Positions 1 through 64,000 of a stretch of DNA of 64,000 nucleotides are shown here, one piece after another. Both the position numbers and the translations under genes were made by a program. Below the pieces are notes generated by a model, which saw only the letters and a program-made list of their open reading frames with translations, was not told the origin of the DNA and did no database searches. The DNA comes from Amphiscolops sp. MND2022 (Eukaryota), in assembly GCA_964187785.1 (NCBI GenBank), contig OZ076409.1:62870001-62934000 (forward strand). The letters are read 5' to 3'. How positions within the stretch are numbered: the first letter of the stretch is position 1; each line of letters begins with the position of its first letter.

Positions 1-584
1 CTGGTTATCGGTTTGAAGCAATTGTTTCATTTAAAATAAGCGAGGACACTAGTATTATTGGGGGAAAAGACACAAACGGAGGGAGAGATTTTTGCTGGTG
101 GTTTGAATAATGCAGTTAAATTTTTGCTCCGGGCTTCCATGGGGTAATTTTGAGGGAAAATCATTGTGTAAAATCCAAATGCGGTACTCTTTGAGCTCTT
201 TTTGCTTCCGTATGCATACAAAAGATCAATCTAGTCAAAGGAGTCGATGTTCCGACCAAAGAACCGAAAATGTCAAACATAATTATGCTTTGAATGTTTT
301 CAGTGAAGCCGATTCTGGCGCCAGCTTTCTAATATTTTGATCGTTTGCGACCATGTCGAAACGAAAAGAACCTAAAAGGTCTCAACTTCTGATTTATTGG
401 TTGCTGTGAGACAAACACAGTTTGCTGTGAGAATTCAAAGAACTTACTGCTTTTCGACGCTTAATCGAGAGACACTTTAAAAAGCGGCCGTATGCATGTT
501 TTTTATTCTCATTCTAAAGTAGCACTATGAGCAACATGATTTTCTCTTTTGTTTTCTCTGACGTCATAACCAGTGATGTTTCAG

Positions 585-810
585 ATTGAACTACCTGGAG
601 TGGACGACTGACCCCGTGGATTTATGGTCTTCCTCCACCAGCCAGGCGTATCAAGAGATGGAGCACTTCAACCACAACTTTGGGCCCTTCTACCGCATAG
701 AGCAGATCATCATCAAACTCAGCCCAAACCACACTCTGGCGGCGCCCCATATCAAGAAACACAAGAGCTCTACCTTCAGTCCCCTGTTCGCCAAAGAAAT
801 TCTACATGAC
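585..810 (+). CDS. NPC1: NPC1 exon 1 in window (start of luminal domain C)
   Basis: tttcag|a acceptor at 583-584; [15 protein letters not shown]...EILHD; donor gtaagc at 811. Confidence 0.93.
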
Positions 811-3800
811 GTAAGCCAAACCAATCACTCCATGTTCCAGTAAGCATTTAGGTTTCATCAGTCTTCGTATTTGGCATTCTAATACTAAACATTACAGCTT
901 GAAATGAAAGGTCTTGTGTATTTTTGAACGTTATACCCTTCAAACGCTTCAAACCTTCTGCCATTTTGCAAATATTGCTGGCTTTATAAATTTTCATAAA
1001 AATTGAAAAGACCTGCTTCTTAAACTCCATTAAGGAGCGGTCCATTATGTGTCTTGCTTATAGGTAGTTGTATTAGTTTTCGGAGTTTTCTCGTATATTT
1101 TTTTGTAGTGAAGCAAAGTAATTGCCAAACCAAATAATGCAAAACAATGAAAAAATGAAAGCGTAACCCATTTTCACGATTCTTGCTGTGATATAAAAAT
1201 GGGCTTCTACGCAATAAAGCTTGTAGGTTATCCTCAACTTTACAATTCGTATAAATTACGTAGATGGGCTGAAATTAAATACGCCAAAATTGGCTGATAC
1301 AATATTTCAGCATAATAATGGATAATGTAATAAATGTTCATCCTCGTTTTTCCATAATTACAGCACTGCGACATCCGTTGCCCTTTATGGTGGAGTGAAA
1401 AAAGTAGTTGCTACCCATCTATCTTTGAAAAAATAAGGCAATATCGCTGCTCAATTTAGGTGCTATATCTGCAAGAGAATATCACCAAGTTGGTTGCGTG
1501 GTCAGAAAAGCATGAGCGAAATGTGACCTTGTCTGACATATGTTTCAAACCCATGGCACCTGTGAACCCACATTGCGCAATTCTCAGTCCCACCGAGTGG
1601 TTCCAGAACTCACACGAGAACATTGATCACATCATATACGGGACGGGACGAAGACGTAGAATACCCATGGCAACACATTATCAGCATTTGGAAGCTTGCA
1701 TAAAGTAATTAGTTATGATTAACAGTCCCGAAGGTACAACGAGTACCAGTTAGTTACGCAAAAATGTCCAATTCTTTTCCTTGTACTACTCTGCCGTTCC
1801 TATTAGAAGTCGCCCGCCCCTCTTACTGTCTGAGCCCTGATATTATTGACGCCCCCTCTCTAATTAAGACCCCTTCTATTGTTTTTCTAGGATATAAAAG
1901 AAATGATTCCTGAGCAAATCGGATTTAGAGTTTTCGACAGACCTAAGAGTTTTCATGGAAAATTTGAGGATTTCATGAGCAATAGCCCCACACTGCCCTA
2001 CTGTATAATAATTTCTGATAGATAATCAAATTGGCAAGTCGTCAAGCCGAGAGTTACCCAATTGGTTATGACAAGAACGTATGGAATAGTAATTTACCAA
2101 GAAAAATGTCTATACTCGCTGCAATTGGAATCCCTTAATGTTAATAGTCGCCTAATTTCGATTGGACCCCTCTAAATATAACCCCAACTCTTGATAGAAA
2201 TTATAGAGTGCGAATGTCATTTTCGTTTTCCTTTCTGATTTATTTTTTGAAAAAAAGTAGTGGAAGTGATCAGATGTATGAAATTTGCCTATTTTTCATT
2301 TAATTGGTATAGCACATAGCAAACGTGCGGTAGTTTGCTTTCTTACATATTATACGTGTTTGTAACTGAAGAAATTCAATTTCCTATTTCAAATCCACAT
2401 CTGAATATTCACAAACATTTGAAGAAAAAATGACGAATCTCTCGATACTTGCATCGTCTCAATGATAAAATTTCATCTGTTATGCTTTACCTTTTCAGCA
2501 ATTAAATGGAAAAAATCATACAATTAGGTATTTCACACATCGGGGCAAATAAGATTTTACCATGGAAAGAAGCCAATCATGCTTTGAAGGCAACGGCGTC
2601 ATGAAAATGGCAATTTTATTCCAGCTGTGCCCAATATGATGACTTTCCGTTTTACGTGTTGGAATGCTTCCACCCCCCTGTTTTTATCATAGCTTTTTCC
2701 CAGGTTTTTGACTTGAGTTATTCATTTTAGGTCACCCATCCAAATGGACGATATGACTGAATTTCATGCTTCTTGCTTAGCTTCATGTGGAGGCCCTGTT
2801 GATCCTATGGTTGCACTCGGAGGCTTTTCAGGTTGATCTTTAAACCTTCAAATATAACCCATGTGAACAATGAAATTTCAAACTTTCAGTCCAAAATTTT
2901 CACATTGGCCCAAGCATTTAGTTGTGTCTTCGAGGGCACGCTTACCACCCGCATTGCGGACAGAACATACGATGTGGAGATGCCGAAGACACCGGTTTCG
3001 AGCCTGATTAGCTGTAAAGTCATTTTTAGTTTTTGGAGCTATTGGGCTAGAAATTTCATTTCGTAGCTATGAATGCGAACCGAAGGAGTGTTTGATGTTT
3101 AAACAATCCTTTAAAAATGAAAGAATTAATTTGGAAGTTATTGTGGCTTTTCATTGCTGAGAAGTCCCTATTGAACTTTATTTTTGGAAAAATGTTAGAA
3201 ATGTTTTGACCGACAATGTCATTCTTGACAAACAAGTCGAGTGGTACGATAATCTCGCCATTTTTGTGAACATTAATCAATACCATCCAAATGGATTGTA
3301 GGTCATCAAAAATATCGGTTAAGTAATCATCATGTTGTTTGATACATCTGAAAATATTTGGAGATGTTCTTGAAATGTTGAATTTGTAAATAAATGTTAT
3401 TAGATGAAGTTCAGTTCCGACTGAATGACCCAAAATATTGTAAGTATGCTCTACATGTAAATGTATGCATCTATGTATCCCATGTGTTCTACATGTACGA
3501 ATGTGCCGTTTCCTGAAGTGAAACATTCTCCTATGTTCTTTCTATCACGAAGAGTATCCATTTTTCCCCTCACCGGCGATTTGTTGCACGTTACAAGTCA
3601 TGCATAGTCATTATACTGTAGAGTGTGGTTCCAAAAAGATGTCATTTGGCGTCTTTGAAGTTCAAACTATCGGCAGTTTTCGGCTTTACTTTGGAAAAAC
3701 TATTAAAATATTAACTTGTCTGTGTAACTAACTGTTTTAGATGACCGATTTTGCAAAAGATGCACTCTTCTTGTTTATAAGGTTTCCAAACTTAAAGCTA

Positions 3801-6800
3801 TAATCATTACACTTGCGATAAGCAAGTGTTATGGGAAAGTGCGGGTGCTTTTTTTCCGCGCGACAACTCTCATTTCACGCGGCAAGTCGCACATTTCACG
3901 CGATCGTGGTCTAGTGGTTAAGATGCTTGCTTTTCAACCCAGGGGTTTCGTGTTCGAACCCGTAGGTATGCGCTTATTTTTTTAGGTATTCCGAAGCAGA
4001 AGATTCTCACTTTTTTCGGCACTATGAGACTTTTCGGCTCTGTGAGATTTTTTTTCGAAATTTTTAAATGTCCCCAAAGAGTCCTTTCATTTTTTTTGAT
4101 ATTTTTCAACAGAACGAATGTTAAAAATCCCAAAGGGTCCTTTTTTCAAAATTTTCGGCACTATGAGACTGTTCAAAATTCTCACTTTTTGTTTTTTTCG
4201 AAATTATTTTGAAGACTCTTTTCTCATTTGTTGTTTTTTTTCTAAAAATTTTTAACCTCGACAGTACACCGAGAAGTTGAAAAAGTGACAAAAAATAAGA
4301 AAAAATTTTTCAAAGCCTAATTTCTCCACGAATAATAGCGACAGCTCAAATCAGTTTTATGCTCCTGAAAGCCCTTTACCTAAGCTTTCAAATGGACACT
4401 AGTTAGGCTGGGAGTTGGCGCCACTTTTGTGGTGAGAACGCCACCCCGGCGGCACGGGCCCGGCTTTGCCGGGCCTTTCAAATGACACTGGAACTTTTCG
4501 CTGAAGCTTCATTAAAAAAACTTCTATATGCGGTTTCAATGGTGGCAAGTTGTGTTACTAGAGTGTGACAGTAACTTAGCAAACAGTTGCTGTGTTATTG
4601 AGAAAAAGTTAATTTTCTGAAAAGTATTTTTTTGCAAATTTTCACTTTTTTCTAGTTACCTTTTTGCCGGTGGTTCGGAAAACAAACTATATTTACACAA
4701 ATAACAACTCGCCCCAGGTAGTCCAATAGATTGTTGATTAGAAAAACAAAACTTCGTTTTCCTATGCTTTTTGCGTTTCGTAATATTTTATTGATTGTGA
4801 AAAAAATCGCTGTCTTCATTTGGGGACAAAAGCATTGTCGAGGTTAATGTCTACAAAGGGTCCAAAATTTTTCCCTCAATTTTCTGTTTTTTGCACATGA
4901 CGAAGTCAATGTGCATTGCAGTCCAGCTAAGTAAGTTTTTTTCCACTATAGTCAACTTCTTAATGAGCGCCTTTTAGATAAAAGCCAAAACCCCAGAGAG
5001 ATTCGAACCTGCAGCCTCCCGATTGCACGGCATACGTGTTGACCACTGTGCCATAGGGACGTTATTGAACAAAGTTGAACTGTTGAATATATACGCATGC
5101 GATTAAAATAATATATATACGCATATTAAAATTATCTTCGTCATGTGTTGCGAAGCACCGCTTCGCCTCTGTGTTAAAGGTTTTTCGTTGAGAAAGATGC
5201 GTTTTTTGCTGTTTTCAGTTGAGGAAGAATGGTTTTCGAGACTTATGCGTATCCTTTCGGGTATTTTTTGGCGCTGTATATTGTAAAATTCATGAAATTT
5301 TAATGTCCTTTTACCCTTGGTTCTCCTTATGATATTGCTGATTTGGTTTTCTTCAAAAGTTCGCAAGTGTTTGCGAAGCACGGCTTCGCCTCTGTGTTGT
5401 AAATGGGGTTGTTCGAAGTATTTTTCTCGGAATAGAAGTAGCATTTTTCTTGTGCAAGTTCCATGCCTATAAAGATTGAAAGTAGACTTTAAAGACCATG
5501 GCATTGTGTTTTTATAGAGCAGCACCGTCGCTTTTGGCGTGCTTCAATGTGCATGTAAAGCATGAACCATACCAGACACGCCACTGTTTGTAGCGTTTCT
5601 ACAACAAATTCATCTAAATTTGGCACTTCCACAAATGCAGTCAATGGGACTTCGTTCCTAGTAGTTCCGACTGAAGAAGACCTTTAAAAATTCATGTCTT
5701 CCAAAAATGCTTCTTCATTGCTTTTTGTACATGTACAAATGATGCTAGTTTCACGATTCATCACGAACATGATTCGTCAGAAATCTTAGAAGTGAATTTG
5801 ATCTGCAGGGATTTATGTCGTTGATTTATTAAGGTTTATATCATATTTTTGGCACCGCGACAATTCGTACAAACGACATTTCGTACAATAGCCAAAAACC
5901 CGACATTTCGTACACGGACAATTGGTACGAAAATGAAACCGGACATTTCGTACAAAAGACATTTCGTACAAAATTTAATTGAACAGAATTGCAAAATAGG
6001 TCTCAAACAAGAGAATTACTAGCTTTCAGTGCTATTACAGCCAATATGTATGGAACTTGATTCAATTAAAGGGTTAGCATATATGTTGTATGGCTCGGTC
6101 GCTTCGCTCCCTTCGCCAAGTAGCAACATTGAGGCATGGCCAAATGGCACGTCGCTCCGCTTCGCTTCGCTCCTGCATTTAGGGCACTAGGGGTATGTGA
6201 ACATAGCTGACTACGTTATAATAATTTGTATAATATAAACTGCACGAAATGTCGGGTTTCATATTGTACGAAATGTCCGGTTTCGCTTTTGTACGAAATG
6301 TCTGGTTTTGGTTTTTGCACGAGATGTCGTGTGTACGAAATGTCGTGTGTACGAATTGTCGTGCCCCCATATTTTTAATCGACGCACTTTGTGAATGTGC
6401 CCGGCTTTTAAAATGACTATAGATTTCGTTTTTTTCCGTCAGATGACAATATATCACTTTTTGTGTTAGTTTTTTGCTTCACTTTTTTTACAGACTTGAA
6501 TATAAACGGTACCGAAAAATATAAACGGCGTTGAATATAAACGGTACCGAAAATAGGCAAACTTTTTTGATTATAGATTTTACCAAAAATGTAAAAGCTA
6601 TATATGACCAAATGGTCCTCCCCTTAATTTTTTCGCATTGCGGACTTTTCGGAATGTTTCATTTCACTAAAGAGGAGATTAGGTTTTTGGATATTTTCAG
6701 TCAAGAAAATGGTGTCCCTCTTTGAATAATTTTCGAATTTTTCATTTAAACAGTCTTTTGACATATTAAAACGTCTTTGTATTTTTAACCTGAAGCGGGG

Positions 6801-9800
6801 CGTTCCCGTGTCATTTCAATTAATATCAAGAAAATGTGATTTTTGGAATTTTCATTACATGTTTTGTCTCAATAATGCTGTTGTTTTATGGATGCATTCA
6901 CGACAAAAAAAAGAACATTTTGAGGCAACCAAAAACTGGTGAACTGCTTTGTGTGAAATTAATCAGTAAAAACTTTGACCGAAGCAAATGTACAAAAAGT
7001 TGACATGATTCATTAACAGAGAAACTTTCGTAAATATTATCATTAATATTATACTAAAATTTAGAAATGTTTTTGTTTCAAAAATGTCGGATATTATTCC
7101 ATCCTTGCTGCTTTTTCGAACTCATTGAGTCTATGGGAAAATCAAGGAAAAGAAATGCTTTCTGTTTCTATTTGATATCAAACCCACCGCGGAGTTTGTT
7201 CACATATGAGTTTGTAGCGCCAATTGAACGGTACTATTTGACCTAAAAGTCCGTTACGGGCCCATTTTCCCAGATCTAATTTTGGATTTGCGTTTCTCGA
7301 TTACCTGGTTTTCAAACAAGCTTGTTTGACTAATAAGTGGCGTCAAATTTGGGTTTATTTGATGTTAAACATAGAATGTAGGTCCTGGTTTGGTCTTGGT
7401 CTCAATGCATCGCCTGTTCCTCACATGCATTTGAGGTGACTAGTAATACACATGTACATGTATCACATGATCTCCCTTCGCGTTTGCGGCCCATGTTTCT
7501 TCATGTTGCCCATGTTTTTATTCTGCTCTACTACTGTATGTACATTATATTGGGCTTATAACTATCTGCTTATTTAACGAACACTAGGTAGTGATTCCTT
7601 CGTTTCGCAATATTTGAAAATAACTATTTTATCATATAATTACCATCATATCTCTTTATACCGACCAAAATTATATGGCGTCGTTTGAATTTTTGCCGTT
7701 TTGATAGCAGCCAAGCCCGGAAATTTTCCGATAAAGCATTACCTAGCGGAAAACATCAAAACACGCATTTTACTTCCTATAACAGTTGTCCGTCATTAGA
7801 TCAATTTTTGTACGCACAATTTTTCAAAGCAGTAGTAATTTAGTTTGTCAAATAAATCAAACAAATGGTAACAATTCTGAAAAGTTTTGTTTTGGTAATA
7901 CTGAAATGAAATATGAATAGCAGCACGATTGAACTTAATTTTGGAACGGAATTGAATGAATAGTTTATATGCAGCTGTTTTTTCCACTGCAAGCTTGACT
8001 GCATCAACATTTTCGTCGCTCTTGGAAAAGATGCTTTTCATTTTGGAAGGACATGTGCATCCAGATAACACTTACGTCGATCCGGAGTTGAATATACATA
8101 CATTCTCCTGCAATTGATGTTTACTTTTGATAGAAGGTAAAGTTGTAATAAAAAGGCATTGAGACAAGATGGTAGAGGTTTCTCAATTTTCTGATAAGTG
8201 ATTTCAACATTTTTAGAGATTTGAGGAATCCGAAAACTTCAGCGTTTATTTTAGTCATCACTATATGAGATAGCGAACCGATTATTATTGCAATTTTTTG
8301 TCAATTGTTTTTTCAATCCTCTCAAAACGAGCTTCAGTAATTCTTCAAAAAGTTTTACGCGCGTCAAATAAATTAAGAGCATGGATTTGCCGAATGCCAA
8401 AACATCGATATCGATCCCAGAGAGATGCATTTTTTGTCTTATTCGATAAAACAGGAAAAATGCTTTGCATACAACAGGAACGGGTTTTCTTGTCAATTGA
8501 TCACTTGCCAAACGAATTGACTGCTACCCGGAAGGCTGTTGGCTCAAAAGACTTTTGAATACTTCCTTTCTCGATTAAAAAATTATGAACGACATTGGTT
8601 AGATTTTCGGGAATTCAAAAATTATTTCTGTAGTCAATCCAAAATGCGGAGTACTTGTTCACTTGATGATAATACATACCAATAGTTTTTGGTTCAGCTA
8701 AATATTAGAAAAACAAGGGAACGTCTAATGTCGGCGCTATATCTAAGGCTCAAAGTTTTTAAAATTGTACAAGGGGGGACTCTTTCGGCTTTTTGAAAAT
8801 CCAGTTTGTTGCAAAAAATCAAAAATTTGAAGGGGGACCGTTTGGTGACAATAACTGTGGAAAAAAGTCGCATAGTGCCGAAAAACTCAAAGGGCGGACC
8901 CTTTGCACTGACTTGGATGCGTTTCCGTTTGCCGGTCCAGTAGATTAGTAGTTCTGTAAAAAGTGTCCACTACGCATACATTGTTATCTGACGAAAAAAA
9001 ACTTGCCGCTGTAATAGTCGGGCTCATTTTGTTAAAATGCGCCGACTAATAGGTTTAAAGTTCGTCCAAAAGTTACATTATTTGCCACTTTCGATGAAAA
9101 GCTAGTGAAAAACAATTTTCTCTAAGCACCAAAAATAGAATAGGTCATGCTATTTCTAGAGTTTCCCAAATAATGCGAAGTTCCTTGAATCTACCCATCA
9201 AAAGCTTGATATAGCGGACAACTGTCGGATTTGTGTTTGACAAAAGTTTGGGATTCATTATTTCATTTGATGTTTTCCGCGGAAGATCTTTACAGCCCAC
9301 TAAAGATGTCATGCATGCAAAATGTGTTTTTATCAATGTTCCAAAGCGTGAACTTTTCCCTCTGGTTGTTGTTTTTGTTTTTGTTCACTTTTCTGTTTGA
9401 TTTTAGATTCCGAGTTTGAGAAAGCCCAGGCGTTTGTTGTCACTTTCATGGTGAGAAACAGCCTGGACCGAAAAGAGCGCGAACTTGCTGAGGATTTCGA
9501 AGCTGAGTAAGAGTCTTGCTATGAAATTGATTGCTCCCGAATGAAGGATATAAATTCACACAGCCCTGTATATTTCGCCATTAATTTTTAAGTGGACCCT
9601 AATATTAGGTTATTTTTTATTGTTAAAATTTAGGTGGGTTACATTAGGAAGGTTACATTGTTAAAAAGTTCTAATTAGTTGTTCAACCATTTAACCTTTG
9701 TAAATCTTGTAACAGTTATCGCTACACCATTCTGAAGCTGAAGTGGGATTTTAACCATTGGCAATGAATTGATTTTGCTAGAACAGAAACTAGCAGTTCT

Positions 9801-12800
9801 CAACTGGTGAATTGTCGAAGATGCCAAAGTTTCGAAACTTAGTGCATGAAATGTTTTTTTTCCAGCTCAGATTATCAAATACTTAGAATGCTTATAGTGG
9901 ACAAAACGTTTGGTGTTCAGAATTCTTCATGTTTCCTCAATTAAGACGAGTCCTTGAACGTTTGAGGAATTTAACCGCAATGGTTCAACTATATGGAATA
10001 TGTTAAAAACAGTTTAACTATTAAACTTTAAACCACTTGTTGAAAAGTTAATTTTAATTTGTTGATTAGTGTAATTAAAGGACCCAAAAACAGGGATCTT
10101 TCGAACATAATCAACAAAATTGGGCAACCCGGAAAATATCCAATTTTGTGCTGGTATTCTATACATCGTCTTCTACCAGCTGATTATACAACACTAACTC
10201 TAATTGTTTATACCAGTGCACACCAGCGGTATCTTTGGTAATTTTTAAAGGTGACGAGTAAGTTTGAATACATAGATTCTCAATCTTCTGAATTTCAAAA
10301 TAAGGTTTATATTCTGAAATTTTCATCAAGTTTATCACCACCAGGTAAGAAATTGAGAGGAATTTCCGAAATAGTTTCAGATATTGTCAATTTTAAAATC
10401 CACGAGAATTCTTCAGAAAAACGTTGAATTTATTTTTCGAGTTACTAAATTGAAAGGTTCCAAAGAGGTGGTTGCACGGCCGTCACTGATGCACAATAGT
10501 TTGTTACCAATTAAAAATATCTTACATGGCAACGGTTTTTGTACCGCTGAAAAACAGGTTTTCAATGTTTTCACCGGAGACCTGTTTGAAGAAAACTAAT
10601 TGTGGGGAGGGGTTCAAAATATAATGGATTGCCTTTCTTCTTAACTTGATGGAAACACAAGGAATAGCGTGTAATGATCAAATACATTGGCTGTTGAATG
10701 TAAAGCGCCTTGTTTCCATTTTCTCCAAAACAGGATGTATAACGTGTGGAAAATTTGGTTAAAATAGTCATTAGTGAATCAAACATTGATGCCTTTCGAA
10801 CTCCGAGTTGTTTTTACGAAAATAAACAACGGTGAAGGACAAATTTGAAAAGCAATTTTGTTCCCATGTAACGATTTTGTTGTCTGACAATTCTTGACCA
10901 CTGTGTAAATGACATAAAAATAAATTCATGCTCAGGAAGTGAATACATCATCAGTGTAATATGTTCATGTTATTTTTTTTTTTTTTTAAAAATTAAATTA
11001 CTTTGTAATCATGGTTAAGGGTATCATAAATGAAATAACTTACAACTTTAAAACATCACATCAAGCACAATGTTCATGTTAATTTTTGAATGATTTCAAA
11101 CAGCATTCCGACGTTGCTTGTTGCAGAGCAAATATGGTTGAATTAAAACAAACAAAAATCAAGTGACCATAGCACGGTCGGTAGAGTATGGGGCTCGGAA
11201 TTTGAAGGTTATCGGTTCGATTCCCGAAACCGTCAAATATTTGCTACTTCTGAAAATAGTAAAATATATTTTTCAAATATCATTCAAATAATTTGCTATC
11301 TCGAAACTTTAATTTGTTTAATTATATTTGTAAACAATATTGATCTTTTGCAAGTTGTTTCGATTTATTCACTGATGTCTTTGAATGTTTAAAACATTGC
11401 TAACAAAAAACTCTTTGCAAACGGACTGTATTCACCCGAAGGCTTACAGTTTAACAAGGTGGCCATAGAGAGGCACGAATAAATTTTCAAAACTGTGAAC
11501 TTTGACTTATCTGCGGCATTCTCTTTCTGCGTGTACTTGTTTCTTCACTCCAACGAATATTTTGTTCTCGTTCACGATAAACTCGATTGGATTGAATTCC
11601 CACTCAGTAAAGTCATTATTCATTCAAAATGCTTTTCCTGGCTTATCTACCATATGTGACCTCCAAATGAACGACTGCTTTTAACGACCTTCCGCATGCG
11701 ACGTGCGATGAGGAATTCAACAAATTCTATCATTGGCCATTTTTCACGAAGTATTGAACTGTGAACGAATGCAATGTTGTACACATGAGTTCGTGGACTT
11801 CCAGCTCCAACGAAGAGTGACCAGAAGAACCCCCCGTAGTGAACACGAATGTTCCCAACGAAACCCAGAGATACACCCGAAGAACCCCATGACTGTGAGT
11901 TACTTGAAAGAACGAAGATTCTTGAAAACATCTTGAAAATTTTTTGAAAACTTTGATACCCCGAAAGAAGTGTTATTGTTCTAATCTTCGAGATAGCAAA
12001 GTTTCTTGAAATATTAACCAAAACATGCCGCTTTTAGAAGTAAATTAGAAGTAAATCGTGAAAGCAAATAAACTAATAAGCGCAGTGAAAAAAAATTCTT
12101 AAAACTGGTTGTAAAGTTTGTGCCTTGTATTGCAGGAAGCTCTCGAAAATTCGTTGACCCAGACCCATCTCTCTACATTTCGCCAAAAAAGTTGCTTAGA
12201 AACATACATTTTCCTGAGCTTTTTTGTTAAGAAACAATGTGAGTGCATTTTAATGGTGTTTATTGTAGCAGCTAGTTCCTTGCACCTTGCAATAGAAACG
12301 TTAACTCCCGATGAAAAAGAACGTTATGAAGGCAAAATTGTCTCTATCCCGGGCCTAAGTCTTAATCCTAACACGAAAAATCCCAAGAAGATTGTTCAAA
12401 ATTTACTTTCGAAAGATCTGAAAGATAAAAAAGACATTGTGATTTGGCATGATGTTTTGAACAATAGTATTTCGAAACATGATAGCAACAATTTCCGTGC
12501 GTTATCAGTGCTAGATCTAATTAAAACATTGAAAAGTCTTCAAGACAAGCTTTGTGCTCTGGTGTATTGCCAACGTTACCGCACCCCGCACATTTTCGAA
12601 GAATTGAAAGTTTTGCAAACTGATCATAATATCAAAGTGTTCAGTATCGTCAAAGATTTTATATCCGTGAAAAAACAAAAGGATCCCGAGATTCTTAAAC
12701 AATTCAAGGCGTTGCATCAGAGCCCAGAGCTTGAACTGAAGAATTTGGATTTTGTTCTTCGTAAAGAGAATGATCTCAGTAAAATAACTGATAAAAGCCG

Positions 12801-15800
12801 ACCCAAACGGCCAAGCAAGCGTGCCCGGAACGCTGCTAAGAGAGCCGCTGCCTCCTTTTAGACTCAGTTGGCTACCCCCCCGCTTCTTCCAGCTGTCGAG
12901 ACAGTGTCCGAACTTCACTGATCGGTTGAAGTTTCTTCAGCTCTTCCTCCTTCTTTCAGAGTTGTGTCCAGTCTTGACTGACTGGTTGATACTCTGAAAG
13001 ATCGTTTCGTCCCTCAGCCGCACCACCGTCAACTGAGACCGCGTTTCGTCGACGCGACTTTGAGTTTATCGTGTTCCGTCCTCGTAGTCTGTGACTACTT
13101 TTAACTTAAAACAAAAAAAATCGCCAGTTTCTTTGTAGAAGCACTGTACAAACACAGTGTTGTCACCGATAAACACCGTTCTTCTACCGAACTTTTTCTT
13201 GAACTGTGTCCAAACTTAATTGTTTGGTTGACGTCTGAAAAAGTACAAACGCCCACCGATCCTCAAATTTAGCTACGGTCATGTCTGACCCCGTTAACGA
13301 AAAGGTGCAAAAGTTGTATGACAGTCGCGCGAAAGCCGAAGCCGACTTGAACAGATATCAAAAGGACGTGACAGAAGCAGTAAACAATGCCGACAGACGC
13401 GTCCGCGTCGAACGGTTGGTCACTTCTTGCGAAGAGGCTATGACAAAAGCTTTCGCTAAGAACGAACAGCTACTCGAGCTTGCCAAGAAAACCAACGACC
13501 CGGCAACTGTCACAGCGGACTTAGAAAAATGGTTGAACGTCACGAGCATACAAAATGATGAAATTTTGAGAAGCGCAAGGGAATATATCGACCAATGTCC
13601 CAAAACAGATAATTCTTCACAAACTTCAGTCAAAGCTACCACCGTGAAGACCAAGTCTAGCAAAAATTCAAGCAGCAAAGCGTCGAAAACTTCAAGTCAG
13701 CGCCAACGAGACTTGCTTATTGCCAAACACAAGCGAGAAGAAGTTGAACGGCAAAACGAAGCTGCTTTACGATTAGCTAAGCAAAAACAAGAGCTCGAGC
13801 TTGAACAACTGCAAGAAGAGAACCGCAAACGACTTGCAGAAGCGCATCTAGTTGAACTTGAACTTCAGGAAGACCCATCTGAAGCTAACGAAGATGCTCA
13901 TGAGATTCTTTCGCGGTTGAGCAGAACAACAGATGCTAGCGAAACGCGCCGAGTTAGTGACTGGGTTAACAACTCGCCAATCGTTACCACGACTCAACAT
14001 GAGACAGTAACAGCAGTGACTGCAAGTCTAGCGACTTCTGTCGCAAATACTACCGTTTCCATCCCATCTCACCCACCTCCGGTTAATGTCTCTCAGCCGA
14101 CTTTCGCACCAGGTGATCACAACGAAACAAACGTGGCAGTACAACTACCAACAACTACCGTTCCATCAATGAGTTTAAATCACACTCCTGCGGTACAAAC
14201 TCAGACTCCTCCATTTACAGCGCAAAACTTGGGGAATATCGGACCTTCAACATCAGCTGTCATAGTACAACAACAAGTTCAACCGACAATCATCCCGACC
14301 CAAACTGGAAGTTTCAATGCGCAAGTTTTACCGCCACAAACGACAGCACGGATGCCCACGTTCACAATGCCGGTGAATCACATCCTCCCAAACTTGTCCG
14401 CATGGACCTTCCCGAACCCGACCGTTACCACCGCACCAATTGTAACAACAATTCCGCCCCCGACACAGCCGACAGCACCTACTTTCATGCCGCTCGCTCA
14501 CGCGCCAACCTATGCCGCTCCGACCGTACCCGTTACCGCTGGTGGAACTGTTTATTATGTACCCCCAGCAACCGTTACCACACCAATTGTGTACAGTACA
14601 GCTGCACAACCGACGACTTCCCTTAGTCCAACAGCCGCTACATTTGTGCCAACAGGAACTACGCCAATCCCGCAACCAAGTACAACTGGGTTTTCTATTC
14701 AAGATCTTGCTCTTTTGTTAGCTTCAACCAAGAAAGATCATTTGCCCGAGTGGAAGTTAGCACAATACAGCGGAGATCCGCTACAATGGCACGAATGGTT
14801 CGGCCAATTCAAAAGCGCGATCGATGCGGCACCACTAACAGACGATGTTAAGCTAACATACCTGAAAACCCTCGTAACAGGCAAAGCCAAAACTGCAATC
14901 TCTGAGTTCGCCTATTGTGGAGCGATGTATAGAGACGCTCTGAAGACTTTAGAACAGAAATTCGGTCAACCCCAGACTGTAGTAACCGCGTACCTGGACA
15001 AGTTATCGAACTTCCCACCTGTAAAGATGCACAACAGTGAGAGCATCATCAGTTACTCAGCGACCATCTGTTCTTTAGTCGGAGTCTTCCGGTCACTGAA
15101 TTACCTTCAAGATCTATCCAGTGCATCACTGCTGGGACAAGCTGTGCAAAAGCTTCCACCGAATATGAAAGAAGCATGGTCAATGCACACGGTGAAGCGG
15201 ACATTGGACAGGCCAACACTGATCGATTTCAACGATTGGCTCAAAGATAAGGCGGAAGCGCATGAGCGCATGAAGTCTGCCTCAACCAAGCCGAAAACCG
15301 AAGACAGTACTACTACTGCAACAAAGACCAAAACTGTCTCCAAAGTTTTTGCATCGACAGCCTCGTCTAGCCAACAAAGTTCGAACTCGAAGAGTAAAGT
15401 GGAACAACCGCCAAACTGTGTCGCCTGTAAAGACAAACACCCGTTGTGGAGATGTCCAGTTTTCAGAAAAAAGACACCCACGGAGAGAGCAAGAATTGTG
15501 GCAGACAATAAGCTCTGCTTTTCATGCTTCAACCAAAATCACACGTTTCGCCAGTGCCCGCAACCCCGCAAGTGTACGAAAGATGGATGCGGGAGTTCAC
15601 ACAACACTTTCTTGCACGGAGCCGACAGAATATTTGCCAAGAAAGCCACTAATGTGAACAAGGACAAAACTGAAACATCTGGTTGTATTGGGACGTCAAT
15701 GAACAACGAAAGATCAAACGAGAGCTCAGGCATGCCCTCCTTTGCCGATGTTAAAGGCCTCTTACAAGTAACGGAAGTTGAACTTCACGCGAATGGCAAA

Positions 15801-18800
15801 AGTGAAAAAGTCTTAGCACTGTGTGATTCTGCCTGTAGCCATTCCTGGATCTCAGCAAATCTGGCAACGAAGTTGAACGTTCATGGCACCCCGACCAAGC
15901 TTACTGTCCATGGCATAAATTCCAACCAAGTCGTAGACACGCAACTGGTGGAGCTTAAGTTGACACCCGTTCATTCGGGTGGCTCTTGCTCTCCCTTTGT
16001 TGTTAAACCGTACATCAGGGAAGACCTCAAAGTCGGAACTGACACCATCGAAGTCGAACTTTTGAAAACAAAGTACCCCCATTTGCAACCAATCTCTTTG
16101 AAAAGGTACAGCTACGCCGATGTTGAAATGATCCTAGGTCAGGATGTTTTCCACTCGATCCGCCCGCTGGAGTATTTCGATTCCGACCGCAAAAATGCTC
16201 CAGTTGCCGTTCGCTTACCGTTGGGTTGGGTTTTGAGTGGACCGCTCCCCTCGTCCTCAGGTCTCTATTCAACTTGTTTTAAAGCAGTCGCTTGTAACAA
16301 AGAATTGGACTCCGAACTTGCCGACCAACTCCGAAGCTGGTACGATATTGAATCGTATGGAGCGTACAAACAAGTAGATTCGCGTTCCGCTGCCGACGCG
16401 AGAGCGCTGAAAGTACTTGGAGAAACAACTTACCACGATGGTAACCGATACCATGTGGGAATGTTGTGGACCGAAGCCGACAGTAGTTTGCCGAATAACT
16501 ACTTTTCCGCGCTCGTGCAGCTAAAATCATTGGAACGTCGCCTCGACAAAGACCCTGAATTGAAACAACTTTATGCCAAAACAATTCACGACGACTTCAA
16601 CAAAGGGTACATCACCAAAGTTGACAAAAGCGACTGTTTCAAAGTAGACCAACCCCGCGAGTGGTACCTGCCACACCATCCCGTAGTGCACCCGCATAAA
16701 CCCGGCAAAGTTCGCAGAGTATTGAATGGCGCAGCAAAGTTCCAGGGCCAATCTTTGAACAACGCTTTGTTAACCGGACCGGACTTGCTACAAAGTTTGA
16801 TACACATACTGATCCGCTTTCGTCAACACAAGTACGCCGTCTCTGCCGATATCGAAGGTATGTTTCTTCAAGTCGGAGTCATTCCAAAAGATCAACCTTC
16901 ACTTCGTTTTCTGTGGCGGGAAGACCCAGCTGCAGAAGTCGCTGTGTATCAGTACATCCGGCACATCTTTGGATCGAAGGACTCACCAACATGTGCCAAC
17001 TACGCACTGAAGCGCACTGGTAGCGATAACCAAGACACTTTCCCTGAAGCAGCGAAAAGCGTTCATCGCAATTTTTACATGGATGACTACTTGGAATCAA
17101 GCCCTACGGTCGAAGAGGCCAGTAACAAAGCAAAGGACTTGGTCGCACTGCTTGCAAAAGGTGGTTTCAATCTAACCAAGTTTGTCTCCAACATTGCCCA
17201 CCTTCCACCCGATCTGCAACAAAGCGGTGAACTAGCACCGACCGACGAGAAGGTGATTCCGAAACCAGACGAGTCCTCACATGTCTTGGGACTTAAATGG
17301 AATCATGCCTGTGATACCCTCGTAGTAAGTCGGGGAACGAGCCCCGCTACGAACAAGAAACTTACTCAACGAGTGGTGCTGAGCGTAGTTTCAGCTGTCT
17401 ACGATCCCATTGGACTCGTTGCTCCGTTTACCGTCCAAGCAAGACTGTTGTTGAAAGACATCTGGAGATTAAGTGGTCAACAGTGGGATGACGATCTGCC
17501 AGACGAAATCGTAACAAAGTTCAACGAATGGAGCAAGGAGCTGCCAACTTTGAGCGAAATTCAAATCCCACGGAGTTATTTCGAACAGCGAGTCGAAACC
17601 TTGGAGCTTCATATGTTCGGTGACAGCTCTCAAGATGTCTTCAGCGCCGTCGCCTTTCTACGAGGAAAAGTTGCCACCGCGACTGGTTACACCACAGAGT
17701 TAGCCTTCGTCTTCGGGAAAGCCAGAGTGGCACCCATGAAGGCACTTACAATCCCGAAGCTCGAACTGCAAGCATCGTTGCTTGCCGCACGACTCCGAAA
17801 GGAAATCGAAAATGCTCTAACGGTCAGAGTTGACAACACTTTCATGTGGACGGACAGTACCACGGTCCTTCAGTGGCTCCATTCATTAGAGAAGCAACCA
17901 GTGTTTGTCACTAACCGTGTTGCCGAAATCCTGGAATTAACAACGGTGGATGAATGGAATTATGTCAAATCAAGTGACAACCCCGCTGATGCAGGAACGC
18001 GTGGTCTTTCAGCCAACTCACTTCGTGACAGTCCCTGGCTCAAAGGTCCTTCATTCTTGCGGACACACGACTGGCCGTTCGAACCACCAAAAGACGTTGA
18101 GATCAGATTGAAAGCGAAAAAGTCGGATCTTCCCAGTTCCGATCAAGAAACTTCGGAATTTTTGACTGCTTTAAGTGCAACTGTGATCGGCATCGCGACA
18201 ACTTTCGAGTGGCAGAAGTACAGCTCGTACGAGAAACTTCTGCGCGTTGTTGCTTACATCTTGCGCCTACTACCAAAAAACGAAGGTTACCGATCCGACT
18301 CTGGCTTAGTAACTGACCCGAATGAAATGCGAAATGCTGAAATGAGACTTTTCTATCTCATCCAACAAGAGTCATTTCCCGTCGAACTGAAGTGCTTGCT
18401 GAAACAATCCCCCGTCAGCAACTCTTCCAAACTCTCCCAATTCTCTCCTTTCATTGGGCCTCAAGGCCTACTGCGAGCAACCGGTCGGACCAAACAACTA
18501 ACAGTTTCCAACTTCGACGCAAAACACCCTATTTTACTGGACAGCCGTCACCCCGCCGTACGCTTGTACTTAGAGCAGCTCCATGAAACGCATTGCCATC
18601 AGGGTGTCGACTACATGAGGGCGTTGGTGCAGCAACAGTTCGCCATCGTCAAGCTTAGAACCGCCCTGAGGTCAATTGTCTCCAAATGTGTCACTTGCCG
18701 CAAACGTCGAGCGGAAACTCTTAACCCGATAATGTCCGACCTTCCTCGGGAAAGACTGGCATTCAAAGAGCGTCCATTCACGAAAAACGGGATCGACTAT

Positions 18801-21800
18801 TTTGGTCCGTTTTACGTAGCTGTGAAGAGATCAACTGAAAAACGATGGGGATTCCTATTCACTTGCTTAACAACCAGAGCTGTCCACTTTGAAGTTGTTC
18901 CGTCAATGGACACTAGTAGCTGTGTTATGGGGATCGAAAGATTTGCCGCCCGTCGGGGCGTCCCATCTGTTTTGTGGTCTGACAACGGAACCAATTTTAT
19001 CGCCAGTGAAAAGGAGTTGCTACAAAACGTGTCAGCGTGGAATCAACAGACCCTGTCAGAAGCTTTGGTCAAAAAACGGATCCACTGGAAGTTCAATCCC
19101 CCCAGTGCTCCTCACCACGGAGGTGTCTGGGAACGAATTGTCAGGAGCTTCAAACACGTTTTTTATGCAATTCTTGGAAACCGTCGCCTAACGGACGAGA
19201 TACTAACAACTACCTTTTGTCTGGTAGAGCAGAGTCTCAATTCCCGTCCACTAGTACCCGTTAGCGCCGACGCTACGGATTTGGACGCGTTGACACCTAA
19301 CCACTTCCTGTTGGGAACCGCGGGTTCCACAATGCCATCTCACCAAAGAGCCGACGTAGACCACAAAAAACGCTACGCACGTGCACAAGCGTACTCAGAT
19401 GCAATTTGGGACCGTTGGTTAAGAGATTACGTTCCGTCGCTTAACCGCCGTTCAAAGTGGTCAACCCAACCAGATCGAGATCTCAAGACCGGAGACCTTG
19501 TCTGGATTGTGGAAACTACGAGTCCACGAGGACATTTCCCACTTGCACGTGTGGTTAAATTGAACTACGGTACTGACGCAATCGCTCGTTCGGCGGAACT
19601 GAAAACCGCAACAGGAAACCTCGTTCGACCCGTTGTCAAACTCGCACCCGTTCTCCCGTCCCCCGATTCCCCCAATCTTACTTAATCTGTACTAAGCTCT
19701 CGTTGTTCTCGCTTGTAATCGTATCTAATATGAATAAAATGTAACATGTACTTCGAAAATCCATGTAAACAGTTTTTCAAAAAAATTTTTTTTTGTTCAG
19801 TTTAACGTTCACATTGTTTTACATTCACATCTTCTTGGGCCCGGAGGATGTTGCAGAGCAAATATGGTTGAATTAAAACAAACAAAAATCAAGTGACCAT
19901 AGCACGGTCGGTAGAGTATGGGGCTCGGAATTTGAAGGTTATCGGTTCGATTCCCGAAACCGTCAAATATTTGCTACTTCTGAAAATAGTAAAATATATT
20001 TTTCAAATATCATTCAAATAATTTGCTATCTCGAAACTTTAATTTGTTTAATTATATTTGTAAACAATATTGATCTTTTGCAAGTTGTTTCGATTTATTC
20101 ACTGATGTCTTTGAATGTTTAAAACATTGCTAACAAAAAACTCTTTGCAAACGGACTGTATTCACCCGAAGGCTTACAGTTTAACATTGCTAATTTCTTT
20201 TTCTAAAGTTTTTGTTTCAAAGTTGCCGAAATTGCCTATCTTCAAAATGTTAAATGTTTGACTTCAAGTATGCTCTAAGATACTAATAAGAAGCTAATTC
20301 AGTTTTCAGAGTTTTTAAGAAACTACTATTTTATCTCAAATATTTTTTTAGAAATGATAGATAGACTTGGGATTGTTCTATTTTGATTTTGTTGATGAGT
20401 GTGTTTCGAAAGGTATCTGAAAACAGTGCAGAAGTTCATTGCGGCCAACCCACACCTGTCGATGGCGTACCAGGCACAGAGGTCGATCCAGGACGAGATA
20501 GAGCGCGAGTCGATGGGAGATGTGAAGACAGTCATTTGCAGCTACCTCATCATGTTCGGCTACATTACCCTCTGTCTGGGCAAGGTCGGCGGCATCGGTT
20601 GGAGGTCACTGGTCGATGTCAAGGTCAGGTCATCTTAGTTTGAATGAGCTATCCATGGTATTGTCACATGAATCACAAAAACTGAGTTTGCATCTTGAAG
20701 TGCGCTACGTTCAAGCGGCAATTGAATATGCTGTTGTCAATCGCATGTTATTTCCGGGTCCATGGATCTTCGCGTTTATCGATCACTGTTGATAATTTGT
20801 TTATTTGTTTCCACGTTTTGCTTGTTGCAAATAATGAGGTCGATTGAAAATAGTTTTTAATTTCGAAAAAAATGTCCTTTTTTGGAAACGGCAATAAATC
20901 AGTGGTGTTACTGCTGACTTCATTTCCTCGGATAACGCCAATTCATTAGGTATCATTGAGTTGTATATGTTTTCAAATAATATGTAGTTAGTTGGTTGTT
21001 TTTTAGGTCACTCTGGGAGTGGGTGGTGTGGCCATAGTGCTGTGCAGTGTGGCTTGTTCGATAGGAGTGTTTGGGTTCATTGGAGTACCCGCCACTCTCA
21101 TCATCATGGAGGTCGTGCCCTTCCTCGTGCTCGCAGTTGGAGTGGACAACATATTCATACTCGTTCAATACTTTCAGGTAAGTTGGAAAGCACAACACAT
21201 GCACGATACACAAGCGTTTTTGAACTTGAAAAACATTGAACGAACGTGGCTGAAAGCATCATCCATTGTTTTAAAAATATGAGAGGAAACACTATATTCA
21301 ATACTATCAGAAATAGTTACCGTTAAAAACCCAAAAATATATTTTAGCTTTTCTGCCCACGTGTTTATTGGCAACTACTTCGTGTTTAGAAGCTTCTTCT
21401 ATGCTACGAGTTCATTCCGAGCAAAAATGTCACAAACTGAAAAAAAAGTTTTCTTTGTATTTGTAATGGAAATATAATGTTTATACCAAGCTGCGATTAC
21501 CTGTACTGAATTTAGTCGGTGCTTTTTGAAAAAAGTGCAAGACTATAACTGGCTAGTTTTCAGTCGACGCTTTTACTAAGTGAAAGTGCCTTTTTGTGAG
21601 TGCACATTGACGGAATGGTCTTCTTTTATCCAAAAATATTCCCCTTTGATTATTTTACAATTTTATTCGAATAAAAAAACTACATGAAGGGGTCCGTGTT
21701 AGTTGATTACTTGATGCCTCAATTAAGGAACGCTCCTATTATTTTCATTGCTGTTAGAGCAATCCCGCCTTGTAAGATTTATTGGGTTCTTAATTCTATA

Positions 21801-24800
21801 ATAGGTACTACTAGTTCTTTGTTCTAAATTTTTCTCATTTCTAAATTATTCGATTGGAAGTGTTCGTTGTAGAGATATCGTCCCGAGAACAAGAACGAAT
21901 GTCTGGAGGTGCAGGTTGCCACTGTATTCAGCCGGGTGGCACCCTCGATGCTGCTGAGTAGCTGTGCGGAGACACTGGCCTTCTTCCTGGGTGCCATGAC
22001 TCCTATGCCCGCAGTCAGGACCTTCTCCCTCTACGCAGGCATGGCTGTCGCCTTCGACTTCCTCTTCCAGATCACATGCTTTGTCGGCCTTCTCACTCTA
22101 GATGCTAAACGACAGAGGGTATCATATTGCTTACATACTTAATTTCATTTCGGTCATTATTACAATCTCCTAATGTTGATTGCCCTGTTGCATTCAATGA
22201 TCTTTAGAAATAAAGAAAATTCTCAACTTTTTTCTTCTAAACTTTATCACTTCAAAAGGAGTGAGTTTGAAACGTCATTATCACTTACTCTGCTTCAGTC
22301 AAACGCTACTTTATTGTTGGGTGATTTGTGATTTTTTTTTTACAAAATTTGAAAATTACGATTGCTCCGAGTTTTTTAAAAGTGAAAGATATGCTTCTCA
22401 AATGTTCAGACATGCTCAGATTATATTCTGGGAAATCCAGCTGACATAAAAATACATATATAGCTTTTATAGCTACTCCGGAATGTTATTTTGAAGGATG
22501 CTCGCTTGGACGTGGTGTGTTGTGTGCCTGTGGATCATTGCGATAAGCCCCTACAACAGGAGGGCATGGTGTACTCGCTCTTCCGCAACTACTACTCGCC
22601 CATCCTCTTCAGTGACGTCATTCGGCCTCTGGTGATGGTCACCTTCGTCGGCTGGTTTCTCGCCTGTCTCTGTATGATCCCCCACATTCCCATCGGACTC
22701 GACCAGAGTCTCACCCTTCCCCAAGTGAGTGTTGCTAATGATAGTGGTAATGTAATGTCTCACGGAACCTTGCTTGACCGAGGTGTTGGTAAGGGCCCCG
22801 AGTAAGTGTCTTGAAAGTTCTTGCGTTTCGAGAGATTTCAAGTCAAGTTTTGCACTTCGGTTTGAGTGATTAATTGAACCATCAGCATCGAACGCCTTTG
22901 AGGAATTATGCAAGATATCAAAGTGATAATGTGAGCGATTTTTGTTGAAAGTTTCACAACCTATCTAAAATTTCTACAAATCTTTTTACTTTTTTTTCAG
23001 GATTCTTACATGCGGGACTACTTTACAGCAATATCAGAGGACCTCAATGTGGGTTCGCCCGTTTACTTTGTGATCAAGGACCCCTACGACTACGAAGACC
23101 CACAGCAGAGAAGTTTGCTGTGTGGATCTGCTGGCTGTGATGGCAATTCGCTTGTGCAGCAGATCAGTCTGGCTGCCTCCTCCAAGCATGTAACCAAAAT
23201 AGCCAAAATGCCAAACTCCTGGATCGACGACTTCATCGACTGGAGTAACCCTGTTACTAAATGCTGCAGGTGCGAATGTCCTTTGAAAAAATTGTCACTG
23301 TGCGCTCTATAAAACGAAATGTGACTATTATAGTGGCATTTCTTTGTTTTTTCTCCTTTTAAAATCCGCTCGAAGTGATGAAATACGATAAATGCTGTGT
23401 ATGAAGATTCCACAACACGCTTAAGATATAAAGGGGTCCAAGGTCTTTTAAAGTGCCCTCCCTTTCTTATTTTGACATTTTCGTTCTAATCACAAAACTA
23501 TGAGGGTTTCGGCACTGCGACTTTTTCTGAAAATTTATTCGTTCCACTAAAGGGTTCTCGCTTTGGTTTTTTGATGTTTACAGATAAGAAAAGCACGAAG
23601 GGCCCTCCCTTCTCATTTTTTGTGGCAGTGAGATTTTGAGAACTGTTTCAAAAAAGTTCCTAAGCGACCTGAAGTACTTCTCGCTTTTTAGCCCTTCAGA
23701 GGGGCGCCGATTTTTTCCGTTCTCGGTTCATTTGTATCATTCTTGATTCGTTATTATTTCATTATTTTTTGTGGATATCTGTTGAAAGAATGAGATGAGT
23801 CTCAAGACAATTGTTTTGTTCAGATAGCGTTTCTTCAAATTCAGTATTGTAGCCGATTTTAAATTTTTCGTACTCGTTTGTGCTTTAAAATGGCTTTGAC
23901 CTTTCTAGTGTCATTTTGAGTTCAAATAGCAAAATGGAATGTTTATAGGTTCTACGAAGATGACCCTGAGAGGTTCTGCAATGCCTCTGTGAAGTCGACC
24001 AACTGCGAAGATTGCGTAACTGGGTCGGAGAAGCTGGGTGGAGCGCAATTTGATCGTCTTCTGCCCTTCTTCTTATCCGACGTTCCTTCCATCGACTGTC
24101 CTAAGGGGTAAATTGACTTTCCTAAGCGGAATCATTTCATTTTCAGTGACCCCTCTCAGCTGGATTTAGGCACTTCCTTAATTTAATCTGAGAGATTATC
24201 ACGATAGAGACTTTAACGGTTCATGTGATCTTCGTTTACGTCAATAGAACTTTAATCTCTGTTGTAAGGAAATGTTAATCAAGACATACTTTTTTGAAAT
24301 TGATAATTCATTTGTATTATTTCTGCGATAACAGGTATAATAGAGAAATCTGAATTATTCAACTTTTTTCAGTTCGAGTTTCGTCGTGATTCCGAGTATC
24401 TACTAAAAAAATCAGATATTTTGTTCGGCAGTGAGTATAAGCGTGAGATTTAAATTTCTCAAGCTGCCGACAATTTATCGTTTTTCGTGCGATGAAACGA
24501 GCGAGTGGTAATTATGCATTCGTACGTTGAATTCATTGAGATGAAGCGAGCGAATGTTGGCGGTGTAAACTGGTAGAGTGATTAATTGTGCGCTATATAA
24601 ATGATTAAGATATGCTTCTATTATTGAACATGAAAGCCTAAAAGCAGAAATAATACTGTGCCCCGCAGGGGCCTATTTTATAACATACGGAATCCTCGTT
24701 TAAACTTGTGGCATTTACCGTTTAATAATTTCAAAGTTAATTATTTTTGCTCACTTGCTAAGCTATTTCCCTGTCCCTTTTCTGCTTGCTTGCGTGCAGA

Positions 24801-27800
24801 TTTGAATGTCATTTTAAAGATTGTGATGAGTAAAGACTTTGGTGAAAGGTATATTTTGTGGAAAAAATTTCAAAATCCGCCGAATTTGCAACAAGTTTTC
24901 TTCTTAACCTTAAGTTGGCCAGGAAAAATCTTGTTGCATCCAAAAATCAGGTGCTTCAACTTTAAACCGCGATATCTCCTGAACTATACAAGTCCGACAA
25001 ACGATTTATACAGCGTTCGAAAGAGGAGCATTGGGGCTTTCAAATCAATTTTTAAACTGCTGGGCTTGGGGCCCGCTAGCGCGGGCCCCTTGCGCGCAAA
25101 GTTTTTTGCGCGAAGTTCTCCGCTGGCGTGCGGCTTCGCCACACTGGCTCCGAACTTTGCGCCAAAACTTTGCACGCGTCGTGTCTCTGCTTGCTTTTCA
25201 ACATGTTTCAAAACATGCCGGGGACGCTTTGACCCAATGTTGATACCAGTGGGATAAAAGGGGCACAAACCAAAACTGGGAAAACGGAAAATCTGCACTT
25301 ATTTTTCTTTTGATTTTTTTGCGTCATTTTCTGGGTTTTGGAGACATCACGTCAATTTTCCGTGAAAAGGCGCCGAATGCTATGCAATATTGTCTGAAAC
25401 TCTTATTAAAGGTTTTGCTTTACCATACAATCAGCTGGTGCGTTAAGAATTTGCAGAAACAAAATGTGCCAAATTTGGCACATTGGCCAAGTTAAGGTTA
25501 ACGCGACGAAAATGAAAAGCTCAAAACTTGGCCTTAATGATGCAAAAACTCATTTCAGGACTTAAAACAACTGAAAAAGATAGCCTGAGCGCAATTTGAA
25601 AAATTTAGTATTTTTTTGTTAACCTTAAGTTGGCCAGGAAAAATCTTGTTGCATCCAAAAATCAGGTGCTTCAACTTTAAACCGCGATATCTCCTGAACT
25701 ATACAAGTCCGACAAACGATTTATACAGCGTTCGAAAGAGGAGCATTGGGGCTTTCAAATCAATTTTTAAACTGCTGGGCTTGGGGCCCGCTAGCGCGGG
25801 CCCCTTGCGCGCAAAGTTTTTTGCGCGAAGTTCTCCGCTGGCGTGCGGCTTCGCCACACTGGCTCCGAACTTTGCGCCAAAACTTTGCACGCGTCGTGTC
25901 TCTGCTTGCTTTTCAACATGTTTCAAAACATGCCGGGGACGCTTTGACCCAATGTTGATACCAGTGGGATAAAAGGGGCACAAACGAAAACTGGGAAAAC
26001 GGAAAATCTGCACTTATTTTTCTTTTGATTTTTTTGCGTCATTTTCTGGGTTTTGGAGACATCACGTCAATTTTCCGTGAAAAGGCGCCGAATGCTATGC
26101 AATATTGTCTGAAACTCTTATTAAAGGTTTTGCTTTACCATACAATCAGCTGGTGCGTTAAGAATTTGCAGAAACAAAATGTGCCAAATTTGGCACATTG
26201 GCCAAGTTAAGGTTAAAGTTCGTAATGTTTCCTATGATTAAAAGTTTATTATTTTCCGACCCCACATTTTATAAATGGGGGAGGAAAATCATGATCTGTG
26301 ACGCGTTTTTTTCCAAATTTTGCCAAATCTCCACAATCTCCACCTTTTGATTACTTGACTATTTTATATAGCTATTAGTAACTAAAATAGTCAAGTAACT
26401 AAAATAGCATACAGCGGGAATAATATCTAAAGTCAAAAAAGGGAATAAGATCTGAAGGGAATAAGATCTAAAATTTCAGGGCGGGAATAAGATATAAAAT
26501 CACTAAATTTTAGATCTTATTCTTTAGATCCTATTCCCCCCTCCCAAAATAGCTATGGCTCAGTTGGTGAAGGCGAACAGGGGGGCGGAAAATATCCCGG
26601 TGCTTAGCGGGCGTCTTGTAAATCATCGAATGATATTTTGTTTGTTTCAGAGGAAAAGCTGCTTATTCAAGTTCTGTATCTTTTGCAAATGGTGCTGCTA
26701 TTTCTCGCGCTGAGGGAGGAGAAAACCAAAATATGAATGGGAAGAAAATCTCTTCAAGCTACTTCATGACATATCACGTTGCCCTTAGGACTTCTGACGA
26801 TTTCACCGAGGCTTTAATCCAATCTCGTGCTTTGGCTGCTGAAATATCCAAAACCATCAACGCTCAAGTCTACCCTTATTCGTTAGTATAGCTATTTTTT
26901 GGTGAAAATATAATTTGCTGAATTATTTAAAATGTTTTGGACCATGTTTCTTATTCCCCATGGGGGATGTGAAACAAGGTTCAAATACCATTATGGCGAC
27001 ATTGGCTGAGATAAGAAATGTGGTCCACTAGCCAATTCGTTCGTGCGCTCATACTCCGAGACTAAATATTTTACCTAATGACAGTAGTTTTCACGTTCAC
27101 TGGACATGGTCGAGTTGGTTAGTTCCGTACTTTGCTATACGGTAAACCACCAGAGGTGTGATCGCTAACCATTTTATAGCTAATCGCTAACATCGCTAAT
27201 GGCCCGATTTCATCGCTATCGCTACAACAAAATGGGTTCGCTAACGCTATCGCTAATTAAAAAACTGATTTTCAAGATATTCATTTAAATTTCAGAAAGT
27301 TTTGAACTTTTTTTGAGAAAAGTCTAGTTCGCCTTGGGCAATATTTTTCAGCAGAATCATATTTTCAATCGTTCTCACTTTAACGGCATTGCATTCTGTT
27401 TAGCGAATGAAAATGTTCGCTAACGCCCTAATTTGTCGCTAACTATCGCTATCGCTAATTAATGCTGAATTGTCACTAACGCTATCGCTCTCGCTGTCAC
27501 ACCTCTGTAAACCACCGATTCGAACCTTGCTCTAAGCACGAACTTTTTGAACAGGCTCGTCAAATGCAATTTTCTGTATCTGCGGGCAAGGTGGAGCCTA
27601 TTTTGGTTCTCATTTGCTCTCAGCATCTATTTCTTGGGTTATAGCCCAAGATTCGGTTGCTTTCCTTTAAATTCAATAAAAATTGAAAATGTTCCTGAGA
27701 AATGTGTATGGAATTGAAAGGTTAACTTCCTGAAACTTTTACAGATTTTGATTTTATCCCGAAACGTGATATGGAAATATACTGATAGATGAACTTTTTG

Positions 27801-30800
27801 AAATTTTATTTGCAATTTTTTTTGCAGTTGCAGAAATATTAGGTAGTCCCGAAGGGGCCTATTCTAATGGAATAAGAGCATGTTTTAATGTGAAAACTTC
27901 AATCTAATGATGAAATATACCCTTTTCATATTGACTTCATAAATATTAGTTTTTTTTGCAGTATTTTAAAAACATGGGTGTTCCATAAAGGTCTCCGTCG
28001 AGTTTTCTGCATGATTCGAATACAATATACATGTACTGTCTACATTCAGCGTATGTTCATAATTGCTTTAGTACCCCGGCCATCCTTTGGTGATGAATGC
28101 CCTTCTCCACTAAGTCTTTATTCTGCACACCTGCCGTCTCGAGACTAAAGTCAAACTCTTGCCTACTTCTGCTAATGACCATCAATGTAAATTCAATTAG
28201 AAAATTATTGAAAGATTCCATGCACGTTTCCAGTATGTGCAACAGTGACTGAGTTGATGCAAGTTAAGCGGAGACGTCTGTCATAACGTAAACTCCAAAT
28301 TTCTATAAAAAGTATGAAATCAGCAAACGTTGGATTTTTTATGCAATGCTGATGATAGTTAAGTGATAGTTTATGAACGGTTATTTTTAGTCCGCGCTTT
28401 TTAGAACAAGCCGGCACCAGCCTAAGACGGTGCCATATATAAGGCTCAAAAATAGCAAAAGGGTTCAAAGTGTCAAAGTATTCTCTTCTACAGCACCCGA
28501 AAAAAAACTCTTACAATGCCGAAAAAACTGAAAGGTGGGACCTTTTAGTCTCGTCCGGTATTGTATGTTACGCGGGAAAAAAGGAAAAACCTTTTTGGTT
28601 CAGTTCCTTGGGCCAACAGGTACAATTTGGCGTCTTCTTAAAAAATTTTGTAGAACTTATGGTAGAACTCTTCTGGTCACTGCAGGTGTATCAAAAAACA
28701 CTGACGAAAAGCCATGACTATAGTCGACTCTTTTCTTAAGAAAAGCGCAGACTAAAAACGCGCACGTCTCGTACAATTTCATTTTTTCTTCAGTCACTCT
28801 GAAGCGTTAACATAAATTTTTAATAGAATTTTATAAATTTTGAATGAAAATGTGTCCCGCCGTTTGGCCCAGTGGTTAATTTTCAGGTCTGGCGACATAC
28901 CAATAATATTTAGGAATCCACCCAATTTTGGTTTTTCTGGGGAATGCTGTAAAAAAACCCAGTTTTCCTAGTCTCAAAGGTGACCTCTTAGATTTTTGGA
29001 CCTGTGAAACTGATGAGAATTTTCTCAATAATTGTGGAAAAGTCAGTTTTTGTCGGACTTTTTTTTCGAAAAAAATGTTCATTTAGTCTTCACTTTTAAA
29101 AATGTTTTCGGCTTTGAAAAAGCGTTTTACAAAATGGGCCTTTCGGGATTTTCTGCATTGAGACTTTCCGCAAGAAAATTTTCGAATTCTTTTGGAAAAT
29201 GTTTGGGTTTCGGGTTAGTGACAAGGTTGTTTTCAAGTCTTATGTCCTTCGGGTATTTTTTGGTACAGCAGATTTGATAAAAACTTTCACAAAAGTGTCC
29301 ATCCGCATATTTGAAACGCTTTACTCTGTTCGAACCTTGACCGGGCGCCGACTTGAATGAAATACAGAATAGTCTGACCAGGAGAAGTAATTATTTTTTT
29401 TCGCATGATCGTTTCCGGAAGAAGGCATATTTGTGATATAAATTACAGTCGCATTGAAACGAGCTATCAAATTTTGTTTTCGAAATGGGAATTAAATTTC
29501 CGGTGGACAAATATTTCATACTTAGTAAAATTTACATTTATACAATCATCAATATAGATACATACATAAGGTAATGGAACATAACGCTGTGTACCTAGGG
29601 ACAGTCACAGACACAATGCCCTTCTACACTACCCCTATTTTGATACATCTTTGAGAAAGTCCCGTTTTCGTAGGACTTCGAATTTTCATGGAGGGTATAT
29701 TGATTGAAGTACTTACGATCAAGACAAAAAAACAGTTTCGTTATATATTTTCGCACTAGAATATACGACTAGTGTTCCGGTGAATTACAAAACGAGGTGC
29801 AAACAATGTATAAAGATTTTCTCTTCAACATTGGTGACAGATATTAATCGGAACTACTAAAAAGGCAATGGAAAATTAAGTTCGGCGGCTCATGCAAGAA
29901 ATTTTCCAGTCCATTTTTGGGCCCTTGGGGATTTCTGACAAACCGACAAATCGTAGGACCTTTAGACAGGGGTCAAAATAGGAAAAACAGCAAAAAATTT
30001 TAAGAGCCTTAGAATAGTGAAAAAACGAAAGAAGAGCTGAAACGAAGGCACAACCCAAAATGGAACTTCTTTGAAGGTTGAAGCATGGTTGTCTTGGTGG
30101 TTAATATAGAGTACTATCAAGAATAGTATGTTGATTTTTTCAGTTCTGTTTATGGACATAAAATCTGACTAATCTTTTATCGAGTCTATTTTATCTTTAA
30201 ATTATCACATCATTAGCCTTAAATAAAGACTAGTTCACCAAAGGTACGAGATACGAGTTTTCGGCCAAAAATTGACTTTTCCACATTCTTTTCTGAATTT
30301 TCTCAACGTCTATACAATGATGTCCTCTCCCCACATATATTATGAAATCTGCTGCAGTCAGCACGTTCATTGTAACGCTTCAAACGGTTACAGGATTAGT
30401 GTTAACGAGGTTTTTTCGTCTTTCATCACGATATTTTGTCATGGAGATCTTTTTTTTTATTCAACGCCTTATTCAAATTCAAATTGTTTTTGTTGGTGAA
30501 AATTTGAGACTGCAAGTTGTTCAGGATAGGCTTCCTTCAAGCGGGTTTTTGCGCCCTTGGAAGTCTCTTCTGGTCATAAATTTATGTTTATTTACCAAAT
30601 GAATTAAATTATTATTATTATATTATATCATTTTTCGTCGGCGCGTGTCAATTTGTTTTTTGTTTAGTGTGTTTTACGTCTTCTACGAGCAATATCTGAC
30701 GATAGTGGAGGACACATTTCTGAACATGTCGCTCTCTTTGGTGTCCATCTTCCTGGTGACGTTCTTCTTCCTGGGTCTGGACTTCGCCTCTGCGCTGTTC

Positions 30801-33800
30801 GTGGGTCTCACCATCCTCATGATCATTGTGTCCATGTGTGGCATGATGTACCTCTGGGACATATCTCTCAACGCCATCTCACTCGTCAACCTAGTCATGG
30901 TCAGTATTAGTATTCTCACTCCCCATCTCTTCATTTGCAAAAAAAATGATTTAAAAAACAAATTGCCGTTCAACACGCTTTTGACACTTTCGCTGTGGAA
31001 AGCTTGTAGATGACATGTATTTCAGTTGGTTGAAGCAATCTGAAGTAGGGTTTATACCTGTTTACTCTGTCTACTGGGCACAGACAAGCCATTGGTTTCA
31101 AGAGTGAAGTTTTTGTGGAATAAATCAATCTATCGCGTATTTTGGTGACTGAAGTTTTTCTTGAATTGACGTGCAAAGTCATGTTATATCTGTTTTGAGC
31201 GTCTCTCCGATCTGTAACAGTGAATTAGTATATAAATTGTATGTGCTTTTCAGGCGGTGGGTATATCGGTGGAGTTCTGTGCGCACACAGTTCGGACATT
31301 TGCTGTGAACCCACACCCTTCGAGGCTACAGAGAGCCAAGGATTCGCTACTAGAGATGGGAAGCTCCGTAAGTATACAACATGTCTGTTACCGTATTTAT
31401 TTTTGAAAAACTGAAAACACTTCCATCTGAATAGCTATCTTATAGCATCAAGCCCTCATGTCTAAAATTTCACAAAAGAAAAAACGATCGATCTCAAGCC
31501 AAAAGCTTTGTCATTCATTCAAAATGGGTCTGTTTCGCATACCCCTTCGACGTCGAAAATTGACTCAACAAATTTGACGGCTACTAATTTTCCTGAAGTT
31601 TGATCAATCACAGAATGAAATTTTTACTCTTGTTTTTTTTCAACGTGGGCTTTTAAAATCTTCATTTTTTTCAGGTGTTGAGTGGAATAACGTTGACTAA
31701 GTTGGGCGGGATAATAGTGCTGGCCTTCTCCCGCTCACAGCTGTTCAAGGTGTTCTACTTCCGAATGTATCTGTGTGTCGTCATTTTCGGGGCAGCTCAT
31801 GGCCTCGTGTTCCTCCCCGTGCTCCTTAGCTACATTGGTCAGTCATCTCTACATCATACAGCTTGCTTCACTGGAATCATGTATTATTTTAAGAATCTTG
31901 CTACTTTCGTGTAACAACATAATTCGAGATGATCACGAAGGCATGTTTTGTAACTTGTATTCCATGTTCATTCGTCAGGTCGAGTTTCATTGGCTGTAAC
32001 AGCCGGCCTAAAACAAAAATTTGTGTGTGATATTTGAAAAGTGTTTCCAGATAATTCTGGCTTGTATTTCATTTGATCAGCACGAACTTGCACAGGATGT
32101 TGTGATATAGCCTCAGCCCTATTTTGTAGAATCGAAGAAAGTTGAAAAGTTTTTATCAACCTTTAACAGTTAATCATTCGAAACTTCGCACATTGTGAAA
32201 TGTAACAGTATCTACTGATGGCTGCCTGCATAAACTTGTCTAAATTGGGAGTTTATTGGTTAGGAAAGCAAAAAGCGTCTCATTCGAAAGAGCTTCTTCC
32301 AGCTATTACTCATAATTTAGAAGTATTTTCGTTGTATGTATCATCATTATTTCATTGAATGGACCAGACCGTACGAGGTTGAAGAAAAAAGTGACCTTAT
32401 TTCTTGAAAATTTTTCAAGTTCAAATTAAATTTAAATCCTTTGTCATTATTTGCTTAGTTTTATTTTGTTCAGTTTTGTAGGATGACAACTATGTAATTA
32501 ACGCTTTATTTGTTAGGTTGGTCATCGCGAAGTTTTAACTGCAAATTGTTTAAAACTTCCGTTGCTTCTCGGTCTGTCGGCGCATCGAGAACAGAACCGA
32601 ACCCCATGTTAGAAATCCTACTCAACGGTGACTGCACACAGCCCATCAGTAACCATAAATACAATCTAATTTCAAAGGGGTTTGTTTTTCAAGCTCTCGA
32701 GAAGGCTTCATCCAATTTACCTTTTCAATCACAAAATAGACAGATGTGAGTTCATTTGCAATGTACGAAAACTGAAACAAGAAACGAAGCTTTGAGCCTA
32801 CTGATTTTAATCCCGAAAACGTTGGGTTTCGGCTGTGCAGATAAGTTTGCACAAAGAACCGCTCGTATTCAAAAACGGCTCCTACTTTTGAACTAGCCGT
32901 TAAAAACAATTTCACGACAATAAATAAAAGGCTGTTGTAATAGCTCGTCTTCGTATTGACTAATATCCGGCAGGTGAACTTTTCAAGTTGGTGCTGACGT
33001 TTTAATAGGGGGTGGCTATTTCAGGAATAATATGCTATCTGTATGCATCTGCGTAAGAAAGCTATTTACAAGTAAATTCATTTTCGGAGCCTATATGAAT
33101 TTGAAAAAAAACGAAGCCTAGATTAAAACGAAGCTGTGTAAATTGAATTCTTTCGTTAAAAATGTTAATCTACAAATGCGCATTAGCTTCAATTTGTTGG
33201 AAGTGACTCACTTGTATCTTTCGTGTTTGAAAAGGTATTTTAGTCTCAGATTGATTCCATCTCAAATTGACATCAACTGTTTATATCCGCGTAATTGCCT
33301 AAATTTTAAGATCTATTGCTAACGAACAACACTTATTCATCCTTTTAATGGTTAATCTGGTTGATAATAACTTTCATATAACTAGATACTGTTCCTTTTC
33401 CTTTTCGTCAATATCCGTGGTTTTCCTTCAACCGTAACGTTTTTTTTTTGCCGAGATGTCACGCATTTGCTTTTTAAAATCTAATTTGCGTTCGGGAATA
33501 GCTTAAAAAGCGCATTCTTTGAATTCGAAATTCAAAAATCTTCAAAGGCCTCATCAAATGTTTAAGCCTTTAATTGTTAAAGCGAAATTCTGTTTGATTT
33601 TTTTTTTCATGAACGAGATGCGCGTTATTTTTTCCATGTATAGCACGCACAAACGCGTTTGTTTCTCATCCAGCAATCTCCCCTGTGCAATGGCTTGAAG
33701 TCGCTTTTATTGAGTTATGAGTGAGCATTTTGAAAAACTGAAAATCATCTGTTTTGCTTCACTTTTTAGTACTAAGTTTCTCGTTAATCACTCCGATTTA

Positions 33801-34470
33801 TATTTGATGAGAGTTTATATTGATGAGAGTTCACTAGTATCAGTACTGATTTCCTGTTAGATGATTAATTTCGGACGTTTTTTGAGAATTTTGCTGTCGT
33901 AATTTTTTGATCATGTCAAATATATGTATTTTAAATATAGGTCTGATGTACAATCGTAATCAGTGATTCATCGTTTGATTTTTCGTTTATGACCATTTTG
34001 AATGAGTAATATTTTTTAGATTTAATACGGGTTAGAAAACGAAGGCTTCCACCATTCAGTGATTGAGTCTTGAAATTTTGGCTCCCGAAATTGACGAGAA
34101 TTGCTTTTCAGGACCGCGGCAGAAGAGGAAGAAGCATTGTAATAAAATGACAGTGCCTTTAAATACCGAGGCAGCAAATACTGGCAACAACTCACCGAGG
34201 GGCCAGCAGCAGATACGTGAAGACAACATGAATAACCATTCTTCTCAGAACCACACTTCTAATCCAGCAGACACGGCACTTTCTGACAATTCAGAGAAAG
34301 CGAAGAGGCGACAAAAACACAACGAAGACGATAATGAAAACAACCACCCGAATGACCTTGTGACTTCGGTGTCCTCCCGTTTTTGGGGCCCGTCTTCACA
34401 TGGCGTGTCAGATGACTGTTTGCCTCTCTCGCTGACTGGAGCTGAAATTTTATCGACTTTCGAAGCATAA
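585..34470 (+). CDS. NPC1: NPC1 (Niemann-Pick C1 cholesterol transporter), 5'-partial, 15 exons in window
   Basis: Hand-spliced exons join in frame with GT-AG boundaries and reproduce NPC1 motifs in order: [155 protein letters not shown]. The N-terminal domain is outside the window. Confidence 0.96.
1460..1704 (+). CDS. NPC1: NPC1 exon 2 in window
   Basis: tttag|gtg; VLYLQENIT...[10 protein letters not shown]...FQNSH...HLEACI; donor gtaatt at 1705 (phase 2). Confidence 0.93.
2731..2831 (+). CDS. NPC1: NPC1 exon 3 in window (not in ORF track)
   Basis: ttttag|g; (K)[33 protein letters not shown]; donor gttgat at 2832 (phase 1). Confidence 0.9.
3900..3968 (+). pseudogene. tRNA-derived (Glu-TTC-like) A-box/B-box segment inside a repeat
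   Basis: A box tggtctagtgg 3907-3917; loop ttttcaa; B box tgttcgaaccc 3951-3961; stems imperfect. Confidence 0.6.
4256..4843. mobile_element. piggyBac-type MITE, 588 bp
   Basis: TTAA at 4252-4255 and 4844-4847; TIR cctcgaca/tgtcgagg. Confidence 0.8.
4892..5175 (+). mobile_element. Nested HINE-like element
   Basis: Perfect 12-bp subterminal inverted repeat cacatgacgaag (4894-4905)/cttcgtcatgtg (5136-5147); 5' palindrome; 3' hairpin and ctctgtgtt end almost identical to those of the outer element. Confidence 0.7.
4989..5061 (-). pseudogene. tRNA-derived A-box/B-box segment inside nested HINE
   Basis: Minus strand reads tggcacagtgg...ggttcgaatct at tRNA spacing; no intact cloverleaf. Confidence 0.6.
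5851..6367. mobile_element. Mutator (MULE)-type MITE
   Basis: 9-bp TSD catattttt (5842-5850, 6368-6376); long TIRs built from repeated gacatttcgtaca; GG...CC termini. Confidence 0.85.
8712..9048 (-). mobile_element. HINE-like repeat, family A copy
   Basis: Ends aacaagggaacgtctaatgtcggcgc and gcgccgacta, shared with copies at 36934, 37601, 41061 and 46798. Confidence 0.75.
9407..9506 (+). CDS. NPC1: NPC1 exon 4 in window (not in ORF track)
   Basis: Long pyrimidine tract, ttttag|at; (D)[32 protein letters not shown]; donor gtaaga at 9507 (phase 2). Confidence 0.9.
11119..11456 (+). repeat. 5' LTR (338 bp)
   Basis: tgttgcagag...gtttaaca; identical to 19849-20186. Confidence 0.97.
11163..11235 (+). 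promoter_or_regulatory. tRNA-derived Pol III-type A/B-box module inside the LTR (second copy 19893-19965)
   Basis: A box tagcacggtcgg 11170-11181; B box ggttcgattcc 11214-11224; ungapped resemblance to tRNA-Lys(CTT); T-run at 11269-11273. Confidence 0.65.
11629..12048 (+). other. Accessory reading frame, 139 codons, with 8 in-frame TGA (candidate UGA-recoded or edited ORF, or pseudogene)
   Basis: ATG 11629 to TAG 12046; internal stops are TGA only (11668, 11755, 11818, 11890, 11896, 11905, 11923, 12007); no TAA, TAG or frameshift inside. Confidence 0.55.
12253..12861 (+). CDS. Accessory ORF, 202 aa, SGNH/GDSL hydrolase-like fold
   Basis: First ATG at 12253 in the 12118-12861 frame; ordered blocks [32 protein letters not shown] resemble SGNH blocks I, II, III and V; basic C-terminal tail [15 protein letters not shown]. 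Confidence 0.7.
   Translation: MVFIVAASSLHLAIETLTPDEKERYEGKIVSIPGLSLNPNTKNPKKIVQNLLSKDLKDKKDIVIWHDVLNNSISKHDSNNFRALSVLDLIKTLKSLQDKLCALVYCQRYRTPHIFEELKVLQTDHNIKVFSIVKDFISVKKQKDPEILKQFKALHQSPELELKNLDFVLRKENDLSKITDKSRPKRPSKRARNAAKRAAASF
13281..19685 (+). CDS. BEL/Pao gag-pol polyprotein (2134 aa)
   Basis: Gag [11 protein letters not shown] (DUF1759-like); three Cys/His knuckles; protease [32 protein letters not shown]; RNase H FGDSS, IPKLEL, WTDS, NPAD; integrase HHCC, GIDYFGP, SDNGTNF, GGVWER. Confidence 0.97.
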   Translation: MSDPVNEKVQKLYDSRAKAEADLNRYQKDVTEAVNNADRRVRVERLVTSCEEAMTKAFAKNEQLLELAKKTNDPATVTADLEKWLNVTSIQNDEILRSAREYIDQCPKTDNSSQTSVKATTVKTKSSKNSSSKASKTSSQRQRDLLIAKHKREEVERQNEAALRLAKQKQELELEQLQEENRKRLAEAHLVELELQEDPSEANEDAHEILSRLSRTTDASETRRVSDWVNNSPIVTTTQHETVTAVTASLATSVANTTVSIPSHPPPVNVSQPTFAPGDHNETNVAVQLPTTTVPSMSLNHTPAVQTQTPPFTAQNLGNIGPSTSAVIVQQQVQPTIIPTQTGSFNAQVLPPQTTARMPTFTMPVNHILPNLSAWTFPNPTVTTAPIVTTIPPPTQPTAPTFMPLAHAPTYAAPTVPVTAGGTVYYVPPATVTTPIVYSTAAQPTTSLSPTAATFVPTGTTPIPQPSTTGFSIQDLALLLASTKKDHLPEWKLAQYSGDPLQWHEWFGQFKSAIDAAPLTDDVKLTYLKTLVTGKAKTAISEFAYCGAMYRDALKTLEQKFGQPQTVVTAYLDKLSNFPPVKMHNSESIISYSATICSLVGVFRSLNYLQDLSSASLLGQAVQKLPPNMKEAWSMHTVKRTLDRPTLIDFNDWLKDKAEAHERMKSASTKPKTEDSTTTATKTKTVSKVFASTASSSQQSSNSKSKVEQPPNCVACKDKHPLWRCPVFRKKTPTERARIVADNKLCFSCFNQNHTFRQCPQPRKCTKDGCGSSHNTFLHGADRIFAKKATNVNKDKTETSGCIGTSMNNERSNESSGMPSFADVKGLLQVTEVELHANGKSEKVLALCDSACSHSWISANLATKLNVHGTPTKLTVHGINSNQVVDTQLVELKLTPVHSGGSCSPFVVKPYIREDLKVGTDTIEVELLKTKYPHLQPISLKRYSYADVEMILGQDVFHSIRPLEYFDSDRKNAPVAVRLPLGWVLSGPLPSSSGLYSTCFKAVACNKELDSELADQLRSWYDIESYGAYKQVDSRSAADARALKVLGETTYHDGNRYHVGMLWTEADSSLPNNYFSALVQLKSLERRLDKDPELKQLYAKTIHDDFNKGYITKVDKSDCFKVDQPREWYLPHHPVVHPHKPGKVRRVLNGAAKFQGQSLNNALLTGPDLLQSLIHILIRFRQHKYAVSADIEGMFLQVGVIPKDQPSLRFLWREDPAAEVAVYQYIRHIFGSKDSPTCANYALKRTGSDNQDTFPEAAKSVHRNFYMDDYLESSPTVEEASNKAKDLVALLAKGGFNLTKFVSNIAHLPPDLQQSGELAPTDEKVIPKPDESSHVLGLKWNHACDTLVVSRGTSPATNKKLTQRVVLSVVSAVYDPIGLVAPFTVQARLLLKDIWRLSGQQWDDDLPDEIVTKFNEWSKELPTLSEIQIPRSYFEQRVETLELHMFGDSSQDVFSAVAFLRGKVATATGYTTELAFVFGKARVAPMKALTIPKLELQASLLAARLRKEIENALTVRVDNTFMWTDSTTVLQWLHSLEKQPVFVTNRVAEILELTTVDEWNYVKSSDNPADAGTRGLSANSLRDSPWLKGPSFLRTHDWPFEPPKDVEIRLKAKKSDLPSSDQETSEFLTALSATVIGIATTFEWQKYSSYEKLLRVVAYILRLLPKNEGYRSDSGLVTDPNEMRNAEMRLFYLIQQESFPVELKCLLKQSPVSNSSKLSQFSPFIGPQGLLRATGRTKQLTVSNFDAKHPILLDSRHPAVRLYLEQLHETHCHQGVDYMRALVQQQFAIVKLRTALRSIVSKCVTCRKRRAETLNPIMSDLPRERLAFKERPFTKNGIDYFGPFYVAVKRSTEKRWGFLFTCLTTRAVHFEVVPSMDTSSCVMGIERFAARRGVPSVLWSDNGTNFIASEKELLQNVSAWNQQTLSEALVKKRIHWKFNPPSAPHHGGVWERIVRSFKHVFYAILGNRRLTDEILTTTFCLVEQSLNSRPLVPVSADATDLDALTPNHFLLGTAGSTMPSHQRADVDHKKRYARAQAYSDAIWDRWLRDYVPSLNRRSKWSTQPDRDLKTGDLVWIVETTSPRGHFPLARVVKLNYGTDAIARSAELKTATGNLVRPVVKLAPVLPSPDSPNLT
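19837..19848 (+). promoter_or_regulatory. Polypurine-tract-like sequence
   Basis: gggcccggagga immediately before the 3' LTR. Confidence 0.7.
19849..20186 (+). repeat. 3' LTR (338 bp)
   Basis: Identical to the 5' LTR; followed by TSD ttgct. Confidence 0.97.
20413..20623 (+). CDS. NPC1: NPC1 exon 5 in window (start of sterol-sensing domain)
   Basis: aag|g acceptor fits phase 2; YLKTVQKF...[11 protein letters not shown]...[14 protein letters not shown]...LVDVK; donor gtcagg at 20624. Confidence 0.9.
21007..21177 (+). CDS. NPC1: NPC1 exon 6 in window (sterol-sensing domain)
   Basis: ttttag|gtc; VTLGVGGV...[23 protein letters not shown]; donor gtaagt. Confidence 0.95.
21873..22118 (+). CDS. 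NPC1: NPC1 exon 7 in window (sterol-sensing domain)
   Basis: tgtag|aga; RYRPE...VAPSMLLSS...[12 protein letters not shown]...DAKRQR; donor gtatca. Confidence 0.93.
22497..22724 (+). CDS. NPC1: NPC1 exon 8 in window
   Basis: aag|gat; DARLDVVCC...[11 protein letters not shown]; donor gtgagt. Confidence 0.92.
23001..23269 (+). CDS. NPC1: NPC1 exon 9 in window (cysteine-rich luminal domain)
   Basis: tttcag|gat; DSYMRDYF...GSPVYFV...SWIDDFIDW...CC; donor gtgcga (phase 2). Confidence 0.94.
23949..24107 (+). CDS. NPC1: NPC1 exon 10 in window (not in ORF track)
   Basis: tatag|g; [13 protein letters not shown]...[15 protein letters not shown]; donor gtaaat (phase 2). Confidence 0.92.
24908..25497. 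mobile_element. piggyBac-type MITE, 590 bp, copy 1
   Basis: TTAA on both sides; 14-bp TIR ccttaagttggcca/tggccaagttaagg with one mismatch. Confidence 0.88.
25623..26212. mobile_element. piggyBac-type MITE, 590 bp, copy 2
   Basis: TTAA on both sides; differs from copy 1 at one position seen (caaacc vs caaacg). Confidence 0.88.
26413..26545. repeat. Foldback repeat of the ggaataagatct motif (probable small MITE)
   Basis: Four direct copies followed by two inverted copies; termini not clean. Confidence 0.5.
26651..26881 (+). CDS. NPC1: NPC1 exon 11 in window (not in ORF track)
   Basis: tttcag|a; GKAAYSSSV...[17 protein letters not shown]...VYPY; donor gttagt (phase 2). Confidence 0.93.
27151..27507. 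mobile_element. hAT-type MITE, 357 bp
   Basis: Perfect 11-bp TIR cagaggtgtga/tcacacctctg; 8-bp TSD taaaccac (27143-27150, 27508-27515); many subterminal cgcta motifs. Confidence 0.9.
28405..28754 (-). mobile_element. HINE-like repeat, variant of family A
   Basis: aacaagccggcac...aaggctcaaaa start and aaaagcgcagacta end. Confidence 0.65.
30668..30899 (+). CDS. NPC1: NPC1 exon 12 in window
   Basis: tttag|t; [10 protein letters not shown]...[11 protein letters not shown]; donor gtcagt. Confidence 0.95.
31254..31367 (+). CDS. NPC1: NPC1 exon 13 in window (not in ORF track)
   Basis: tttcag|gcg; [14 protein letters not shown]...EMGSS; donor gtaagt. Confidence 0.95.
31675..31837 (+). CDS. NPC1: NPC1 exon 14 in window
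   Basis: tttcag|gtg; [12 protein letters not shown]...[13 protein letters not shown]; donor gtcagt (phase 1). Confidence 0.95.
34112..34470 (+). CDS. NPC1: NPC1 terminal coding exon (cytoplasmic tail)
   Basis: ttttcag|ga completes the conserved SYIGP; open to TAA at 34468-34470. Confidence 0.85.
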
Positions 34471-34500
34471 AACGATGATAAATACAAATGTGAAATATTG

Positions 34501-34506
34501 AATAAA
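34501..34506 (+). promoter_or_regulatory. Candidate NPC1 polyadenylation signal AATAAA
   Basis: First AATAAA, 30 nt after the stop codon; usage untested. Confidence 0.4.
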
Positions 34507-36933
34507 TTATTAATAACTGTTGTCACGGTAGTTGAAAATGCTGTATGGCTTTGGCCCAAAGTTGAAATGAAGACTTTAAATACTTATTTGTCCCAGTCAG
34601 TACCAAGCATCCCTTTGCCTATGTGTGCTACAATACCTCAAGTCTGATCGATTTCTGATCTTGCAATAGTTTCAAGATGTCGCCAAATTAAAAATACGAG
34701 TTTGTGCATTGCTCTTGTTTTTACTGTGGTATGTAGTTTACAAAATAATGTAATTTTCTCTAAATTGTGAATACAAAATGACAGCTATGTCGGACTGCTA
34801 AATTGCTAAATAGAGTTGTTTTTGTTAGTTTCCAAGACTGCTTTTTGTCTCAATTCCATAGTGCTATAAACAAGAATGACATGAATGTTTATTGCATTCA
34901 CATCCATGTTTCTATTTGACCTTGCTTCATATCTCATTTGGCATTTTTTCTGAGCCATTTTGAATTATTGGGCAAAATTAGTTTTCACACTGACACAGTG
35001 ATATAATGCCGAATTATGAAACAATTCCGTAAAAGTTTTTATGAAAAGAAGGCTCGGTTGCATGAAAGATGAGGATGAAAATAGCTTTTACTGATAGCCA
35101 TGGCTAGCTTTCTCCCGCTGTGTACCACTGGCTATGTATGCTCGCCTGTGCCTGTTGTTCATTGCTAGTGCGTGATCGATCACGTGATGTTTGATCATTT
35201 GCTAGCTGGGTGATCAGGTGTTCCGGACAAGGACACCCGACACGCTTTCATCTTCCATTCCAATTAATATTAAAGTGTTCGCAATCACCCAACAACCCCC
35301 CCCCCCTCAATCTCATTTCACACACTCAATAAAATGTATGCGTTGACGTATTTCTCCATTTCAAAGCTGTTTCACAAACGAACCCACGCAAATTGTTCTC
35401 TACATGTACATGTTCTCTTCATATCCCATGTTTTGAAGAAAGCCGGCAGTTGCCAGCATGGTGGTTCGTAGAAAAGATGATGAAATTCAGAGCTCAATTC
35501 AGAGAGAATGCCGATGAAATAGTTATCATAATTCGACGATGTAAATGTGAAAATATGCTGTAAATAAGGGTGTTCGGGAACTTGCTACTAGGAGGTTTGC
35601 TACTAGGACTAGCTAGAATTGTTTGATCGGCAGTTGCAAGTCGACGTTAATTGAGGTAAGCCTCACACAATCTTTTGATTAAAAAAAATAGAAAATGACG
35701 TCTGATTCACTTCAATCTAGTACGATCTTGGGGTGGGTTTTTAATGACGTTTTTGAATTGTCTTTGAAATAGCATATATTTTTCTATTCCATTTTTTTGT
35801 CGAATCATCCAAATTGTAAATATTGCCAAATGTCTGCTTAATATTTATGCATGAAGAATTCTCACTCCCTCATCAATGTTGCCGGGCTAATGGTACCTTA
35901 AATTTCACTAGCTCATTCTTTTACCCGCACCCCGAAGTACACTTTCCCCATTTCAGCCTCCCTACGCTACTCCTACCCACGCATCCCTTTTTGATTGTGC
36001 GCTCGTCCATCCAAGGAAACCAACCTAAAGGGGAAACCAAAGTGCTCATCCCGCTCCTCGATTATACCCTGTCTCTCAACTCCATCGAGTCGAACGTCCT
36101 GTCGCTCCTCAATTGGTAGATTGTGCATTTCATCTCAATTCCATACATGTTACATTTGTCGTCTATTTTTTATCATGAAACTCAAGTCTGCTTGTATCTC
36201 AGCCGGCCTTCCAATAAGCATCAAAACTTTGCGTAGAAGATGATGACATTCTATGCATCTTCTTTGTCAATTGTTGATGCAAAAGTGTGCAAAGCTTCTT
36301 CTTCCCTTTCACTGTTAAACTAAAATGCTCTGCAAACTGAGGAAGCCTAATTTCCATATTTTTTCTCATGTAATTGTTTTGGTTCCGTTACGATACAAAT
36401 CTGTACATCTCATTCTATTCATTTCCAATGGCTCTCTCTGATCAGCTCTGGATCGTATTCTTTTCCATTTAAATACACATGAACACTTTGACATGCCCAT
36501 TTTGAAGCATGATTTTGAACTGCCTCTCATATCCAGATTTTATAACTAGCTCATCTAAATTTTTAATACAATTTGAGAAGTTCCTTAGGAGATAATAAAA
36601 ATTTTGAGAAAAGCAAAAAACAGTGAAAGGGGATAAAGATTAACGGTGAATCTATACGCTTGCTCATTATCACAGAAAATGAATATCATTACCATTTTAA
36701 AGCAATGTTCAGAATAAATAAAATGTTTAATTTGGCTCGAACTGAACACATGTTTTGTCAAATGTGGAAAATAAATTTTGCAAATCATTTTCATGCGCAT
36801 GTGTTTTTGTTCATGTTCGACACCAAATGAGCATTTCGGAATTACTTATTTGTTTATCAATAGTTTTCAATCATATATTTAGTTCATATTTTAGTATGAG
36901 ACAATGTCTTGAATTTGAGAAAAGTCTGTTTTT

Positions 36934-37436
36934 TGTCGGCGCTTTTCTAGTGGAAAGTGCCCGACACTTACAGTGGCTAGTTTTTTTTTTTCGTCAGACT
37001 ACAATCTCACTCTGATTGGGCCACTTTTCTTACAATCGAAACTACTAAAACTACTAGCATAAGGCCAAGTCCGGTCAGCGGAAATTAGTGCAAAAGGTCC
37101 CCCCTTTCATATTTTACTATTTTACCGTAGCCTACAAAACCGGACGAGACTAAAGGGTCCCCCTTTCAATTTTTTTTCGGCATTGTGCGACTTTTTTTCA
37201 AAAATTTTTTAATGTATCAAAAGAGTCCCTTTCGAGTTTTTTGATATTTTGCAACAGAATATATGTTGATGAAGCCCAAAGGGTCCCCCCTTTTACATTT
37301 TTCGGCACTATGCGACATTTTCTGAAAGAAAAAATATTCGAAAATTTTTTTGAAAAAAAATTTTTTTGAAAAAAAAAATTTTTGCGCTTCTTGAGCCTTA
37401 GATATAGCGCCGACTTTAGACGTTCCCGTCTTGTTT
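36934..37436 (+). mobile_element. HINE-like repeat, family A copy
   Basis: 5' gtcggcgc; 3' gcgccgact + hairpin agacg-ttcc-cgtct + tgttt; T-rich flanks; no TSD. Confidence 0.8.
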
Positions 37437-37600
37437 GAGTGAAACGTGACTTGATAGTTTGTTCGGCCGATATCATACCAGTATTGTCGAAACCAGATTC
37501 ATTAATTTTCAAAACGTGAAAATTTTCAATTAATCGAAATTTAATTTACTTCATAGAATAAGGACTTCTCCCATCTTGCGGGCTGTTTTTCCTTGATTTT

Positions 37601-38184
37601 TAGTCGGCGCTTTTCTAGTGAAAAGTGCCCGACACTTACAGTGGCTAGTTTTTAGTCGGCGCCTTTTCCCTTAAGGAAAAAAGCCCGACTATTACAGTGG
37701 GTAGTTTTTTTTCTTTTTCAGCCTACAATCTCACTCTGAATGGTCCACTTTTTACAATTTGTTCATCTGTTCTGTTGTTCATCTTCGACTAAATTTCTGA
37801 AGCCGGAGAGCGGGGGTTCGATTCTCGCACTAAACCATAATATTTTTATGCTTCCAAAAGTACAGCAGGTGAGACCAAAGGGTCCCCCTTTGGGTTTTTT
37901 CGGCACTATGCGACTTTTTTTCGAAAATTTTCGGATTCTATCAAAGGGTAACCCCTTGCATTTTTTTGAAGTTTTCGGTTTGTAAAAACGATTAATGAGC
38001 CTGAATGGCCTCTTTTTGAGTTTTTCGGCATTGTGCGACTTTCTAAAAAAATACTTTTTTTCAAAAAAAAAAATTCAAAAAAATTTTTTGAAAAAAATAA
38101 TTTTTCCAAATGTTTCCAATAGTTGTTCTTTGAATATTTTTGAGCCTTAGATATAGCGCCGACTTTAGACGTTCCTGTCTTGTT
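37601..38184 (+). mobile_element. HINE-like repeat, family A copy with doubled 5' end
   Basis: tagtcggcgc at 37601 and again at 37653; same 3' end structure. Confidence 0.8.
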
Positions 38185-38399
38185 TTGGTTTTCGGTAATA
38201 GCCGCTGATGAAATTTCTCGAAGAGAAACCCGACTGTATCAGTGGCTTCTTAAAGACCAGCGAACTGACACTTCTATAAATAATTCTATAATTATAAGCT
38301 GCTACCACTTAGCTGTAACTTAGTAACATCTAACTGCCACTTGGCCAAGAGGTTAACGCGGATTTTCTGATGTCGTGGAAGCAGAAAGACGTGGGTGCG

Positions 38400-38800
38400 C
38401 GACGTTTTCCCTAGTTTTTCAAAGGGTACCCCCTCACTTTCATAACTGATTTCATCTTTTTATTATTCCTGCTTTAGCAGGAATATTATTGAAATCTCGA
38501 AAGGTCTGCTTTTTTTTCAGTACAATTCTTGGCACGATACTGAATAATTCAGATATTTTATGAGCTGAAAGCTTTTTTTCGGCACCATGAGACTGTATTT
38601 TTTCGGCACTATATTTCAAAAATTTTTATCAAACTGGGATTTTCGATTTTTCGAGTTGGGGAAAAGCAGTTTTCGAGCCTTGTGGGTATCCCTTCGGGTA
38701 TTTTTTGGCCCTGTAAATTAGACAAAATTTTCACAATTGTGTTCTTTTGCACACATAAGAAAAGAGCGGGGCGCCGACTTGGGCCGTTACCGGCTTGTTT
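38400..38800 (+). mobile_element. Degenerate HINE-like copy
   Basis: Internal ttttcggcact motifs; 3' end gcgccgacttgg + gccg-ttac-cggc + ttgttt; 5' boundary approximate. Confidence 0.6.
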
Positions 38801-40012
38801 CGGTTATCTGCGACTCTTTCGACCTTCGTTTTAGTTTCAAGAGAGACTCTTCGAGTACTGCAATATTTTGTAGCCGCGTAGAAGCTGAATTTTCACTATT
38901 GGACTGATTTTCTTTGGGTTAAAGCTATGGAATCTAAGAAGCTCATCAGCTATTTGGAGGGACTTGAGGGCATTCAGATATCGAACCGGTTCCCCATTGC
39001 GGTCGTTCCCTATTTGCTACTGACTAGCCCTTATTACTGGCTCAATAAGGACGACTACTGGAAAATTAGAAAGCTTACTTGCAAAGAAAGTGAATCTGGA
39101 ACTGCATAAGCCGAATTCATCTGTTAACAGCGATTTTAAATAATTCGGCGTAAGCTGGATTATTGAAATGCTGATAGCTTTTGAGGAGCACCAAACCCAG
39201 TTTTCATTGTATTTACATGATGACATTGTATTTACTTACGGCAGCTAGTGATATAGTTACTGATGGAAAGCTACCATCGATTCGAGAAATTGAAAGCTCG
39301 GTGAGAGGGACAGGAGCTCTGACAATATTCAAAAGAGTGGAAGCTAAAATAGTCATTCACAAGAAACGAGAATTTATCACAAAACGGGAAGCTTGTAGCC
39401 GAGTTTTTAGTGGGCGCTTTTGTAGAAAGCAGACTATAGTACTGTTTTTTTAAAGACAGACGAAATGACAGATTTTATAAGCAATGTTGGCGATGTGTCT
39501 TGTGACAATATAAATACTACATTTGAGCTGTAAAAAGTGCTAAGGAGTCGCCTTCGACAATAACACAACACATACCGGATTTAAGGCAAACCGGTTATAA
39601 CGTTTACCGGGGTATAACGTTTCTTGTAGAATTTTTCAATGTTACAAAAGGGTTTTCTGATTTCAAGGATAATTATAAGTACTCTTTGTTTCGTATGTTA
39701 TCAATATCAATAGTTCTCATTCTCAGTGAGGAAACACAATGAAAGTCAAAAGTTGTAGTTATGAGTCTATGAGTCTTTTCAGTGACATGTTCCGCCCCCT
39801 TAGCTGCAGGGTCGATGCAGTAGTAAGTGGTTGGGTGTCAGTGGCCCTTCATTCTCTGGCTGATCGGCAACATGAAACAGTCGGCGGGAATTTAGCATCA
39901 GCTCTATTTCTACTAAAATGGTGAAAAAATTTCAAAGTGAGCTGCGATCCTAGGATGATCACAAGTGTTCAATTGGCTGTCTGGAACATCCTCACCCATG
40001 CTCCATCGAAAC

Positions 40013-40059
40013 GGGGAGATGACGGTGGGTTGAAATCGCATTGCATATCGGCAGTTTGC
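40013..40059 (+). repeat. 47-bp dispersed repeat (second copy 41720-41766)
   Basis: ggggagatgacggtgggttgaaatcgcattgcatatcggcagtttgc; two mismatches between copies. Confidence 0.8.
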
Positions 40060-40129
40060 GGGTATTTCTCTTTGGAATAAGTAATCCGTTCAAGTTGTCC
40101 TGAAGGAAACGAAAAACACTTGAATAAAT

Positions 40130-40755
40130 GAGTGGAAAGTTTATTGATTTTCTTCAAAAAAGTGCAAAGCCTGAAAAGCAAACGCATGACACTTTGGGCC
40201 AAAATAACTCATTTTCTCAACCGAAAACAAGCCGGCAACAACCCAAATACACACCCAGCTTGTGGATCAGGGCGAAATCTTTCAAAGATTCATTTCAAGT
40301 TGAAATGTGCTCGAGAGCAATCAATGAACAAACTATTTTCACTAGTTAACGCTCGCCCCACATATCTTAAGCGTGAACTGCGAGACTTGATAACTCTAAA
40401 CAGTTTAATTCCAATTTCTGTTTCGTTACTGACTAGTGCGACACCTTCAAAGTCATATCCCAGACAAAGTGCTGAAAGAAAATATGAAAGATCGGAAATG
40501 GGAATTACGTACACCAAATTCAGTTTACCTGGAAATCGGAGAAACCTTTTTGTCTTCCGGGTACTCTGTCAACTTGCATCTGAACCCACAAACTATCAAG
40601 AAGCTCAAGTTAAGAAGTAGAAAAATTTTCTTGAAATTGGACCTTATGGTACACCATCATTGATGTATTGAATACAGTCTTTAGGAAAAAAATTCAAATG
40701 GTTACTAAAGTCAGCTCGTTCGCATTTATGTAACTGCGAGAAAACAATTATCCCT
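40130..40755 (+). pseudogene. Possible decayed 3' end of a LINE ORF2
   Basis: KFSLPGNRRNLFVFRVLCQL and terminal HLCNC resemble CR1/L2-type C-termini; no RT motif visible. Confidence 0.3.
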
Positions 40756-41060
40756 CACATTTTAAGATTAATAGAAGTCATAGCATGTTTCGAAGCTAGA
40801 AACATGTTTCTCGATATGTATGAACAAATTCTCCAGTTAGAACAAGTCACGCTGATTCGTATTTCAGCGGGAGTTAATCATTAAATTCAGATGTTTGTTT
40901 TGTAAATCACTTATGAGTTATCTTCTCTGAATACAGTTGAATTGATACTACCAACTCTTCGTCTCACTCGGCCTCAAAACGTTATGCTGCCTTAACCAAT
41001 CATCTGAAACTAAGGTTGCTGTCAACTTTCGATGAGAACTCACTTGCCAAAGATAGAGTG

Positions 41061-41445
41061 AACAAGCCGGGAACGGCCCAAGTCGGCGCCATATCTAAGG
41101 CTCAAAAAGACTCGAAAACCACTTTTTCTGCAACTGGAGACAGCAAAAGCTCTCAAAAAACTAAAAATTGAGAAAAAAAATTTCCGAATTTTTTTTGAAA
41201 TTTTTTTTCGAAGTTTCCGGTAAGTCGCATAGTGCCGAAAAATGTAAAAGGGGCGACGCCTATTATCTCATGTTAGACGCTTTGGATGCGTTGAAAATGA
41301 AGTACTAAGTGCATATGGTAAAAGATGGTAAATGTGCATTAATTGCAATAATGCACAAAAAGTACACGTTACGCGTTGAACTGACGAAAAAAAGAGAAAA
41401 ACTAGCCACTGTAAGAGTCGGGATTTTCTTCGAAAACGCCGACTA
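41061..41445 (-). mobile_element. HINE-like copy in the copia 5' region
   Basis: aacaagccgggaacggcccaagtcggcgcc start; aacgccgacta end. Confidence 0.75.
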
Positions 41446-44400
41446 AAAACGAAGCGAATGATGGCAAGCAGAAGCGAGAAGTAAGAAGTCAAGCAGAAAG
41501 AAACAATCTTTTCTCCAGTGAACCACTACGCAATGCAGTCAGAAGTCAACTTTCAAAGATGAGAAGCGAGTAAACTTTTCAAAACTTAGATTTTCTTGCT
41601 GTTTTTTCTAGGCTGAGTAGAGTACAAATAGGCAAAACAATTTTTCGGAAAGATTTTCTCGGAAGATTCCAAAAACACTTCAGTGAGAAATATCTAGGCT
41701 TGAAAAAAAATCTTGAAATGGGGAGCTGACTGTGGGTTGAAATCGCATTGCATATCGGCAGTTTGCAATCTATGTTTCACAAAAATCTTAGTGACAATGT
41801 TTCTGACAGACGTTTCGATAGCATTCTATTGTCTTGGTTGATTTGCAAAGTTCACATCGCTATGCACTGCATAGCATTACGGGAAGTAAGAAATTTTCTG
41901 AGTCTAGTTTTTGCTTCAAAACGACTGTCAGAGTTTTTTGTGAGTATGTTGTTTTTGCGACCCAGAGATACGTCGTTTTCTGTAAAACGATCGAAGCATC
42001 ATTCTCACAAGGTCAAGGAGCACACTGTTAGGTTCAAAAGGCTTAGAGTTTTGCGTGTCTTCGCTACTTTACACAATTTTGCTGAACGTTTTGAAGCTCG
42101 TTTTAAAATTGAGGACAGTCCTTCTTGATCAGGAGAATTTGAGTGAGGAAACAGATGCGAATTTTGCTAGTGAGCAAAACGTGTTGAAAGAAAACCGGTT
42201 CGAATTTTGGTGTGAACTGGTGCAATGTCTAGATAGAAAGTCATTGAGTTTAGTAAAAACACCAAAACCTAACGGCACTCAGGCTTGAAAACTTTTGCCT
42301 TTTTTCAAAAGTCGCGGACGTCCTCGTAGCCATCAACATTTGAATAACTTAACGAAACTTAGAATGAACTCACAAGGGAGTATGCGCGAGATTTTGATGT
42401 GAGCTGAAGAACATCAGCTTAATCTGACCGATGTTGGAGAAAACGTTAGTGATCAAATGCTATGTTCGGTAGTCTTGAAAGGTTTGCCGAACAGTTTTGC
42501 AAGCATTGTAACTGTTTTCAAGATTTGGCATGAAGCTAAAACTTTTGCTGATCTCAAACGAGATCTTTTGAATTTCGATAGTGATAGCTGTTGATGTCAA
42601 AACCGACCAAGGAAGAAGTTCACATTTCACTAAAGACGTGAAATGCTTCAAGTGTGATAAAATTGGCCAGAGACAAAGTGAATGCATAGCCAAACTGTCT
42701 GCCATAGTGTGTTACGAATGTGGTGAAAAAAGCCACAAGGCGAATGAATGCCTCAAAAAGAAAAATAAGTCGAAAACAGGAGCTCCGCGTGAGACGGCTC
42801 AAAACAAACGTTTTTACACGAAGAGAAATGAGCGTAGTCTAACTTCGGGAAAATAAGGTTTCTTCTTTCATACTAGCCAAGTACATTCGTTGTCAAATGA
42901 GCGAACTTTTGATAGACAGTGGCTGCACGAGTCACTTGATAAAGGACGCAGATTTGTTCAGAGACTTGGACGTATCGAAAACGGGTAAAGTTGAGTGTGC
43001 GAACGGAATTGAATCCAATATTAAAGGTAGAGGATCCATTACTTTCTTCGGAAAAGACAATCAACGCCAAGATCAAATCTTGGAGTTTGAAGAATCGTTG
43101 TACGTTCCTCAATACACAAAAAACTTGGTTTCGGTCGAAAATGTGAGCGAACAATATAACTTGCTTTATTTACAAGTTGATTGTTTGCATGAGCAAAGCA
43201 ATGCCGCAGTTGCAAGTCTTTAACTTTGGCATGAAAGACTTGGTCACAACAAAAAAATTGTTGTTCGAAATTTGGCAAAAACTGTGGTTAATATGTTAGC
43301 AGATGAAGGAAACGAACTTTGCGATGTGTGTTACAGAGAAAAGGCCAAGCGGTTACCGATAAGATGCCTAGTAGCAACTAGAGCTAAAAAACCTTTAGAA
43401 ATAGTCCACAAAGATAGATCTCCAGGAAACACGACGTCGATTGATGACTTCACGTACGCTCTTTGATTTGCTGATAGCAGACTCGGTGCTTTTCATCTAC
43501 TTGAAACAAATTCCGAAATCGGAACGAACCTTTTGAAGTTTATAGCTGAGCTTGGGGAACCTCGCAAGATCGTCACTGATAAGGCCAGAGAGTTCAAATT
43601 CGGAAATTTCGCGGTCATTTGTTTACAGCAAGGATTGCATCAGGAATATAATTGTGAATACACTCAGGAACAAAACGGTAAAGTAGAACGAGTTTGGGGA
43701 ACCATTGGCGCGATGACCGGGTGTCTGTTGAAATCAGTCGGCTTACCTGAATGTTTTTGGTTGTTTGCTTACCGAGCAGCTTTCCATATAAAACACCGAT
43801 GCCTTTCATCTGCTTTTGGCACAACACCGCTTGAGACAATTTTTGACAAGACACCATTTGCCTCATTTTCGAGTTTTTGGGTGTCAAGCATTCATGTACT
43901 TAGAGAAACCAAAGCGAAACAAGTTTGAATGTAGAGCTTATCACGAAAAGTAGCTGCAATATTAAATTCAACGAGACTAGTTTTCCAGGTAAAACACACT
44001 TTGCAAACGCTGAAAGTGACAGTGATGTTTTTGAACTCAACGAAAGGGGGAGTGAAATAGATTTGTAAACACGGAATCAGTCGCCGATACAAACTTAATG
44101 GGCTAAGTGAGTGATTTGCAAAACGGAAATTTAGGCGGTAATGCAAAAGCTTTGGTTACGGAAAGATCACACAAGTGTGTTACAGAAATTCAACTGCATA
44201 GTTCGACTGTGGATACAACGACTAGATACGGACGAAAAGGGAAGCCGCCCAACAGAAACACCCCAGGTGCGAGCAACAACCTGTCTTACAATTTAGGTTC
44301 GTCTAATTTCGATGAAATTGAAACGGTCGCATACAATAGGTATTATGTTGATCATGAGTTACCGAAAAGCATTGAAGAAGCGCTTTTTCCAGAGTGGTAT

Positions 44401-44779
44401 CGCGCGACGAAAGCGGAATAAAAATCTTTACAGAAAAATGAGGTGTGGGAACTTGTTGAAAATGCCCGAAAGAAAAAACCACGTTACAGGTAATTGGCAT
44501 TTTTGCACTTAAGCCATACAGTAAAGGAAAAACTATTAGGCACAAAGCAAGATACCTAGCTAGAGAATTCAAACAAAAACAAGGTGTTGACTACAGTCAA
44601 ACAAAATCCGACTGTGAAAATGGTAACACTTCGAGTTTTGCTGAGTTTTGCAGTTCAAAAAGAAATGAAGTTGAAACAGTTAAATATAGAACCGCTTACT
44701 TGAACGCAGGTATGGAGGAAGAGATTTTGTTGATCAGCCACCAGGATTCTTCAAGAAAATTGGCAACGGCAAAAGCTAT

Positions 44780-45870
44780 CAATACGATACATATGCCGCA
44801 AAAGTGGATTTTTTTTCATCAAGTGTAAAGTGTATTTTCCGTAAATGAGAGCGAACCGTATTCTAGTCAAACAGTGCAGAGTGTTCATCGTGAATTTTGA
44901 TACACAGTGTAATCAAAAACTGCGGATTGTGGTCATTAAGCGTAGTTAGAGAAAAGAGGACACCAGTCCAGAGCTTTCAACATACAATTGGCTCGAATCC
45001 GTAACGTGTATGAAGCGTAAAGTTGTCAAACTTTGGCTAGAAGTCACTATTCGAGTACTCAGAAATATCTACTACGTAAATTAGTCAATCTTTGACTAGA
45101 ATTCATTTTTCGAGTACTTAGGAATATCTTTAATTGAAAACGGGGAAAGTGATCAAAGTTCGACTACTTTACACCAAATAAACGATACATCCTACTGCTT
45201 TCCTATTTAACAGAAACGCTGCACCTTGTAATTGCAGTCGGTAATTAGTTTGACTATTTTACACTATTCACTTTGACTAATTTGACTAATTTACATAATT
45301 ACATGCGTAAATTCACATGTGTAGGAACGGAAAAAGCCCAAATTTATAATGTTTTGTGTTTTGTTAAAAAAGTATTGTGTAATGATTAAAATTATTTGAT
45401 GATTGGGTGTATGTTGGACAATATACAATACATATGTAAGTGTTTATAATACAGCGATGATAACTGGAAAGTTTTATTCAAAAGTTCAATAGACTGGGTT
45501 TGGTTCAAGTTAGAAATAATGAATGTTTCAGAGAACGCCAAATCTTCGATTCGTCCCTTGGGGGGCTCTTGCAACAACAGGAATACCCACAAACAAGGGA
45601 CATGACACCCGTTGGATTTTCAATTGTTGACGACAGTATATTTCATTTCGTTTTAATTCATTGTAAACTTTTTTCCACCTTTATGTATAAACTTTGGAAT
45701 TTTTGATCTTTTATTATGTACTAAAGGCTCTTTTCTGTTAAATCGCCGCCCACTGATTTAGTTCCCACCAGTTAAGCGGTCAAGTGAATGTAGTGGGGAA
45801 CCGTGTAATTGGGGGGATTGAACTTTTCGCGACTACTGTGGGAGGAGTTAACAGAAAGGTCGATGATGTT
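44780..45870. mobile_element. Unclassified ~1.1-kb insertion splitting the copia RT
   Basis: RT-like peptide stops after QPPGFFKKIGNGK and resumes at KHIVCRLRKSLYG; boundaries approximate. Confidence 0.55.
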
Positions 45871-46797
45871 AACAGAAAAACATATTGTTTGTAGATTGAG
45901 AAAATCACTTTATGGGTTGAAGCAATCCGGTAGCAATTGGTTCATGACACCTAGAGATTTTTTGCTCAGCATTCAGTACAAGCCGAGCAAAAGTGTTTCC
46001 TGTTTGTTCCTGAAGGAACGAGACGGTCAAAAGGACTTTGAAGCAAGTTGGGTAAATCATTTAGTAGCGACGATATGAATTTTCGGTAGATGGCAGTAGA
46101 TGGCTTGAACTGTTTCTTGGGAATGAAAATTAGGCGTGAAAAAGGCAGACTAGAAGTTTCCCAAGAAAAGTACATCCAATAATTTCTTGAAAGCTTAAGA
46201 AAGAACGATGCCAAAGGATTTTTCACGCCTGTCGCTGAAAAGCAACAAATCAGTAGGTCACACTGTTTTGACTGAGGCAGCCAAGAACAAAAGCAAATGA
46301 AAAATTGTAATTTTTTCGTGGATTGCTTGTTTGCTTGAATTACTTAGCGAACACAACAAGACCTGATATAACTTTCGCTGTGAGAGCCTTAAGTCGTTAC
46401 GTTCAAAATCCAGGTCGTAAAAATTGGTTACAAGGAAAACGCATTTTGAAGTATCTCAAGGCAACAAAGTGTAGAAAACTGACGTATAGAAATTCTGAAA
46501 ATGCTGGAGCTCACAGGTTTCATTTGTGCCGATTGGGCAGGAAAATTAGATGATAGGAAGTCCACCAGTTGTTTTTGTTTTTTTTCTCAACTCAGAATCA
46601 GGAGCTATTAGTTGGATATCTAAGTTACAGGCAACAGTAGCGACTTCAACAGCTGAGGCTGAAGCAAGGTCGTTATTTGCAGCTTCTCAAGAACTCGAGT
46701 TTCTCCGAGAACTATCAAACGAGATAGGAATAGATACGGAAAAGCCTACTAAGATACATTTAGCAATCAGCCTTCAGCCTTGTATCGCGATGACCAA

Positions 46798-47086
46798 CAA
46801 GACAGGAACGTCTAAAGCCAGCGCTATATCTATAGCTCAAAAAGCGCAAAAGACTTTTTTAGAAAAAGTTTGGAACTTTTCATTTTTTCTTTCAGAAAAG
46901 GTCGCATAGTCCAGAAAAATGTAAACGGGGGGACCCTTTGGGCTTTAATAACATTAATTCTGTTGCAAAATTTTGAAAAACTCGAAAGGTGGACTCTTTT
47001 GAGACATTAAAAAAATTTCGAAAAAGTCGCACGGTGCCGAAAAAGTGCATTTTTCGTGCATTTTTCACTAGAAAAGCGCCGACTAA
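46798..47086 (-). mobile_element. HINE-like copy in the copia RNase H
   Basis: Removing it restores in-frame CIAMTK-KTMNSQKVKHF; inserted in an A-run with no distinct TSD. Confidence 0.82.
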
Positions 47087-47529
47087 AAAGACAATGAACT
47101 CTCAGAAAGTGAAGCATTTTGCAATAAAGTTGAGCTTTATACAAGAAAAAGTAGAAATGCGACATTTGAGTGTTCAATGTTGTCCAAATAGTGTACTGAT
47201 AGCAGACTTGCTAACTAAATTGTTGGAGAGAAGTAGGGTTGAAATGTTCAGCAAAAGATTCTCCGGAGAATATAACTTGTAATCGAGCTCCGAAAAGAGG
47301 GAGTTCTAAGATATCCAGAAGACATAGCATGTTTCGAAGCTAGAAACAAGTTTTTCGATATGTATGAACAAATTCTCCAGTCAGAACAAGTCACGGTTTT
47401 TTTGTATTTGAGCGGGAGATAATCATTAACTTCTGATGTCTATTTTGTAAATCACTTTTGTGTTAACTTCTCTGAATACAGTTGAATTGATACTACCAAC
47501 TCTTCGTCTCACTAAGCCTGAAAAGTCAA

Positions 47530-48720
47530 GATCACAAAGGGAAGCAAGGATATAGTCTACTTTTTGTACCATCAAAGGTTCCGTTATGAAGTATGACGAT
47601 TTCGGGTTCCAGCTGAAAATTATTTATTTCATTGTTTAAAAAAATGTTTTCAACTCTTTAGTTCTTTCATCAAAACTTCGTGATTTGAGGCTAGACAAGT
47701 TCACAAGGTTGTAGGCCCTGGAATATAAAGTTTGTAGCACTTTCTGAAGACCATTGAACGTTTGTGCTCGAGGCCAAGCGCGACATGCCGTCACGCCTGT
47801 TTTTAGGGCTCGAGCTTTGCCAGATGCCCATTAGGTGACGTCTTTTTTCGCAGATTTCGTGACATCTGCCAAACTTTTTGTGAGACAAATTTCTCCAAAC
47901 CGACAATAGATTTGGATACCTTGTTTTCGCTAGAAAATGCGCAAGATCCTAGGGTACATTTTCGCCGGAAAAATTTTTTGAATAAAAAAACGCAATTTTC
48001 GAGTGTTTTTCATCTTTAATCCCCTATATCTCAGAACTGAGACTAAATACAGAGCCCATGGTTTCAAATTTTGTAGGAGCGTTTCATAGGCTATATTTTA
48101 GTTTTAAACTGACGTCAAAATGTTTTTCCAAATTCAAATTTTTCGGGCAAAGAACTGATGAAAAAAATGTCGATTTTTTTCTAACTTGAAGCTCGTATTT
48201 CTCAAAACTGATAGAAGATACAGAAACCAATTCTCCTCAAGAACATCTGTAAGGATGTAGGCTCCTTTTTAGACCAAAAATCATCAAGTATGACGCCTTC
48301 GTTTTTCTGCCGAAAATACTTGAGTTTAAAAAAAGTCTTGGTTCTTTTTTAATTGACATCCTCTATCTCATCATCGAAAATACCTACGGGGTTCATGGTT
48401 TTTTAAAGTTTAAGAGAGTTCTGTAGCCTACGTTTGAGGCTAAAAATGACGTCGAATTTGTCGCTCTCTGGTTTTTTGAGCAAATAAAGTAAAAATGTTC
48501 CTCCTCTTCTTCCCAAATGGTGGCTGAAATTAGACAGAGCTGAAAATAGATACGAAAACCATTCTCCCTCTCAAAAGGAGACAAAGATGTTGGCCTTTTT
48601 TTGTACAATCAAAGTTTCTGTCATGAAGTATGACGCCTTCGAGTTTCTGTCAAAAATACAATTTTTCATTTTTCTCGAAAAAAACTTCTAATCGACTTTT
48701 TAAATCTTTCATCAAATTGG
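47530..48720. repeat. Degenerate repeat with recurring aagtatgacg subunits
   Basis: Related blocks near 47560-47610, 48265-48320 and 48595-48660; termini not identified. Confidence 0.5.
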
Positions 48721-50230
48721 GTCCCCGGGTTGAATGTTTCAGTCTCAAAATTAGGGGATACTTACAAATTCCACTATTGTTGAGATACTTCTTAAAAGGT
48801 TCTTCCGGTGTATACCAATCCTCCGAATTTACTGTAAGAAAAACTATGGAGAGTACAATCAGTCCAGTTGGTAATTTATTCACTGGTTGAGCCTGTCCGG
48901 AGCTTTTGAATTAGAAGTACAACAAATTAACAGAGAGAGAGAGTCACTCTCGTCTTTAGGACTACGTGCGCGGGGCCCAAATCACTATCATGCAAATACT
49001 AGGGTACTCACTAGAATTCTAGGTTTCCACCACGGTATGCTATCAAGGTTCCAGGATACCCTCTGGGATCATGGCCTTCAATCAGTCTCCGAGAATACCT
49101 AGGCGGGCTTTTACTCTATGTGTGTCCGTCTTGACTCGCGTGAATTTCCCCACTGCAGGTTTAAATACAGTGTTGAAAGTCAGTTTCGTTCTTGTTTAGG
49201 ACTGAATGTAATCTAGCATTTTCGTAAAAGTCAATCGTCTCTAATAAATGTGTTGGGTATTGAGAGGACTGAGTTGAGTGGTGCATAAACTCTCCAGAAC
49301 GCCGTTAAGCTGGAGAGATTCTGTTGGAGATTTTACTAGTTGCCTTATGATTTATATAAACCAATGAAGCCAAGTATTGTGGCTGTAGGAGAAAAAAGAA
49401 GGTTAGAAAGAAAATCAAGAGTATTAAGTAGTTAACGCTAACTTTGGTGAGCAGGGATTCTAACAGATTGCTCAATTACTTCTCTATAAAAAGAGAAAAA
49501 GACTGCCTCAATGGTCGCACCAGTTTGTCGCATGCATGGATCAATTTCATTCACTATTTTCAGCTTTCTCCTTTTTCAAGCGACTGTTCAATCACTATCA
49601 GAATTAGTCATTTCTGCTGCCTTAGCATTTTGTAAAGTGATTTCAGGCGACTTTTCTATTTTTGATTAGACGTGAGTAAAAATGTCTCAAACGCTTACTC
49701 CGTGTTATCCTGAAAAGGAAATGCCTTGCATGTACGTGCGAACTAAGGAAATTGCGTGAGTAAGTGCGATGCTATTTACGTATATGAGCGGTCTACTTAC
49801 AAAGAAAAATCGAGGCGAGCAAATATGTTGAATTATTACAAGGAAACTGAAGTTAGGTCAAAAATTTTCCTAGGCATAGCAAAACATATTGCATTCTTTG
49901 CTTAAATCAGTTGAGATTTTACAATCTACTTTATTTCATCAGCAAAGTAGCTTTATCAGTCTAATCATAATGCATTTCTAAACTTTACAGTTAGAATTTG
50001 AAGCTCTTCTCTTCCATTTTGAAAATGTTTCAGTTTAGCTCCGAATATATATTGGCTATAGTAAGTGATAGTTTAAACTGACGAGTTTTAGTTTTCTAAA
50101 GTCACTGTCCAGAGTGTGTAGGAACAGCATTAGGACTTTTTCATATGAAACAAATTTACAAGGTAAAAATGGTAAAATGATGAGCGCAATACTTGTGTAA
50201 CGCTAACCCAACCGTTATTTACTTCTAATT

Positions 50231-50570
50231 CTAAGATAGAATTTAAACAACCACTGAGTGAAATCAGCGTAATTACTCTAAGTTAAAATGTTAACAACCA
50301 CTGAGTAAATTCAGTGAATTTATTCTAAGATAGACATGAAATAACCACAGAATAGAATCAGCAAATTTTTCTAAAATAGAAATAAAATAGCCGCAGAATA
50401 GAATCAACGCAATTTTTCTAATATACAAATAAAATAACCGCAGATTAGAATCAGCGGAATTTTCTAAGATAGACTTGAAATATCCGCAGAATAGAATCAG
50501 CGCAATTTTTGTAAGATAGAAATGAAATAACTGCAGAATAGAAGTAGCGGGAATTTTCTAAAATAGAATT
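50231..50570. repeat. Degenerate ~47-bp tandem array, 7 units plus a partial
   Basis: Units start at 50231, 50278, 50325, 50371, 50418, 50464, 50511 and 50558 (ctaagataga...gaatcagcg.aattt). Confidence 0.85.
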
Positions 50571-50899
50571 TAGGTAGAAAAGGAGAATCAGAGAAATCTC
50601 CACAAAAAAGTCCAAGTTATTTTTCACTTACCAAACGGGGGACCTTTGTCGAGTTGAAGAGAATTTTCGGAGATAGATATTTCAGCTAGGAGGAGTGTGA
50701 CTTAGCAAAACTTTGACAACAGAATTGTTTCGGGATGAAAGCCAAAGCAAAAGAAGGGAAGTAAATAAGATAGATTTTTTAAGTTCAAGGGTGAAATAAT
50801 TCAAGAATTTGGTGAAGGGAAGAGAGGGAGAAGCGAGAAAGGGAGAGAGCTTGTTTAAGTTGAAGCTTTGCCGGTTGGCGGGAAGAATGAAGCTCCAGC

Positions 50900-50980
50900 C
50901 TGTGCGCGCCGTATAAAAACATTTCAGCACTTCTACTGAAGTGCCTGGGCGGCCTGTTTTGCATTCAGCCAATCACAGCT
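50900..50980. promoter_or_regulatory. Promoter-like motif cluster
   Basis: tataaaa 50912-50918, gggcgg 50947-50952 and ccaat 50969-50973 in a locally GC-richer patch, with outward-facing gtaagt donors on both sides. Confidence 0.35.
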
Positions 50981-53006
50981 TAGCTTTAGATTTTAGATTA
51001 CCGCGGTAAGTAATAAGAGTTTTTCAATTCGTGCAATCCCGCGGTTTCAGTACTCCTTATTATTCTTTTTTTCTCGGCGACAGATTTATTATACGCTCGT
51101 TGCCCTCATCAATTATTAACCTTTTTTCCCCCTTTCTCTCCAGGTTAGCTTATTTTCCTGTTTTGTTTTTCAGGTGCTTTTTAATCATAAACTGCGCTGT
51201 AGCACAAAGATGATTGTTATGCTTTGTATTTATGCAGATGTTTTTGAATACAAACGGCACTGTAGCCCTGGGGTGATTGTTGAGCTTTTTATTAAGTCAG
51301 GTGTTTTTTGTTAAGCGTTTTATTGTTGCAGTTGCTCTTTAATTATTGATTGTTAAGCGTTAGTCATAACGCGACGGGGCCTATTTTTGTTGCTTTTAAG
51401 TTGAGCCTGATCTAAGGAGGGAATTCTCTTACTACTCTGGAAAAACGTTTCAGATTCTTCTGACAAACGTTTTGTACCACGTCGGAAAAAATATCACGTT
51501 TCACAAAAAGTAAAACTGAGGCACCACTTTCTCTTCAACAATCTTCAGAAAGATTTCTCCATTTCTCCGAGCACCTCGTTTGTGTTCGTTGGTCAGCGCG
51601 GCTCAAATTTGATTGATTTTTGGTGTTTTTTGGAGAAACCGTAATGGAAAATTGGAAACCGAGAACGAATTTCAAACTTTAATCTAATTATTCCTTCAAG
51701 GACTTACGTAATGGCTCATTCCGTCAATTTTGGGTTTTGAATACTTTTTCATTCTTCTTCACTCAATGTCTCAGAAATTAAGAAGTGTAGTATCAATGCT
51801 AACTACCTGACGTCTCCCATTTGGTATTCAAAAATCTGCCGAACAATGGCGACGTCGAAATGTAACGTCCGCCATTTTGGTGGTACCTGTTAGAAGTTTT
51901 TGAAATATTCTAACTACCGCACGAAAATAAAAATGGCCGATCTGACAGGTGCTCAAAATCAGTCGAGAAGACGGTTCACGAGGAACACATAGAGGGAATC
52001 CCGAAAGCTATCGTAGACACAGAGATATTCACGAAATCACCGTGTTGTGCCTTTCCATACCAGAAAACGTCCCGATTAACAACAGGAACGGAAGAATAGC
52101 CCCGGAGATGAGAAAACTGTATGTTGATGTTTCCTCACCTTATTGTAGTGTTTTTATACAAATTTTCAGGTAGTTGAAGATGTGTGATCTTTTAGATATT
52201 ATTTTGTCACCATTCGTACCTAACGTAATGTATTTCAGGTAATTGCCTTTTTGGACCTCGGGAGTATGTGGAAAGTTACAAAAAGTGTTTTGTGTATTCA
52301 AGTACTAACTTGACCTCGTTCTCACTGCGTCTCTGTGCGCAACTGAGGCTGGGAAGCAAAATTACGTCGGTTCCACTCCCGCGGTGAACCAGCGTGTAGA
52401 GGACTAATGGTTTTTTTCCGACACTGCGCGAATTTTCTTGATGGTTAGTTTTGGTCCAATGTTTGAGTAAGCCTTAAAGTGGATTCCGCGGTGCCAAAAG
52501 ACACGTTTGTTTTGTTTAAATCTTACTATTTGAAGAAACTGAATTAGACAAAGGGTCAATATCAGATTTATTTCAGCACTGTTCTGCGTTTCTGAATTTA
52601 TTTTTCACTAGGTGGCTCACTCTGCATGTAGCATATTTTGTTTTTAGACCCGATTAAGGATCCTGCTTTGTGTAGTTTCAGCAGTTGTTTGCCCTTCATT
52701 TTTTGACGTTCTTGCAGGAAGAAAAAACATTTTCCAGCGTGGTAGATTTGTCCTTGGGTTTCTCCGTTGTACCACTTGTTTGTGCGAAGAAGTTGTTCAT
52801 CGATGAGTCCGCATCTAACTACTGTTGATAGTCTGTACCTGCTCTACAAAACGTGAAAAAAACTTGCCTACTTTGGCCTTGGGCCAGCGATGTTGGTCTG
52901 GGCACCAAAATCGTCTTACTAAATAGAATTAGAGCATCCAAACAAATTGAATGACAGTAAATGCTCAAGAGAGTGCTCAAAACGCTTGAAATATATCAGA
53001 AAATGA

Positions 53007-54049
53007 CCCTAGGTTACAAGAATCACAAATCTTGCAAAATTCTTCCGAAATTCTCGTCAGCTTTGCATTTCTTGCAAGAATCTTACAAGTTTGTACAAGA
53101 ATCGCAAATTTTGCAAATTTGTTACAATGTCGAACATTTCTTACAAGATTCTGATAACATTTTTGCAAAAAATGCGTTTTTTGGTAAGAAATTCTTACAA
53201 AAAATGTGATGTGTTAATTCGACCAAAACTTCAAAAATCATCAAACTACCAGCAACAACAGCCACAGTTGCCGTTTACAATGCACAAACTGTCCCAGGAT
53301 CGAAGCAAAAGGCTCCAAATTGTTAATTTTGAGCAATAAGATTTTACATGCAATTTTACCCCAGAAATTACTATAACGTATTCCAGCTATGAAACTCCGG
53401 ACAAAAACTGTGAGAACTCTTCAGCTAATGATGATAGTAATATGAACATGATACCAATTGAAAATACATTTTAAGGGCTTTCTAACGATTCTAACCCGAA
53501 CCTGCTGTCAGCTACTGTGATGGAGAAAATCAGTAAAAATACTATAAAACCACCTGTGAAATGTCATATTGAAAACTATAAAAACCCTGGAAATTCTAGC
53601 AAAATTCAACCATCGGTTTCATTTCTTCTCCAGCCCATTTCAACTAGTCATGAGACTGCTGAGAATGGAGGACATTGCTCTCTCAGAGGCACTGACCCCC
53701 ACGCAGGGCTTTAATGTTGTAAGCGAAAGCTTTACAACAATATAACATCAAACAATGCTCATGATGCAAATAAGGCATTCCGATATTATAAAATCTAGAT
53801 GCTCTAATATGGGAAATTGTGTCATTTTTCGCGTACAGATAGTTTTCTTTTGCAGCCGTTTAATTTTTTTGAGGCAGGAAATGCAAAAAAATGGTCGGAT
53901 TTATGCATTTTTTGTAACATTCTGAGCAGAAAAATGCAAATCTTGCAAGATTTTTGCAAGAGTTAGATTCTAAAAATGCATTTTCTTACAAGATGTTACA
54001 AGAATTCTTGTAAGAATTTTGCAAGAGTTGTGATTTTTGTAACTTAGGG
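53007..54049. mobile_element. CACTA/EnSpm(CMC)-like non-autonomous element
   Basis: CCC...GGG termini; 38-bp TIR with 3 mismatches; subterminal cttgcaaga repeats; 2-bp TSD ga. Confidence 0.75.
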
Positions 54050-54546
54050 GATCTAAAAATCTCTCCACAACAAGAATAACTCCTCAAAATCATATTCAGA
54101 AAAAATCTAATATAAAAAACAAACGACAAAATGCAGATGACGTCTCCAATTCAACCATTCTTCTGGAAAAAAGCAGATGACACATACAATTGACAAGATT
54201 TGAAACAACAAAAATGAATGAAATTGATTTCATGTCACAACAATGAGACCTAAAAGGTAGCAGGTTTTCGGAAAACACGTGAAAACCATCTGAATGAGAA
54301 GTTTATACGGAAAATATATCTAAGCATAGATATACTTATACACTAGTACATACCTATCTCTGAAAATGACATTTTTGCTCCTAAAATGATCGATCAAAAC
54401 AAAAAGACCCGAAAATCATACCTATTTCGTGGCTTCAGGATACGCAGTCCCAAACAGTGTTTTCGATGCTACCTGGGTCAGTAAGGAAACCCTTGAGACC
54501 AAACACACAAACCGGATTGAGATTCCATGAGACGGCACTAAAAATG

Positions 54547-54767
54547 CACTAAAATTTGGCGGAATTCAACTTTTTCAGACATGCCAAGTTTATTTTGGCC
54601 TTGATGGACCACCAATGAGCCATCGATGGAAGGTCGACGGGGTTCACTAAAATTCACTAAAATTCACTAAATTCACTAAAATTTGGCGGAATTCAACTTT
54701 TTCAGACATGCCAAGTTTAGTTTGGCATTGATGGACCACCAATGAGCCATCGATGGAAGGTCGACGG
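54547..54767. repeat. 94-bp direct duplication separated by ttcactaaa mini-repeats
   Basis: 54547-54640 and 54674-54767 nearly identical. Confidence 0.9.
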
Positions 54768-54999
54768 AGTAGTTGTCTGGGCCTGCGATTTTACCCTAGG
54801 AGTCGTTCATGGGTGGGCCATAGATGCCCGTGTGGTATGGCTATTTTACATGAGTTTGATGTTATCACTCATGTTATGTCCAATCTTTAGTTTAATGTAA
54901 AATTCATTGGTTTAATTTCTATTTCTCAATCAGGTTTATGAGCTTCAAAAATAGTCCAATTCAGCAACTAAAAGAATAGTAACTAAAAGAAGAAATATC

Positions 55000-57900
55000 A
55001 TAATCGCGCATCGAAACGATGACAAAAAATCTGCAGACGACACAGGAAAATCCACAGTGCACCTCATGAAGGCTTAGTATTTCGTCATATTTTCATTCAT
55101 TTCGCATCTAGACAAAACCAAGCATGTTTCCTCAATTATTGTTCCTAGAGACAACTGCCAAATATTCGTTCGTTTTTTCAGTTTTCCAAGATTACTCAGA
55201 ACATAGGTATAACAAAATTTTGTCCCTAGTTTTTATTTGTTTTAAAATTTTTACTGAAGATAGTTTTACCAACGTTTTGTGGGGATTATACATACTGGAT
55301 ATTTTTCCTAGATCTTTTTCAAGATTCTCGTGATACAAATTGAAAGTTAGGCTATAAACAGAATTACATTACTTAAAAGCCAGCTTTAAACGCGATGCAG
55401 ATAAACATTTATCTTTTGTCACAATACAAGTATGAAGTTGCTAAAGCCATTCTCTAACCTGATACTCTATCTCTCGCCTCTTGTCTCCTGCACTTGTCAA
55501 AAGCATTGCGAATACTCCTCATCCAAGATAGAAAAAAACAATTCACTCAATTTTATAATTGAATCGGTCGAAGAACACAGATTAGTTTTTTCTAACCTCG
55601 GTCATATTGTTGACGACTAAAATCAGCTTTCGCTCTACATAATCGTTGAAAAGCTGAGTCCAATTCGAGATAGGAATAGGAAGTTGCAACTCTTGGTACA
55701 TATCAACAACCATTCAATCACTTAAGAGCATTTTTACAGAACATATACTGCACCCTGGAAGCTTCCGAAAGTGTTTCCAAGAGTGGAAACGACTAAACAG
55801 ATTTAAAAGAACATCGAAATTTGCGAGTACATTACAATCAAGAACCCAAGTTAATACAACAACCGAAAAAGCCGTTTCTGAACGTTTTTGCGAAGACCAC
55901 AAAGTTTTTAATTATCCGAACAGGGTCGACCAAACATCATGGTTTGTATTTTAGATCTTTGAAGCCTGAACATCAGTTAAACGCTTGTAAAGAATTCGTG
56001 TTGTAACCATTGCGGTTAAACATCAAACCTCACTCCATCGTTACAATGAAGAGAAAATGAAGGCGGCAGAAGAAATCGATTATGTCAACATTGTCTTCAA
56101 ATGCGACAAATGTCAAGTTTTCTTTTACTCAAATCAGTCCTCTAAGTTGTTGGTAGTGGTGTTACAATTTCGTGCCGTGCTCATCGCAATACTGGACATC
56201 AAGCGAATCTCATCACAGAGTCTTGTGCAAAAAAATTGAATCTCAAACAGCATGTTTTGAACGTAAAAGTAGGTGGAACTGACAGAAGTGTGAATTTCTT
56301 AAACCCCTCTCGTGTTCATTGCATTGCTGAAATATTTTAAAATAGCGTTGTTTCGAAATTTTAAGTACTTCCAAGGTTGACTGAATTCATGGAAGGTTGA
56401 TTCGTCAGGGAAATGATTTCGAGCATTGGTACATGGCAGATCTAGAATTTCATGGAGCAGGCCCCTTTGTGTTTGCGGCAGAAATTGTCGAACAGTTCTT
56501 GTTCGAAAGAAAACTTCAAGTGATCAAAGCTTAGAGATTCAACATTCCCCTATCGGATCCCTAAACACATCACGTACCCCAAGCAACACTTCGCAAAAAT
56601 TCCATGTTGAGAATCTTCCTCCACATCTAGAAAACGTTTGAGAATTAGAAGGCAAACCCCAACATAATAAGAAAACAAGAGAAGTTGTTTGTGAGGGACA
56701 CATCATTCAGACTATCCACAAGGATGAGCATGGTCGTTTTGTTGTGAAGTTACCGTTGAAAGAGAACAATTCGAAGTTAGGCGATTCATTATGCAATGCT
56801 GAAAACGATTTCTTAGTCTGAAGAAAAGCTCAACAAAGACAACGGCCTCAAAGCAAATTATTCTGCCTCCATAAACGAATTGATTGAACTAGGTCATTTG
56901 AGAGAAGTGCAAAAACCCAAAACGAGATTTCTTCAAGAAGGTCTTTTTATCTACAGCATCAATGGATTTTGAAAGAAAAGAGTCGGATGATGTAGATTTA
57001 GTTTTCAAAAGTACATACTACAGTGTCGAAATTTTCGGAGCATCATGGTTGCCAAGCGAAAGATGCTTTTCAAATGAAAGTCGAAATTGCGGAAGAAGAT
57101 GGGTAATTGCGAAACCTAGGATACAGTTTCACTTAGTCAAGTCATCGAAAGTTTTCAAACTATTGGTTCAAATTTGAATTTTTTAAGAAACTTTTCTTGT
57201 GATCTTCAGGGAACTCAAAAGGTATCCACAGATAACTTTACCTTTATGTCTTTTGAGATGATTCAGAAAAAGCATAAGCGCCTTGTATTTACATAAGGGC
57301 GATTACTGAGGGACTTTTTCAAAGTCAAACTATTGTAGAAAATCCTCGAGTTAATTCCTTAAAGTGTCTATGCGTACCAAGATTGGACCTTTGTGCATCC
57401 TTACTTGGTGCAACCTTGGTAAGAGCTGTCAAAGAAGCTTTATCAATTTGTTGTTCTCCTGAAATAATCTTCTTCGTCTAGTCAGTTTATCCTTGCTAGC
57501 ACAAGCTCCTGAAACTGGGAAGCAGTTGTCAGAAATAGAGTAAGGAAGATACAAAACATTTTGCCTGCTCCTTGTTGGAAACACAAACCCATCAGGGAAA
57601 TTCCAGCTGATTTGTGCTACCATCAGTCTGATGGGAAACGAAATTGAAAACAAGATTCAAAGTTGGAATGGTTTTTCTTGGTTGGCGATAAACACAGATA
57701 AATGGCCGCTGCTAGGGTTTGCAATTTCTTAAGTTTGCCCCGAAGAAAACTGGAAAATTCAAATTTCTATAACAAAAGTTAAATCAGATCAAAATTTGAT
57801 AGAAATTGCCAAGGTTTTCAGTTTTTTCAAATCTTGTTCGAGACGCAGGTTGGATTTTGAAAATTGTCAAATTTTTGAAAGAAAGAGTATGAAAAGTGGT

Positions 57901-59060
57901 ATCAAAAAACGATTTGGTTTACGCCGAAATATTCCTAATCAGAATTGAAATGAAAGGGTTGCTTGAAGAAGACTTTTCTTCACTTTCTCAAGAAGTACCT
58001 CTCCTTCAAGACATTCTCAACTATTATGGCGTTACCATTAACCTCTTTTTGGGATGCTGATCTTGAAATTTTCAGTTAGTTGCTGAAATATTCAGTCGGT
58101 CAGCTCTACCAGTGTTGAGAAAAATCCGACTTTAGTACCTTGCATCTCTCATTCAGTCTCGCTACTAATTTATTATTACCATTAGAAGAACACTCAATGG
58201 ATGCCGCCAATTGACATGTTTACAATTGAGAGGAAACTTTGGATAATTTGACCAATTGCAAAGGTTAGGCAAGTAGAGGAAAATTGTGTTACTTGTGCAC
58301 TCTTTTTGAACATGTCACCACCAACTCTGGGTCACAGAATCTCAGCCTTTCGCAATAACAGGAAAAGAGTTTACCGTGTCACTAGATGTTAAGATGCACA
58401 AAATTACTAAAATTTACCAGGCTTTTTTTGTTTTTCGACTGAAGCAATTCCCTTAAGAATAGTGTTTTTACTAACAGAATAATGTTTTGTGATTGCTTTC
58501 AAGCGTTTTATCGTCCGCCGTGGTATGCTTTTGTTGTTGCTTGTAAAGTGATTTTGAAGCGAAGCAATGAAGTATCTCAACTTGCAATAGATGGTTTGTT
58601 ACCACCTCAAGCACTTTGTTTCGATGGCCTCTGCGAAGCTGGCTTTAAATAGCTGAAGCGCAATCTCCGCAGGACAATGCAAATTTGCAAACTTCAATTA
58701 GAAAACTTCTTGAACCCTGCTCCATTTCAATAGATGATCCAAATGACATGACTGTTCTAACACCTGCTCACTTTTTGGACTGACCACTCAGTGTTTCTCT
58801 GTTATCGTCACCAAAATCTTTGAAACACAGAAAAGCATTGTGGAAAAACAATTACCCTATTCGGCAGAAAACAGCAGCTAATCTAACTCCAAGCCATTTA
58901 GTTTTCGTAGCTGATGAAAAAACAGTTCTCATAAAATGAGCTTTAGGTCGTGTAATGACAGTTTTTACTGGAAACGACTACGGGGTTCGTGTTGCAGACG
59001 TTAGAACGCAAAAAACCTTTTGTCTAATTAGGGAAATTGCACGCCCAGTTACCATTTGAT
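55000..59060 (+). pseudogene. Heavily decayed BEL/Pao gag-pol with most of the RT deleted
   Basis: Remnants GRFVVKLPLKE...LGDS, ELIELGHL, DDSEKA*APCIYIR, CVTC, AFKRFIVRRG, FDGLCEAG, LTPAHF, LGRV...VRVADVRT; 5' boundary uncertain; no LTR found. Confidence 0.8.
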
Positions 59061-59209
59061 GACAAGTGATCTATTTTTTGACGCTTTCCTTTCATTTCCT
59101 TTATTTGAAGAAGAGACTGCAACGGGAGACATTGAGTATCAAACTGCCGTCTCATTGAACCCTGGCACGAAGCAACCAGCGCTTTACTCCAGCAACGACC
59201 AATTAAGAC

Positions 59210-59321
59210 CGTTTGCCTCTAGCACGCAAAGAAAAACTACTTCCAAAAGGAGTCCTAATTTAGAGCGTTTGCCTCTAGCACGCAAAGAAAAACTACTTCC
59301 AAAAGGAGTCTTAATTTAGAG
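59210..59321. repeat. 56-bp tandem duplication
   Basis: 59210-59265 and 59266-59321, one mismatch. Confidence 0.92.
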
Positions 59322-59399
59322 ACAGTTGAAGGAGCTGCAAAAGGCAAGACACCGAACGCGATACATAGTCAAGCGTTAGCCGAAGCGATAACCACTGCG

Positions 59400-62300
59400 A
59401 TCAAACGAAAGAAACACTAGCGGTAACCAGTAAAAGAAAGCGATAACCACTAGCAGCAAAAGAAACAAAAAATGAACCGACCAAATACCGCGGTACGCAC
59501 GACGGGAAAATAGATGGTTGGCTAATGCTCATGAAACGTTACTTAGAGAAACCACATGCAAAGGATGCTCCATTAGACAGAGCATGGAACATCGTTGAGT
59601 TCCTAGAGAAAGAGGCACGAGACTATATTACGAACAAGTCCGAGGCTGAACGCGACACGGATGAAAAGTCTTCGCGCTACTGGCGCGTCGATTTGGAACG
59701 GGATCTAACAAGATTCAAATACAACAGCAGTTCCGCACGCGCAATCAGTCCATCAATGAAGAATACATTCAATACCTTGACGCACTAAAAGGTTTGCGCA
59801 GCCAAAGTTTTCTTAACGATGAAATGACGGTAACGCGCTACGAGATCATGCAGAGATTCATCGAAGGGGTACGCAGCTTTGAGTTGAAGCGAAATCTCGC
59901 ACTCATGTACGTACAAGAATAGTATGTGGATACACCTTCAACTGTGGAAGCACTACGGTTCACGGTACAACAGTACGTGCGCATACGCGGCCCTGTCCGC
60001 TCCGAGAATTATCCAGCACCCCAGCAGCAGCAACAGCCTGTACTTGCAAACCAACAAAACCCCATACCGGCAGCGGCTCTCTAAGCGCTTAAGCGTTCAG
60101 CAACCTCCACAGCAGCCTGCGGTTTACAAACAGCAACCCAACCGCGGCGAGCATGTTTCAATTGTGGCGATCCGTCACATTTCGTAGCTGACTGCCCTTT
60201 GGAGGACCGAGCACGGAAACCGTTGCAACAAGCAAGTAACTCATGTCGTATGAACACAGCAGGTGATTGGATTTTCCCATCGAATCCTCGTGGCATGAAT
60301 GATGATATAGGGTCCGCAGCTTTACCGGAACAAGGAACAGCGGCATTCTGCGTCAATTGCGGTCGTACAAGCCACGTGGCATCTGAATGCATGGTGCCTG
60401 AGAATGAAGCAACAGAAAAACATGTAAAAGCGGCTTGGTACGCCTCTGTCACGATCTCCGCAAAATTCGCCGATGCCGACGATCAGATACGTGTGATTTC
60501 GACATAGGAAGAGGGAGGCCCCTCGCGTCCTGTGGTCGTGACTTGCGGTCAAAAACAGATCCTAACGACATTGGAAGCCCCAGCACCTAACTGTACTGAA
60601 ACCTAATTTCCATTCACTTACTCTTATCGGCAGGACACAAAGCACGTCCAAACCTCACGATAGCGCACTCAAAAGAGGAACTTTGCCGCAAAACCAATCT
60701 CACGATCGCTTCGAGACCATTACCACACCTCACTAGAAAAGATGAGACCAAGCTAGCCCAGATACAAAAGGTCAAAACAGTTGCGCCAGTTCCCATGGCA
60801 ATCACTGTTGATGGTGTCGACATGAGAATCGATGCGATTGTTGTCCTGGAAGGTCACTTTTCGCAAGGCTTATACTTGGGCAGGCACGAAATGCGCTGCT
60901 ATAATATCGGAGTGCAGGATGCACAAGGAGAGGCCCAGATTGATGAGAGAGCCTCGCTAGTTGTTACATTGGGAACTCCTTTGCAAAAGCTGATACCACT
61001 TTACGGCATGATAGACACTGGTACGGAAGTCTCCACTCTCGCGTTGAGCGCGTACAGGAAAATCACACACCAGTATGAGCTGAGTCTGTCCCCATATGAC
61101 GTTGAACTCTACGTTGAACTCTTTCAGAAGATACACTAACTTCCGTGGGAGAAGATGGTACAATTTTCTTAACCCTGCGAAATCAAACTGATAAAAAGCG
61201 GGTAAGAATCAAGGAACAATTTGTAATTGGAAAGGCAGGGCGCCCCACTTTTGGTTCAAATTCTGTTTCCATGCAAACAATTGTGAAGCTTTGATATGAG
61301 ACATTGATATGAACACTAGTTCAGAATTTAGTTCCTTTGCACAGAACTTTTTGTCTTCAACTGAGCCCTCTGAGGTAGGCCTATCGGAAAATGAAGGACG
61401 CAAAAGGACACATCCACAGTTGCTGAAAACAATCCCAGGCCCTGACATCTCTTCCAACCTTTCCTTTTGGGGGGAAGAGGCGAGAGACAAGCTAGGGACT
61501 ATTTTAAATGAATACGAAGATCTTTTCATGAAAAACAAGTCTGACATAGGCAGGTGTAAAATTGCAAAAGATAGAATAGAGCTAGAGCCGGAGGCTGTAC
61601 CACACCGAGAAGGAGCTGGACGAATGTCCCCTGATAAAGCGGTGAAAGCCAATCCGGAAGTGCAAAACTTACTGGCCCTTGCTCTGATACAACTCTCCTA
61701 CTTGCCCGGGGCCGGATAGTCTTGGTAAAAAAGACATCAGGTGAGCTTCGCTTTTGCTGTGATTTCCGACCGCTAAATGATGTAACAGTGAAGGATGCCC
61801 AAATATATAAGAGCCTCTCCTGAATAGGGAATGCAAAAATCTTCACTAGCATCGAGTTGGCGTGTACAAAAATTTGGCGAATTAAAAAAAGTCAACAGCG
61901 ACATGGAAGCGTTGTCATGGTGTACAATGACGACATAGTTATTGCTACCGAGACCATAGACGATCACTTGGTGAGAATTAGGGAACTGTTCGAGTGTCTC
62001 AGAGAAGCAGGTTTCAAAATGAGAGCTGAGAAATGTCATTTCATGCGCACCGAAACCAAATACCTCGGAAGAGTAGTTTCGGCCGAAGGCATAAAGCCAG
62101 ACCGGCAGCGGTCAGCAAGATCCAAGACTGGATGCCCAAGAGAAGTAAAGAGGAGCTGCAGAGGCTAACTACTACCAACACTTCATTCTCTTTCACGCTG
62201 CTAAGGTACAACCTATGCAGGAACTGTTGAGGAAAAACCAACACTTCTACTGGAACGAGAAGCATCAAGAAGCGTTTGTTCCAGTGGAACAGGCATTAGC

Positions 62301-64000
62301 CGATGCCACAGTTTTGACAGCGCTAAACGCAAGAGGACGTTGTGTTTTGGACACGGATGCCAGTGCAGTTGCAATAGCCGGAATCCAAGAACAGGAAAAC
62401 AATGCTACGGCTATTCTTCCTCCTATCGTTTATGGAAGCAAATCACTGACTCGAACACAACTGATTTATGGCGCCTCGAAATCGGAGATGTATGCAGTGT
62501 TCTAATTCATTGAGAAATACCATTCATACCTTGCATGTCGAGAATTCACGCTGCGTGTGGATAACCAGCCTCTCTTGTGTCTGAAAACATACTCAATGGA
62601 TCAGGCCATCATTGGACGCTGGATTGCGAGCATCGATCAACCACTTCAAGACGGTTCACAGACCACGCACGCAACATTGAAATGCAGACGGTCTCAGCAA
62701 AGGGACCAACAATTTTGTGCATAGGAAAAAAATTGTGGAGACTCTCCCAGAAGTGAGCAAGGGGTTCAGTTTCATGTCCCAAGATGATTATGAAAGTCTC
62801 CCCACCATGCCATACATTGATAAACACGGGTAATTCATTTCGAATCACCCAGAACTGCCAGCAGAAGCTCGAGCACAACTCTGTGTGCTGTACCTCTTGA
62901 AGAAGAAGCGACCAAAAGAGGAACCAATCTCAGATCAGTCTTTGAAATCCATACCATGGTACCCAGAGTAACAATGGGAAACAACTCCGACATCACCCAA
63001 AAATGATAGACCAATATGTATCCTCAGTGTAACCACCAAAGTGCTGACGGCACGTCTTGATACTACCAAACGCGAACCAGTGTTAAGTTTGATTGCCTAC
63101 TCAGTGTCAAGAACAAACTGATGTCCTTAGGCTAGTTGGAACTGAGCTGCACAAGCATCAATCGACAATGCCAGGATTGAAAGGTCTTCATCTATCTCAA
63201 TACAGGGACGTATACCTTCTAGCGCTGAAGAAACTAATGAAGAACGAGCCATTGGATGACATCTTGTTCCCCGAAGACGTGCAAGACTTTGCCAAATGAT
63301 ACTATCATCAAAAGAAAGTCTTACTGTTCCTGAACGCGGACGACATTTTGTGTGTAAATTACATTCCCCAGCAACGCACGAGGCATGGACGACTATGTAT
63401 GATCGTCATGCCCCAGATGTACCAACATCAACTCTTGTATAGAGCGCATGATGAATCAGGACACCAAGGTGTTGGCAAATTGGTGGCGAGAATACAGGAG
63501 CGCCACACTTGGCCAGGCACCAAGCGTGGTGTAGTCAACCACATTAGGCGCTGTTTAACGTGTCAATAGAAAAAACATCCCGCTGGGAATCCCTGCTATC
63601 CGTTGCAAAGCACGAACAGCAGCAATTTCAATGATCTGGTGCAGTTTGATCACTTGAAGATTTGCAAGATCACGTTAAGAAACAACGGACTACTAGTCAT
63701 CATTGACCACTTTACCAAGTTCGCAGAGGCAATTCCATGTGCACATGACAAGTACGATGCTCAGACCACAGCAAAGATCATCCTGAACAAATGATTTGCT
63801 AAACACGGCACTCCCGCTTAAAGGCAGTCTGACAATGCCACAAATTTCCCCGCAGAAATTGCACAAGAACTCATGAAAGCCTCGCAAGTAACCATGGTAA
63901 CGTCTACTTCAGCTCACCCTAGAGGCAATGGTCTAGTTGAACGCCAGAATTGAACATTTCGAAGATTGCTTACATTGCTCCACGTTTACACTTCTCGCAG
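59400..64000 (+). pseudogene. Decayed Ty3/gypsy gag-pol running off the window end
   Basis: Knuckles CFNCGDPSHFVADC and CVNCGRTSHVASEC; protease MIDTG; RT RFCCDFRPLN and YNDDIVI; RNase H DTDAS, NADGLS; integrase AHDESGH..CLTC, IDHFTKF, NGLVERQN in gypsy order; many stops and deletions. Confidence 0.92.

Follow-up and report, generated by a model that had tools for sequence, protein, structure and literature searches.

The capture of host RNA by LTR retrotransposons is already known. In the metazoan LTR-mediated retroposition described by Tan et al. 2016 (PMC5131818), pieces of host mRNA are placed within LTR elements by template switches guided by microsimilarity. Several parent genes can contribute to one chimera. 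In a single case, in the Pao element BATUMI, the piece came from a 5' UTR; BLASTOPIA has a preferred switch site, and further rounds of transposition are also described. Accessory domains of the SGNH/GDSL type are described in the ORF1p of non-LTR elements (PMC3905857) and in the LTR elements of bdelloid rotifers (PMC5408684), and the cyclization of Ty1 involves the CYC5/CYC3 pair (PMC7969010).

The element analysed here lies in a stretch of 64,000 nucleotides from Amphiscolops sp. MND2022 (contig OZ076409.1, positions 62,870,001 to 62,934,000 of the forward strand), hereafter the window. It is quite probable that this BEL/Pao element carries one accessory gene (ORF0) and a non-coding, exchangeable leader whose 5' half consists of host sequence, likely acquired from host RNAs in the course of reverse transcription.

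Structure of the element

The element spans positions 11119-20186 of the window (Table 1). Its identical 338-nt TG...CA LTRs, the TTGCT target-site duplication (TSD), the tRNA-Ile primer-binding site (PBS) and the single open gag-pol, with the order PR-RT-RH-IN and matches to Peptidase_A17 (E 1.6e-41), DUF5641 (1.8e-21) and DUF1759 (1.1e-14), bear out the BEL/Pao identity given in an earlier note on this DNA. By these LTR features and domains it is a young, recently inserted BEL/Pao LTR retrotransposon. Among the family copies the gag dN/dS is 0.16, and the first ~500 gag codons are open in 22 of 30 loci. The 163 nt between gag-pol and the 3' LTR contain no env, and ARAGORN finds no tRNA gene in the window. 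An Rfam scan of 11100-13300 gave one weak match under the gathering score, which was discarded.

Table 1. Features of the element, with positions in the window.
Feature	Position	Strand	Remarks
TSD	11114..11118; second copy 20187-20191	+	5 bp, TTGCT
5' LTR	11119..11456	+	338 nt, TG...CA, same sequence as 3' LTR
LTR pairing site	11292..11305; 3' LTR counterpart 20022-20035	+	complementary to 11987-12000
PBS	11457..11474	+	18 nt, complementary to 3' end of host tRNA-Ile(AAT)
Host-derived segment, window copy	11476..11817	+	81-82% to G000:C11:32087001-32087418
C-rich stretch	11818..11900	+	GTGAGT/GTTAGT motif at its end (11895-11900), donor-like by sequence only
Motif TTCGAGATAGCAAA	11987..12000	+	14-nt complement of LTR site, the one motif retained in all leader types; predicted long-range RNA pairing
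3' half of variable leader	12001..12252	+	holds 11-bp duplication 12035-12056; alignable only partly between types
ORF0	12253..12861	+	202 aa, predicted SGNH/GDSL hydrolase fold, basic C-terminal tail, purifying selection
Spacer	12862..13280	+	conserved, ATG-free, non-coding; three hairpin repeats, 6-bp stem and hexaloop (12904-12929, 12964-12989, 13206-13231)
gag-pol	13281..19685	+	one open ORF, 2134 aa: DUF1759, protease, RT, Peptidase_A17, integrase, DUF5641
3' LTR	19849..20186	+	

An accessory gene ahead of gag-pol

The SGNH-like ORF that had been proposed ahead of gag-pol is confirmed by a dN/dS of 0.24, a predicted SGNH fold and the conservation of S8 (60/62 members), G34 (56/62), N71 (57/62) and H155 (61/62). 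These residues were placed in blocks I, II, III and V by motif position and not by superposition of the active site. The catalytic Asp of the D-x-x-H motif is absent from ORF0; the five commonest letters at position 152 among the 62 members are K, R, Q, A and S.

The structure model obtained from the deeper alignment reaches a pLDDT of 96.8 and a pTM of 0.89. Its best VIA match is 7ddy (Z 11.7, rmsd 3.6, 159 aligned), the top VIA rows are SGNH/GDSL-type entries, and Foldseek matches it to 3p94 (E 4.8e-4, TM 0.56). An earlier set built from a shallow alignment contained one confident model out of five and gave no Foldseek match at E <= 0.001. No Pfam GDSL match appears for the 62 members among the 25 families listed at E <= 0.1, and the PDB sequence search with the ORF0 profile returned no match at E <= 10. 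As a side lead only, Lipase_GDSL_2 is found in 21% and 46% of the members of the Atlas look-alikes of ORF0 at 0.92.

ORF0 is open in 19 of the 30 loci and broken in the other 11. Its relatives also stand ahead of other BEL lineages and of APE-RT LINEs (LINE ORF1) in the same genome. This outlines a family of 5' SGNH-fold ORFs that is shared by the BEL/Pao elements and LINEs of one genome and has no Pfam model. By analogy with the esterases of LINEs, ORF0 is likely a membrane- or lipid-binding esterase that would act in particle assembly or transport.

Short frames of the leader

The earlier note had read five frames of this region as a multi-ORF accessory cassette needing non-canonical expression, considered here as TGA recoding or frameshifting. 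All five frames exist: frame 1 (11502-11684, 60 codons), frame 2 (11629-12048, eight internal TGA and a TAG at the end), frame 3 (12072-12230, 52 codons), ORF0 as the fourth and frame 5 (12788-13087, three internal TGA). Only ORF0 exceeds chance. In 2000 dinucleotide shuffles of 11457-12252, the longest stop-free frame has P = 0.28, the TAA/TAG-free run P = 0.16, the occurrence of eight TGA within one run P = 0.07, and that of four frames of at least 50 codons a borderline P = 0.05. The last value and the eight TGA of frame 2 would fit a cassette, as would the presence of the three TGA of frame 5 in 30/30 loci; these, however, are conserved because the whole spacer is.

Frames 1-3 also vary between sister copies that are 99% identical. 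A deletion of 62 nt (~11653), private to the window copy in comparison with its sisters L002 and L003, cuts through frames 1 and 2; frame 2 also contains a 1-nt deletion at 11739 against the same sisters, and in L002 a shift of 1 nt affects frame 3. The host-derived segment (81-82% to G000:C11:32087030-32087418 over this part) takes in frame 1 and the first half of frame 2, and the leader differs from its host source by 1-, 2- and 7-nt indels. No peptide shared across the leader types was found, the short leader frames have no noteworthy Pfam match, and antisense leader ORFs common to the leader types were sought and rejected. Past ORF0, frame 5 has a dN/dS of 0.81, the spacer frames range from 0.70 to 1.06, and 17 of the 20 distinct spacer indels are not multiples of three.

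The dN/dS and indel tests place codon-level conservation in the SGNH ORF alone, the outcome that the earlier note itself had set against the cassette. The cassette is already refuted at the sequence level and retains hardly any credibility, and ORF0 is, as judged from its codons, the sole real gene among the five frames. The TGA-recoding or selenoprotein reading was rejected as chance-level and not conserved. From the proposed non-canonical expression there remains that gag-pol probably needs non-canonical translation, since it lies behind ORF0 and an ATG-free spacer of 419 nt; reinitiation or internal entry across this spacer is the likely route. The 11-bp duplication, which had been taken as a sign of some decay, is present, and because both sisters carry it (with one mismatch in L002) it is not decay of the window copy.

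An exchangeable leader between probable RNA signals

By sequence comparison, the leader before ORF0 is a non-coding slot whose contents differ between otherwise near-identical copies. From 650 first-look candidates in the assembly 40 copies were scored, and 37 of them align only from the ORF0 ATG on. The downstream body is shared at ~90-99% by 30 copies and is near-identical from ~120 nt inside ORF0, while the PBS-to-ORF0 stretch (0.8-1.1 kb) falls into 15 types among the same copies. The variable slot measures 413-669 nt, and 27 of the 30 loci examined have other sequence in place of the leader of the window copy. The type of the LTR and that of the leader assort independently.

The predicted pairing between the retained motif and the LTR covers at least 11 bp in 28/30 loci, and a pairing of 14 is reached in 1/200 shuffles; in L019 and L026 it extends over 9 bp only. 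The pairing is kept through change, with a double change in L053 and different paired sequences in L055, L069 and L134. No such LTR-leader pair occurs among the top helices of L050, L052, L066, L074 and L140. The spacer hairpins are probably packaging or translation signals. Because the LTR-pairing motif and the repeated hairpins survive the swapping of all that lies between, they are likely to be RNA signals that act in cis in this BEL/Pao element.

The GTGAGT/GTTAGT motif is present in 14 of the 15 leader types, and TTTAG ahead of the gag ATG is not conserved. The sequence TTCGAGATAG was considered as the splice acceptor of a 100-nt leader intron; L014 and L019, however, do not retain the AG, and the motif covaries with the LTR, so the idea was abandoned.

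Host sources of the leader pieces

Non-element host loci match part of the leader at 73-91% in all nine of the 15 types that were searched. The locus that matches the window copy is single, on the same strand and upstream of a zf-C4 nuclear-receptor-like gene, so that the captured segment would correspond to the putative first, non-coding exon of this gene, with a predicted donor near C11:32087572 and a predicted acceptor ~5.1 kb further on; host exon structure, transcription start and splicing are predicted from DNA. The sources include upstream regions of nuclear-receptor, TCF/LEF and FtsJ genes. Three of the four identified sources lie upstream of the coding start, and two are transcription-factor genes.

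Some leaders are mosaics of several host loci. In L013 two FtsJ exons are joined exactly at GTAAGT...TTTTCAG, the 2.2-kb GT-AG intron being absent, and they are followed by a fragment, interrupted by a stop, of an LDLa exon that lies on another contig. In L008, L029 and L020 the pieces stop at donor-like GT sites. Three of four internal gaps against the host are not GT-AG introns (the first gap of L013, 140 nt; L004, 254 nt; L014, ~146 nt), one piece in L027/L065 is antisense to the host reading frame, and the first 100-210 nt of L027, L029 and L020 have no host match.

Some of the matches (L066, L069, L074, L149, L150, L154) are to older copies of the element with pieces in common, which raises the question of whether all the matching loci are old, scattered element fragments instead of sources. 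The remaining loci, however, were checked and have no ORF0, gag, LTR or PBS nearby, and it is the host, not the element, that has the intron and open frames for LDLa and FtsJ. A fragment origin is accordingly very improbable.

Proposed capture during reverse transcription and its alternatives

The host match starts at most 3 nt from the end of the 18-nt PBS in 4/9 types and within ~14 nt in 6/9. Because most pieces begin a few bases at most from the tRNA-Ile PBS, their position suggests capture at plus-strand transfer. The PBS of the window copy has A for T as its first base and is directly followed by ACGA (11475-11478), which fits tRNA copying continued into the T-loop; in HIV-1, such copying is described as stopping before m1A58 and before U54 (PMC8599865). 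NCGA follows the PBS in five of the 15 leader-type representatives and CGA in a sixth, and it may be inherited rather than newly made at each capture. The host source of the window copy reads TCGAA at the junction. Candidate microsimilarity at the switch points comprises these five bases in the window and 2 nt in L004 and L013, and is blurred because the pieces are 9-27% diverged from their sources.

In the proposed mechanism, the reverse transcriptase would quit the element RNA within the leader and continue on a host RNA packaged with it, at times on several one after another. Since the chimeric minus strand would have no PBS copy, the plus-strand strong-stop DNA (LTR plus 18 or 22 nt from tRNA-Ile) would anneal to the host-copy minus strand via a few matching bases, and this would leave the host piece directly behind the PBS. 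The signals needed would be the PBS, the 14-nt motif for which pairing with the LTR is predicted, and the spacer hairpins; because these lie outside the slot, the product would stay coding-competent. Each capture would found a leader lineage, whose LTRs and gag-pol would later be swapped by recombination between co-packaged genomes. As for what the slot contains, neutral cargo is the most likely reading.

On the other hand, the host pieces could have entered integrated copies by DNA-level repair synthesis or gene conversion, or come from ordinary minus-strand switches. Plus-strand transfer would then have no special role, and the PBS-adjacent position would reflect insertion tolerance, as copies with a damaged ORF0, pairing motif or gag-pol would be selected against and only leader insertions would be left among the active ones. 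The three gaps that are not introns, the antisense piece and the three types with unmatched sequence before the first host piece agree with such an origin. Against it speak the exact removal of a GT-AG intron, the ends at donor sites, the four types that begin next to the PBS despite the length of the slot, and an old 5' leader that is replaced and not interrupted. This origin is judged unlikely, while retaining appreciable weight.

A further reading takes the leader as a dedicated, selected slot that samples the 5' ends of host mRNAs, developmental regulators included, at plus-strand transfer, its types being held by selection via an expression niche, small-RNA protection or small RNAs against the source gene. 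The host 5' UTR pieces would thus confer tissue-specific translation or localisation, shield the element from small-RNA silencing or direct small RNAs against their genes of origin, and the retrotransposon would carry a variable host-mimic module. In line with this, 15 types coexist in young copies whose body is homogenised, the slot length is bounded, and three of the four identified sources are upstream regions, two of the source genes encoding transcription factors. However, the many indels and the divergence from the source would weaken pairing with host mRNA, the window copy inserted recently although it lacks 62 nt of its piece, the large common body would remain a target of small RNAs, and the gene sample is tiny. 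Both the selected slot and an adaptive function of its content are therefore considered improbable.

The slot has been refilled in at least nine, probably 15, lineages. The family documents, through many natural repetitions, the capture of host RNA by LTR elements that remain coding-competent, and as the breakpoints can be counted, the reverse-transcription step at which cellular RNA enters is testable from genome data alone. Annotation is affected too, since accessory genes or host paralogues may be wrongly called from captured exons and chance frames in leaders of this kind.

Comparison with known systems

With the BEL/Pao elements (Belpaoviridae) the element shares LTRs, a 5-bp TSD, a tRNA PBS and a single gag-pol with DUF1759, Peptidase_A17 and DUF5641. 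It differs in the extra 5' ORF and in a 1.8-kb pre-gag region with captured host sequence, and has no env.

ORF0 resembles the SGNH esterases of non-LTR ORF1p (CR1, RTEX, Penelope; ZfL2-1), as described in PMC3905857, in the SGNH fold upstream of pol, the basic surface or tail and the scattering over unrelated retroelements. In contrast to ORF1p of the ZfL2-1 type, ORF0 stands alone with 202 aa, its model has no coiled coil, the block-V Asp and a PDB sequence match at E <= 10 are both missing, and it precedes BEL gag-pol as well as LINE ORF1; this comparison is one of fold and layout. The GDSL ORF3 of bdelloid rotifers (PMC5408684) is likewise a GDSL/SGNH accessory ORF of LTR elements that is common to a very different retroelement type of the same genome. 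The rotifer ORF is a 3' ORF3 of other LTR lineages (Vesta), whereas ORF0 lies 5' of gag in BEL/Pao and is shared with APE-RT LINEs.

As in the CYC5/CYC3 cyclization of Ty1 described in PMC7969010, a short motif downstream of the PBS is complementary to LTR sequence, and this leader-LTR complementarity, a predicted pairing, is retained despite sequence change. The motif differs from that of Ty1 in lying 480-780 nt behind the PBS, past the variable slot.

Searches of open-access full text gave no paper with a fixed slot that is refilled time and again in elements that stay coding-competent; this does not show absence from print, and PBS-adjacent captures may stand in the switch-point tables of PMC5131818. 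Among the features of host-mRNA capture described by Tan et al. 2016, these recur here: host sequence lies between parts of one LTR element, is dispersed in several copies and has lost an intron at one exact GT-AG junction (L013), the three other gaps not being introns. In their cases the retrocopy displaces part of the element ORFs and the product is non-autonomous, whereas here the pieces occupy a non-coding slot behind the PBS, and both ORF0 and gag-pol are open in the window copy.

Element architecture and primer

We regard with good confidence the region ahead of gag-pol as one accessory gene of the SGNH fold, ORF0, and a swappable, host-derived leader between the primer binding site (PBS) and this gene. 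The element is BEL/Pao and a very recent insertion, probably placed, to judge from neighboring exon-like sequences, inside an intron of an NPC1/Patched-like gene.

Features of the window element and of its surroundings (window positions)
Feature	Position	Remarks
5' LTR	11119-11456	338 nt; identical to 3' LTR
3' LTR	19849-20186	338 nt
Target-site duplication		TTGCT; flanks both LTRs
tRNA-like LTR sequence	11170-11224	also in 3' LTR
LTR side of leader pair	11292-11305	
PBS		18 nt directly 3' of 5' LTR; complementary to host tRNA-Ile(AAT) 3' end
Frames 1, 2, 3, 5	11502-11684, 11629-12048, 12072-12230, 12788-13087	
GTGAGT/GTTAGT motif	11895	in leader
Common leader motif	11987-12000	TTCGAGATAGCAAA
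ORF0 (frame 4)	12253-12861	202 aa
Spacer	12862-13280	419 nt
gag-pol	ATG at 13281	single open frame, 2134 aa: DUF1759, protease, RT, Peptidase_A17, integrase, DUF5641
Exons, sterol-sensing (NPC1/Patched-like) gene	20399-22142, 30603-31013	just past element, same strand
Decayed LTR-type element	59000-64000	zinc knuckles (60085-60507), protease/RT-like frames
Integrase-like remnants	43467-43928, ~39800-40050	weak tblastn match to gag-pol
Tandem array	50229-50556	47-nt unit
Duplication	24896-25910	99%, spacing 715 nt
Short inverted repeats	3993-8900, 28400, 36900-38700, 41060, 46800	dispersed family

The tRNA-Ile genes form a large tandem array on contig C3 (50.90-50.96 Mb and beyond, L089-L098; period ~215 nt), and the primer pattern has 487 exact matches in the host assembly of 1.07 Gb. 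The LTRs also carry what we take to be a tRNA-like A-box/B-box, similar to a SINE head. ARAGORN finds no tRNA at this sequence, and a Pol III promoter within the LTR is possible from the likeness.

A single accessory gene

The five frames listed by the earlier note are present as described. The multi-ORF accessory cassette that it built from them is not real, and chance-level frames, dN/dS and frame-breaking indels leave ORF0 as the sole accessory gene. The frame statistics of 11457-12252 are at or near chance when set against 2000 dinucleotide shuffles: P is 0.16 for the TAA/TAG-free run, 0.07 for its 8 TGA, 0.28 for the longest frame and 0.05 for the number of frames of at least 50 codons. 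The sister loci L002 and L003, which share the leader, carry 62 additional nt at ~11653 and 1 nt at 11739, and consequently frames 1 and 2 in their present form are private to the window copy. L002 also has a shift in frame 3. Pooled pairwise dN/dS among 15 representatives, given without P values since the copies are related and recombining, is 0.24 for ORF0, 0.16 for gag (codons 1-150) and 0.70, 0.81 and 1.06 for the three spacer frames. In the same representatives, the spacer shows 20 distinct indels, and the length of 17 of them is not divisible by three.

ORF0 is open over at least 195 aa in 19 of 30 loci. Relatives number 296 out of 776 candidates in one search and 783 in another, run on 50%-cluster representatives; they yielded no names, and no Pfam families from 62 members. 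The SGNH assignment of the earlier note is supported by the predicted fold and the conserved residues. Structure comparison places the model from 62 diverse sequences (pLDDT 96.8) with SGNH/GDSL hydrolases (Z 11.7, rmsd 3.6, 159 residues; Foldseek E 4.8e-4). Of the 62, 60 have S8, 56 have G34, 57 have N71 and 61 have H155. The Asp three residues N-terminal to the conserved His is absent from these sequences. The ZfL2-1 esterase binds acidic phospholipids (PMC3905857), and a membrane-related role of ORF0 would be the best guess from this analogy.

In the same genome, other BEL lineages and APE-RT LINEs carry members of the family at their 5' ends, too (relatives L099-L142; 150 scored of 3314 first-look candidates). 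Relatives lie ~110-430 nt behind the LTR in five of these BEL lineages, and others precede LINE ORF1 and APE-RT, one of them with a PHD finger. By their ORFs, 14 fetched loci are BEL-like (nine, five confirmed by Pfam) or LINE-like (five, four confirmed).

Variability and host origin of the leader

A genome search with 11457-13280 gave 650 candidates, and 37 of the 40 scored align only from the ORF0 start onward. The leader (0.8-1.1 kb) falls into 15 types among 30 fetched loci, which align poorly or not at all with each other, worst in their 5' halves. Between types, mean identity is 79-86% over the initial 120 nt of ORF0 and rises to 89-99% beyond. LTR variants assort independently of the leader: one LTR end is found with eight leader types, and LTRs differ within the sister pairs L001/L002 and L020/L022. 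From this jump and the separate assortment we infer old leader lineages on a recombined, recent element body. At another locus, L147 (G000:C1106:244101), the LTR, the PBS and the beginning of an L020-type leader give way to other sequence, and there is no ORF0 within 1.5 kb; this is possibly a non-autonomous derivative.

The 5' half of the leader consists of host sequence. All nine types searched for host origin (of 15) match at least one host locus each, at 73-91% identity; older element copies that also matched were left out of this count. ORF0, gag, LTR and PBS were not found near the source loci, the LTR, for some of these loci, among the matches listed. Window 11476-11817 matches C11:32087001-32087418, to which sister L003 aligns over 396 nt (82% identity). 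This locus is preceded by a TATA-like box at ~45 nt and followed by a GTATGT donor. An acceptor 5.1 kb past the donor opens into a same-strand frame that resembles a zf-C4 nuclear receptor; the match is the predicted exon 1 of this gene. In the L013 leader, three blocks come from the region upstream of the frame for an FtsJ methyltransferase. The second and third abut exactly across a 2.2-kb GTAAGT...TTTTCAG intron, and a stop-broken LDLa-repeat exon piece from another contig follows. L029 carries a piece whose source is situated upstream of a TCF/LEF exon; this piece ends at a donor. On the other hand, three further gaps are not GT-AG, one L027 piece is antisense to a host frame, and no host match covers the initial 100-210 nt of leaders L020, L027 and L029, all of which tells against a simple origin from spliced mRNA. 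The L008 leader joins a donor-ending piece of one contig to an acceptor-starting piece of another (L043, C3:15082887; L042, C1:80407361), by trans-splicing, later rearrangement, misassembly or chance.

In four of nine types the host match starts no more than 3 nt from the end of the PBS, and in six it does so within ~14 nt. NCGA, the complement of tRNA positions 58-55, directly follows the PBS in five of 15 representatives. At the junction, the host source of the window copy has the sequence TCGAA. In HIV-1, plus-strand synthesis halts before m1A58 or at a secondary stop before U54 (PMC8599865), i.e. after 18 or 22 nt are copied. The simplest reading, somewhat favored here, is capture of host RNA at plus-strand transfer; the main rival is that the pieces are tolerated insertions acquired by other routes. 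In such a capture, the RT would leave the leader for a host RNA packaged alongside, and a few paired bases would then join the strong-stop DNA to the host cDNA. L030 carries a partial second LTR end and PBS copy immediately after the PBS, as expected from aberrant strand transfer.

Conserved putative RNA signals

The sole motif common to all leader types is a 14-nt complement of the LTR. Pairing of at least 11 bp occurs in 28 of 30 loci, and 14 is reached by one of 200 shuffles. Both sides are altered in L053. In the distant relatives L055, L069 and L134, other sequences form the pair, and five other distant loci have no such helix among their best helices. The window spacer contains no ATG (a single one in 6266 nt of spacer from 15 related copies, ~81 expected), and its predicted fold is more stable than those of all 100 shuffles (z -3.5). 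It contains three hairpin repeats, with 36 of 44 inner positions Watson-Crick in 11 distinct stems (shuffle mean 25.7, maximum 35, relatedness ignored). The conserved leader and spacer elements are likely packaging or translation signals, and gag-pol is probably translated by reinitiation or internal entry.

Comparison with known systems

SGNH ORFs are known in LINEs (PMC3905857) and, as 3' ORFs, in rotifer LTR elements (PMC5408684). The available text of PMC2774666 gives accessory genes for other LTR groups and none for BEL/Pao. Searches of open-access main texts yielded no 5' SGNH ORF in BEL/Pao, and no coding-competent elements in which a non-coding slot behind the PBS is refilled time after time. 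The predicted leader-LTR pair resembles CYC5/CYC3 of Ty1 (PMC7969010). LTR elements capturing host mRNA have been published, among them a Pao element that took up part of a 5' UTR (PMC5131818); in the captures described there element ORFs are replaced, whereas the present element holds its host sequence in a non-coding slot.

Follow-up and report, generated by a model that had tools for sequence, protein, structure and literature searches.

ORF0, a gene with a predicted SGNH hydrolase fold placed first in BEL/Pao and LINE retrotransposons

The stretch of DNA analyzed here (the window; 64,000 nucleotides from Amphiscolops sp. MND2022) contains an LTR retrotransposon with an additional gene, ORF0, lying ahead of gag-pol. 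Our preferred reading, to which we give a probability of about 0.45, is that BEL/Pao elements and LINEs of this genome share ORF0 as a conserved first gene in a frame of its own, and that its product, of predicted SGNH fold, would be a basic protein assisting the particle by binding membranes, kept scarce by leaky scanning.

The host element of ORF0 is an intact, young BEL/Pao retrotransposon. Its two LTRs are identical across 338 nt, TTGCT flanks the element on each side, and it has the features by which BEL/Pao (Belpaoviridae) elements are recognized, namely, LTRs, a primer-binding site (PBS), a polypurine tract (PPT), the protease-RT-RNase H-integrase order, and Pao-specific domains. The gag-pol domains matched were Peptidase_A17, DUF1759, DUF5641, RVT_1, and the integrase zinc domain. 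ORF0 sits between the 5' LTR and gag-pol, 419 nt upstream of the latter, and its translation opens at an ATG of its own and reaches TAG after 202 aa, so that the earlier note was right to describe an intact, separate ORF in an LTR retrotransposon. The layout of the element is as follows.

11114..11118, no strand: left target-site duplication, TTGCT (5 bp), matching the TTGCT at the right end
11119..11456, + strand: 5' LTR, 338 nt, TG...CA, same sequence as the 3' LTR
11457..11474, + strand: primer-binding-site-like stretch, common to sister copies
11457..12252, + strand: 5' leader, about 800 nt, with 12 upstream AUGs in the window copy
12253..12861, + strand: ORF0, separate gene of 202 aa, predicted SGNH fold; T at -3, G at +4, no internal Met
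12862..13280, + strand: spacer, 419 nt, with 0 ATG versus 2.0 expected
13281..19685, + strand: BEL/Pao gag-pol, 2134 aa in a single open frame, identified by domain matches
19837..19848, + strand: purine-rich tract upstream of the 3' LTR
19849..20186, + strand: 3' LTR
20187..20191, no strand: right target-site duplication, TTGCT

A tRNA-like appearance of the LTR was not borne out (0 genes with ARAGORN and nothing above the gathering score in Rfam).

ORF0 is under purifying selection, with a dN/dS ratio of 0.16 across 48 intact copies, and is thus kept in related elements, a point that the earlier note had put forward for checking. All of the 150 scored genome matches had 73 to 100% identity, and the relatives form 800 clusters (50% identity, E<=0.001). 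Because of these three results, ORF0 is not a chance frame. Synonymous variation was seen at the codons of the invariant residues H66, D67, N70, N71, H76, H155, and E161. Candidate copies number in the thousands, and ORF0 stood ahead of gag in 59 of 60 close loci; no fused or longer forms (425 to 2000 aa) were found among 8000 candidates, which is weak evidence. None of 20 BEL loci chosen by their RNase H had an intact ORF0 member, and therefore many BEL lineages manage without it. This absence, together with strong indications that AUG content is selected (see below), would fit a gene that acts mostly as a long upstream ORF dampening translation, or one that hitch-hikes as a cassette, with a protein of little importance. 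Such a gene has no need of purifying selection at the amino acid level (omega, 0.16), conserved pocket residues, or a confident fold, all of which already weaken this explanation, and we regard it as very improbable.

The ORF0 product is predicted with high confidence to have the SGNH hydrolase fold (flavodoxin-like alpha/beta, with a five-stranded sheet). The AlphaFold model (pLDDT 96.8, pTM 0.89) has five strands in alpha/beta order, and its best Foldseek matches were the GDSL lipase 3p94 (E 6e-4, TM 0.53) and PAF-AH. With VIA, the model gave Z values of 11.7 and 11.6 and rmsd values of 3.2 to 3.6 A across 143 to 159 residues (7ddy_A: Z 11.7, rmsd 3.6, 159 residues aligned), and all 50 listed entries were SGNH-fold proteins. 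The SGNH-like nature proposed in the earlier note is thus upheld by the predicted structure. In the ESM Atlas, the value to Lipase_GDSL clusters was 0.92; the neighbors of ORF0 there are partly eukaryotic. At the sequence level, Pfam and PDB searches with the ORF0 protein and two alignments gave no match to SGNH, Lipase_GDSL and Lipase_GDSL_2 were absent among the best 25 Pfam families listed (for ORF0, 53 close members, and 79 diverse members), and hhalign of the ORF0 profile against four ordinary SGNH domains of the same genome was not significant (probability, 18.7%). OSK and 4C1B, the latter a domain-swapped structure, were absent among the matches listed by Foldseek and VIA.

The signature blocks of ORF0 are AASSL (residues 6 to 10), SIPG (31 to 34), WHDVLNNS (65 to 72), and KALH (152 to 155). 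They are set out below with their counterparts in 4C1B and, for blocks I and II, conservation in 79 sequences.

12268..12282, + strand: block I, AASSL, with Ser8 at the nucleophile position; compare GDSIV 141-145 in 4C1B; Ser in 73/79
12346..12363, + strand: block II, IPGLSL, with Gly34; compare FPGARV 163-168 in 4C1B; Gly in 72/79
12445..12468, + strand: block III, His66 plus Asn70/Asn71, spaced as H191 and N195/D196 of 4C1B; residues mapped, and the oxyanion Asn chosen, by spacing and not by superposition
12694..12723, + strand: block V, L148...K152-A-L-H155-Q-S; compare L275, D279, and L281-H282-P-S in 4C1B
12787..12858, + strand: Lys/Arg-rich C-terminal tail, with a predicted helix (189-201) at its end

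Within block III, the Trp is found in 74/79 sequences, H66 in 76/79, the Asp in 72/79, N70 in 64/79, and N71 in 72/79. The block I Ser, block II Gly, block III Asn, and block V His (His155, 76/79) are therefore retained among relatives at about 30 to 45% identity. Three other hallmarks are altered: position 152 is K, R, A, or Q instead of the triad Asp (DxxH), which is gone in all 48 labelled members; the block III Gly (of GxND) is replaced by V, I, L, or A at position 68; and residue 7, just before Ser8, is Ala in 72/79, while the residue preceding the SGNH Ser is usually Asp, Asn, Gln, or Thr (PMC10792757). The Ala ahead of the Ser and the loss of the Gly from block III make esterase activity of ORF0 doubtful. 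The tail holds 9 K/R among the last 24 aa in the window copy and 6 to 15 in the final 25 aa in each of the 48 labelled members, whose pI ranges from 9.5 to 11.7 (48/48). These data agree with the earlier observation of a Ser and a His, a missing Asp, and a Lys/Arg-rich tail.

The earlier note also mentioned the OSK domain of Oskar (5A4A), which shares the SGNH fold and a changed active site and is itself RNA binding (PMC10792757). As an OSK-like protein, ORF0 would be a catalytically dead RNA-binding factor, bringing the element RNA to germ line granules or shielding it from small-RNA silencing; the loss of the Asp in 48/48 labelled members, the Ala before the Ser, the altered block III, and the strongly basic protein with its K/R tail would all suit it. 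Its missing Asp does not put ORF0 alongside OSK, however. In OSK, an Asp replaces the Ser and there is no triad (PMC10792757), whereas Ser8, Gly34, Asn71, and His155 of ORF0 persist in 72 to 76 of 79 sequences despite about 30 to 45% identity, and 5 of 30 solved SGNH reference structures also lack an acid side chain, its part being taken by a main-chain oxygen (PMC10792757). Moreover, the isolated ZfL2-1 esterase, although basic, did not bind A27 RNA (PMC3905857). An OSK-like factor is thus unlikely.

The same four signature residues, together with the invariant H66, D67, H76, and E161 around the pocket, could instead point to an active deacylase or acyltransferase acting on a specific host target, be it a defense protein, a lipid messenger, or a modified RNA, and serving retroelements in common as a counterdefense enzyme. 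Low expression through leaky scanning would suit an enzyme, and alleles swapped on an unchanged chassis and use in two element classes (see below) would fit a host-directed function. Yet the overall omega of 0.16 gives no sign of faster protein change, and histone deacetylase activity was not seen for the ZfL2-1 esterase (PMC3905857), so that we hold this enzyme to be distinctly unlikely.

The start of ORF0 is weak, with a pyrimidine at -3 in 27 of 29 lineages, against 10 of 29 downstream starts. Only 1 of 10,663 ORF0 codons is an internal Met, and internal Met amounts to 0.23% in A2 versus 1.22% in gag-pol. This sequence pattern makes it likely that ORF0 is translated by only some ribosomes, while others slide on to the main genes (leaky scanning). 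In the window copy, nevertheless, the leader carries 12 AUGs (14.2 expected), and AUGs out of frame within ORF0 show no depletion (6 versus 7.1), and therefore plain scanning from the LTR is insufficient and requires a shunt, splice, or internal start in addition. In rice tungro bacilliform virus (RTBV), which uses leaky scanning, short internal uORFs are tolerated (PMC5902531). A model in which ORF0 is spliced out as an intron for Gag expression was not supported by word counts: donor-like words occurred in 16 of 30 leaders versus 8.6 in shuffles, acceptor-like words in 7 of 30 spacers versus 10, and, of the 55 loci in which the ORF0 ATG could be located, 2 had donor-like GTGAG within 20 nt ahead of it.

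Among 40 distant ORF0 loci, picked by hand, 19 were BEL/Pao elements, 19 were three-ORF LINEs with ORF0 in front, and 2 were unclear. The LINEs belong to the same genome, and the earlier note had missed them; their copies are alignable from 200 to 240 nt upstream of ORF0 through to the tails. In the ORF0 tree (48 labelled rows, with the broken L099 excluded), AU tests rejected monophyly of BEL (p=0.0008) and of LINEa (p=1e-4), while the deep nodes of the BEL RNase H and integrase trees were too weak for mapping transfers. Near-identical BEL elements bear different ORF0 alleles: L047 and the window element differ at 117 of the 6405 nt of gag-pol, yet at 125 of the 609 nt of ORF0, and the 5' leader was unalignable between elements otherwise 99% identical. 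ORF0 thus appears to have been swapped between the BEL/Pao and LINE classes, and the conflict between its tree and element class points to repeated exchange by recombination between retroelement RNAs.

Returning to the preferred reading, this intact, selected first gene likely encodes a basic protein that binds membranes and assists the retrotransposon particle, and its esterase activity would be weak or absent. In its predicted fold, a putative Ser-His dyad pocket may bind an acyl group or cleave it slowly. The weak start and lost internal Met would permit leaky scanning, with one RNA yielding ORF0 and Gag-Pol or ORF1; because both products could be made from one RNA, the cassette could be placed ahead of unrelated elements. 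By analogy to ZfL2-1, particles may be tethered to membranes, with acidic phospholipids bound by the basic surface and RNA by the tail; the esterase of ZfL2-1, whose pI is 10.8, binds to liposomes and to acidic lipids, also with a mutated active site (PMC3905857). A broader proposal, which we consider doubtful, is a genomic pool of plug-in SGNH-fold first genes, tuned for leaky scanning, portable to any retroelement, and repeatedly crossing between LTR and non-LTR elements, which would give envelope-less elements a shared membrane-trafficking or antisilencing function. Under this proposal, another SGNH-like family, unrelated to ORF0 and bearing the same start codon signature in other BEL lineages, suggests that such a design has arisen twice.

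BEL/Pao elements replicate through particles and an integrase, and LINEs replicate by target-primed insertion. ORF0 is used by two classes with almost nothing in common in replication, and its job must therefore lie in a shared step (RNA-protein localization, membranes, or host defense). It enlarges the BEL/Pao gene set, given as only gag, pol, and env in the Belpaoviridae definition (PMC8742986), by an accessory gene, and it points to leaky scanning as a route making such cassettes portable. What esterases do in retrotransposons has been an open question ever since the structure of ZfL2-1, whose esterase forms part of ORF1p and can be dispensed with in HeLa cells; ORF0 offers a bare 200-aa version, easy to assay given its small size, the prediction that it folds well, and its thousands of candidate copies.

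The earlier note knew of no separate SGNH gene in BEL/Pao, and none was found in the papers searched (neither the word esterase nor hydrolase occurs in the main text of PMC3118150), although Repbase, subscription journals, or supplements may hold one. For LTR retrotransposons at large, a case is known. SGNH extras occur in LINE ORF1, Ngaro, and rotifer Vesta elements. The bdelloid Vesta LTR retrotransposons have a separate GDSL/SGNH ORF3, a type of ORF that crosses retroelement classes, being shared with the Athena/Terminon Penelope-like elements; it is ca. 1.3 kb, lies downstream of pol in a non-BEL/Pao element, and has intact catalytic residues (PMC5408684). In contrast, ORF0 comes first, measures 0.6 kb, is without the Asp, occurs also in APE-type LINEs, and has a leaky-scanning signature. 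Amphibian Ngaro (tyrosine recombinase) elements also have a separate SGNH ORF of unproven function, located after the recombinase and in a different element class (PMC9210276). ORFs I and II of RTBV and badnaviruses resemble ORF0 in their small size, their weak starts, and their lack of an internal AUG, and they too precede a capsid-RT polyprotein, but these are plant pararetroviruses with unrelated proteins, in which experiments have demonstrated leaky scanning, while for ORF0 it is a sequence pattern (PMC5902531). A further comparison is the type IV esterase ORF1p of CR1/L2/RTEX LINEs, such as ZfL2-1 (PDB 4C1B; PMC3905857 and PMC4120745), which likewise has a basic SGNH domain in the first position with matching block spacing; H66 of ORF0 (76/79) lies, by that spacing, where domain-swapped 4C1B has its transposon-specific His at the start of block III. 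In those LINEs, a coiled coil precedes the esterase, which makes up the C-terminal domain of ORF1p in place of RRM/CCHC domains, whereas ORF0, whose block I begins at residue 6, is a bare domain without the triad Asp, with its basic motif at the C terminus, in an ORF of its own before Gag or a PHD/CCHC ORF1.

ORF0, the first gene (202 aa; window 12253-12861, + strand), lies between the 5' LTR and gag-pol of a complete BEL/Pao retrotransposon (11119-20186). It has its own ATG, the SGNH-like sequence blocks and a basic tail, so its translation matches the description in the earlier note, and a gag-pol of 2134 aa with Pao-specific domains begins 419 nt downstream. The LTRs (338 nt) are identical and a TTGCT duplication is present; therefore, the insertion is very young. 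By eye, both LTRs hold a decayed-tRNA-like stretch with A- and B-box-like words (11143-11215), for which ARAGORN and Rfam gave no call. Elsewhere in the window are a direct repeat (24896-25910; 99% identical, at least 300 nt, spacing 715 nt) and, on the minus strand, the decayed remains of an integrase-like sequence (39818-40034).

Pfam and PDB sequence searches with ORF0 gave no SGNH match. The AlphaFold2 model, built on a 79-sequence alignment (pLDDT, 96.8; pTM, 0.89), has five strands with helices in alternation. In Foldseek, the highest-ranked hits were GDSL lipases and PAF acetylhydrolase (E, 6e-4; TM, about 0.5), and SGNH-fold proteins made up 50 of the 50 matches listed by VIA-align, the top six at Z 11.7 to 11.1 and rmsd 3.1 to 3.6 Å. 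ESM Atlas agreed (0.92). Viral matches were mostly either SGNH proteins or unnamed entries. AlphaFold2, Foldseek and VIA-align thus concur on the SGNH alpha/beta fold first proposed from the sequence, and the modeled product almost certainly adopts it.

Among the 79 family sequences, mostly 30 to 45% identical, the block residues Ser8 (73/79), Gly34 (72/79) and His155 (76/79) were kept, as were Trp65 (74/79), His66 (76/79), Asp67 (72/79), Asn70 (64/79), Asn71 (72/79), His76 (69/79) and Glu161 (71/79). The triad-Asp position, 152, is K, R, A or Q; the first reading had likewise noted Ser and His as present and the Asp as missing. The Ala preceding Ser and the missing block III Gly are unusual for SGNH proteins. 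By spacing, the blocks match those of the esterase in ORF1p of the LINE ZfL2-1 (PDB 4C1B) as given in excerpts of PMC10792757, including the His that the excerpted PMC3905857 terms transposon specific. Loss of the Asp is no proof of inactivity, because a main-chain oxygen serves as the acid in five SGNH structures (PMC10792757, same excerpts). The Oskar domain OSK, also of SGNH fold, lacks the Ser itself, whereas ORF0 keeps Ser8. Each of the 48 labelled members is basic (pI 9.5 to 11.7) and has a K/R-rich tail, and the ZfL2-1 esterase is a basic, poor enzyme whose binding to acidic lipids and liposomes does not depend on the active site (PMC3905857, in part). Given these two points, we favor, by analogy and with a probability of roughly 0.45, a helper protein that would tether the retroelement particle to membranes and retain a residual acyl pocket. 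A dead RNA-binding factor ranks second, as less likely than this tether, and a host-directed deacylase appears the least probable of the three.

Searching the same genome with ORF0 yielded 3498 candidates, and all 150 that were scored matched at 73 to 100%; a further subfamily was reached via a 62% relative. A profile search gave 800 clusters at 50% identity (E ≤ 0.001), with full-length matches mostly of 185 to 235 aa. Of 60 close loci that were fetched, the window included, 59 have a BEL gag start after ORF0 on the same strand, the exception being L032, where an internal deletion joins ORF0 to the RT end. Locus L020 has two ORF0 copies 1.2 kb apart. From these 60 loci, 53 were intact (7 dropped) and 48 unique; pairwise dN/dS fell from 0.26 to 0.11 with growing distance (277/1128 pairs saturated), and a codon model gave 0.16. 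Picking loci by protein similarity biases dN downward, yet synonymous sites were saturated at 75 to 80% protein identity. The ORF is thus conserved among related elements; a lack of such conservation was one of two outcomes that the earlier note had named as refuting its reading.

Forty distant loci, hand-picked to span the subfamilies reached with three distant queries, comprised 19 BEL/Pao elements, some only 26 to 34% like this element's pol, 19 LINEs (L098 placed there from its CCHC ORF1 and DNA identity to L093) and 2 unclear cases. The LINE order is ORF0, ORF1, endonuclease-RT, with PHD and/or CCHC in ORF1 of one group and no notable Pfam domain in the other. Since LINE copies align from 200-240 nt upstream of ORF0 to their microsatellite tails, ORF0 lies inside the LINE element. 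Four LINE families (L093, L096, L103 and L105) share a 5'-end motif of ~28 nt about 200-240 nt upstream of ORF0; a GTTAGTT word occurs 22-65 nt upstream of its start in several LINE and two BEL lineages. In an unrooted, direction-free tree of 48 rows (28 BEL, 19 LINE, 1 unclear), BEL-borne ORF0 fell in at least three places, and AU tests (shortened constrained searches; LG+F+G4) rejected monophyly both of the BEL-borne genes (P = 0.0008) and of the first LINE group (P = 1e-4). Between L047 and the window's element, divergence is 1.8% in gag-pol but 21% in ORF0. The leaders (window 11457-12252 versus L003, L004, L014, L029, L030 and L047) do not align in elements whose LTRs are 99% and gag starts 98 to 100% identical. 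Leader and ORF0 thus appear to act as exchangeable modules. L117 retains LTRs, ORF0 and gag, with most of pol gone.

ORF0 is not universal in BEL: none of the 20 BEL loci selected on their RNase H score had an intact copy (one had a fragment). Four of these carried another SGNH-like first gene.

Second-family first genes in other BEL lineages (loci selected on RNase H score)
L139:2918-3505, + strand, intact
L141:6510-7106, - strand, intact
L152:6493-7095, - strand, intact
L151, truncated

These proteins of about 200 aa have DS, PG, GGN and DxxH motifs and a basic tail; all four genes have a -3 pyrimidine and no internal Met. No alignment with ORF0 was possible, and they weakly resemble ordinary SGNH domains (probability, 55%; E, 1e-4). 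Loci L061-L080 hold several multicopy families of ordinary GDS/GxND/DxxH domains (39 matches to PF13472), some directly upstream of long ORFs.

Across 29 loci, one per lineage, internal Met numbered 3 in ORF0 and 77 over the 200 opening codons of the ORF that follows. ORF0 had 11 out-of-frame ATGs versus 44 expected in LINEs and 54 versus 85 in BEL. A -3 pyrimidine marked 27/29 ORF0 starts versus 10/29 downstream starts, the lineages being related and a few broken-copy downstream starts perhaps miscalled. This pattern agrees with rice tungro bacilliform virus, where, in the excerpted PMC5902531, scanning leaks through AUG-free ORFs and short internal uORFs are harmless, and leaky scanning past ORF0 is likely on these start-codon counts. 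Leader ATGs were 104 versus 177 expected across 21 BEL leaders and 2 versus 17 in four LINE leaders. Against leaky scanning, out-of-frame ATGs in the window copy are not depleted (6 versus 7.1, all opening frames of 2-15 codons) and its leader has 12 ATGs versus 14.2 expected (793-nt stretch counted); the long-leader clade would therefore need a putative shunt, splice or internal start. A simple intron model for reading both genes was not supported.

The ICTV profile of BEL/Pao names gag, pol and env only (PMC8742986). In line with the earlier note, no BEL/Pao SGNH gene was found in the article texts searched. In LINEs, esterases have been described within ORF1p (excerpts of PMC3905857 and PMC4120745). 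Vesta LTR elements carry separate SGNH genes, and sharing across retroelement classes has already been reported (PMC5408684, in part); a separate SGNH gene is also known in Ngaro elements (PMC9210276, in part).
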